Shown one piece after another: positions 1 through 42,198 of a stretch of 42,198 nucleotides of DNA (its first letter is position 1; each line of letters begins with the position of its first letter). This DNA comes from a virus (taxonomy: Duplodnaviria; Caudoviricetes): positions 1 to 42,198 of IMG/VR virus record IMGVR_UViG_3300048578_000205, one strand, 5' to 3'. The notes below the pieces were generated by a model. That model did not search any database and was not told where the DNA came from. It saw only the letters and a program-made list of their open reading frames with translations. The position numbers and the translations under genes are program-made.

Positions 1-209
1 TGCGTCGATTGCTGGATCAGCGGATTGAACGTCACGTTCACCCGAGCGATGCCGACTGCGATCAGTTCGTCGGCCGCCTTATTGATCGCCTCGGCATCGA
101 GTTCGCGGGCGTGAATGCGCAGATCAATGTCTTCGAAAATGCCGTTCCAGAACTTCGAGGAGCCGAGATTGATACCCGACTTGACCTTGTAGACATCAAT
201 CTTGCGCAT
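1..209 (-). CDS. Phage tail/baseplate-associated protein, N-terminal part (truncated by window edge)
   Basis: ATG at 209, open frame MRKIDVYKVKSGINLGSSKFWNGIFEDIDLRIHARE... runs off the edge; starts just after the upstream stop at 214; absent from the ORF track. Confidence 0.7.
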   Translation of the reverse strand, partial: MRKIDVYKVKSGINLGSSKFWNGIFEDIDLRIHARELDAEAINKAADELIAVGIARVNVTFNPLIQQST

Positions 210-213
210 GAGA

Positions 214-420
214 TTAGATCTTCTTGATCGCAGACTCGAGAGCGTCCATGTTCGCTTCACACGCGCGACCCTTCATGGTCACGCCCTGAAACGGGCGGAT
301 CTTCACCCCGCCTACTTCGATGCTCCGCTTCAGCTTGACCTCATACTGAGCGTCAGGCTCGAACGCATCGGGCACCGCGGGTGGCGCATCAGTGACCTTT
401 GCCATCGATTTTCTCGCCAT
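214..420 (-). CDS. Small hypothetical phage protein
   Basis: GGAGA RBS before ATG 420 (MARKSMAKV...); co-oriented in the tail operon. Confidence 0.65.
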   Translation of the reverse strand: MARKSMAKVTDAPPAVPDAFEPDAQYEVKLKRSIEVGGVKIRPFQGVTMKGRACEANMDALESAIKKI

Positions 421-473
421 TTTGGTTCTCCGGAATTTATGCAGGAGCATTACACCCCTGGCCGCCATGTCGA

Positions 474-2732
474 TCAGGTCGACCAGTGGATGCGCTCGGC
501 GACGTGGAAGGTGTTGCCGGCGCTGTTCGTCGTCCCCTTCGTCTCAATGGTGAACGCCGAGAATGCTTGCGCCGTCTCGAAGGTGAAGCGGCGGATGTAG
601 CGGCCTTCCGCGACGCTCTCCACCTCCGTCACCGTGGCGTCCGGCGTTTCCCATGCACTTCCCACACGCAGCCGCACATCAAGGTCATGCGGCGTCTCAT
701 CGAAGCTCTCCAATAGGCACTCGACCGTCACGGAGGTCGTCGGCGCCGCGAGCGTCTGTTGTTTCGAGATGTGCGTGAACGCCGTTTTCGGGCGCGACAG
801 CTTGCAGCGCGACCCCGTGATGACAAGGCCTGGCATGACGTCACGAGTGCCGACGAACCGGACCCGAGCCCGACACAGCGGGGGCGCCGCGTTGAACGCG
901 GACAGGTCGTCGGTGGTCAGCGCGATCCAGTTGGTCCCATTCGTAGGGAGGACCTCATAGATCAACTGCGTGCTCTCGGGGGCGATCGTTCCGGCCAAGA
1001 TGTCGATGTTGCGGATGCCGCCATCGAGGTTCCAGGCGCCGAGTTCGATCGTCACCTGCGGCGCCCGAAACTTCGCGCCGTAGAGCTCGAGCATCATGTC
1101 CTTGGTCAGGTCGCCCTGGAACCAGGCGCCGTCCGTCGAGTAGAAAAATGACCCATCGAGGTATGACTGGCCCGTAGCCATGCCAATCTTGTGGTTGGCA
1201 TTCGACACCAGCACGATGGCGTACCGCTTGCCAGCCTTCAGGAAGGTTGGGACGGTGTTGATCCGGGTCCAGTCGCCCGAGATCAGATCAGCGTGGTTCA
1301 CCGTCTGCTTCAGGATCGCCTTGTCGAGATCGGGCACGCCGCCAGTACATTCGACGATCGCCAGATGCACGTTCTCGTTCGCCGCCTTTTCCTTGACGTA
1401 GAAGCCGATCCTGGTCAGCCACGTGTCGTTGGAGTTGAGGAGCGTCTGCGCCACGAGAGCACCAGAGATATGGTGCTCGGTTACGACATATTCCCAATAC
1501 TCCTCGACGTAATTGTCCTCCCACACCTGCTGCATTCGCGGGAAGTGGGCCCACCCGCCGGCAAGGTCCGGCATGTCGAGCACGTTGAACACTTCATTGC
1601 CGATACGAAACAGCATCGTTGCCGGATCGAACACGCCAGAGCGATACCAGGCCGCATTGGTGCAGACGGTGAAGATCTGGCCATAGCGCAGCCGCTTGCG
1701 AGCGATCTGCTTTTGGATCAGATCGATGCTCTGGAACCCGTACTGGGCGATGCCGACCTCGGACGTGTATGGGTAGATGCCCATCTTGAACACGCTATCG
1801 TAGGCCGGCAGGAGGATACCGTTCTGCAGCGACGCATTCGGGTCATTGGACGAGAACAGCGCCAACTCGAATTCGTCAGCGTTGTCGTCGGGGAAGCGAA
1901 TACCCTCCTGGGTCCACGCGCTGTGTCCAAGGTTCTGTTCGTTTTCGGCGTCAGTGTCCGTCTCATCGAGAAAATGGTCGGCGCCCCAATCCGAGTAGGA
2001 CGACGGCAGGTTCACGCGCTCTTTGACGCGCGCGAGATCGCGGTAGATGCGCGTCATATCGTTCTGCGTGCTCTTGCGCCGAAGCTCGGCCGCCAGCGCG
2101 GCGAGATCGGAGCCGAGCGACGACACCCGCGGCTCGATAATGCCCTTCCAGGCGTCGATCAGATCGGCGCGAGCATTGAGGTCTTCGGTCGACGCAACCC
2201 GGTTCTGGACCATCATGGTGATGGCGACGACGCCCGAGGTGTCGAGCAGGACGCGGGCAACTTCCACATCGCCGATCGGGATCGCAGGCGGGTTCGGATC
2301 CGCGGTCTCGCTTCCTTCCGCGATGTCGAGCACGGCGTCGCGGCTGGCGTGCATCGCCACCGCGTCGGGCTCCGTGCGCCCCGTCTCGACATCGACCAGG
2401 AAGTCGCGCTCCTCGACATCAGTCTCCGTCTCGACGCCGTGAGCCGTGATCGAGATGTACTTCTTCGCCGTGATCGGCAGCTTTGGGATCAACGACTGCA
2501 CGGTGCTGCTCGCGCGGACGAAGACCGCGCCGTTCACATCATAGAAGCGGCCGGCCGCGATCGTGACTTCGGCCTGTCCGGTCTTTGCGACGTTGAAGCC
2601 GATGAACCGGCGCGTCCTGGTCACGGCGTCGGATACGATGTGGTCGATGGACTGGCGGACGAAGGCCTGGATGTTGGTGTGATCGTCGGCCTGCTGCTCC
2701 ATCAGGTCTTCAAACTTGACGGTTTTTTCCAT
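474..2732 (-). CDS. Large baseplate/tail structural protein
   Basis: About 752 aa, beta-rich, strong GC3 codon bias, directly after the gpI-like gene; GAGG RBS before ATG 2732 (MEKTVKF). Confidence 0.75.
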   Translation of the reverse strand: MEKTVKFEDLMEQQADDHTNIQAFVRQSIDHIVSDAVTRTRRFIGFNVAKTGQAEVTIAAGRFYDVNGAVFVRASSTVQSLIPKLPITAKKYISITAHGVETETDVEERDFLVDVETGRTEPDAVAMHASRDAVLDIAEGSETADPNPPAIPIGDVEVARVLLDTSGVVAITMMVQNRVASTEDLNARADLIDAWKGIIEPRVSSLGSDLAALAAELRRKSTQNDMTRIYRDLARVKERVNLPSSYSDWGADHFLDETDTDAENEQNLGHSAWTQEGIRFPDDNADEFELALFSSNDPNASLQNGILLPAYDSVFKMGIYPYTSEVGIAQYGFQSIDLIQKQIARKRLRYGQIFTVCTNAAWYRSGVFDPATMLFRIGNEVFNVLDMPDLAGGWAHFPRMQQVWEDNYVEEYWEYVVTEHHISGALVAQTLLNSNDTWLTRIGFYVKEKAANENVHLAIVECTGGVPDLDKAILKQTVNHADLISGDWTRINTVPTFLKAGKRYAIVLVSNANHKIGMATGQSYLDGSFFYSTDGAWFQGDLTKDMMLELYGAKFRAPQVTIELGAWNLDGGIRNIDILAGTIAPESTQLIYEVLPTNGTNWIALTTDDLSAFNAAPPLCRARVRFVGTRDVMPGLVITGSRCKLSRPKTAFTHISKQQTLAAPTTSVTVECLLESFDETPHDLDVRLRVGSAWETPDATVTEVESVAEGRYIRRFTFETAQAFSAFTIETKGTTNSAGNTFHVAERIHWST

Positions 2733-2745
2733 AGCGAACCTCTTG

Positions 2746-3978
2746 CTACCGCCGTCCGACAATCACATTGTCGATGTCAGCACGAATGGGAGCTCCGCCG
2801 GCGACGAAGCGATGGACGGGGCCGATTTTGACCAGCACCTTGTCGGAGAGCCTTTTCGAGGCGGCGATTGCGGCCCGCGCTTCGGCGAGCCGTGTGCCGT
2901 CGTGGGGTATCCAGAACCGTTTGCGCGCTCCGACGACCCCCTCGCCAGCCTTCCAAGACGGGCGTTTCCCCGGCACCGAGAGGTGGACGCGAGCGGTGTG
3001 CGGCCGAAAGCCGTACCGCCCCACGCCCATGAACTGCACTACCGGCCGGCGCGCGGACTTCGTGCCGTCATAGACGGGGTATCGCTCGAAGATGCGAAGC
3101 GGCGCCGTCGAGCGAACGAAGAACGCCCGGTGTCGCATCGGCATGTTTGAGAACACCGAGTAGCCGCGGGTGCCCCCGATACGGATGCGCTCGGGTTCCG
3201 ACTGCACCGCCTGCAAGGTCGGCGTCAACGGCGAGCGCCAGGGCAACCGCGTCGTCGGGGCGATCGTCACAAGCCGGCGCCAGGCGGTCGAGACAATGTA
3301 GAAGCGCCCGCCGAATGGCCGCCCGCTGAACACGCCCTTGCCCTCGGTCGCCTTCAGGTGAAGCCGGAACGTGGATCCCAGGTTAGAGACGCGGGTATCG
3401 GTCTCCTGGCCCTCGACAACCCACCGGGCTCGGCGCTTCAGGCGTTCCAGCGCTGTCGATTTGACCGTGAAGGCGCCGCCCAGGCAAAACCTCCGCGAGT
3501 GCAGACTGACACCGGAGCGGCTGTTCAAGAACGCCTTGTAGGGGCTGGCGACGCCTCGATCAGCGATCCGCCAGACGCGCACCTGCGGCAGCTTGGCGAG
3601 CCACGCCTCGCGCTCGGCCTTAGTGAGCGACTTGCCCGAGAACACCTTCATGGGTGGGCGCTCGATCTTGAGCACCTCGGCGTCCGCATAGCGGGCGTAT
3701 TCCCGCAGCGCGTAGGCGGTGCCCTTGCGGGCGTGCAGGAGCAGCGACGCATTGATGACTGCGCGCTTGCGCGCGTCGGTCCATCCGGCCTTCCAGATAT
3801 CGACCGAAAATTCGAAGCCGAGATGCGGGAGGAACCCCGCGGGGGTTTTCAGCGGCCGCTTCAGCAGGTCGATTGGCGCCGGGATTTCTTGCACCCGCCG
3901 CCCCACAGACGCCAAGACGCGCTCGAGCGGGCTGCTGTTCCTTTCGGGCAGCAGGTGGTCGGCATATTCGAGTGCCAC
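2746..3978 (-). CDS. Phage tail protein I (P2 gpI-like N-terminal domain) with long basic C-terminal extension
   Basis: LLP..SSPLER, P.GFLPHLGFEFSVDIW and HARKGT.YAL motifs of Tail_P2_I; follows gpJ. Confidence 0.85.
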   Translation of the reverse strand: MALEYADHLLPERNSSPLERVLASVGRRVQEIPAPIDLLKRPLKTPAGFLPHLGFEFSVDIWKAGWTDARKRAVINASLLLHARKGTAYALREYARYADAEVLKIERPPMKVFSGKSLTKAEREAWLAKLPQVRVWRIADRGVASPYKAFLNSRSGVSLHSRRFCLGGAFTVKSTALERLKRRARWVVEGQETDTRVSNLGSTFRLHLKATEGKGVFSGRPFGGRFYIVSTAWRRLVTIAPTTRLPWRSPLTPTLQAVQSEPERIRIGGTRGYSVFSNMPMRHRAFFVRSTAPLRIFERYPVYDGTKSARRPVVQFMGVGRYGFRPHTARVHLSVPGKRPSWKAGEGVVGARKRFWIPHDGTRLAEARAAIAASKRLSDKVLVKIGPVHRFVAGGAPIRADIDNVIVGRR

Positions 3979-3982
3979 GGCT

Positions 3983-4879
3983 CTATTCTCTGATATTGAC
4001 GTTGACCACCACGCCGGTCAGGCGGGGAATCTGGTATTGCGCCGGCACGACGTTGACGGCCGGCACCTGAAGCTCGACGCCCTCGACGCCGCCAACGGCG
4101 GCGGCGGTGATCAGGCCGGACCGGAAGACGGTCGCTCCAATCCGGCAGCGGCTGGCGCCGTAGGCCGTGATCGCTTCGATGGCCTTGGTGCGCAGAAGGT
4201 TTTGGTCCGGTCCGCGCGGCACCGTGATGGTTTCCTCGACCGCGTAGTCGATCCGCTCCGCCCGGCGGACCATGACGGCATCCGTCAGCGGAACCGTGTC
4301 CTCGCGCTCGAAGCGGTCGACGAGTTTTTCCAGTACGGCGCCGCTCAGGTCGGCGCCGGCCTCGCCGGCCACCACCACGATGACCTCGCCGTCGCGCGGG
4401 CTGTACGCCCAAGCGTCCGCCACGGAGCCGTCGATAGTCAGGGCATGGAAGATGTAGGCGCCGCGCGGGCCGGCCACCGAAAAGGCCTCCGGCGCCAGCT
4501 GGATGCGCCTGCGCAGCCGCTCGTCGCTTTCCATGACGCCGGTCGCGATCTCCATGCGCACGACGCCGATCAGGGCGCCCAGGTGATCGAGGTCGGTGCC
4601 GGTCGCATAGGCCAGCAGCACCGCGCGTGCCTTGTCGTTGACCAGCGCCCGTAGCAGCGTCTCGCGATACGCATACGCCTGGAGCAGGATCGTCATCGGC
4701 TCGGTTTCGAGGCCGAGCGTATCGAGCACTGGCAGGTCAGGACGGCTGACCCTGATCTCTGCCCACCGCGCCAGGACCCATGCCTTCTGAGAGGCAAGGA
4801 TCGTCTCGGCGTCGATCTCCTCGATCAGCTTCGCCGGCGCCAGCAGGGAGAGGTCCGGCGCCAGGAACCGGGACGACAT
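3983..4879 (-). CDS. Baseplate assembly protein J (P2 gpJ-like)
   Basis: AYRETLLRALVNDKARAVLLAYATGTDLDHLG, ESDERLRRRIQLAPEAFSVAGPRGAY. Confidence 0.93.
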   Translation of the reverse strand: MSSRFLAPDLSLLAPAKLIEEIDAETILASQKAWVLARWAEIRVSRPDLPVLDTLGLETEPMTILLQAYAYRETLLRALVNDKARAVLLAYATGTDLDHLGALIGVVRMEIATGVMESDERLRRRIQLAPEAFSVAGPRGAYIFHALTIDGSVADAWAYSPRDGEVIVVVAGEAGADLSGAVLEKLVDRFEREDTVPLTDAVMVRRAERIDYAVEETITVPRGPDQNLLRTKAIEAITAYGASRCRIGATVFRSGLITAAAVGGVEGVELQVPAVNVVPAQYQIPRLTGVVVNVNIRE

Positions 4880-4906
4880 GGGAAAACTCCAGAAACAGAG
4901 GCGCTG

Positions 4907-5293
4907 CTATTCGAACAGCGGGATTGTCAGGGTCCGCACATCCTCGGGCGTAAAGTCGCCCAGGTGCCCGCGCGGCATGTAGATGCCGACGATCTCGATC
5001 GTCAGAGAACCGGTGCGCTCGACCTTTTTCGGGGTCAACTTGGTGATCTTGAAGTTCGGCATCCGCGGCAGGCCGTTCTCGATGATCTCCATCGACGTGA
5101 TGATCGCCATGAAGACCCGAACTACCGTGTTCTCGGTCATGTTCTCGCCGAGCAGTTGCGGTACGTTCGACCCCCACCACATGCGCAGGATGCGTTGCCC
5201 GTATCCTGTCGTGAAGATCCGCATGATGTGGTCGGCAACCCGTGGCCAGCCATCGAGCAGGCCGCCGGTGATCGGGTCCATGCCAGCCATCAT
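4907..5293 (-). CDS. Baseplate wedge protein gpW/gp25-like
   Basis: GMDPITG...IFTT.YGQRILR.WWGS motif, located between gpV and gpJ. Confidence 0.85.
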   Translation of the reverse strand: MMAGMDPITGGLLDGWPRVADHIMRIFTTGYGQRILRMWWGSNVPQLLGENMTENTVVRVFMAIITSMEIIENGLPRMPNFKITKLTPKKVERTGSLTIEIVGIYMPRGHLGDFTPEDVRTLTIPLFE

Positions 5294-5907
5294 CCGACCT
5301 TTGCGAAAGCTTTCAGCGCTGGCCCACCTTCGGTCAGCACCTTGTCTGGCGGGCGGTCGCCCTTGCTGGTCAGGCCGATATAGGTCTTGCCGACCGCCTC
5401 AACGGCCGTCGCGACGGCGCTGATCGTGTCGCTCGTGATTTCGAAGGTGGCCCCGCCGACCTTGAGTGCGATCTTGGTCTTCGCGTTGACCTCGACCTCC
5501 TGCGCCGTGTCGATCACCAGCTTCCCCTCCTTCAGGGTGAGCTTGAAGTCCGGGTGCGTGATGACCACCGCGTCGGGATCGTCAGAAGGTGGCGGATGCT
5601 GGTTGCTCCAAAACAGCGAAGTCGCCACCCCTTGCTGGAAATCCCCGGCCGGCGACAACAGAGTGAGCTGCTCGCCCTCCTTCGGTACGCGGTGCACGTT
5701 GAGGCCCTGAGGCCCGCCATTGGGCGACACATATGGGATCCAGGGTGACAGAAACGGATCGGCATCCTGGCCGCCGACCCGCATGCGCACGAACCAGCGA
5801 CCCTCGATCTTCTTTCGCTCCGTCACCGGGCCATGGCGGAACAGGTTGTCGATCTTGCGCTCGACCTCGGCAATGCGGGTCAATGCCTCGAGCAATTCCA
5901 TCGACAT
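5290..5907 (-). CDS. Baseplate assembly/spike protein gpV-like
   Basis: NLFRHGPV, SPWIPY, P.EGEQLTLLSPAGD motifs of phage baseplate V. Confidence 0.88.
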   Translation of the reverse strand: MSMELLEALTRIAEVERKIDNLFRHGPVTERKKIEGRWFVRMRVGGQDADPFLSPWIPYVSPNGGPQGLNVHRVPKEGEQLTLLSPAGDFQQGVATSLFWSNQHPPPSDDPDAVVITHPDFKLTLKEGKLVIDTAQEVEVNAKTKIALKVGGATFEITSDTISAVATAVEAVGKTYIGLTSKGDRPPDKVLTEGGPALKAFAKVG

Positions 5908-5914
5908 GGAGGCG

Positions 5915-6700
5915 TCATGGCTCCGGGGCGATCACCAGCGTGCCGTCGGCATCGGTTGAGGACACATCGATCTCAGCAATCTGGGCCGCATCGCCTGGTT
6001 TGGTATCGTCCTCGGGCGCCAGGCCAATGCCGCGGATGCCCGCCTGCGTCAGGCCGAGCGCGGCTTGTGCCTGCTGCCAGTCCGGGACACTCGTGCCGGC
6101 GATCAATTGCCGCCAGTAGCGGGAGAGGTCGGAGAGCTCCGGATCCGCCTCCATGGCGGTGAGCAGGTCGTGCCACACTCCCTCGGGCTCGGCGCCCGGG
6201 ATAGGGTCGGCGACCGTCTCCACCTTATATATGGAGCGGAGCAGCGCCTGGCGGCGGCCCTTGTCGGCGATCGCGCCCCGGTCCCATTCGCTAAAGTCCT
6301 GATTTGGCGCCCGAAACCACAGACGGCGGAACAGCTCGGGCCAGGCCGACTGGTCGGCGAGCAGGACCTTCTCCACCTCATAGGCGAGGCTGCGCAGATA
6401 GATCTCGTTACCCTCGTCCGATGCCGGAATCCGGATTTCCGTCGCTCCGGCGTCGACCGTGACCGCCTGGGCAACGAACATGTCGACCGACAGGTCGATG
6501 ACTTGGCTTGCGCCGAACAAATCCCGACCCTCGACGTCGCGCTTGCCTGTGTCGCAGGAAATAACGATGACCGGCGCCCCTTGGTCACGAAGCGCATCGA
6601 AGGGCTCAACCGCGCTGTCGAAGACGGCGTCGTCGACTGAGGTTCGACCCTTCAGCGAGCGCACTGCGGCGATCTTGATGGCCGCGACCGCAAGGCTCAT
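5915..6700 (-). CDS. Phage neck/tail-completion-like hypothetical protein
   Basis: 261 aa ORF translationally coupled to the upstream gene; position between the head-tail joining gene and gpV. Confidence 0.7.
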   Translation of the reverse strand: MSLAVAAIKIAAVRSLKGRTSVDDAVFDSAVEPFDALRDQGAPVIVISCDTGKRDVEGRDLFGASQVIDLSVDMFVAQAVTVDAGATEIRIPASDEGNEIYLRSLAYEVEKVLLADQSAWPELFRRLWFRAPNQDFSEWDRGAIADKGRRQALLRSIYKVETVADPIPGAEPEGVWHDLLTAMEADPELSDLSRYWRQLIAGTSVPDWQQAQAALGLTQAGIRGIGLAPEDDTKPGDAAQIAEIDVSSTDADGTLVIAPEP

Positions 6701-7092
6701 GAAGGGATCTTCACCAAAGATAACAGCACGCGCGCGAGACCGTCGCTTTCGATAGCCGTGATCTCGAAGGTGGGTGCATCGGTCCGACCGAGAGCGACCA
6801 CGAGATCGCCTACCTTCGGCAGGTCTCCCCCGAGCTTCGCCTGATCGATGCTTGCGATCGTCTCCGCCATGACAAATGAGCGCTCGAAATCGCGGCCGGC
6901 CGCGTTTGCGGTCGCGTGCATGCGGCTTGGTGTTTCCGTGATGATTGCCTGGAGCTCACGTTGCGCGCGGTTCGGGTCGAATGCCGCTGCCGTGTAGCCG
7001 GCAGTCAGCATCGGCACGAGGCGGATCGTCTCGGCGAAGACGCGGTCAAGCTGAGGCTGCCGAGCCGCCCACGAATTGGCAAAATGGGACAT
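6697..7092 (-). CDS. Head-tail joining protein (lambda gpFII-like)
   Basis: 131 aa, LDRVFAETIRLVP...PKVGDLV...FEITAIESDG; position after the capsid region. Confidence 0.65.
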   Translation of the reverse strand: MSHFANSWAARQPQLDRVFAETIRLVPMLTAGYTAAAFDPNRAQRELQAIITETPSRMHATANAAGRDFERSFVMAETIASIDQAKLGGDLPKVGDLVVALGRTDAPTFEITAIESDGLARVLLSLVKIPS

Positions 7093-7124
7093 TTGGCGTC
7101 AGTGCCTGGAGCGATCCCGCCGGA

Positions 7125-7865
7125 CTATTTCTGGGGAGCTGCAGCCGAAAAAGTGTTGCAGACAGCAACTGTGCCAATCTTGAATCCGGCAGCAAACCAT
7201 AGTTTGCGTTGATCAAGCGAGCCCGACGCGGTCGGAGGGACTGGAAGTTTATCGCGCCAAGCCGACGCCGCCTCCAATGCTCCCTCAATTTTGGCTGGTT
7301 CGACAATTGCGTCGCTGTGGATGCGGTTCACTTCGTGTGCCCAAAGCCCGGCGAAACAGTCGGCTTGCAGTTCTACCAGTTCCTGAATGAAATTCGAGGC
7401 AGACTCCGGCAATGCCCGCTGGCGTGCTTGTACTTTGGGCAGAATCCCAAGGAGGTTCTGTACGTGGTGTCCAACTTCGCGGGTGATCACAAAAGCCCGG
7501 GCAAGATCGCAGTCGAAGGCGCCTTCGCAGTCGGAAAAAAAAGTTGGATCAAGATAAATCTTCTTGTCGGCCAGACAGTAGAACGGCCCCCTTTCCTTCT
7601 GGGCGGCGCTATCGCATCCCGTCTTAGTCAATCCGCTATACAGCACGAGCACAGGCTTCTCGTACTGCTGACCGTTCTTTTCAAAAACACCCGACCATAT
7701 TTGCTCGGTACTGCCGAGAATCCTCGACGCAAAATCATTTATCGTATCTTTGGGCACATGAAATTTGAACGTCGGGAGCACAATTGCAGCCGCAGACACA
7801 ATGACACCGGCCGCGGCGGCAGAAATCAGCCCTGCAACGAATATTGCCATCCGCTTCTTGCGCAT
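7125..7865 (-). CDS. YpfJ-like neutral zinc metallopeptidase homologue (moron), HExxH degenerate (REVGH)
   Basis: N-terminal TM helix; GPFYC.ADKKIYLD.TFF, xEVGHHVQNLLG and ELQADCFAG motifs; AT-richer codon usage than flanks. Confidence 0.85.
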   Translation of the reverse strand: MRKKRMAIFVAGLISAAAAGVIVSAAAIVLPTFKFHVPKDTINDFASRILGSTEQIWSGVFEKNGQQYEKPVLVLYSGLTKTGCDSAAQKERGPFYCLADKKIYLDPTFFSDCEGAFDCDLARAFVITREVGHHVQNLLGILPKVQARQRALPESASNFIQELVELQADCFAGLWAHEVNRIHSDAIVEPAKIEGALEAASAWRDKLPVPPTASGSLDQRKLWFAAGFKIGTVAVCNTFSAAAPQK

Positions 7866-8016
7866 GCTGCCGGAGTTCTCAGCTCAACATCGGTTGCGAT
7901 CACAACGAATCTAACCGGGTCTTGTGATTCGCATAAGAGCCGATGCAACAGTCGGGCTCAGGATTCTTGAACGCTACCGGCTGACTCGCCGTATTCAGAA
8001 AGACCCAAATGTCGTT

Positions 8017-8253
8017 TCATTTTGGTCGTCGCTTATTACCCAACATGCATTGTTGGGAGATCCCCCAGCGTCGCCTACGCGACTGCGTATCGTTGCCGGG
8101 CGAAATTTCTCGTGCTTTTGCGTCACAGATCTTCTGCTTACTGGCGTTGTCCTTCGCATCCGCAGGGACAGTCGGCGCGGTCATGGCAGCCAGAAGAGCT
8201 CCACCAATTATTAGCCAAACCCGCGCCGAAATTCGCAATCCACACCATCGCAT
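8017..8253 (-). CDS. Small exported protein with two C-terminal cysteines (moron)
   Basis: Signal-peptide-like LIIGGALLAAMTAPTVPADA then ...KICDAKA...QQCMLG; start chosen at ATG 8253. Confidence 0.5.
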   Translation of the reverse strand: MRWCGLRISARVWLIIGGALLAAMTAPTVPADAKDNASKQKICDAKAREISPGNDTQSRRRRWGISQQCMLGNKRRPK

Positions 8254-8382
8254 CGGGGCCTCCGATTTGCATCGACATTCCCCAGATAAGCCCTGGAACG
8301 GAGCAGATAGTAGCAGCCGGCTATGTTCCCAGGAAGCCAAAGTCGGGCTGCACATGGCGAGTCAGCCGCAGCCACTTCTGGC

Positions 8383-9408
8383 TCAGTGGTGCACGCCCTT
8401 TATCAACGCGCGCGGACGCAGGCACAGCGACAGCGGATTGGTCTGCATTTCCAGGCGGACGGACTTGTTGTTGTCCGACGGGATCGCCTTTGCGTAACGC
8501 GGCAGGCCGAGCGTGTTGACGGTCTCGATGTAATCCGCCGGCGCAAAGAACGTCTTGAACAGGTTCGGCGTGCCAAGCGGGAAGAAGTGGGCCTCGTTGG
8601 CGTCGATGAACGGGGTGACCGTGTCGCCGGCGTCCGTGCCGCCACCGATCCAGCCACGGTAGTTCTCGAAGGTGATGCCGCCGTATTTGAGCGTGGAGAA
8701 GACCACGCCTTCACGAAGGCGGACACCCTCCTGGTAGCGATAGGTGTCGCGAACTTCCGCATGCTCGATCAGATCGTCCCAGAACGTGTCGCCGCAGAGC
8801 GCGTAGACGCTGCTGAACGCCACCCCACCCAGCGTCTGCGACATGGTGCGCACGAGTTGGCTGCACTTCTTGCGAACCGCGGTGTTGGCAATATTGAGGG
8901 CGAAGTTGACCGGCGTCACCGCCGTGACGCCGAACTCGGAGTAGAGATCGTAGATGGTATTGCCGTCGCGGTCGACAATCAGACCCTTGATGGCGCCGAC
9001 CCGCTGGAACTCGGTTGTGACGTCCAGCTGGGATGTGAACATCTCCATACGGCCGGCGAGATAGGTCTCGACCGAGCGCGGCTGCATCTGCGGGCCGAAC
9101 TCGCGGACGTTCTGGACCTCTTCGGCCAGCACGTTGTCGTCGAGCTGATAATGCGGGACTTTCAGCACCCGCGCGCGCCGCAGCGGCTTGGGACGGGTTT
9201 CTCCGGGACCGCCGCGCGGGGTCGGATTGACCAGCGTCAGCATGCCGGACTGTTCCTCGAGCGCGATCGAGGTCGTCGGCACCGGCGCCTCGGTGAACAG
9301 CCCGAGCGACCCCAGGCGTCCCGGCACGAACGGGATCTTGTTGATGCTGTCGGTCAGCGTGACGAAGCTGAAGGCGTCATTGCTGAACACGTCGAGAATG
9401 GGCTGCAT
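8383..9408 (-). CDS. Major capsid protein (lambda gpE / Phage_cap_E family)
   Basis: DAFSFVTLTDSINKIPFVPGRLG, N-terminal RGGPG and C-terminal MQTNPLSLCLRP motifs. Confidence 0.93.
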   Translation of the reverse strand: MQPILDVFSNDAFSFVTLTDSINKIPFVPGRLGSLGLFTEAPVPTTSIALEEQSGMLTLVNPTPRGGPGETRPKPLRRARVLKVPHYQLDDNVLAEEVQNVREFGPQMQPRSVETYLAGRMEMFTSQLDVTTEFQRVGAIKGLIVDRDGNTIYDLYSEFGVTAVTPVNFALNIANTAVRKKCSQLVRTMSQTLGGVAFSSVYALCGDTFWDDLIEHAEVRDTYRYQEGVRLREGVVFSTLKYGGITFENYRGWIGGGTDAGDTVTPFIDANEAHFFPLGTPNLFKTFFAPADYIETVNTLGLPRYAKAIPSDNNKSVRLEMQTNPLSLCLRPRALIKGVHH

Positions 9409-9464
9409 GATTGCAAAATCCTGTCAGGAGAGAATGGTGGGAGCTGGGATCGGTAGCCGCGCGG

Positions 9465-10136
9465 TCAGCGCACGACGATGCCGACAGCGCGAAGCTCGGC
9501 CCACTTGGCGGATTTCTTGGCGTCGTCATCGACGCTCGCGTCGTAATAGAGGCCGTGTCGATTGACCTCGGCGTGCCGAGCGATGGCGACAGCCGACACA
9601 TCGGCGCTGGTGGCATCGGCATCACCAACCAGCACCGCAACGGCGACGTCGGAGCCGTCGGTTGCCGTCACCGGGGAAGCGACAAACTTGTTGCTGGCCG
9701 CAGCCTGGGTCACGGTGATGTCGAATGCGTCACCCGCCACGAAGTCGGCGGCGCCGTCGGCGATCGTGAACTTGACGGGTCCGGCAAAGGGCGACCCGAC
9801 GGCCGCTTCTCCGACCTCGACGCCGTCGGGGGCCTCGACCCGGAACGAGCCGCCGTTCTCCGCTGTGGCGTTGCACACCACGGTGTAGGTGCCGGGTTTG
9901 ACGCCGGTCCCGGTCTTCGGCGTGCCGAGGGTCATTGCTCCATTACCGGTATTGCCGGCGCGGGCGGCGGCGGCGGCGGCGTATGCGCCGTCGGCCACCC
10001 GTTTCCCGAGAACCGTTCCGGGAAGCAGTCGGCCCGCGCCGGAAGCAATCACGACAATGTCGCGGGACAGCCGACCCTCGTCATCTTCCGACAGGATGAA
10101 GTTGCCGGGATGGGGGGTCTCATTGAGGACGGTCAT
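9465..10136 (-). CDS. Head decoration protein (lambda gpD-like) with internal beta-domain insertion
   Basis: ETPHPGNFILSE...LSRD...GTVLGK, DGSDVAVAVL, ARHAEVN and GIVVR motifs; GGGAG RBS before ATG 10136. Confidence 0.85.
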   Translation of the reverse strand: MTVLNETPHPGNFILSEDDEGRLSRDIVVIASGAGRLLPGTVLGKRVADGAYAAAAAARAGNTGNGAMTLGTPKTGTGVKPGTYTVVCNATAENGGSFRVEAPDGVEVGEAAVGSPFAGPVKFTIADGAADFVAGDAFDITVTQAAASNKFVASPVTATDGSDVAVAVLVGDADATSADVSAVAIARHAEVNRHGLYYDASVDDDAKKSAKWAELRAVGIVVR

Positions 10137-10203
10137 ATAGGTCTCCCGTTCGCCCGAGCGGTCCCCCGCGGGCGTTGTCTGGCTCAAAACGAATTGATGG
10201 GAC

Positions 10204-10653
10204 TCAGGTGTGCGACGCGCGCGATACCGCAGCCCGGCGTCGGGCATAGATGTCTTCGGTGCTGATCAACCGCACCGGCATGTCGGCCCGGTCGTCGCCG
10301 GCGCCGAGCTTCGGCTGCGCTTCCCGCAGCATGACTTCATCGAGGCCGCCCTTGGCGGCGGGCGACTTGGCAAGCGCCGAAAGCACGACATCGGTCGGAA
10401 AGTCGGTCTCGAAAGCGAAGTACTGGGCGAGGTTCTCCCGTCCCTTGGCACTTTCGCTCATGAGGATCGACTTGATCCGCTCGCGTTCAGAAATACTACC
10501 CTGACGCGCGCCATCCATCACGCCGGTTGAGCGAGCCTCTCCCAGTTGGATAGCGATATCATTGCCGGTCTCGACCGGTGTTGCCTGATCGCGTGCGGCC
10601 ATGGCGGCAGTCTCGGCCACCTCACCGGCGGCCGCGAGGATAACGTCTCGCAT
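10204..10653 (-). CDS. Capsid scaffolding-like protein (Nu3 equivalent)
   Basis: Ala/Glu-rich, ERERIKSIL..AKGRE.LA motif; lies between protease and decoration genes; AAGGAG RBS. Confidence 0.65.
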   Translation of the reverse strand: MRDVILAAAGEVAETAAMAARDQATPVETGNDIAIQLGEARSTGVMDGARQGSISERERIKSILMSESAKGRENLAQYFAFETDFPTDVVLSALAKSPAAKGGLDEVMLREAQPKLGAGDDRADMPVRLISTEDIYARRRAAVSRASHT

Positions 10654-10663
10654 TTCTGTCTCC

Positions 10664-11593
10664 TTAGAGGGCCGTACGGCCCCGGTTGATGACCTTCAGG
10701 AAGCCGTCGAAGGCTTCGAGGGCATGGCCCGTGGCGTCAGCGAGCCCGAGCGCGACTGCATCCCGACCGCGATAGTCCTGCGCCTCGGTCGCGAGCGCGG
10801 CTTCAGCGTTGAACCTGCTGCCGCGGTAGCGTCCGACACTCGCCGCGAAGGTCTGCCGCGCCGCTTCCAGGTCACCGACGATGCGCTGCGCGACGTCGTC
10901 ACCGAGGGCCTCGAACGGATTGCCGGCCATTTTGTGGGCGCCGGCGCGCAGAACCGTGACCCGGACCCCTTGCTGGTCGAGAGCCTTCGACCAGTCCGTG
11001 TGCAACGTCACGACCCCGATCGATCCGGCGCGACCGTGCTCTGGCATGATGATCTGCCGCGCCGCTGACGCGAGCAGGTAGCCGGCCGACAAGGCATGAT
11101 CCGTGAGAATCGCGAGCGTCGGCTTTTCCGCAGAGAGTCGGCCGATCATGTCCGCGGTCTCAAAGGCGCCGGCGAGTTCGCCGCCGAAACTGTCGACCTC
11201 GAATACCGCGGCCTTGATCGCTGGGTTGCGCATGGCGCGCATCACCTGCGCCTGCAGGCCTTCGTACGACGTGCGCCCGGACATGGCGCCCACATAGGCA
11301 CCCTTGTGGACGAGCGTCCCCTCGACCGGTATCAGGGCGACGCCCTCGACCACATCGAATGGTTGGGCGCTGTTGGCGTCATATCGTCGGCCGGTGCGAT
11401 CGCCGACACGTCCGGCCGACGGCCGCCCGTTCTGGAAGGCGACGTGTTCGATGATCTCGCCGGCGCCATTGATGACAACCCCGCCCTCGACGATCCGACC
11501 CCCGATGCCGGTAAGCGCAGCGTCGAGCTTGCCCGGGTGCATCAACAGCGGCGTGTTGAAGACCCGAGCGGCAAGTTCCGGACGCAGGATCAT
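10664..11593 (-). CDS. S49 family prohead protease (lambda gpC-like)
   Basis: DSFGGE, ALSAGYLLASAA and GSIGVV motifs of S49 peptidases. Confidence 0.92.
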   Translation of the reverse strand: MILRPELAARVFNTPLLMHPGKLDAALTGIGGRIVEGGVVINGAGEIIEHVAFQNGRPSAGRVGDRTGRRYDANSAQPFDVVEGVALIPVEGTLVHKGAYVGAMSGRTSYEGLQAQVMRAMRNPAIKAAVFEVDSFGGELAGAFETADMIGRLSAEKPTLAILTDHALSAGYLLASAARQIIMPEHGRAGSIGVVTLHTDWSKALDQQGVRVTVLRAGAHKMAGNPFEALGDDVAQRIVGDLEAARQTFAASVGRYRGSRFNAEAALATEAQDYRGRDAVALGLADATGHALEAFDGFLKVINRGRTAL

Positions 11594-13194
11594 GCGACCT
11601 TGTCCCGTTTTGCCGGCCGCGGATCCTCGTCATCCTCGGACGGTGTCGATTTGCGTTCGGAGTTCGCGTCCGGATCAAGTCCGAGCGCGATCATTTCTTT
11701 GCGCTCCCGCGCCCGCTGCTGGATCGTCTCAAGGTAGTCCTCGCCCTGTTCGGCGCATTCACGCTCCAGGGTCGATAGGCCTGCCGCCAGGCGCTCGGCC
11801 GCTGCAGTCGCCTCCTTGTGGGGATCGACCCAACCACGGCCGGGCCCGATCCACTTGGCCGAGCAATACGCCGCTTTGGCCTGCGCGAAGTCGGGCGCTC
11901 CCTTGGGTAATGTGATGGTTCCGCGGTCGATCGCTTCCTCGAGCCAGCCGGCATAGATCGGCGCCATGAACTGTTGGGCGAAATGCTCCTTGCGGGCGGT
12001 AAATCCGCGCCAGACCTCGAGCAGCGCGGCGCGGGCCGAGGAATAGTTGACCTGGCCCCAGTCCATCGACAACTGCTCGTAGGTCATACCCATGGCGGCA
12101 GCGACATTGCGCAGGCTGGCGCGCTCGAACGCCTCGAACACGCTGTTCGGGTGGTTTGGCTTGGTCAGCGTCACCTTTTCGCCGGGAAACGTGAATGCGA
12201 TCTTGGCGCCGCCGACATTGATGGGCGCCGCCTGGTAGTAGTCGAGCCGCTGCTGCTGGTAGGCGGACAATTCCTCGCCGCCGCCGAGCGCGGAGGCAAA
12301 CTGGTCATGATCGAACGGGCTTTCGACGAACGCTGCCATCACGGCATTGAGCACCGCGGCCTGCAGTTCCGCCTCGTCGTAGCGGCCGAGCATGCGCAGC
12401 CGTTTGACGATCGGCGCCAGCACCGAGACCCCACGGTACTGACCGGAGCGACCGGGCTCGAAAGCGTGCACCACCATGCGGCGGCCGAAGCTGGTCTCGC
12501 GAGGGATCCGCTCCCAGGTCCAGAACATGGGGTTGAACACATTCTGGTCGCCGGGATGAGATCGCCGAATGTGATAGGCGAGCGGTTCGCCATGATCGCC
12601 GAGTTCAATCCCCTGCCGGCGCCAATAGGTATCGACCGCATTGTAGGGGTTTGACAGTCGGTCCGGATCGATGACCTGGATGGCGGTTGCGTACCGGCCG
12701 CCGCGCGGCAGCCACAGGATGGCGGCGAGCGCCTCTCCGTCCATCAACCGGTGCCGAAATGCGAGTGCCAGCAACCCACCCATGCTGTGGCGCCGACCGG
12801 CATCGCACCAGCAGTCTGGATCCTCGGCATAATCCTTCCACGCCGCTTCGATGTCCGACGCCAAGTCCGATGCAACGTCCGGATCGATCCCGAGGGAACG
12901 TGCGTTCGGCTTCGACGACAGACGCCAGCCGGCGCCGATGACGGCGTCGACCTGGCGGGTGACGCCGCCCGACGCCCAGCCGTCGTTGCGGGCGAGATCA
13001 TGGATTCGTGCCGCCAGCACCGGACGGTCCGGCGACAGTGCTGTCTGCGCCGACCACAGGGGCGGCCGCCACAGGGCAAGGTCAGGATCGGTGACTGACG
13101 CGCCGGCGTAGCCGGCGGCAAGCATGCGCGCTGCTGAACGCGGCACGGCTGGAGGCCTCACCGGGTTGCCGTCGGGGCCCAACAAATTCGCCAT
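11590..13194 (-). CDS. Phage portal protein, lambda family
   Basis: DLARNDGWA, QYRGVS.LAP, VNYSSARAALLE, GPGRGWVDP.KE motifs. Confidence 0.96.
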   Translation of the reverse strand: MANLLGPDGNPVRPPAVPRSAARMLAAGYAGASVTDPDLALWRPPLWSAQTALSPDRPVLAARIHDLARNDGWASGGVTRQVDAVIGAGWRLSSKPNARSLGIDPDVASDLASDIEAAWKDYAEDPDCWCDAGRRHSMGGLLALAFRHRLMDGEALAAILWLPRGGRYATAIQVIDPDRLSNPYNAVDTYWRRQGIELGDHGEPLAYHIRRSHPGDQNVFNPMFWTWERIPRETSFGRRMVVHAFEPGRSGQYRGVSVLAPIVKRLRMLGRYDEAELQAAVLNAVMAAFVESPFDHDQFASALGGGEELSAYQQQRLDYYQAAPINVGGAKIAFTFPGEKVTLTKPNHPNSVFEAFERASLRNVAAAMGMTYEQLSMDWGQVNYSSARAALLEVWRGFTARKEHFAQQFMAPIYAGWLEEAIDRGTITLPKGAPDFAQAKAAYCSAKWIGPGRGWVDPHKEATAAAERLAAGLSTLERECAEQGEDYLETIQQRARERKEMIALGLDPDANSERKSTPSEDDEDPRPAKRDKVA

Positions 13195-13421
13195 TAGAAG
13201 TTCACCCGGCGGGCGGAGCCTCGGCCTGCAAGGCCCAGTCTGCCGCGGAGTTCAGCGATGTAGCCGCGCAGCACGCCGACATTTTGCGCGTTCCATTCCA
13301 TAATCTTGTCGCCGTGACGCATCTTGGCGATGCCGCCGTTGACAATGATCGAATGCAGGGCGGTTTCCGCCTCGGCGAGTTGGGCCCGCCAGAGGGCGAT
13401 TTCGTCGGGCGAAGACATCAC
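13194..13421 (-). CDS. Head completion protein gpW-like
   Basis: 75 aa, LAEAETALH...LRGYIAEL; lies between terminase and portal as in lambda. Confidence 0.8.
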   Translation of the reverse strand: MMSSPDEIALWRAQLAEAETALHSIIVNGGIAKMRHGDKIMEWNAQNVGVLRGYIAELRGRLGLAGRGSARRVNF

Positions 13422-15454
13422 CGCCCCATGTTCAGCCGCGCCATGGCGGCGACGCTGGATGTTGCCTTCGGCTGCGGCACGCTGTCGGTTTCCTGTAGCC
13501 TGATCTTCGGCCTCGGGTGTCGCGGCTGGGCCGTATCAGAGATGCGCTGCACACCCAGCATGTAGGCGGCCGCATAGGCCATCGCCTCGCAGTCGAGGAA
13601 ATGGTTCTCCCGCGAGCGCTGGACCCACATCGAACCGCCGGACGGCTTCTTGACCCGACCCTCAGAGACGATCTGCCGGCAATAGGCCTCGGTCACATCG
13701 CTCGGCAGGTGCCAACCGCCCGGCTGGTCATCCGGCCAACGCACCCGCTCGTGCACCCAGGACTTGAAAAAATCGCTGTCGAGGCGAACCAGGTCGAGGC
13801 CGTATTTGGCGGCTTTGCCCTTCGGCGTCACGTCGATGCGCTTGACCGACAGTGGCTGGTCACGATGGTCGAACCCCTTCACCGCATAGGCGACACGGGC
13901 GTGGCGGCGGCAGAACTCGTAGACCCTGTGCTCCGGAACGTCATCCTTCTTGCCCGGCCGAAACCCTGAGTCGATGAAGGCGCGGCGGATCAGGAGATCT
14001 CCGATTGGACGCGCCAGCATTTCGGCGAGATCGGTCCACACATCCGCATGCTCGGTCTCGCCCCACAATTCGGCCTGCTCGATCAACCAGCTTTCCTGCC
14101 GCACCCCCCAGCCGCGGATCACGTAGACGAGCCGGTTCTTCTGCACATCGACGCCCACGGTCAGCAACAGGACACCGGACGGGATGTCGCGTGATTGATA
14201 CGGCAGCTTGAGCCGGGCGACATCAGCCCATTCCGGTGCGTCACCGCCGGCCGGCGCCCACAGTTCGCCGAACCCGCCATTGATGACGGTCTGAACCTCC
14301 TCCTGGTCGCCGGAATTGACCGCCTCGACATAGCGGCCGGCCCGCTCACCGAACGGCACAAACGGTGAGGCAAGGCCCGAGACCCAGAAGCTGACGGTGG
14401 TGCTCGCCGGCGGATCGCCCAGGACACGGCCGTCGGGTTCGATCCGCTGCCCAGGCGCCACGTAGGCGCCCTGGGCGTTCATCTCGAACTTGTGCTTCTC
14501 CTCGATGACACCGCCGCAGAGTGGGCATTGCAGGAAAGCGAACCGGCGGGCTTCGATCGGCGTCGCATCCCGTTCGATACGCTCCGTCCCGCCCTTCGGT
14601 GTGATGTCGATCTTCGGGATGACCAGACATTTAAACCGCGGGACGAAATAGTCCGCACAATGCGGGCATGGCCAAGCCCAGTGATACCGCGTCCCCCGCT
14701 GCCAGAGCTTCCAGATCGGGCTGTCGAGACCGGAAATGTCGTCCTGATCGACGACCTTCCAGAATTCCAGTCCGGTTGCCTCGTCTTTCTCGATTTCGAC
14801 CGTCCCCTCGGTCGGCGTCGATGTAACCCCGAGGGTAAAGTCCGCGTGCGTGTCGCCCCGGACCTCCAGCAACCGAACCGGGTCGCCTTCACCCTTGATG
14901 TTCTTGGCCATGCCGTCGCGCTCATCGACGATGGCCAGGCCGGCCGGGTCGGACTTGAGCTGGTTGGCCGAGCCCGCCCAGGCGAGCCGGACTGGCACGC
15001 CGGAGACGATCTTGCGGGTCTTCTTGTTCTTCTTGCCCCGCGCCAGCTTGATCGACAGGCTTGCCGAACGGTTAAGTGCGTCGTCGAACCGTGGTTCGAA
15101 CTGGTCGGTGACGAAGTTGCGGTCCGGGCCGGCATAGATGATCGGCACCGGTCGCTGGTCAAGCCGCGACAGGATCACATCGATGACACTATCGGTTTTG
15201 CCCATTTGACCGCCACAGACGAAGGCAACCGTGTTGTAGCTCGGGTCTTCGAATGCGCGCATGAACGGGATCATGTAGGGCGTCAGCGCGGGGTCCTTCG
15301 GGCCAGGCCGGCCCGACGACAACGGGTAGACCCGATTCTCCCGAGCCCATTGATCAGTCGGAATCTTCCTCGTCGGGCGCAGGATCCGCGTGGCCCGATC
15401 GATAAGAACCGCGAAGTTTTTCGATGCGGTCGGCCACCTCGGTGAGCGCGTCAT
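13418..15454 (-). CDS. Terminase large subunit (lambda gpA family); start uncertain
   Basis: Walker A GGQMGKT, Walker B IVDERD, STPT, GVDVQ, IDSG and NHFLDC motifs. Confidence 0.95.
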   Translation of the reverse strand: MTRSPRWPTASKNFAVLIDRATRILRPTRKIPTDQWARENRVYPLSSGRPGPKDPALTPYMIPFMRAFEDPSYNTVAFVCGGQMGKTDSVIDVILSRLDQRPVPIIYAGPDRNFVTDQFEPRFDDALNRSASLSIKLARGKKNKKTRKIVSGVPVRLAWAGSANQLKSDPAGLAIVDERDGMAKNIKGEGDPVRLLEVRGDTHADFTLGVTSTPTEGTVEIEKDEATGLEFWKVVDQDDISGLDSPIWKLWQRGTRYHWAWPCPHCADYFVPRFKCLVIPKIDITPKGGTERIERDATPIEARRFAFLQCPLCGGVIEEKHKFEMNAQGAYVAPGQRIEPDGRVLGDPPASTTVSFWVSGLASPFVPFGERAGRYVEAVNSGDQEEVQTVINGGFGELWAPAGGDAPEWADVARLKLPYQSRDIPSGVLLLTVGVDVQKNRLVYVIRGWGVRQESWLIEQAELWGETEHADVWTDLAEMLARPIGDLLIRRAFIDSGFRPGKKDDVPEHRVYEFCRRHARVAYAVKGFDHRDQPLSVKRIDVTPKGKAAKYGLDLVRLDSDFFKSWVHERVRWPDDQPGGWHLPSDVTEAYCRQIVSEGRVKKPSGGSMWVQRSRENHFLDCEAMAYAAAYMLGVQRISDTAQPRHPRPKIRLQETDSVPQPKATSSVAAMARLNMGR

Positions 15455-15878
15455 CCACTTCTCGCTGCAACAGCGCCCGCTCACCGATGTTGCGGGTCAC
15501 GCGCGCGGGAATCGCGTTCACGCGGGCCACAACGGCGCCGGCGACCTCGTCGACCAGCGTCATGGCCTCCGCCAACGGGACCAGTTCGCGCTCGGCCTGC
15601 GCGACCGCCAGTTCCTCCTTCCGCGTGCGAATGTCCTGCAGCCGGCTGTGGGACGCCGTCTTGCTCGACCGCCGTGCCTCGTCCTTGAGAAATCGAATGT
15701 AACCCTGGACGACGTCGACGACGCGGTAGCGGCCGCGATCAGTTTTGGCGATCCAGCCGTCCTTCGACAGTCGCCGGATCCACTCCGGCGTCACCATCAG
15801 GAGCTTGGCGGCGACATCGACGGCGATCGTACCGGCGGCGTCATGGGCTCCCGAATTTACAACAACTCGCGCCATCAC
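15354..15878 (-). CDS. Terminase small subunit (Nu1-like HTH plus coiled coil)
   Basis: AAKLLMVTPEWIRRLSKDGWI wHTH, then coiled coil; overlaps the 5' end of the large subunit. Confidence 0.85.
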   Translation of the reverse strand: MMARVVVNSGAHDAAGTIAVDVAAKLLMVTPEWIRRLSKDGWIAKTDRGRYRVVDVVQGYIRFLKDEARRSSKTASHSRLQDIRTRKEELAVAQAERELVPLAEAMTLVDEVAGAVVARVNAIPARVTRNIGERALLQREVDDALTEVADRIEKLRGSYRSGHADPAPDEEDSD

Positions 15879-15991
15879 CTCGGATCACTTTATGCTCGGC
15901 GTTCCGTCATTATCGCAATCAAATGATCTGATTATCTGCTTGGCTTTGAACGAGCGTGAAGCGTGAATGCGGTGACCGAACGGAGACCGCC

Positions 15992-16213
15992 ATGCGCAAA
16001 AGCCCCGACAATCGCGCCGCCCTCGACGCCTTCATCGCCCGCAAAGCCGAGATCGACACCATGCTCGCCCGGCTCCAGGCCTTGAGCGACGAGCATTTTG
16101 GTTACGCGCCAGACGACATCAACTGGGGCCACGTCGGCACGCTGGTGCACTACGCTGAACTGCTCAAGCACATCACGGATGCCGCCTTCAAGGAAGGCGA
16201 GAACGCCGCATAG
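15992..16213 (+). CDS. Conserved small phage hypothetical protein
   Basis: GGAG RBS; ALDAFIARKAEIDTMLARLQALSDEHF...INWGHVG. Confidence 0.8.
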   Translation: MRKSPDNRAALDAFIARKAEIDTMLARLQALSDEHFGYAPDDINWGHVGTLVHYAELLKHITDAAFKEGENAA

Positions 16214-16317
16214 ACGCCGACGCCTCCCACGCCTCGCCCCGCATAATCCAATCGCGGGGCTCGGGGCAGTAGCGGGGGCGCGATGGTCGTGGCCCCGGTT
16301 ACCCACGGAGCAACATC

Positions 16318-16896
16318 ATGGCGCAACTCTCAGACTCTCAACTCGTCGTCCTCACCGCCGCCTGCCAGCGTGCCGACCGCTGCGTGTTTCCGGTCACCGC
16401 TAAACTGAAGGGCAATGCCGCGGGCAACGTTCTCAAGAGCCTCCTGAACAAGGGCTTGATCAAGGAAATTCGCGCCAAGCGCGACGACACGGCTTGGCGG
16501 CACGACGGACAGCGCGGCCGGATGACGCTCGTGGTGACCAAGGCTGCATTTGCGGCGCTGGGCATCGACCCCCGTGAGGCAGCGGCGGAAGCTGAGCCAG
16601 ATGAAGCGGAAACGTCCTCTGCCGAACCCGAGCCAGAAGCTGTTCCTGAGCCGGTCACTCCCAAGACAAAAGAGCCCAAGGCTCAACAGGTCCGCGACGG
16701 CAGCAAGCAGGCCAAGCTCATCGAGATGCTGCGGCGTGCGAAGGGCGCGACCATCGAAGAGATCGCCGAGACGTTTTCATGGCAGCACCACACCGTGCGC
16801 GGCGCCATCGCCGGCGCGCTGAAGAAGAAGCTCGGGCTCAACGTCACCTCGGAGAAGGACGAGCGGCGAGGACGGATCTACAAAATCAGCGCATAA
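16318..16896 (+). CDS. DUF3489-type wHTH protein
   Basis: LSDSQLVVL N-terminus; C-terminal SKQAKLIEMLRRAKGATIEEI...WQHHTVRGAIAG. Confidence 0.88.
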   Translation: MAQLSDSQLVVLTAACQRADRCVFPVTAKLKGNAAGNVLKSLLNKGLIKEIRAKRDDTAWRHDGQRGRMTLVVTKAAFAALGIDPREAAAEAEPDEAETSSAEPEPEAVPEPVTPKTKEPKAQQVRDGSKQAKLIEMLRRAKGATIEEIAETFSWQHHTVRGAIAGALKKKLGLNVTSEKDERRGRIYKISA

Positions 16897-17160
16897 TCAC
16901 TGCTGCGCGGCTGGCACGCTGGAACCCGTCATCATTGGCGGGTTCTCTTCTTGTCGATTCGTGTTGAACAATCGCCGCAATGCATAACTCCGCGCCAACG
17001 ACACGGCAGTGAAAATGATTCCCAGCCAGATATTCTGTGCGAAGCTCGCGTGCAGCCCGAACAACGGGAAGACCAGCACTTGCGTGAGCACGGCGACCCC
17101 GAAGCCAACAACGACATTCGCGATCGACTCCAGAAGCGACATGATTCTTGACTGCATCAC
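16897..17160 (-). CDS. Small two-TM membrane protein commonly following phage methyltransferases
   Basis: QSRIMSLLESIANVVVG...VSLARSYALRRLF; coupled to the methylase stop. Confidence 0.8.
   Translation of the reverse strand: MMQSRIMSLLESIANVVVGFGVAVLTQVLVFPLFGLHASFAQNIWLGIIFTAVSLARSYALRRLFNTNRQEENPPMMTGSSVPAAQQ
16922..16952 (+). terminator. Probable intrinsic terminator after the DUF3489 gene
   Basis: GAACCCGTCA-tcat-TGGCGGGTTC stem followed by TCTTCTT. Confidence 0.55.
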
Positions 17161-18428
17161 GCGGCCACCTTCCCGGCCTTGATCTCGTCAAAGCATCGGC
17201 CGTCGCCGTCGAGCGTCGCCGCGCGTTCAGATTGTCCCTGCCAGCGCTGGACGATGACGTCGACGTATTTTGGGTCGAGCTCGATCAGACGCGCGCGTCG
17301 TCCCGACTGCTCAGCGGCAATCAGGGTTGTACCGGACCCGCCGAACGGGTCGAGCACGATACCCCGGCTTTTGGACGAGTTGCGGATCGCGCGCTCGACC
17401 AGTGCCACCGGCTTCATCGTTGGATGCAGATCGTTCTTGTGCGGCTTGTCGAAGAACCAGACGTCGCCCTGGTCGCGAGCGCCGCACCAGTAATGATCGG
17501 TGCCGTCCTTCCAGCCATACAGGATCGGTTCGTACTGGCGCTGATAATCCGACCGCCCGAGCGTGAAGGTGTTCTTGGCCCAGATCACGAATGTCGACCA
17601 CTTGCCACCAGCCTCGCGGAACGCCTTCTGGAGGCAATCAAGTTCCGAGGACGACATGCAGATGTAGACTGCTCCCTTGGTGACCAGCAGGATGTTGACG
17701 CAGGCGTCGTAGAGCAGCGTGCCGAAGTCGTCGCCCAATGCATCGTTCAGGATCGGCCGGTTCTTGCCGCGCAGCTTGTCCTTGGCCGAGTTGGCATAGT
17801 TCACGTTGTACGGTGGATCCGTGAAGGTCATATCGGCAAGCTCGCCGTCCAGAACCTTCTCGACGTCAGCCAACACCGTGGCGTTTCCGCATAGCACCCG
17901 ATGCTCGCCGCAGATCCAGAGATCGCCGGAGCGGCTGATGGGATCGGCCGGCGGCTCAGGAGCCTCGTCAGGGTCGCCATCAAGATCAGCGCCGGTCAGC
18001 AGCAATTTGTCCAGTTCGTCCTGGTCGAAGCCGGTCAGCTTCAAATCGAATCCGGCGGCCTGGAGGTCACCAAGCTCGAGCCGCAGCAGCTCGTCATTCC
18101 AGTCGCTTGCTTCCGTCAGCCGGTTGTCCGCGATGGCATAGGCTTGGCACTGCGCCTCGGACCAGCCGTGGGCGACAATGGTCGGCACCTCGGCGATGCC
18201 TTCGAGCCTGGCGGCTTCGAGCCGGCCATGCCCGGCGATCAGCATGCCGTTTTCGCGCACCAGCACCGGCATGGTCCAGCCGAACTCCCGCAGCGACGCC
18301 CGGATCTGCTCGATCTGCTCGGGCCCATGGACGCGGGCATTGCGCGGGTTCGCCGTGAGCCGTTCGATGGCCCAGATTTCGACCTTGGCGGCCGGCCACG
18401 AGGCTGAGGGTTTGGCGTGCGAATTCAT
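17157..18428 (-). CDS. ParB-like N-domain + N6/N4 DNA methyltransferase
   Basis: ParBc NPRNAR..AGHGRL..ADNRL; DPPY, HPTMKPV and VLDPFGGSGTT motifs; ATG 18428 chosen. Confidence 0.93.
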   Translation of the reverse strand: MNSHAKPSASWPAAKVEIWAIERLTANPRNARVHGPEQIEQIRASLREFGWTMPVLVRENGMLIAGHGRLEAARLEGIAEVPTIVAHGWSEAQCQAYAIADNRLTEASDWNDELLRLELGDLQAAGFDLKLTGFDQDELDKLLLTGADLDGDPDEAPEPPADPISRSGDLWICGEHRVLCGNATVLADVEKVLDGELADMTFTDPPYNVNYANSAKDKLRGKNRPILNDALGDDFGTLLYDACVNILLVTKGAVYICMSSSELDCLQKAFREAGGKWSTFVIWAKNTFTLGRSDYQRQYEPILYGWKDGTDHYWCGARDQGDVWFFDKPHKNDLHPTMKPVALVERAIRNSSKSRGIVLDPFGGSGTTLIAAEQSGRRARLIELDPKYVDVIVQRWQGQSERAATLDGDGRCFDEIKAGKVAA

Positions 18429-18506
18429 CGGTTTTCCGGGCTTTTTTGCTTGTTGAAACCCAACCAAACTGAGGTTTTTCGATTTGGAAAAACGCGCGTT
18501 TATCGG

Positions 18507-18548
18507 GCGGCGGCGCCCCCGCTCCCTAACCCCTTGAAGGAAGGACCC
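18507..18548 (-). other. Lambda-like cos site: cosQ (GGGTCCT, 18542-18548) and predicted cosN 12-mer GGGCGCCGCCGC (18507-18518)
   Basis: Minus strand GGGTCCT-N23-GGGCGCCGCCGC matches lambda GGGTCCT-N23-GGGCGGCGACCT; gpA-family terminase downstream. Confidence 0.75.
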
Positions 18549-18683
18549 TTTTCGGCTTTGCTGCGCCGCACACTTGGGCGCCGGTGCGTTACTGTCCGAC
18601 GGTTGGCCGAACGGGCGGGCGCGGCGACGGCCCACGTACGGCCGCCTGTCGCGGTCGTCCCATGCGCGGTCCCTCGCAGCACG

Positions 18684-19214
18684 TCAGCGCGGCAGCATGC
18701 GTGCGATCTCGTGGCCGATGCGCGCGACGATGTTGGCGACGCTGGCCTGCCACGCGGCTGCGCTCGTATCCTTCACCAACTCGCGCGCGACGTTAGGCCC
18801 ATAGACGCCACGGATCGGCAGCCGCTGCTTGGACCGCCGCAGGAACACGCGTCCAAACCTCGGCACGATGAACGAGTGCGCGAAGATACGTCGCTTGTTC
18901 CACGGCGCCGCCGACACGCCCTTGCCGCGCTGCACACCGCCGAACCAGGCGATGTTTGTTTCCCCACCGCGCGCCTTGAGCCGGTAGGTCAGCGTCGCCG
19001 ACGTCGAGTGGATCGTCGCCATCGCCTTGTCGATCGCGCCGTACTTGATCCCCGTCTGCTTGACGAGCGTCCGCTTGACCTGCGTGCGGCCTTTGTCACA
19101 TTCATGGTTCAACGCACGCGACATTGCAGTGCGGGCTTGCTTGTCGCCGAGAGCGGCGAGCTGATTGCCGTAGCGAGCCAGGACTTGATCGCGGGCGCTG
19201 ATGATCAAATGCAT
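18684..19214 (-). CDS. Minor tail protein Z-like (lambda gpZ-like) basic protein
   Basis: AMSRALN..., ...HSFI..., RLPIRGVYGPNV motifs; first gene after the putative late promoter. Confidence 0.65.
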   Translation of the reverse strand: MHLIISARDQVLARYGNQLAALGDKQARTAMSRALNHECDKGRTQVKRTLVKQTGIKYGAIDKAMATIHSTSATLTYRLKARGGETNIAWFGGVQRGKGVSAAPWNKRRIFAHSFIVPRFGRVFLRRSKQRLPIRGVYGPNVARELVKDTSAAAWQASVANIVARIGHEIARMLPR

Positions 19215-19256
19215 GTTGGGGTTCGTGCCGCGCGCGACTCTCGCGAGCTTGACGGC

Positions 19257-19316
19257 AAGATAGCCTCAGGAGCCCGGTTTTGTCTCGCCTCTCGATGTCT
19301 CACCGAAAAATGTCTC
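19257..19316 (-). promoter_or_regulatory. Putative late promoter with three GAGACA direct repeats at exact 15-bp spacing
   Basis: TGTCTC on + at 19281, 19296, 19311; on the minus strand the proximal GAGACA lies 18 bp upstream of TATCTT (19257-19262). Confidence 0.55.
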
Positions 19317-19435
19317 ACGCAGGGAATTTGCTTGACAACGAAGCGACGCGGCGATTGTCCACTCAATCCCGTTGGCAGCCATATTGATATGGCGCAGCGA
19401 GATGAGAGAATGCGCCAATCATTAATTCACTGCTG

Positions 19436-20116
19436 TCAGATGCGCGGCTCAGCCAGAGTTGCCGGAAGCGCCACCAGAATGGCGGCGAGACCAGCGAAGA
19501 AATCTTCCTGCGTAGCGTCGGATAGTGAACTGGCCACGAACGGTATCCAACGCTGAAAATGACCGTCGACAAAGGCGTATCTCTGCGCGAGGCGTTTATG
19601 GGCCGCATCAATATCGCCGGCTTGCAGGGCAAGCAGCGCTTCGCGCGTCAGGAACCAAAGAAACTCCAGTTCGATGCCGATGTAGTCGTCCGGCTCTTGG
19701 TTCAGCGCCTCGACGGCGAGGCCCGCTTCCAGATAACTCGCCCTGACCGAGAGCGTATCCTGCGTCATCAATGCCTTGGAGCGCGACAGATGGAAGGATG
19801 CGAACGGCACGACCGGCATTTGGCCTGGCCCCTCGAACAGTCGAGTGTACTCGATCCGCAACTTCTCGCCGAACTGGTCTGATTCCGCGATGCCGACCTC
19901 AACAGCATGGATCATCCGCCCAAGCCCTGCTGACGTTGGAGAAGCGCCGTCCAGGTCGACCGCGTCGATCCCACCTACGATGGCCAAGAACTCGTCAGTA
20001 AGGCCGCCGATAAAAAAACGGCGCAATAAGTCCAGAAGCCCTAGCTGCAATTGAAGAACGGACGCGCCCTGCGGCGCGTCCGTCAATGAATTGCGGGGGT
20101 GTGCGTTGTCAGTCAT
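19436..20116 (-). CDS. TorD/DmsD-family redox enzyme maturation chaperone
   Basis: EYTRLFEGPG..PVVPFASFHL, EPDDYIGIELEFL and HFQRWIP motifs. Confidence 0.9.
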   Translation of the reverse strand: MTDNAHPRNSLTDAPQGASVLQLQLGLLDLLRRFFIGGLTDEFLAIVGGIDAVDLDGASPTSAGLGRMIHAVEVGIAESDQFGEKLRIEYTRLFEGPGQMPVVPFASFHLSRSKALMTQDTLSVRASYLEAGLAVEALNQEPDDYIGIELEFLWFLTREALLALQAGDIDAAHKRLAQRYAFVDGHFQRWIPFVASSLSDATQEDFFAGLAAILVALPATLAEPRI

Positions 20117-20119
20117 TCA

Positions 20120-22972
20120 TCAAGCCTTGGTGATTTTGACGATCATGTCAGCGAAGGCCGGGAAGCCCATGATCGGCGACAGCGCGTCCGGATCAACCAG
20201 TTCGTTATGCAGTGGCGTGTAGGCGCGCGACTGATAGGCCGGGCCCATGCCGGGGCTGAACCGACCGCCGGCACCGAAGCCCATCTTGATCACGCCGGGC
20301 CGCATGCCGCCGGAGACGAACACCTTGCCCTTCGTCGACTTGCCGAGGGGATTAGCCACCTTCACAAGCATTCCGGTCTTTACGCCGAGCCGCTTGGCAT
20401 CGTCGGTGTTCATCCACACGGTGCCCACCGAGTAGGTGTTCTTGGCGAACTTCTTCTTCGACGTCTTCATCGGCTCTTTGCCGGTCGGCTGTGCGTTCGG
20501 CACCTCTGCCTCGAAGGCATCGTTGACAGGTTGCCACGTGCCTTCGGCCTTGATCTCCCCGAGCCAAGGCAGCATCTGCGTGCCGCTCATGGCATGGTGA
20601 GTCTTGCCGCAGATGAGCTGGAACGGATAGTCCTTGGCGTACTTCTTGTAGTCCGGATTGGTGTGGGGATTCCACACCGTCTCGAACCAGTAGAACGTGC
20701 TCGGGTATTTGTTGAAACCGACCCGCTTCAGTCCGAGGGGTACCTCGCCTTCGGCTTTCTCGATCTTCTCGTTGTAGGAACGGTAGTGGCCGAAGCGCTT
20801 GTCGCCCTCCTTCCAGTCGAACTTGAATTCGATGCGGCGGGTCGAGGTCGGCGGGAAGACGCCATTCGGCTCGTCGGCGGAGACCTTCTTGTAACGCCGC
20901 CAGCTCATCGGCCAGACGGCGACGCCCTTGTTCTGGCGCAGCCACTCGACCGTCAGCGGCTTGCCCTGGATGACCTTGCGCTGGTCGTCGATCTTCACTT
21001 CACCCTTTTCCAGGGACTCGGGCGTCCCGAGGATCGTGTAGCCCTCCGGATATTGCGGATAGGGCAGTGGCGTGCCGATGTTGGCGCGGCCGGGGGCCGG
21101 TGCCAGCATCTCGTTGACGAAGTCTTCTTCGGTCTTGTACTTGCCCCAGAAGTCCTCCGCCTTGAGGTCGGTATCGCCAAGATCGGCGAGCCGCTTCGCC
21201 AGCAGGTTCATGATCGTCGTCGGATTCTTGCTCTCGTGGAGAGGTGCGATGACGGAGTCACGATTGTAGATCAGCGGGTGCGACGGATAGATGTCGGACA
21301 CGCTCTGGCGTTCGGCGTAGCTCGCCTCGGGCAGCAGAACGTCGGCATAGAGCGCGCTTTCGAGGTACAGCGTGTCGATGCAAACAAACAGGTCGAGCAG
21401 ATAGTTTCCGCTCTTGTCCTTGGCGGTGACCGCCTGCTGCCACTTGTACGGTGCGCTGCCGGTGTAGATGCTGTTGCCGGTGCGCAGAATGTAAGCCTTG
21501 ATCGGGTACTTGTGGCCGCGGAAGGCGCCGTAGCGAATGTCGACGCCCTTCATCATGGCATCCGGATAGGCCGCGACCGCATCGTCCCATGCGGCCGGGA
21601 ACTTGCTGCCGAACAGGTCCATATGGAGGTGTTCGACCTCGCCTTCGACTTCCTTGCCGGCGATGACGCGCTTGATCTTGCGCTTGGTGAACTGCCGTCC
21701 CGTGGCGCTGCCGCCCTTCGAGGACTTCACGATCTCCGTGTCGATGGCGCCGCCAGGCACGTCGAAATTACCGGTGATGACGTTGAGGGCGACGCCGATG
21801 ATCGAGGCGCAGTAGCCATTGAAGTGATGTCCGGGCGACTGCATGCCCCACACCAGCGCCGCCGGCTTGGTGATGCCAAACATGTGGGCGAGATCGGTGA
21901 TCTGCTTCGCCGTAAGTCCGGTCCGGTTCGCCGCCCACTCGGCACTGAAATAGTTCAAGCCGTTGACGGGATCCTTCTTGCCCCACCACGACTTGAACGC
22001 GGCCTCGAACTCGTCCCAACCGACCGAATATTTCTTGAAGCTCAGGTCGATGTACTTCTTGTTTGGATCGTTCTGGTTGTCGTTCTCGAGGATGTAGCGC
22101 AGCATCGCTCCGAACAGATCACCATCGGTTCCAGCGCGCGGCGCAAGCCACACGTCGGCCTTGGCCGCCGTGTTGCTGAGCGAGGGATCGATCACGACGA
22201 CCTTGCAGCCGGCCTCGACCTGCGCAGCGACGGTTCCATAGCTCTCATAGGCGATACGGGTGGCGACGAAGGGGTTCCAGCCGTTGTAAATGATCAGCTT
22301 GCTGCGATGGGTCCGATCCCATTTGAGGCTGCCATCCGACTGACGGACGAGCTGCGGCCGCATGATGTCGGGCTCGATACGCTTGCCGTTGAGCATCAGC
22401 TTCGGGCCGTGCCGGCGCGGCGTGTCGCAGATTGCGCCGTGTTCGGTGCAGTTGGGCGTGCCATAGGCGAAGAACAGACGCCAATAGTGGTCTCGGTCGG
22501 TGACGTCACCTGAATCCATGATGACGGATTCGGCGCCGTGCTTCTTCTTGATGTCGCGCAGACGCGTGGCGATGTAGTCGATCGCCTCGTCCCAGGAGGC
22601 CCGGCGGAACTTGCCTTCGCCGCGCTGGCCAACGCGGATCATCGGATACTTCAACCGATAGGGCGAATAGATCAGCTGCTGGCCAGCAGCGCCCTTGGCG
22701 CAGCAGGTGCCATCGTTGAGCGGTACCGCCTTGTTGCCGTAGATCTTCGCCACTTGGCCGTCCTGGACCCAAATTTCCATGCCGCACTCGGCCGGACACA
22801 TGACGTCGGCGGTGTAGCGGATGGTGTACTTGCCGGCTTCGGCTTGGATCGCCTGCGCCTCGGACGGCGACAGTACCTTCAGGGACATGAGGCCGGTCTG
22901 TTCCAGCGCGCCCACACCCAACAGGCTGGCGGTGGATTTCAGGAAGGTCCTCTTGGAGATGTGCATGTTCAT
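20120..22972 (-). CDS. Tat-exported DMSO-reductase-family molybdopterin oxidoreductase catalytic subunit (Psr/Arr-related clade; candidate AnrA-like antimonate reductase)
   Basis: SKRTFLK Tat motif; DVMCPAECG...CCAKG FS0 site; RLKYPMIRVGQRGEGKF; EHGAIC Mo-ligand Cys; ADVLLPEASYAER; C-terminal molybdopterin-binding domain. Confidence 0.93.
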   Translation of the reverse strand: MNMHISKRTFLKSTASLLGVGALEQTGLMSLKVLSPSEAQAIQAEAGKYTIRYTADVMCPAECGMEIWVQDGQVAKIYGNKAVPLNDGTCCAKGAAGQQLIYSPYRLKYPMIRVGQRGEGKFRRASWDEAIDYIATRLRDIKKKHGAESVIMDSGDVTDRDHYWRLFFAYGTPNCTEHGAICDTPRRHGPKLMLNGKRIEPDIMRPQLVRQSDGSLKWDRTHRSKLIIYNGWNPFVATRIAYESYGTVAAQVEAGCKVVVIDPSLSNTAAKADVWLAPRAGTDGDLFGAMLRYILENDNQNDPNKKYIDLSFKKYSVGWDEFEAAFKSWWGKKDPVNGLNYFSAEWAANRTGLTAKQITDLAHMFGITKPAALVWGMQSPGHHFNGYCASIIGVALNVITGNFDVPGGAIDTEIVKSSKGGSATGRQFTKRKIKRVIAGKEVEGEVEHLHMDLFGSKFPAAWDDAVAAYPDAMMKGVDIRYGAFRGHKYPIKAYILRTGNSIYTGSAPYKWQQAVTAKDKSGNYLLDLFVCIDTLYLESALYADVLLPEASYAERQSVSDIYPSHPLIYNRDSVIAPLHESKNPTTIMNLLAKRLADLGDTDLKAEDFWGKYKTEEDFVNEMLAPAPGRANIGTPLPYPQYPEGYTILGTPESLEKGEVKIDDQRKVIQGKPLTVEWLRQNKGVAVWPMSWRRYKKVSADEPNGVFPPTSTRRIEFKFDWKEGDKRFGHYRSYNEKIEKAEGEVPLGLKRVGFNKYPSTFYWFETVWNPHTNPDYKKYAKDYPFQLICGKTHHAMSGTQMLPWLGEIKAEGTWQPVNDAFEAEVPNAQPTGKEPMKTSKKKFAKNTYSVGTVWMNTDDAKRLGVKTGMLVKVANPLGKSTKGKVFVSGGMRPGVIKMGFGAGGRFSPGMGPAYQSRAYTPLHNELVDPDALSPIMGFPAFADMIVKITKA

Positions 22973-23005
22973 GGATCTGACTCCGAAATCGTTCGCTGGC
23001 TACTG

Positions 23006-23674
23006 TTACGCGGGGTTCACGGTGGCATTGGCCGCCTTGAACACGTCCTGGTCGGACGCGATGTAGTAGACGCGAGGCGAGGTCCCATATTCTTCGTGCA
23101 GGACTTTCACCTTTTCGGACTTGATGAGCTTGGCGATCCGGCTTTCGGGGTCGTTGACGTCGCCGAACACGATTGCCTGGCCGAAGCAGTTGCGGACGCA
23201 GGCGGGCTCTTCCAAGCCCGCTTCGAGGCGTGTCAGGCAGAAGTCGCATTTGTCGACGACGCGCAGGTCCTTGACCGGCTTGTTCTTGAGTGCCGGGACC
23301 TTGGCGTAGAACGGCTTCGGGTCGTTCTTGACCGGAATGCTTTCATGCAGATAGCGGGCGCCGTACGGACAGCCGGCGATGCACTGGCCGCAACCGATGC
23401 ACAGGTCACGATTGACGGCGACAATGCCGTCCTCGCGCTTGGTGGTCGCACCGGGAACCGGGCAAACCATCACACAGGGTGCAGTGTCGCATTGATTGCA
23501 GACGAGCGGCAGGAAGTGACGCTTTGCGTTCGGGAAGTCACCGACATCGGCAATGGATACCCGTGATCGGAAGGTCCCGACCGGGACACCGTTTTCCATT
23601 TTGCAGCTGACTTGGCACGACGTGCAGCCGACGCAGCGGCGCAGGTCGATGAGCATCGCGTACTTTTTCGCCAT
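23006..23674 (-). CDS. 4x[4Fe-4S] electron-transfer subunit (DmsB/NrfC/ArrB family)
   Basis: CVGCTSCQVSC, CNQCDTAPCVMVCP, CIGCGQCIAGCP and KCDFC...PACVRNC; GGGGAG RBS. Confidence 0.95.
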   Translation of the reverse strand: MAKKYAMLIDLRRCVGCTSCQVSCKMENGVPVGTFRSRVSIADVGDFPNAKRHFLPLVCNQCDTAPCVMVCPVPGATTKREDGIVAVNRDLCIGCGQCIAGCPYGARYLHESIPVKNDPKPFYAKVPALKNKPVKDLRVVDKCDFCLTRLEAGLEEPACVRNCFGQAIVFGDVNDPESRIAKLIKSEKVKVLHEEYGTSPRVYYIASDQDVFKAANATVNPA

Positions 23675-23850
23675 TGGCTCCCCCGTTCGTCTGTGCCGCG
23701 CGACTACGGGGGGCGTCGCCGACCAGCGGCTGAAATTACAAGCGACGAAGATGAACTCATGGGTCTAGCAAACTAACAATGCGGTACGTCAAAATCGTTC
23801 CAAAGTGAGGCTCGGCCAAATGCTCCCGTTGAATTTAAGGCATCAAAACA

Positions 23851-23991
23851 CCTCACGTTCGTTGCGCCGTGGCAGAGGGAATCCAACCCGAGGAGTTGAG
23901 ACTGGTGATGCTGCTGGCCATTCCTACTCTCGGCTTGCCTACCGCGGTCAGAACTCTGACCTGGATTGATGATATTTTGGGTTTCGAATAG
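23851..23991 (+). pseudogene. 3' remnant of a carboxymuconolactone decarboxylase/AhpD-like gene
   Basis: Frame reads PHVRCAVAEGIQPEELRLVMLLAIPTLGLPTAVRTLTWIDDILGFE*; in-frame stops at 23830 and 23836 upstream remove the N-terminal half. Confidence 0.65.
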
Positions 23992-24145
23992 CAGCAGGCG
24001 GACGACTGCGTCGGGTTGTTTGTGTCGGAAACGACCATCTTGCTGCGTGAGCCCGCGTCTGAAGCTTCCTATGACCGGACAAAGCCTGACGTGCTGGGCA
24101 ACAAAGCGATTAGCCGACTTCCGCCGTTTAGTGGATCGCGCCATG

Positions 24146-24580
24146 CTATCCGAGCCCATCCATCATCGCCCCGATCACGCGCCGTGACGGCTTCGCCGAC
24201 CCCCTTCGCCCATTGAGCCGCCACGCGATCAGACTGAGCGCGAATTGCCAACGCCGATGCGCGGTCGCTCGCGAGATCCCGAAGCGCCAGCAAATCGCTT
24301 TCCACGGCGTACGATCCGACCGCGCCCAGACGAGCTTGACGTCGTCGGCCGTGAGCCAGCGCAGCCAGGCGAGCGCCTCCTCCATCCGGCTGATCGCGGT
24401 GGGCGACGGTGGCGGCAGCCGCATTGGCTCCAGCTGTTGACCAACGAGGTCGGCGAATTCGACGACCATAGACGGCCAGGTGTTGAAGTAGCCAGGGATG
24501 CGCACCGCCGGCAGGCGGCGCATCACGGCGGCGGCTTCGGCGAGACGTTCCTCAACCATCTCGGCGGTCCAGTTATCCAC
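24146..24580 (-). CDS. DUF6362-type HTH protein, putative late-gene regulator
   Basis: WTAEMVEERLAEAA.VMRRLP, PSPTAISRMEEAL.W, WKAICWRFGISRATAHRRW; GTG start after AAGGAG. Confidence 0.85.
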   Translation of the reverse strand: MDNWTAEMVEERLAEAAAVMRRLPAVRIPGYFNTWPSMVVEFADLVGQQLEPMRLPPPSPTAISRMEEALAWLRWLTADDVKLVWARSDRTPWKAICWRFGISRATAHRRWQFALSLIAWRLNGRRGSAKPSRRVIGAMMDGLG

Positions 24581-24773
24581 GGCTTGTCTCCTTGCGCTCC
24601 GGTGTGTTTCCGTAGAGCTTCTCGCCAAGCTGCCGGACCAACTCCCGCTCGGGCCAGGTCAGTCGCTGGTCATCGATTGAGACGGCGAGCACGCCCTGCT
24701 CTCGCCAGCCCTCGCGCTTGACCTCCTCTGCCGGACGGCGCCTGCCGCCATAGCCGCGTGGTGCCCACCTCAT
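24573..24773 (-). CDS. Conserved small phage protein
   Basis: MRWAPRGYGG.RR..EEVKREGW...ERELVRQLGEKLYG; overlaps both neighbours. Confidence 0.8.
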   Translation of the reverse strand: MRWAPRGYGGRRRPAEEVKREGWREQGVLAVSIDDQRLTWPERELVRQLGEKLYGNTPERKETSRG

Positions 24774-25027
24774 GGCGTCACCTCCGGCAGCAGGGTGACG
24801 TAGCCGATGACGTCGAGGATGCTGTCGCGGTGCCTCGGATCCCGAGCGAGGCGTGCAAGCTTGAGTTCGATCATGCACAGGACGACCTGTGTCGGCGTCA
24901 CTGTGTGGCCCAGCGTTAGCGACCAGCGCGCGGCGATCGCCGCCATGGACATCGCAGCGTGGCCATAGGCCATGCTTCGCTCGTCCATGATCGCGGCCGC
25001 GTCCCGGAGAATCTGATCGGAGGTCAT
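24770..25027 (-). CDS. DUF6378-type small protein
   Basis: ER...YG, VVLCMIELKLARL, H.DSILDVIGY. Confidence 0.8.
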   Translation of the reverse strand: MTSDQILRDAAAIMDERSMAYGHAAMSMAAIAARWSLTLGHTVTPTQVVLCMIELKLARLARDPRHRDSILDVIGYVTLLPEVTP

Positions 25028-25362
25028 GCGCTGACCTCCGCTGCGGTTTCTCCCGCTTGGCTTGCGGCGGCCATCAGGTCGACGACGGCGCCGATGATCG
25101 AGGCGGGTTCGGCGTTGCCGAGCCGGCCCATGCTGGCCGCAAGATCACGGGGATCGACACCGTGCTGAATGAGGCAGGACATCACCACACAGCCGTCGGC
25201 GAGAAGCGCGTCGAGGCTCGATCCCGTCCGCATCCCGTGAGTGAACACCTCTCCGGGGCGTCCGTCGGGATAGAACCCGATCGTCACGGCAAAGCGCGTG
25301 CCGCCATGCTCGACGCTCACAGTCTCGGCGGCACGGCGGTCGGGCAGTCTGACCCGGGTCAT
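25024..25362 (-). CDS. TSCPD-domain protein (stand-alone class II RNR C-terminal-like domain)
   Basis: RLPDRR...VTIGFYPDGRPGEVF...S.LIQHGV...SIIGAVVD. Confidence 0.8.
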   Translation of the reverse strand: MTRVRLPDRRAAETVSVEHGGTRFAVTIGFYPDGRPGEVFTHGMRTGSSLDALLADGCVVMSCLIQHGVDPRDLAASMGRLGNAEPASIIGAVVDLMAAASQAGETAAEVSA

Positions 25363-25823
25363 CGCACGCCCCCCTGGGTCTCGATCGCCCACAGCAGGAT
25401 CGCGATCGCGTCGGCCTCGTTGTCGTCGGCGGGATTGAACCCGCGGCTGCGGACCGCGGCGATCACGGCCGCTTTGTCGGCATTGCCCTTGCCGGCGATG
25501 AAGCGCTTGATCGTGCCGACGGGGACTCCCTGGTAGGCGATGCCGTGGTGTTCACACCAGATGGACAGGACAGCAAGCCATCCCCCATAAGCATGTGCGG
25601 CGTCGACCCCCGCATGCCTGCGCACCTGTTCGTAAGCGACCAGATCGAACCCACCAGAGACATTCTTGATCTCTGTCAGCCACTGCTTGAAGCGAAGGAA
25701 ACGCATCCCCCCGCCCTGCCACCGATCGATCTTGAACTTGGCCGTGCCGCTGGTAATTGACCCGTCGCCGGCGCGGATGGCCCAGCCTGTCAGCTGGCCA
25801 AAATCCAATGCCAGGCACTTCAT
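25359..25823 (-). CDS. RuvC-like Holliday junction resolvase
   Basis: LALDFG..TGWA, YEQV, VGTIKRFIAGKGNADK, DDNEADA acidic catalytic motifs. Confidence 0.88.
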   Translation of the reverse strand: MKCLALDFGQLTGWAIRAGDGSITSGTAKFKIDRWQGGGMRFLRFKQWLTEIKNVSGGFDLVAYEQVRRHAGVDAAHAYGGWLAVLSIWCEHHGIAYQGVPVGTIKRFIAGKGNADKAAVIAAVRSRGFNPADDNEADAIAILLWAIETQGGVR

Positions 25824-26416
25824 TGGAGATGGCCCCAGTTGTGGCCCGCCAGGATCCTGAACACCGATCGCTTGTGCAGGCCAAAGCCATCGGCGATCAC
25901 GGACCGTGGGATTCCGATCGTCTTCATGCGACGGATCGACTTGACGTCGACATCATCGAGGCGGGACATGGGATTGCGAGCACCGAGCAGTGCGGTGCCG
26001 TGCTCTCGGCAATCGCGAAGGTTTTCGCTCTGGGTCGCCCAGCGTAGGTTGCTGGCGTGGTTGTTGGTCCGACTGCCGTCGTTGTGCGCCACCCGATGGC
26101 CCGCGGACGGCTGAGGACCGTGGAACGCCATCGCCACGAGACGATGAACGTCGATCCGGACTTGGACGCATTTTTGCGACAAGCAGACCGAGAAGTAGCC
26201 CGTCTTCCGGTTGCGCAACTGTCGCAAGATTCTCCCGACGTGTGCCCCACACGCAGATCCCACGCGGCGCACTTCGCCGGCGTCGGAGACTTGGTACTCA
26301 GGCCAGCCGGGAATACTGCGCCATTCGGCGCAGGTGTCGGAACCGACACCGGGCAAAACGATCGCTGCGGCCGGCTTGGCCGGCGACAGCGCGAAATCGA
26401 GATTGCTGTTCATCAC
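25820..26416 (-). CDS. NUMOD4-HNH homing endonuclease
   Basis: EWRSIPGWPEYQVSDAGEVR (NUMOD4), VHRLVA..F...VAHNDG.RTNN..SNLRW (HNH), C-terminal HTH. Confidence 0.9.
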   Translation of the reverse strand: MMNSNLDFALSPAKPAAAIVLPGVGSDTCAEWRSIPGWPEYQVSDAGEVRRVGSACGAHVGRILRQLRNRKTGYFSVCLSQKCVQVRIDVHRLVAMAFHGPQPSAGHRVAHNDGSRTNNHASNLRWATQSENLRDCREHGTALLGARNPMSRLDDVDVKSIRRMKTIGIPRSVIADGFGLHKRSVFRILAGHNWGHLQ

Positions 26417-26570
26417 GAAGGCTCACGGAGCGTGGGCCTTCGGCTTTGGTCGGGGACGAAATTACGGCTGGCGAGTCTCCACGATCAAGCAAAAAGGAAT
26501 GGGCACGGTACGAAATCGACGGATCGGGCCATGAGTCGGCGAGTCCGGTGTCCGGAAGATTTCTATCGGC

Positions 26571-26842
26571 GTGTCACCAACCCCCCTCAAAGGTTGGTGA
26601 CACCGCTTTGTGTAGATATTTCAATTGGCTACATCGATGTGTCACCAACCTCGGTGTCACCAACGGGGTCCAAACATATTCGTATAGGAAATGTATGAGT
26701 CCGGCACGGACATCCTTTTCCCCGCGTAATGTATGAAAAGGTTGGTGACGTTGGTGACGTTGGTGACACCGTTGATCTGTCAGCACTTTTCGTGTCACCA
26801 ACCTCTGTTGGAGGTTGGTGACACCGTCGAGGTTGGTGACAC
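26571..26842. repeat. Iteron-like array, ten copies of GTCACCAAC in both orientations; putative replication origin
   Basis: Copies at 26573, 26641, 26656, 26794 (+) and 26593, 26741, 26750, 26759, 26814, 26832 (reverse), flanking AT-rich spacers, just downstream of primase/VapE. Confidence 0.85.
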
Positions 26843-26849
26843 ATCTGGC

Positions 26850-26874
26850 AAAAAAAAGAGCGCCTGAAGGCGCC
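26850..26874 (-). terminator. Intrinsic terminator after the primase/VapE gene
   Basis: Minus strand GCGCC-ttca-GGCGC followed by TCTTTTTTTT. Confidence 0.7.
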
Positions 26875-26898
26875 TAGTCTAAATAATGGAACTGTGTT

Positions 26899-29427
26899 TC
26901 AACGACGGTATCGCCACTCGCGTGGGGCGTCGCGCCCGCTTCCGATCCGACCTTGGTAGCGCTGCCAGCCTCGGGTCTTGAGATACGCCGTCACCCGCAT
27001 CTGGTCGGCTCGACCCCACCGCCCGATTTCGATACCCAGCGCGCCTTCAAGGATCTCGCCCACCGACACGTCGACCAGCGGGTTCGATCGCTCGGCCTCC
27101 TCGTCATGCCAGTCGTCGTAGTTGGCATAGCCATGGTTCACGCGGCGTCGCTCGAACACCAGCCAACGATCGATGCGGGCGTCCCAAGCGTCGGACTGGT
27201 AGCGCGCGTCCTGCTCGACACTGGCGGCGGTCATCAGAGCCGGATCATCAATCCACCAGATGGCACCGGCATTGAAACGGGCGACGGCTTCGGCCCATAG
27301 CTGGTCGCGGTCGCGGCGAAGAGCATCGAGATCGATCGTGCCGCAGCGTACCGGCCAGAAGCGGCGGTTGCCGGTCTCATCGCGCAGATAGGTCTCCGGA
27401 TTGACGCTGCCGGCGAACACGCACTGGCGCGGCACCTCGACGACATAGCGTTCGTAGGGTGGCCGGTAGCGATCGGTCGTACGAGTCAAAAATGCCTTGA
27501 TCCGAGACACTTCAGCTCGGCTGATGGCATCGAGTTCGGCGATCTCGATAATCCAGATGCCGCGCATCTGCTGGGCGGCGTCCTTGCTGCCGATTTCGGC
27601 CAGTTCGTCGGTGAACCACTCCGCGCCGGCAAGCAGTTTGATGGCGCTCGACTTCTTTGTCCCCTGCGGCCCTTCCAGGATCAGCATGTGGTCGGCTTTG
27701 ACGCCGGGCCGCATGATGCGGGCAACGGCCGAGATTGCCCAGAGCGCGCCGAAGGCGCGGTTGAGTGTCGTGTCAGCCGCGCCCAGATAAGTCAAAGTCC
27801 AGGCCTCGAGACGCGGAACCCCATCCCAGGCCAAGCCATTCAGATAATCGCGGACCGGATGGATCCGGATGTCACGCGCAACCGCTGCGACGCTGCGGCT
27901 GACAATGGGAGGGGCGACATTGATCTCACGGTGTTGCAGCCATTCGGCGCAACGCACATCGTCCGCATCGCTCCATGGACGCGGCAGGACACTGTGCTGG
28001 TCCCATGGCAGGGCTCGCGCGACCAGAATCTCCTGGCGGAACTCATCGAACAAGAGCGCGCCGGCGAAGGCCTCGTCGTTGGAGAGTGCAACGATGACGT
28101 TCGCTTCATTGCGCTCGGGCGTGCCGACGAGATCAAGACGCAGTTGGTTCGCCCAGCGCGGCCGAACCGGCCGGTGGTGGATGTTGCCGGTCGTGTTCAA
28201 GCGCCGACGCAGCTCGCTGATCTGCCTCTCCAGGATCGAAACAGCGATGCCGGTGGCGGTCTTTATCGCTGCCAATACCTGGCGCTCGGGCAGGGGTTCC
28301 AGCCGGGCCAAGACGAGTTGCCCGAGCAGACTGCCGAGAACCGTAAGATCAGGTGGGTTGCTCAGGGTGCGGGCGGCCGCTTCGAACTCTGAAGCAGTGC
28401 TCAGGACGGCCGGCGTGCTGACAGGCGCTGGCCCCGCCCCCTGGTAGTCGGCGGCCGTCGCGCCATGACGCAAATCATCGGCGAAGTCGTCGCCATGCAG
28501 CGGCGTGACAATCTCATTGGCGATGCCGGCGATATTGAGCCGGTCGGCCAGGGCGGCGGCGCCCTGTATGCCCGCTTCGCCGGCATCGGCGAAGATAGTG
28601 ACGCGGTTGATGCCGTCCGGCCATTGCCAACGTCGCAGTCCGTCGGCGGACAGCGCGGCCCATGCCGGCAAGCCGAAGATCATCGCCGCGGCCAGCGCCG
28701 TCTCGATACCCTCGGCGATCCCGAGATGGCGGTCTTCGCCTACGGGCAAGAGCCGAACCGAGCCGCCCGCAACGGTGCCGAGCATCTTCTTGCCCGGCGG
28801 GGCTTTGCCTGACCCGTCGTCGAGCAGATAGGTGCGATGGATGCCGCCGGTCGGCTCGCCGGTGCCGTTGCGGATTAGCGCCACCATGCCGGGCCAGCCG
28901 CGGCGGGTCTCGAAGTCGGCGAGGTCGGGATTGGAAAGGAGATCTGGGGAGGCCGGATCGCGCAGGAGACGGCCGTGCAGGTAGCGTTCGGCCGCTGAGC
29001 CGGCGAGCGGTGCGCAGCCGGCGAGGATGCGGGTAATCTCGTGGCTGTGGTCGGCCTTTGCCGAAACCGTAGACCGTGGCGGAGCCGGGCCGTCCAGACG
29101 CGCCCGCCGGGCCGCTTCCTCAAACAAGGCGGCACGAGTGAGACCCGTCGAATGATGAATCAGGTCGATCGGACCGGCGCATTCGCCGGTCGCGTGATCG
29201 TAGCCCCAGCCGGCGCGCGGGCCGCGTAAATGAATGACGCAGGAGCCCTCATTGCGCGGCGGCCGGCCGGACAGATCGGCACAGCGCAGAGATTTGCGGT
29301 CGGCGGACAGGCGCGCCTGCGGAAACAGCGACGGCAGCCAGTCTGGCGCGGTGGCGGCAAGTCGCTCGCGCACTTCGTCGAGGTCGTACCGAACCGGTGG
29401 TTGCCAGACGTCGTTGAGATCGATCAT
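26899..29427 (-). CDS. Toprim primase fused to VapE-family helicase/ATPase
   Basis: GIHRTYL, GIAEGIETAL, IFADAG (Toprim); LILEGPQGTKKS, IEIAELD, YLRDETGNRRFWP (VirE/VapE). Confidence 0.93.
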   Translation of the reverse strand: MIDLNDVWQPPVRYDLDEVRERLAATAPDWLPSLFPQARLSADRKSLRCADLSGRPPRNEGSCVIHLRGPRAGWGYDHATGECAGPIDLIHHSTGLTRAALFEEAARRARLDGPAPPRSTVSAKADHSHEITRILAGCAPLAGSAAERYLHGRLLRDPASPDLLSNPDLADFETRRGWPGMVALIRNGTGEPTGGIHRTYLLDDGSGKAPPGKKMLGTVAGGSVRLLPVGEDRHLGIAEGIETALAAAMIFGLPAWAALSADGLRRWQWPDGINRVTIFADAGEAGIQGAAALADRLNIAGIANEIVTPLHGDDFADDLRHGATAADYQGAGPAPVSTPAVLSTASEFEAAARTLSNPPDLTVLGSLLGQLVLARLEPLPERQVLAAIKTATGIAVSILERQISELRRRLNTTGNIHHRPVRPRWANQLRLDLVGTPERNEANVIVALSNDEAFAGALLFDEFRQEILVARALPWDQHSVLPRPWSDADDVRCAEWLQHREINVAPPIVSRSVAAVARDIRIHPVRDYLNGLAWDGVPRLEAWTLTYLGAADTTLNRAFGALWAISAVARIMRPGVKADHMLILEGPQGTKKSSAIKLLAGAEWFTDELAEIGSKDAAQQMRGIWIIEIAELDAISRAEVSRIKAFLTRTTDRYRPPYERYVVEVPRQCVFAGSVNPETYLRDETGNRRFWPVRCGTIDLDALRRDRDQLWAEAVARFNAGAIWWIDDPALMTAASVEQDARYQSDAWDARIDRWLVFERRRVNHGYANYDDWHDEEAERSNPLVDVSVGEILEGALGIEIGRWGRADQMRVTAYLKTRGWQRYQGRIGSGRDAPREWRYRR

Positions 29428-29437
29428 GCATGATCCC

Positions 29438-30760
29438 TCAACCAAGGATCACAAGCCCGCGTTCGGCGCGAGTAATGACGGTGTAGAGCCAACGACGGCG
29501 ATCGAGTTCCGAGCGGCCGAGGCCGTCGTCCCACACGATCACGTTTTCCCATTGTGAGCCCTGCGACTTGTGCCCTGTAATCGCCCAGCCGAATGTCGCC
29601 TCGGTCAATAGCCTCTTCTCTTTCCAGTCGCGGTCATGACGATGCTTGTCGAATGCGATGTGGTCCTCGAAGTGACCCTTGTAGATACGCAGACGCCCGG
29701 GTTTGCCGTCAGGGCTGGGAGTACCGATCTGGTTGCCCTCCTCATCGGTGACTGTGGCTGAAAAGTAGAGGCTGCCCTCGTCGACGATGTCGTCCAGGGT
29801 GACGAACATGCCGTTGATCAGACCAAGATCGTTCTGGTTCTTCAGGCAGATGATTTTCTCGCCATTACCGGTCGGCAGCCACCCATCATCATATCCAGCG
29901 GCTCGGCGCATGGCGTTGTTGAGCTGCATCCTCGTCGCGTTCATGCCGCAGATGACCTGACCGCCGCGTAGCGCCTGTTCCGGCGTCACTTCCTGCTTGC
30001 GCATTTTCCACACAAAGGTGTCGTACTGGCCAAAACCGATCGGCTCGCCCTGCCGCGCCATGGTGGCGAGCCGTATGATGGCGCTCTCGCGCGCCTGCCG
30101 GTGGATCTCGGTCAGCATGATATCCGGCGCGTCCTTGGTGAACGCCCCATCGCCCTTGATCGGCGGGAGCTGGCCGGGATCGCCGAGGACCAGAATCGGC
30201 TTACCGAAGCTCATCAGGTCGCGGGCCATCTCTTCGCCAACCATCGACACCTCGTCGAGCACAATCAGCCGGGCGTGTGCCGCGTCGCTTTGCGGATTGA
30301 GCGCAAAGCGTGGCTTCTTCATCGCCGACAGTGCCTGCCGCATAGCCTCGATCGCAGCCTCCGCGGCGGTGCGCTCAAATCCTGCGAGCCGACGAGCCGC
30401 CTTCTCGGCTTCTTCAATCTTCCCGGCCGCCGCCGCGACTTCCTCCTCGGTCGCCTCAATGACGCTGTAAATCAGACTGTGAATGGTCCGGGCCGGGGTG
30501 CCTTTCCGGCGCAGCACCAGCGCCGCCTTTCCGGTGAAGGTGGCGGTGACGACGCCAGGCACGCACTCGCCGCCGTCACGGTTGCTCTTATGCGATTCGA
30601 GCCCGAGTTCATTGAGTACATAGCGCAGGATGGTGCTCTTGCCGCATCCGGCATAACCGAAGATTCGTGCCACCTGCTTCTGGCATGTCTCGTTCTTGAA
30701 CCAATGAATAATGCGCTTGACGCCAGCCCATTGCTGGTCGGTGAGCGTGATATCGGTCAT
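29438..30760 (-). CDS. RecD/Dda-like superfamily 1 helicase
   Basis: GYAGCGKS, VLDEVSMV, LGDPGQLPP, EIHRQ, AITGHKSQGSQW, YTVITRA. Confidence 0.93.
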   Translation of the reverse strand: MTDITLTDQQWAGVKRIIHWFKNETCQKQVARIFGYAGCGKSTILRYVLNELGLESHKSNRDGGECVPGVVTATFTGKAALVLRRKGTPARTIHSLIYSVIEATEEEVAAAAGKIEEAEKAARRLAGFERTAAEAAIEAMRQALSAMKKPRFALNPQSDAAHARLIVLDEVSMVGEEMARDLMSFGKPILVLGDPGQLPPIKGDGAFTKDAPDIMLTEIHRQARESAIIRLATMARQGEPIGFGQYDTFVWKMRKQEVTPEQALRGGQVICGMNATRMQLNNAMRRAAGYDDGWLPTGNGEKIICLKNQNDLGLINGMFVTLDDIVDEGSLYFSATVTDEEGNQIGTPSPDGKPGRLRIYKGHFEDHIAFDKHRHDRDWKEKRLLTEATFGWAITGHKSQGSQWENVIVWDDGLGRSELDRRRWLYTVITRAERGLVILG

Positions 30761-31350
30761 GCCGAACTCCTTTCGACATGCGTCCACGTCCGACCCTTGG
30801 CAATGCTGTAAATAGTCTCCTTTCTCACTCCAAACATCCGCGCGATGCATGCTCCGCATAGACCGAGTTCGAGGTGCCGCCTGATGTTGATCACGTCAGC
30901 TTCCGATAGCACCGCAGAGGAGTTAGCTTCGCCAGGCTGCGCACCGCGCTGGCTCACCTCGTGAGTTCGCCCGCGATTGAGCTTCGCGTCACGCGCGTTC
31001 TGATGACGGTCTCCCCAATACAAGTTCGAAGGGTAATTGTAGGTCGGATTATCATCATGGTGCAGAACCATCGCGCCTTCGAACGGCGGAGGACCGACGA
31101 AAGCAATAGCCACGAGTCGGTGCACGAACTGCTTTCTTGCGCGACGAGCCTCGTCGGTAAGCATGACAAAGAGGTGTCCGCTGTAAGCTTGTCCAGGGCA
31201 GAGGATGTGCCCGGCGACCCAGCGGCCCTTTGTATAACGCCGACGCACGCGACCGCGGTCACTCACCTCGTAGGCAGGAAATCCAGAGATGGATTGCCAT
31301 TCCTCATCATCGGGCTTTATAGGCGCAGCCGGCGCGAGCGATTCTGTCAT
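30757..31350 (-). CDS. NUMOD4-HNH homing endonuclease
   Basis: EEWQSISGFPAYEVSDRGRVR, FVHRLVA.AF...VLHHDDNPTYN.PSNLYWG, C-terminal HTH; AT-richer codons. Confidence 0.9.
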   Translation of the reverse strand: MTESLAPAAPIKPDDEEWQSISGFPAYEVSDRGRVRRRYTKGRWVAGHILCPGQAYSGHLFVMLTDEARRARKQFVHRLVAIAFVGPPPFEGAMVLHHDDNPTYNYPSNLYWGDRHQNARDAKLNRGRTHEVSQRGAQPGEANSSAVLSEADVINIRRHLELGLCGACIARMFGVRKETIYSIAKGRTWTHVERSSA

Positions 31351-32150
31351 CGCGCCCTCCAACAGCGGTCCTGCCAGGGGCATGGCGGATACCAATCGCC
31401 GCCGGTTCTGCCACCGCGACAAATGGCCGAACTTCTGTCGCTGGCGGCGCGCGGCAGCAGTTCCTGTGCATCGCTGGCCTGCACCACTTGCACCGCCTTA
31501 TCGCTCATCGACTGCGCGAGGGCCGCATCGAACGGCACGAGCTCCGCGTGCAGTTCCCAGGTGTCGCGGTTGAGCGCGGTGAACAGCGCCGGATTCTGCA
31601 GATCAAGATAGGCTTGGTAGAGCGCGATCTGCGCGGCGTAGATCGGCTTTGAAAGCACAACGCCTTTCTTGACGACTTCCTTCCAGGACGCGGCCCCAAG
31701 CGCCTTGGTTTCCCACAGCGCGGGGAATTCCATGTCGAGCGCGCCGCCGAGCAGGCAGCCGTCGATGTGGCCCTTAAAGCGACCGTCGAGCGCCGAGAAA
31801 CCGAACTGGCGGCCATCCGATCGCTGCGTGCGAAGGTTAAATCCCGCGCCGCGCAGCCACGCCGCCACAATGTCCTCGCCACGATGGCCGGCCTCGAAGA
31901 TGCGCAGCGTTTTCGGCTCGAACTCACCGCCCTGATCTTTCAGGGCGGCGAGGTAATCGAATTGGATTTGCCGCAGGCACTCGCGCCCAAGCCCGGACGT
32001 GCTGACATAATGTCGCGGCGCCTGAGCGCGGTTGCGCGCGACCAGCACGCCATCGATTGCCGCGTTGATAGCAATCGCGATACCGGGTGCTCGGCTCGGG
32101 CCCTCGTATTGGCAGCCGGATTGATGGTTGAGGTCGATCAGATGCTGCAT
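31347..32150 (-). CDS. Cas4-like PD-(D/E)xK exonuclease (phage solo type)
   Basis: S.LGREC.RQ, GHIDG, WETK, Y.AQIALYQ and three C-terminal Cys (Fe-S). Confidence 0.85.
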   Translation of the reverse strand: MQHLIDLNHQSGCQYEGPSRAPGIAIAINAAIDGVLVARNRAQAPRHYVSTSGLGRECLRQIQFDYLAALKDQGGEFEPKTLRIFEAGHRGEDIVAAWLRGAGFNLRTQRSDGRQFGFSALDGRFKGHIDGCLLGGALDMEFPALWETKALGAASWKEVVKKGVVLSKPIYAAQIALYQAYLDLQNPALFTALNRDTWELHAELVPFDAALAQSMSDKAVQVVQASDAQELLPRAASDRSSAICRGGRTGGDWYPPCPWQDRCWRAR

Positions 32151-32359
32151 TCGCCGCGCTCCCAAAAGCCGCCGGCCAGCGCGATACAACGCAGTTTGTG
32201 TTCCTGCGCTGATGTCAGCATGATGCGATCGCCATAAAGGCTCATTCTCTCGCGCAGGCTCGCGCAGAACTCGATCTCGAAATCCGTCTCGGCGTTGGCC
32301 TCAGCCGCTTTGAGCAATGCCTGCAGATCCGGGCCGTCGTGGTTCAGGTCGATGGTCAT
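32138..32359 (-). CDS. Small hypothetical protein
   Basis: AGGAGG RBS; 73 aa MTIDLNHDG... Confidence 0.7.
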   Translation of the reverse strand: MTIDLNHDGPDLQALLKAAEANAETDFEIEFCASLRERMSLYGDRIMLTSAQEHKLRCIALAGGFWERGECSI

Positions 32360-32368
32360 GGCACCCTC

Positions 32369-32740
32369 CTAAAATGGAATCGGGTCGTCGAACGCGGTGC
32401 CGGTTCGCTCGGGCGTGGAAGCCTGGCGCTGCATGCTCTCGACGTAACCGGTCACCGCCGCCTCGATCAGACGGTCGATCTCCGCAGCGGTGCGGTGGTA
32501 GAAGTGGTCCATCAGGCCGAGTTCGTTCAGCGTCTCGGCAAAAGGGAGGCGGGCATCCTTCATTGCCTGCGTCTCCCGCGCGGTCTTATCGATCATCCCT
32601 CGGTTCCTCTTGGCGATTTCGGCTCCGGCCGCGAGGCAGCGCGTCGAGCAGAAAGCGAAGGTCGGATATCGGTCCGGACGCAGCAGATGGGTGTAGTAGA
32701 AGCCGCGGTTCGCTCGGGTGCAGATGGCGCAAACTCTCAT
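32369..32740 (-). CDS. DUF6511-type protein with N-terminal Zn-finger and SSB-like acidic tail
   Basis: CAIC...FCSTRC; MIDKT.RE..AM; ends FDDPIPF. Confidence 0.8.
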   Translation of the reverse strand: MRVCAICTRANRGFYYTHLLRPDRYPTFAFCSTRCLAAGAEIAKRNRGMIDKTARETQAMKDARLPFAETLNELGLMDHFYHRTAAEIDRLIEAAVTGYVESMQRQASTPERTGTAFDDPIPF

Positions 32741-32967
32741 GCCAACAGTATCGAGAGCTTCCGCGACCCGGGCTCGTCGGGCTTTTCCGCCACCCGCCGT
32801 GACGACAACACGATGAAGCTGCTGATCGCGTTCTGCGCCATGGCCTCGAGCTCCGGCATGGTCAAACAACGGATGGGCTGGTTGAGCCTTCCTCGTCCTT
32901 CGAGCCATTCGCCAATCGCCTTCGCGGCTTCACGCGTGACATGGGCCTGCCACTCGTCGTCCGTCAT
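32737..32967 (-). CDS. Small conserved phage protein
   Basis: MTDDEWQAHVTREAAKAIGEWLEGRG; 4-bp overlaps with both neighbours. Confidence 0.75.
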   Translation of the reverse strand: MTDDEWQAHVTREAAKAIGEWLEGRGRLNQPIRCLTMPELEAMAQNAISSFIVLSSRRVAEKPDEPGSRKLSILLA

Positions 32968-33671
32968 GTGTTGAGCCAGGCCGGACCGGGCGCGGGAGCA
33001 CCCTGAGGTGGGTTGGTCGCAGCCTCGTTGGCCCATGGCACGCCGGTTGGCGCCGGCGGCGAGTTAGGCGCGCCCCAAGCGGGGGCCTGCTGCGCGGCGG
33101 CGGCCGGCGTCTTGCGAGGCTTGGCATTGACCGGTTCGGGTTGCACGTTCTCGCCACGCATGACGGATGCATATTGCGGCTCGCTTGGTAGAACCACGTT
33201 GGCGAGTTTGTTGGCGTCCTTGTATTGCGGGTCCGACGTCGGCTCGACCATGATACGGGCGACAAACACGATGCCGTCGAGTTGTTTGAGGCCCTGGATC
33301 ACGCGCTTCTGCTTGGCGGCCGGGCTTTCATCGCGGGGATCGAGACCGAGCGCACTGTCGACCATGGCGCGGAACGCGCTCTTCGAGATATTCCAGCCTT
33401 TCGACTGTCCTTTCTCGTCGAGCTTGCCGCCCGCGACCGTAAAGTTTTGCCAGAACTTGCGCCTGGCGTGGACGCCGGCGACCACCGTGAATTCGCAGTC
33501 GAGCATTTTGGCGTCGCTCGACTGCGAGGCCTTGAGCAGACCCGCATCCATGGGGGTCGATCCATTCACGCCACCGGGGCGAATTGTCATTTTCACCTTG
33601 GCGAAGGTTCCGTCCGGCATCAGCTCGCCCACGGGAGCCATTTGTGGTTGGGCATCATTGAGGTCGTACAT
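32964..33671 (-). CDS. Phage single-stranded DNA-binding-like protein (DUF669-like OB fold)
   Basis: LDCEFTVV.G.HARRKFW; Pro/Ala-rich tail ending PAW; follows the Sak4-like ATPase. Confidence 0.75.
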   Translation of the reverse strand: MYDLNDAQPQMAPVGELMPDGTFAKVKMTIRPGGVNGSTPMDAGLLKASQSSDAKMLDCEFTVVAGVHARRKFWQNFTVAGGKLDEKGQSKGWNISKSAFRAMVDSALGLDPRDESPAAKQKRVIQGLKQLDGIVFVARIMVEPTSDPQYKDANKLANVVLPSEPQYASVMRGENVQPEPVNAKPRKTPAAAAQQAPAWGAPNSPPAPTGVPWANEAATNPPQGAPAPGPAWLNT

Positions 33672-33697
33672 ATCCGTCTCCTTTGCTGAGATTTCGA

Positions 33698-34552
33698 TCA
33701 GGCCGCGTAAACTTGGCGGCCGGCTGCATTATTGATCTTGGCGAGCAGCACACCGAGATCCGGTGCTTCGGTGATGTCGAGCCGACCGCTGCGATCCTTG
33801 GCCGGCAGGCCGAAAGGATTGCCGGCGCGGCAGACCAACCGGCGTTCGCTGGCTCTCTCGTCGAGCACGTAACCGCCCTCGGCATCGCGGGAGAACAAGT
33901 GAAGCGAGATCACCTGATCGACGATGCCGGGTAATTCGCGGCCCGCCTTGGAGCCCTCCATCTGCGGCTGCCAGATCGTGACGTTGAGCTCATCGGTGAT
34001 TTTTTCCAGCACACCGACGAAGATCACGGTCTTGCCGACTGCATGCTGCAGGTGCTTGAGCGCCTGGATGACCTCCCGCCCGAGCAGGCCGTAGGCGCCA
34101 CGCACGTCGGGTTTTCCGGTGCGCTCGGAAATCGCTTCGGGTTGTTGGCGGGCATAGACCATCACCTGGCGAGTGAGATCCGTAATGCTGTCGACGAAGA
34201 TGATCGACTTCGATCCCAAGAATTCCTCGATGCCGCTGCCGGCATAAACGTTGCGGGCGTGCTGGTGATGCTGCGCGCTGTACCAGGCGTTGGAATCGGC
34301 GGCGGGATCCGGCCCGCCAATGAGAACCGCAAGGTCGCGGAAGTCGACGAAGCTGCGTATCGGAATGCTGGTGCCGGGCCAATCCTGCACCGACTTCATG
34401 CCGGCCTCGAGATCGAGGCAGACGGTCTGATCAGGCGGTAACGTTTTTAGCAGCGACGTTTTTCCAGCACCGGGTGGGCCGAAGATGGCGAGTGAAGTCT
34501 TGTTGTACGCCGCCGACAATCGTTCGTCGGCAGTCACGATGCGGATCGCCAT
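33698..34552 (-). CDS. AAA_24/Sak4-like ATPase (single-strand annealing recombinase)
   Basis: GPPGAGKT, LDLEAG, FVDSIT, LPGIVD and AKDRSG motifs. Confidence 0.9.
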   Translation of the reverse strand: MAIRIVTADERLSAAYNKTSLAIFGPPGAGKTSLLKTLPPDQTVCLDLEAGMKSVQDWPGTSIPIRSFVDFRDLAVLIGGPDPAADSNAWYSAQHHQHARNVYAGSGIEEFLGSKSIIFVDSITDLTRQVMVYARQQPEAISERTGKPDVRGAYGLLGREVIQALKHLQHAVGKTVIFVGVLEKITDELNVTIWQPQMEGSKAGRELPGIVDQVISLHLFSRDAEGGYVLDERASERRLVCRAGNPFGLPAKDRSGRLDITEAPDLGVLLAKINNAAGRQVYAA

Positions 34553-34615
34553 TGCGGCCTCCTTTGCATGTCGGGGTTGTCAGCCGAAGGTTTGAGGTGC
34601 GGTCGGGTCGGATGA

Positions 34616-34681
34616 CGGCGGGACGTTGACCGGGCGCCGAAGGGTTGCCTGCCCGTCCTTGCGGAGTGGGCCGCCCCGCCG
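34616..34681 (-). ncRNA. Candidate structured cis-RNA (three-way junction with GCAA- and UUCG-containing loops)
   Basis: CGGCGGGGCG pairs with CGUCCCGCCG, enclosing GCCC..UCC-GCAA-GGA.GGGC and GGC...C-UUCG-G...GCC hairpins. Confidence 0.45.
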
Positions 34682-34686
34682 CTGTT

Positions 34687-35175
34687 TCAGCGATCTGGTT
34701 TGAGCGTCAGTAGGAAGGTTGCTTTGCCGGCCCTGACCGTGCGGGCCGGCGCGAAGGCAGCGCGGATGCGCTCTGGCCAAGCGGTGAATTTGCGCTCGGG
34801 AACCTTGTAGGCGAGGTCGATGTATTCGGCCGGGTCATCGCCAGCGGCGCGGATACGCTCGACCACGTTCGCGAGCGTTTTCTGATCCCAATCGACGCGC
34901 TTGGGCAGTTCGGCGATGACGGTGACGTTGCCATCATCGAAGCGGACCGTGCCGGTGTCCTTGCTCTCGGCTCGGCGGACCGCTTGCGCCCGATCGGTGT
35001 AGCGCAGCGCGATCGCGGCGGCGATCCATTCGGCAGTGGTCTTTGCGGCCGCCAATGCGGCTTCGGCATCTTCTTGCAAGAGAACCAGATGGTCTGCCGG
35101 CAGCGCAGCGATCTCGCCGATCGGCATGGTTCGGGCATCGACGAGACGCAGGCGATTGCTGTGAGTGATCGTCAT
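34687..35175 (-). CDS. Conserved phage protein (Gam/Gp157-like) preceding the Sak4-like ATPase
   Basis: KDTGTVRF.DG, LPKRVDWDQ..L, KVPERKF.AWP motifs. Confidence 0.75.
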   Translation of the reverse strand: MTITHSNRLRLVDARTMPIGEIAALPADHLVLLQEDAEAALAAAKTTAEWIAAAIALRYTDRAQAVRRAESKDTGTVRFDDGNVTVIAELPKRVDWDQKTLANVVERIRAAGDDPAEYIDLAYKVPERKFTAWPERIRAAFAPARTVRAGKATFLLTLKPDR

Positions 35176-35507
35176 TGCGCAACCTCCGTCATGAGTAAAG
35201 CCAATTTTGCCGACATCTTCTTCGACCGGACGCGGGCGACGGCGAGGTAACTGAACCGACCGGACCCGATCCGGCGCTGCAGCGGGTGCACCAAATCGCG
35301 GTCGACGAGTTGCATAACCATGCGCGCCAGCCCCTCGAGTCTCAGGCGCTCTTGTTCACTCAGCCTGGACGAGCAGCGCAAACGATCGAGGGAGACAAAG
35401 CCACGGTGATATTCGAGGACATCGCCGGCTTGTGCTTGGGTGAGCCAGGCAAGAAGATCGACCTGGATCATTGGCCGAGGCGCGCTGTCGAAGGAGACGA
35501 AGCTCAT
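35172..35507 (-). CDS. Conserved phage hypothetical protein
   Basis: AWL.QA.AGD.LEYHRGF..LDR, LVH..QRR...FSYLAVAR; 4-bp overlaps. Confidence 0.75.
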   Translation of the reverse strand: MSFVSFDSAPRPMIQVDLLAWLTQAQAGDVLEYHRGFVSLDRLRCSSRLSEQERLRLEGLARMVMQLVDRDLVHPLQRRIGSGRFSYLAVARVRSKKMSAKLALLMTEVAQ

Positions 35508-35722
35508 TGCGCACCTGCGTCGACTTGACAGGCTGATATCGAAGGACTGCACCAGCGCGCCGCCTCGAAGGCTTCAATGTCTTTGACGCGATAGAGGATC
35601 CGACCACCGAGCCTCAGATATGCCGGCCCCTGAGCTTCATGCCGCCAACGCTCAAGCGTGCGGTGGCTCATGCCCCAGCGTCGGGCAAGATGTTTCTCGC
35701 TGAGATATTCGAACCGTTCCAT
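35504..35722 (-). CDS. Excisionase/AlpA-like HTH DNA-binding protein
   Basis: LSEKHLARRWGMSHRTLERWR..QGPAYLRLGGRILYRVKDIEAFE. Confidence 0.88.
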   Translation of the reverse strand: MERFEYLSEKHLARRWGMSHRTLERWRHEAQGPAYLRLGGRILYRVKDIEAFEAARWCSPSISACQVDAGAQ

Positions 35723-35771
35723 CGACCCGCTCACGCTCCCGATCTCGAATGCGAGGACAATCGGTCATCGA

Positions 35772-35990
35772 GGGGTGGGATGTCGTCGGGACGGGGGGTG
35801 GGACATGGGGTGGGAAAGGGGTGGGACAGAGGGGGACAAGGGGTGGGACAGAGGGGGACGCGCGTTCACCTGCCGGACGGCCATGCCGGCCCGGCAGCCG
35901 CATTGTCGACGCAAATCTACGAAGCCAATCAGCGTCAGTGTGACGAGCTGTGGGATATGGGGTGGGACAAAGGGGGACGGCGGTGGGACA
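35772..35990 (+). repeat. Helically phased G-rich direct repeat array, (GG)GGTGGGAC-like, 8+4 copies
   Basis: GGGA cores end at 35780, 35791, 35803, 35815, 35826, 35836, 35848, 35858 and 35955, 35967, 35977, 35988 (10-12 bp spacing). Confidence 0.85.
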
Positions 35991-35996
35991 GCGGCC

Positions 35997-36761
35997 TTAC
36001 CGGCCAATCGCCGCGGCCCTGTCCGACGTGAAGCCTTGTTTGAATTGCCGATAAAAACGCACGCGCCGTCGCTCTGGCGAAAGGAAATCGATATTGAGCC
36101 GGTACCGGCCCTTGCCGTCGGCAAGGATCAGCTGTCGCCACGCCGGTTTGCGCTTGAACAGATCGATCAGCCGCATCGTCGCGGAATCGGCTTCATCGAG
36201 CAGCCGCTTGCCGTCGAGCCACGGGTTGTCGGTGTCGCTGGCCGCCTTCAAGAGGCGTAGTACCGCAGCCTGTTTCGGGCCAAAGCTGTGCCACTCATTG
36301 GCGACGCGGACTCGGGAAAAATCCTCGCTATGCCAGACATCGTTCGGTTTTCCAGTTTCGATTGACACTGCGTGATCGCGCTCAAACCGGTCACGTTCCT
36401 CGCGCGTCAGAATGAGGTCCTCGCGTCGCACAATTACCGCTGACGTTCCGAAGCGCACATGCACGTTCTGGTGTGGCTTTTCGGTCGGAAACGACCGCAC
36501 CTCGGCATTTCCTACCCGGAATATTTCCAGAAGCGTCGATCGCACCAGCCGTTGCGGACCATTAATGAACAGCACGCCTTGTGGTGAGCGGACATTGATG
36601 TCGCCGAGTTCCCACCCGCTTGCTTCGACCGGCAGGTCGACAACGAATACCGACAGCCGCAGCACCTCGTCGAGTGCGTAATCCTCAATGTCTCGCACTG
36701 ACATGTTCCAGCGCTTTGCCACATCGGCGATTCGATACCAGTGTCTTTGCGGCAACGGCAT
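35997..36761 (-). CDS. Putative DNA-binding regulator (N-terminal HTH, C-terminal winged-helix)
   Basis: WYRIADVAKRW N-terminus; FGPKQAAVLRLL...LL..ADS.TMRLIDLFK...GKGRYRL C-terminus. Confidence 0.75.
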   Translation of the reverse strand: MPLPQRHWYRIADVAKRWNMSVRDIEDYALDEVLRLSVFVVDLPVEASGWELGDINVRSPQGVLFINGPQRLVRSTLLEIFRVGNAEVRSFPTEKPHQNVHVRFGTSAVIVRREDLILTREERDRFERDHAVSIETGKPNDVWHSEDFSRVRVANEWHSFGPKQAAVLRLLKAASDTDNPWLDGKRLLDEADSATMRLIDLFKRKPAWRQLILADGKGRYRLNIDFLSPERRRVRFYRQFKQGFTSDRAAAIGR

Positions 36762-36833
36762 GTCTCACGCTCCTTTACGCTTTAACGTCAAACGGACAAT
36801 ACGGACCGGCAGAGGTGCGTCTGCATCACGTCC

Positions 36834-37562
36834 CTATTGGACCAGTTCGTATCGGTGCAGGCGGTACTCGATAAACGAAGCCGACACGCCAAACCGCTCG
36901 GCCAGATCAAACAGCAATTCCTCGATCCGGACCGGATCTGCAGCGGCGCGCAACACCGGCTGATCCTCGCCCGCGTCGCAGAGCGGTAGGCCGAGCGCGA
37001 TCGCCCGGCGAACGAGTTCGCGGTGCAACAGCCCTCGCGGCACCAACAGAGCGCCCATGAATTCATTGGCGCGAAACTCCCGCCAGTCCATCCTGCCGCG
37101 CACGCGCGCCGTCTGGCTGAGGTGGTATTCGTCAGCGGTGACGATGGCGAATGCTGGACGGCCGGCCTGACGCAGCATCGATGGGCCATCGAAGAGCGCG
37201 TGACCGAGTTCATGGGCCAACGTCGAGCGCTGAAGATAATCCCGCCCGGCAATGATTTCGGCGTTCAAGCTGATCAGCAGTGCGCCCGGCAGCGCGGGGT
37301 CTGCTTCTGTCGCACCGAGCGCGTCGCGCCCCTTCGCATCACGAACAATGCGGTTGAGGTCCCAATGCGCGACGATCTCGATGCCGTTGACCAGAAATTT
37401 CTGCGCCGCCCGCACCAGCCGATCCATGTCGATGCACAGGGTAGGCCGCCGCGGCAGAAGCTGTTTTCGCACATCTTCGGCGATGTCCCAGAGCTCCCGC
37501 GCCTTCAGCGGACTGGGCTCCATGCTGCGGCGGTCATTGGGATAGACAACCCGCAATGTCAT
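36834..37562 (-). CDS. ImmA/IrrE-family metalloprotease (anti-repressor type)
   Basis: RSTLAHELGH, EFRANEFMGALLVP, LAERFGVS..FIEYRL; ATG 37562 overlaps the XRE stop. Confidence 0.9.
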   Translation of the reverse strand: MTLRVVYPNDRRSMEPSPLKARELWDIAEDVRKQLLPRRPTLCIDMDRLVRAAQKFLVNGIEIVAHWDLNRIVRDAKGRDALGATEADPALPGALLISLNAEIIAGRDYLQRSTLAHELGHALFDGPSMLRQAGRPAFAIVTADEYHLSQTARVRGRMDWREFRANEFMGALLVPRGLLHRELVRRAIALGLPLCDAGEDQPVLRAAADPVRIEELLFDLAERFGVSASFIEYRLHRYELVQ

Positions 37563-37840
37563 CGATGCCCCCCGGCGGTTTGCTGCCGGTAGACGGCAAT
37601 CACGTCGTCGGTGCGCGCACGCAAATCCGGCGGCAGCCGCCGCGCTGCGGCGAACAGATCGTCCGGCGGTATACTGAGGGCGCCGGCCAGCGCCGATATC
37701 AAGTGATCCGGTGGCGGGTTTTCGCGTTCGCGCTCGATCCGGGACAGATAGGCGATTGAGATATCGAGCCGACGGGCCAACTCGGTCAGCGTCATGTCCC
37801 GATCTTCGCGCCGGCGGCGGATATAATACCCGAAGGCCAT
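37559..37840 (-). CDS. XRE-family HTH transcriptional regulator
   Basis: FGYYIRRRRE..MTLTELARRLDISIAYLSRIER; GGAGG RBS. Confidence 0.92.
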   Translation of the reverse strand: MAFGYYIRRRREDRDMTLTELARRLDISIAYLSRIERERENPPPDHLISALAGALSIPPDDLFAAARRLPPDLRARTDDVIAVYRQQTAGGHR

Positions 37841-37904
37841 TCGATACCTCCACGGCTTTGCCGCTTCACGTGAAGTCGTCAAAGGCAGCTTGCTTGAGCC
37901 ACAT

Positions 37905-37919
37905 GTTCACTATATGTTC
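37905..37919. promoter_or_regulatory. Alphaproteobacterial LexA (SOS) box GTTC-N7-GTTC
   Basis: GTTCactatatGTTC, a perfect match, in the divergent XRE/topoisomerase intergenic region. Confidence 0.8.
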
Positions 37920-37962
37920 TCTGCGTCGTGCTGTCGAATCGATTCTTCCAACCGAGCCCGTC

Positions 37963-40389
37963 ATGACCGATCAGTTCGTCATCACGGAGAAAACCAGCCA
38001 GGCCAAAGACGTCCGCGCCGCGGTCGGTCCACGTTATGGAGACATCCTTCCGGCCGAAGGTCATTTGCTCGACCTGCTCGAACCGGAAGATGTCGTTCCG
38101 GACTGGAAGCGTTGGTCGCCGATCCTTCTCCGACCGGAAGGACTCTACGGCACCCGCCCTGCTGCGGGCGGCAACAAGGCCGCCAAGCTCACAGCTATTC
38201 GCGAGGCATTGCGCACCGCCAAGCGGATTTGGCTCGCCACCGACTGCGACCGCGAAGGTCAGCTGATCGGTCAGGAAATCCTCGAGCATTATGGGTACCG
38301 TGGCCAGGTCATGCGGGTGCTGTTCACCGCGCAAGACCCGCAGACCATCCGCGACGCGTTCGAGCGGGCAAAACCCAATGCCGAATATGCCAAGCTTTAC
38401 GCTGCGGCCGTCGCGCGTCGGCAGGCTGATCAGATCTACAATCTGTCGCTCACGCGCACCGCGACTGTCATCCTGGCAAAGGGTACACGCCGCGTGATCG
38501 GTGTTGGCCGCGTAAAGACGCCGACCCTGGCCATTGTCTGCAAGCGTGAACTGGAAATCCGCAACTTCGTGCCAATCGCCTATTTTGAAGTTGTCGCCAC
38601 CGCGAAGGTTGCCGCAGGACAATTCCAGATGCGGCACGCGCCGCAGGAACGGATTGTTGGGCGCGAGATTGCCCAGGACATCGTCGAGGCAGTGGAAGGC
38701 TTCGAAGGCCCCCTTGCTGTGCGCGTGGAGGACAAGCGGCAGGGGCCACCCAAGCTGCACGATTTGCCGTCGCTGCAGAAATTATGCGGCTCACGTTTCG
38801 GCTGGCCGGCCAGCAAGACGCTCGAGGTGGCGCAGGAGCTTTATGACGGCCATGGCAAGAAGATCATCACCTACCCGCGCGCCGAGGTGCGCTATCTGCC
38901 ACAGAGCTTGGTATCGGATGTGCCGAAGATCATGGCCGGGCTGCAGGTGGGCCAGTCATTCAGCGCGATCCCCATGCCAACACCGCTGATGATCCGAAGG
39001 GGCGCGAGCGGTGCCTTTTACGACAAGGGGCTGGAGGGCGCGAGCCATCACGCCGTCATTCCCAACGTCAACACGATCGACAAGCTGCGCGAGGTCTGGC
39101 CTCGCCTATCATCCGACGAAAAGAAGCTGTTCGACGTCATCGCGCGGGCCTATCTGGCTGCGCTGATGCCCGACTTCCGCTACCGGCAGACAACCGCGAC
39201 GCTCGACGTACGTGGCTTCGAATTCCGCGCTTCCGGTCGCCAGCCCATCGAACTCGGCTGGCGCGCAGCATTCCCGGACTGGCAGCCCGCCGACGAAAAA
39301 GGAGATGAGGCGCAACTGCTGCCGCCGCTGCGCAATGGCGAGACCGCGCAGCTGCAGGATCCAAAAATCGAGAACAAGGAGACCCGACCGCCACCGCGTT
39401 ACAACGAAGGGACGCTGATCGAGGCGATGCAGAATGCTTGGCGCTTCGTCGATGACGAGGTGCTGCGGAACCGCCTGAAGGAAGCCAAGGGAATTGGCAC
39501 GCCGGCAACCCGCGCTGAGATCATCGGTGGGCTGAAGAAGCAGAGCTTTCTGATGGCGCAAGGAAAGCACATTGTGCCGACCGAGACCGGCCTTTCGCTG
39601 TTCGGTATTCTCAAACAAGCCGATCCGGCGCTGGTCGACCCTGGCGTGACGGCGCAATTGGAATGCCTGCTCGATGATGTCGTCGTCGGCAAGCAGGAGA
39701 TGATCGGCGCGATCGATGCCGTGTGCGACGTCGCCCAGCGGATCATCGGCAAGCTCAAGGATAGCGGAGCAGCCGGGGGCCTTCCTTCGCTTGGTACATC
39801 TGTCGGCACCGGCGATGGTTCTTATCCACCGACGCCTGCAATGAAGCGATTTGCCGAGAGCATTGCGCGACAGAAACGCGTCCAGCCTCCACCTGGATAC
39901 AAGACGTCGATATCGATTTGCCGCAAGTTCCTCAATGAGCACGCGCCCAAGACTGGCGACGGTGCAGCGGCTGGAACGAAGGACCCAAGGCCGGTCAGTC
40001 CGGCGCAGTTGATGTACGCCAAGAGAATCGCCCAGGGGAAAGGTCTGGTCATTCCCGATGAAGCCAAGGCAAACTCGGCTGCGATGTCGGCGTGGATCGG
40101 CGCCAACCGAGATACGAAGCGCGGTAAACGTGGTCGGACGACGGGGCGAGCGAAATCGGGTTTGCCTCGATCGACAGCGGCGACCAAGAGGCCTCGGAAG
40201 CGCACGACCCCGGCTACGGCCGCAGTATCGGCGACAGGTCAGCCAAATCCTCTTGCTGAGACGAGGTTGCAGATCCCTTATGGGAACAAGGAGATCGCGC
40301 TGGCGCTTGGGGCACGCTATGGCTCGTCAGGATGGCATGCGCCGCCTGGAGTTGACCTGGCGGCATTCCGCGAGCGCGGATGGCTGTAA
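37963..40389 (+). CDS. topB: Type IA DNA topoisomerase (topoisomerase III-like) with extended C-terminal region
   Basis: ITEK.SQA, EGHL, ATDCDREG, GRVKTPTL, ITYPR (catalytic Tyr), HHAVIP and GIGTPATRA motifs. Confidence 0.9.
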   Translation: MTDQFVITEKTSQAKDVRAAVGPRYGDILPAEGHLLDLLEPEDVVPDWKRWSPILLRPEGLYGTRPAAGGNKAAKLTAIREALRTAKRIWLATDCDREGQLIGQEILEHYGYRGQVMRVLFTAQDPQTIRDAFERAKPNAEYAKLYAAAVARRQADQIYNLSLTRTATVILAKGTRRVIGVGRVKTPTLAIVCKRELEIRNFVPIAYFEVVATAKVAAGQFQMRHAPQERIVGREIAQDIVEAVEGFEGPLAVRVEDKRQGPPKLHDLPSLQKLCGSRFGWPASKTLEVAQELYDGHGKKIITYPRAEVRYLPQSLVSDVPKIMAGLQVGQSFSAIPMPTPLMIRRGASGAFYDKGLEGASHHAVIPNVNTIDKLREVWPRLSSDEKKLFDVIARAYLAALMPDFRYRQTTATLDVRGFEFRASGRQPIELGWRAAFPDWQPADEKGDEAQLLPPLRNGETAQLQDPKIENKETRPPPRYNEGTLIEAMQNAWRFVDDEVLRNRLKEAKGIGTPATRAEIIGGLKKQSFLMAQGKHIVPTETGLSLFGILKQADPALVDPGVTAQLECLLDDVVVGKQEMIGAIDAVCDVAQRIIGKLKDSGAAGGLPSLGTSVGTGDGSYPPTPAMKRFAESIARQKRVQPPPGYKTSISICRKFLNEHAPKTGDGAAAGTKDPRPVSPAQLMYAKRIAQGKGLVIPDEAKANSAAMSAWIGANRDTKRGKRGRTTGRAKSGLPRSTAATKRPRKRTTPATAAVSATGQPNPLAETRLQIPYGNKEIALALGARYGSSGWHAPPGVDLAAFRERGWL

Positions 40390-40591
40390 ACATATGCATC
40401 CAATCGCGACCGGGTGCGGGTCGCTCGGTTAGCAATCAAAGATGCCAAATCGCCCGCAGCTGAAGGGCGACACAGCTCCGCATAACCCCGCAAATCCCGC
40501 CAAAACCCCGATCCCGTCGCTTCGAGTGCTCCTGGGGCACAATTGCTCGCTAGATTGATCGCCCGCAGAAACAGCAGCGCGGTCGATTGTC

Positions 40592-40792
40592 ATGAATGCG
40601 CTCCACCCCACCCACATGACCCCCGCCGAGCGTCTGGCCGAGATCGCCGACATTCTGGCGGCCGGCCTCATGCGTCTGCGGGCGCGGCAGTCCACTCATT
40701 TATCTGCCCACCATGGAGAAAGTTCGCTCGACTGTCTCGGCCACCAGAGCGGTCATGCCGGCGTCCGCACGACGCACGGAGGCCCGCATTGA
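40592..40792 (+). CDS. Small conserved protein preceding the DUF2924/recombinase pair
   Basis: MTPAERLAEIADILAAGLMRL; stop overlaps the TTG start of the next gene. Confidence 0.7.
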   Translation: MNALHPTHMTPAERLAEIADILAAGLMRLRARQSTHLSAHHGESSLDCLGHQSGHAGVRTTHGGPH

Positions 40793-41235
40793 CCGACACC
40801 GTCCTGGCCCAATTGGCCGCGCTGAAGACCGCGCCGATCGGCGCGCTGAAGCAGAAATGGCATGATCTCTTTGAGAACGAACCGCCGCCTTACAACCGAC
40901 GATTCCTCGAGCAGCGTATTGCCTACCGCATTCAGGAGTTGGCCTACGGCGGCCTCAAGCCCGAAACATTGAAGCGTCTGCGCGCCATCGCCGAGGATAT
41001 TGAGCGAGGAACGACCGGCCGCCGACGACAGTCACCCGATAGCCGGCCCGTAGCAGGCACGCGCCTCATTCGTGAGTACCAGGGCGTCGAGCACTGCGTG
41101 ACGGTGCGCGCTCAGGACTTTGAATACCAGGGCCGGCCGTACAAGTCGCTCTCGGCAATCGCGCGCGCAATCACTAGCACGCGATGGAATGGACGCGCCT
41201 TCTTTGGCTTGAAGAACTGGCGGCGCGCGTCATGA
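40789..41235 (+). CDS. DUF2924-type protein
   Basis: RIAYRIQELAYGGL, GTRLIREYQG..H.V, YKSLSAIARAIT.TRWNG..FFGL; GGAGG RBS, TTG start. Confidence 0.88.
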   Translation: MTDTVLAQLAALKTAPIGALKQKWHDLFENEPPPYNRRFLEQRIAYRIQELAYGGLKPETLKRLRAIAEDIERGTTGRRRQSPDSRPVAGTRLIREYQGVEHCVTVRAQDFEYQGRPYKSLSAIARAITSTRWNGRAFFGLKNWRRAS

Positions 41236-42198
41236 AGAATCCCATCGTCCGTAAACTGCGCTGCGCGGTCTACACCCGCAAGTCGACCGAAGAAGGGCTG
41301 GACAAGGAATTCAACACGCTGGATGCACAACGCGAGGCTTGTGAATCGTACATCGCGAGCCAGAAACCCGAGGGCTGGGTCCTGGTCCCTGACCGCTATG
41401 ACGACGGTGGTTTCTCGGGTGGCTCACTGGATCGGCCGGCATTGCAACGGTTGCTCGGCGACATTGAGGCGGACCGCGTCGACGTGATCGTCGTCTACAA
41501 GATCGACAGGCTCAGCCGATCGCTGATGGACTTCGCCAAGCTGGTCGAGGTGTTCGACCGCAACAGCGTAACCTTCGTCAGCATCACCCAGTCCTTCAAT
41601 ACGACCACGAGCATGGGACGCCTGACGCTGAACATCCTCCTCAGCTTCGCCCAGTTTGAACGTGAAGTCATCGGCGAACGTATCCGCGACAAGTTCGCGG
41701 CGTCGCGCAGGAAGGGCATGTGGATGGGCGGGTCGATCCCGCTCGGCTACGATGTCCAAAACCGCAAGCTGGTCGTCAATCAAGCTGAAGCCGCGACCGT
41801 GCGAATGATCTTCGAGCGCTTCGTCAAGGTCGGCTCGGCAACCAAAATGGTACGGACGCTCCAGGCCGAGCACGTCTGCGGCAAGCGGGGAAAGCTGGTC
41901 GAAAAGGGCTATGTCTACAGGCTGCTCAACAACCGGACCTATATCGGCGAGGCCGAGCACAAGGGAAACGTCTATCCGGGCGAGCATCAGGCCATCATCG
42001 ACCGCACCCTCTGGGATCGGGTGCACACGATAATGCGCGAAAGCCCACGTAAGCGAGCCGCGAACACACGTGCGCAGACGCCCTCGCTGCTCAAGGGTCT
42101 GATCTTCGGCCCGACCGGCCGGGCGATGACGCCGGTGCACACCCGTAAGAGAGGCAGGCTCTATCGCTACTACGTTTCGGCCGACGTGCTCAAAGACA
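41232..42198 (+). CDS. Large serine recombinase (integrase), truncated by window edge
   Basis: ATG 41232: RCAVYTRKSTEEGL..., YDDGGFSGG, VYKIDRLSRS, FAQFEREVIGERIRDK; absent from the ORF track because there is no stop in the window. Confidence 0.95.
   Translation, partial: MKNPIVRKLRCAVYTRKSTEEGLDKEFNTLDAQREACESYIASQKPEGWVLVPDRYDDGGFSGGSLDRPALQRLLGDIEADRVDVIVVYKIDRLSRSLMDFAKLVEVFDRNSVTFVSITQSFNTTTSMGRLTLNILLSFAQFEREVIGERIRDKFAASRRKGMWMGGSIPLGYDVQNRKLVVNQAEAATVRMIFERFVKVGSATKMVRTLQAEHVCGKRGKLVEKGYVYRLLNNRTYIGEAEHKGNVYPGEHQAIIDRTLWDRVHTIMRESPRKRAANTRAQTPSLLKGLIFGPTGRAMTPVHTRKRGRLYRYYVSADVLKD

Follow-up and report, generated by a model that had tools for sequence, protein, structure and literature searches.

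Genes of the cassette and their phage surroundings

The minus strand of the viral record IMGVR_UViG_3300048578_000205 (Caudoviricetes), which was analysed over a stretch of 42,198 nucleotides (hereafter the window), carries three co-oriented genes, B, A and D, the frames of which are all open across 4.2 kb. The first gene, B (23674-23006), encodes 222 amino acids with 16 Cys and a Fer4_11 domain, an AnrB-like electron-transfer subunit with four 4Fe-4S clusters; it has neither a signal peptide nor a membrane helix (top hydropathy 1.2), and its best PDB matches are PsrB (2vpw_B) and ArrB (6cz7_B). The product of A (22972-20120; 950 amino acids) is an AnrA-like catalytic subunit that scores above the cut-off with all three Pfam models, for the Fe4S4 (PF04879), molybdopterin (PF00384) and dinucleotide-binding (PF01568) domains, and hence belongs to the DMSO-reductase (Mo-bisPGD) family. 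Finally, D (20116-19436; 226 amino acids; PF02613) encodes an AnrD-like maturation chaperone of the TorD/DmsD type, with weak TorD/DmsD matches and profile matches to TorD (1n1c) and DmsD (3efp). Thus, the open reading frames, the domains and the flanking phage genes bear out the preliminary description of this DNA, which had noted three intact co-oriented genes for a 4Fe-4S protein, a molybdoenzyme and a TorD-type chaperone inside a phage. The fit of codon usage to the phage core is 0.76 for A and 0.71 for B and lower, 0.54, for D, and the GC content of the cassette is 0.608 as compared to 0.635-0.653 in the flanks; composition is therefore of little weight as evidence.

The surroundings are those of a temperate phage with a tail: genes for an integrase, the head, the tail and lysis are present, and the phage is found integrated. 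The integrase is a large serine recombinase with Resolvase and Recombinase domains (41232..42198, plus strand), cut by the window end. Upstream of the cassette lie genes for a RuvC-like protein, a primase/helicase and a DUF6362 protein (24146..24580, minus strand; PF19889); for the latter, a likely late-gene regulator, the look-alike clusters in the Atlas include Sigma70_ECF in 12% of their members or antiterminator Q in 47%. Downstream follow a tail completion or neck protein (18684..19214, minus strand; phrog_27; 92% to L028), a ParB-methylase, the large and small subunits of a lambda gpA-type terminase (13418..15878, minus strand; PF05876, PF20454, phrog_57), and portal, capsid and baseplate genes. 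Another record, 99.98% identical to the left end of the window, runs on through tail fibre, sheath, tape measure and endolysin genes into host-type genes. The best DNA matches of the phage are in Shinella (72-75%), and one of its proteins falls into a 90% cluster together with a protein from a Pseudorhodoplanes MAG.

The cargo slot and its junctions

The DUF6362 and neck protein genes border a slot with variable content. In blastn comparisons with the sister phages L028 and L029, both flanks match at 86-91% of nucleotides; the similarity stops at 24154, with weak similarity to about 24010, and restarts at 19418, which leaves an interval (19419..24010) with no similarity to either phage. In these sisters, the slot holds a 137-aa ORF instead, whereas in L034 it measures 155 bp. 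Altogether, 17 related loci with both borders have 155-2,798 bp in the slot, with small unrelated genes or nothing, and none of the 17 contains B, A or D. Synteny with related prophages that lack the cassette, proposed earlier as a check, therefore agrees with an insertion: the cassette separates two genes that are neighbors in related phages and, in this sense, is a moron. Among the repeats listed, none lies at the cargo boundaries, and accordingly neither a target duplication nor an attachment site was found.

A chimeric assembly, with a chromosomal operon joined to phage DNA, appears very improbable. The phage genes are colinear with those of the sister phages on both sides of the slot, and the upstream junction is identical in another assembly, namely, in a second record (L001) that is 100% identical to the window over 22015-32972. 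Moreover, 15 window proteins, from cargo and phage alike, are each found on 6-8 JGI contigs, the longest being 565,831 bp in both cases. What can be said for a chimera is that L001 ends inside A at 22015, that, among the records compared, the downstream junction is seen in the window alone (none of the listed contigs of relatives spans a junction), and that these are contigs rather than raw reads.

Respiratory enzymes claimed for phages have often turned out to be host flanks caught by prophage callers. This is the case for PHROG 7800 ('dmsA') in the one record inspected out of 25, where the top dmsA match in a phage record is located past the integrase, in a stretch of E. coli chromosomal genes. 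The cassette described here, in contrast, is internal to the phage, and the sister phages show the same slot empty or differently filled. The metalloid genes arxS, arsH and aioB have been described on viral contigs (PMC12044158); like the cassette, these are host-metabolism genes on phage DNA, but, as far as the accessible part of that source goes, they are single accessory genes and not a whole terminal reductase.

Affiliation of the molybdoenzyme

Over its full length, A is 62% identical to the protein WP_069702695.1 of Desulfuribacillus stibiiarsenatis, and in the tree the two fall into one clade with a support of 1.0, the nearest sequences to A being betaproteobacterial. Its Fe-S motif, D56/C59/C63/C91, reads D-x2-C-x3-C...C, with Asp in the first position. 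As had been pointed out before, A contains SGDVTDRDHY, an acidic stretch, as well as an HxxIC motif (H178, C182), and C182 is the likely Mo ligand. Around this ligand, G155, D156, D159, H178, C182, D183 and R186-R187-H188 are identical in 156/156 homologues, the D. stibiiarsenatis enzyme included.

The predicted structure of A (pLDDT 88.2) has ArrA (6cz7) as its best fold match. The ArrAB enzyme of Shewanella ANA-3 (PDB 6CZ7; E 1.5e-42, TM 0.64/0.74) shares with A the Cys ligand after HxxxC and the organization as a soluble AB pair; it differs in that the structural identity is 17%, A is approximately 100 residues longer, and G-D-V in A aligns with G-R-Y, so that the (R/K)GRY motif is absent. 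With the NCBIfam model of ArrA, A scores 122 bits against a cut-off of 1600. The best PDB sequence match of A is in the PsrA/PhsA/SrrA group (2VPW, E 1.7e-39), also Cys-ligated; here A reaches 247 bits against a PhsA cut-off of 694, and the window differs by B preceding A and by having no gene for a membrane C subunit. For the TtrA/SrdA group, the TtrA model alone was used, SrdA being left out, and gave 79 bits against a cut-off of 1750; A is also below the DmsA cut-off. ArxA was set aside on its motif only, no ArxA model being among the matches: A has SGDVT in place of the ArxA motif, xGRGW.

The genomic setting of bacterial relatives points in the same direction as the tree. In the testable genome loci, B is upstream of A in 23/23 and D downstream in 21/21, and at least two of the genes X (phosphonate-binding), S (kinase) and R (sigma-54 activator) are found near 17/24 genome loci. 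This combination of X-S-R and B-A-D matches anrXSRBAD, which Kambara et al. are said to have described in 2024 from Geobacter sp. SVR; AnrA itself is, reportedly, the antimonate reductase that Abin and Hollibaugh described in 2019 from Desulfuribacillus stibiiarsenatis MLFW-2. To our knowledge, Sb(V) activity is known from these two strains only, one of them at about 60% identity to A. A search by accession gave no literature link between WP_069702695.1 and AnrA, the accession being absent from the supplements of citing papers in so far as these were accessible, and the Geobacter sp. SVR enzyme is not named among the best 120 homologue matches listed; the 4 of 151 matches listed in a genome search carry no taxon names.

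Hence, the assignment of the enzyme as Anr-like rather than Arr, Psr or Ttr is likely to hold, given the identity to the D. stibiiarsenatis enzyme, the gene order and the X-S-R genes near relatives. The match to anrBAD suggested in the preliminary description stands for B-A-D without C and fails for X-S-R, which is absent from the window and, within limited flanks, from the vicinity of two betaproteobacterial loci (L003, L008). Likewise, anchor and regulator are both missing from the window, as had been stated, but the missing anchor is no peculiarity of the phage, because it is common to the bacterial loci examined: PhsC or DmsC matches were found in 0/53 loci and NrfD in 0/55 neighbour proteins scanned. 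The cassette thus shares with the putative Anr systems the active-site residues and the anchor-less B-A-D organization, and differs by its location in a prophage slot, the lack of X-S-R and of a sigma-54 box, the K-R form of the signal, and the residues Tyr245 of A and Tyr145 of D. Taken together, this is a known enzyme family in a new vehicle.

It is rather improbable that A works in the periplasm of the lysogen on another acceptor, be it an oxyanion of Se, Te or S or something unknown. The family occurs in Nitrospirota, Desulfobacterota, Bacillota, Chloroflexi and Betaproteobacteria, a spread that seems wider than antimony-rich sites would suggest; in one locus, two paralogues of the family (47%) adjoin an ArrA-like operon; and the related PsrA/PhsA/SrrA lineage uses several substrates (PMC10100899). 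Against this stand the invariant surroundings of the Mo ligand, shared with the D. stibiiarsenatis enzyme, and the ACR3/ArsP-type permeases that adjoin some of the relatives' loci.

Expression, electron supply and significance

Upstream of B lies a leader of about 320 bp (23690..24010, minus strand; GC 0.545), unique to this phage, which is a possible promoter region. Its small ORFs have no match in Pfam, and on the coding strand upstream of B no sigma-70 site was matched, nor a sigma-54 or FNR box. In one sequencing run (X4), near-identical copies of the cassette lose their match 15 bp above the B start and at the D stop, so that the native leader seems to have been lost.

These observations would fit a passenger in early decay, captured with neither promoter nor sensor, silent or poorly matured and of no benefit to its host, which we consider unlikely, if less so than the use of another acceptor. 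Tyr245 of A replaces an Arg and is unique among 198 homologues, 193 of which carry Arg or Lys; D departs from four of 34 conserved columns (median 0), among them the usual PxDH His, kept in 37/38 homologous stretches, where D has Tyr145; the codon at 19684 in D reads His in three other sequencing runs; and no other phages with the enzyme family were found, the cassette being confined to a single phage lineage. The intact frames, however, argue against decay, as does the conservation of A, which matches all 258/258 near-invariant columns and departs from 6/400 conserved columns (homologue median 6.5); its branch of 0.05 counts as no longer than the 0.04 of its closest relative. In D, the changes are reciprocal, Tyr109 to His and His145 to Tyr, and, as judged from the sequence, might compensate each other; a literature search on the role of the chaperone His gave no match.

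Between the cassette and the neck gene lies a late-promoter-like element (19238..19286, minus strand; GAGACA-N18-TATCTT...TCGCGAGAG); the pattern occurs in 4/31 related loci (L028, L029, L034, L057) and was derived from these very sequences. The location between late regulator and late promoter/cos region given in the preliminary description is correct as to the slot and its position upstream of this element, but no cos site was located, and the terminase genes are ~3.6 kb away. The replication and regulator genes directly upstream have the same orientation as the cassette, and no terminator was found between them and it, an arrangement in which the cassette could be read after induction as the tail of the early/middle operon and provide an extra electron sink for anoxic phage replication. 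Such a role in the lytic cycle is quite improbable: maturing and exporting a 950-aa metalloenzyme would be slow and costly in a cell near lysis, and the cargo of the L031 slot can face the opposite direction, so that read-through is not what the slot depends on.

The reading that we tentatively favor, giving it not quite an even chance, is that an intact B-A-D operon, likely of the Anr type, occupies a swappable slot of a temperate prophage, and that this operon would let the lysogen reduce periplasmic Sb(V). By analogy with the family, D would mature A in the cytoplasm with Mo-bisPGD made by the host, and the folded A-B pair would leave through the host Tat system. The Tat signal attributed to A earlier reads S-K-R-T-F-L-K, with Lys-Arg where the motif has twin arginines, so that export can only be presumed; the position is Arg in 147/156 homologues and Lys in five, and the Lys is shared with the two closest relatives of A. 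Export is possible with K-R signals. From the quinone pool, electrons would then pass via a host quinol dehydrogenase of the NapC/CymA or NapGH type to B, and from its four clusters through the Fe-S cluster of A to the Mo bound by Cys182; among the relatives, a NapC-type gene is found just upstream in 3/24 genome and 3/29 metagenome loci. The acidic G-D-x-T-D in place of the G-R-Y of ArrA is likely suited to some substrate that is not arsenate. The sensor genes of the donor would have been left behind during capture, so that the genes would be transcribed either from within the 320-bp leader or by read-through from the upstream phage operon.

Somewhat less probable is full lysogenic conversion, whereby a functional temperate phage would bring in the whole terminal reductase as a moron, infection by itself would make a proteobacterium an Sb(V) reducer, and phages would help spread the family across phyla. 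If the cassette is active, a virus would give the cell that it infects access to a new terminal electron acceptor and would offer a route for the spread of antimony reduction, altering the mobility and toxicity of Sb. As a compact, sensor-free anrBAD unit, it lends itself to asking whether Sb(V) reduction takes no more than three genes, and from which host protein an enzyme with no anchor receives its electrons.

A variable cargo slot in the prophage

The preliminary description had placed three intact, co-oriented genes inside the phage, and both statements are borne out. The genes of this cassette lie on the minus strand with fitting Pfam domains: B (23674-23006), with a 4Fe-4S dicluster domain and 16 cysteines; A (22972-20120), encoding a 950-aa molybdoenzyme with three molybdopterin oxidoreductase domains; and D (20116-19436), with a nitrate reductase delta (TorD) domain. 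Phage genes flank them on both sides, namely, primase, helicase, RuvC-like and DUF6362 genes upstream, and neck, methylase, terminase, portal, capsid and baseplate genes downstream. Of 31 loci obtained in two scans that used the genes at the borders (DUF6362 regulator and neck gene), 17 have both borders; in this synteny comparison with related phages, B, A and D are absent from all 17, the borders being 155-2,798 bp apart vs ~4.9 kb in the window. Two of these relatives, L028 and L029, are 90-91% similar to the window upstream to 24154, weakly similar on to ~24010, and again 86-88% similar downstream from 19418 (18 bases past the stop of D), with a 137-aa ORF in place of the cassette. Other sister loci contain a Fic-domain gene (L031:749-1873), a beta-lactamase-family gene (L054:6168-7742) or hardly anything (only 155 bp in L034). 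The interval holding the cassette is a variable cargo slot.

That the cassette was joined to the phage by an assembly artefact is highly improbable. The downstream junction is known from the window record alone, and the additional records are probably the same lysogen and not independent captures; yet L001, from another assembly, is 100% identical over window 22015-32972, spanning the upstream junction, and, by exact look-up, the three cassette proteins, like 12 phage proteins, each occur on 6-8 JGI contigs, the longest being 565,831 bp in every case (among the 21 window proteins looked up, five had no exact record and one was on a single short contig). L001 ends inside A, at 22015; conceivably, the break was caused by a second, nearly identical A gene in the same assembly.

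The window, a linear virus record with a completeness of 61%, comes from a temperate, probably alphaproteobacterial prophage with an estimated total length of ~57-58 kb. L177, from the same assembly as L001, is 99.98% identical to window 1-5123 and extends beyond this overlap through tail fibre, sheath and tape measure genes to gpU, gpD and a family-108 endolysin, followed by host-type LacI, isomerase, dehydrogenase and DctP genes. A large serine recombinase gene starts at 41232; this gene and DUF2924 adjoin a second large cargo gene, for a type IA DNA topoisomerase with a C-terminal DUF5710 match (37711-40389, plus strand). A neutral zinc metallopeptidase gene between head and tail genes (7125-7865, minus strand; GC 0.54, poor codon fit) is likely another moron, and a radical-SAM-domain gene (L177:8436-9770) lies between the tail fibre and sheath genes. 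The replication region contains two NUMOD4-HNH endonuclease genes (25820-26416 and 30757-31422, minus strand) and, just downstream of the primase-helicase, two inverted-repeat pairs of ~30 bp (26571-26845), possibly an origin.

Family and substrate of the molybdoenzyme

A scores below the cut-offs of the named families: ArrA (122 vs 1600 bits), PhsA (247 vs 694), TtrA (79 vs 1750) and DmsA (198 vs 778). The closest folds to its predicted structure (pLDDT 88.2) are those of ArrA (6CZ7) and then PsrA (2VPW). A belongs to a separate family of ~950-aa proteins, with identities of 92% and 89% to the two closest proteins, 81% to a betaproteobacterial MAG, 78% to Rhodoferax ferrireducens, 62% to Desulfuribacillus stibiiarsenatis (WP_069702695.1) and 24% to an ArrA-like protein; lineages with at least 40% identity are treated as families in the accessible part of PMC10100899. 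The suggested departure from the ArrA motif is confirmed, G-D-V of A aligning with G-R-Y of ArrA, and G155, D156, D159, H178, C182, D183 and R186-R187-H188 never vary in 156 homologues. The proposed phylogeny (FastTree, 42 sequences, rooted on DmsA, without the characterised ArxA, SrrA, TtrA and Geobacter sp. SVR enzymes) groups A and the D. stibiiarsenatis protein in one clade (support 1.0); the separation of the whole family from the outgroups is weakly supported (0.70). AnrA is presented, in the accessible parts of PMC13284237, PMC12183865 and PMC11521347, as used by D. stibiiarsenatis for Sb(V) or as a DMSO-reductase-family Sb(V) reductase; its accession is given neither in the text passages and supplements consulted of PMC13284237 and PMC12183865 nor in the full texts of PMC8032467 and PMC7317101. 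A is very probably a member of the Anr (antimonate reductase) family; a reductase for another substrate appears rather improbable. One locus (L002:3370-16760) carries three tandem molybdoenzyme operons, for a 77% family member, an ArrA-like enzyme and a 47% paralogue that defines a small sister clade (P0207-P0209).

The B-A-D order is kept in relatives: where testable, B precedes A in 23/23 and D follows in 21/21 of the cases among 24 genome loci, the corresponding counts for 29 metagenome loci being 23/24 and 21/23. At least two of the genes for the phosphonate-binding protein, kinase and sigma-54 regulator (X, S, R) accompany them in 17 of the 24 and 8 of the 29, respectively. This arrangement corresponds to anrXSRBAD, the layout reportedly described by Kambara et al. 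in 2024, in keeping with the order proposed earlier. Just upstream, 6 of the 53 relative loci have NapC-type genes, and some loci have NapH-type genes on the downstream side; PhsC, DmsC and six phage marker proteins have no match in any of the 53.

Integrity, expression and function in the lysogen

A role in the lytic cycle seems very unlikely. A silent or decaying passenger is an unlikely alternative to a functional operon, with evidence on both sides. Among 198 homologues, the Tyr at position 245 of A occurs nowhere else (Arg in 186, Lys in 7, with 4 unmatched). In D, 4 of 34 conserved columns are altered (median for 38 stretches, 0); one of them is the His of the PxDH motif, which is present in the solved structures of TorD and DmsD. 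On the other side, A keeps all 258 near-invariant columns. Tyr245 aligns to the helix after the cofactor loop and not to a known ligand. Departures at conserved columns number 6 of 400 in A (median 6.5) and 8 of 106 in B (median 1), most of those in B being found in its closest relatives as well; the abundance of Nitrospirota in the comparison sets inflates all such counts. At the beginning of the D coding region, an inverted repeat of 22 nt enclosing a 4-nt loop (20047-20094) could affect expression of D, and a direct match of 28/30 between A (21652-21681) and the RuvC-like gene (25487-25516) is perhaps due to chance.

In the functional operon, D would mature A with host-made Mo-bisPGD, and the A-B pair would leave via Tat. 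The signal of A has K-R instead of R-R, with Lys in 5 of 156 homologues, including the two closest relatives; export signals with this replacement can work. A clear membrane helix is absent from all three proteins (top 19-residue hydropathy 1.4, 1.2 and 1.7) and, because there is no membrane anchor, a host quinol dehydrogenase would have to supply the electrons.

The least secure step of this mechanism is expression. A sigma-54 pattern upstream of B, present in 18 of 47 relatives, is absent from the window and from the five closest proteobacterial-type loci; of these five, an FNR-type box occurs in one and a divergent LuxR gene in two. The sigma-70 scan gave a single site, on the opposite strand, where 1.4 were expected. 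Pieces from sequencing run X4, which may derive from different organisms, are near-identical to the cassette (e.g. 11 differences in 696 bases) and stop matching at 23689 and 19435, which suggests that the captured segment ran from the B ribosome-binding site to the D stop codon. Just above the neck gene lies an element that recurs in 4 of the 31 loci, its pattern having been derived from these same loci; in L048-L052, both it and the regulator are replaced. This element is likely the late promoter, so that the cassette would lie outside the late transcript. In L048-L052 (neck protein 92-93% identical), an unrelated ~187-aa regulator with a TTGAC-type promoter takes the place of DUF6362, the two being exchanged together as one module.

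Occurrence of the family in viruses

Family-wide patterns detected no other phage carrying the family among 2.9 million viral contigs, a set that may omit records close to the window; 50,697 phage records gave 25 weak matches, none covering 80% of A, plasmid records likewise none covering 80% of A, and viral structures no match to A at E 0.001. The top phage match, dmsABC of an E. coli phage record (L095:10673-15902), is located past the integrase and is surrounded by chromosomal genes; the 'dmsA' moron label in PHROG may therefore derive in part from host flanks. A literature search combining prophage with DMSO reductase, which left most subscription papers outside its reach, found nothing; arxS, arsH and aioB are reported on viral contigs in the accessible part of PMC12044158.

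Taken together, the cassette is a real, internal and intact cargo operon in a temperate prophage, its enzyme family is a recently described one, and it may, as a tentative reading, provide the lysogen with an active Sb(V) reductase.
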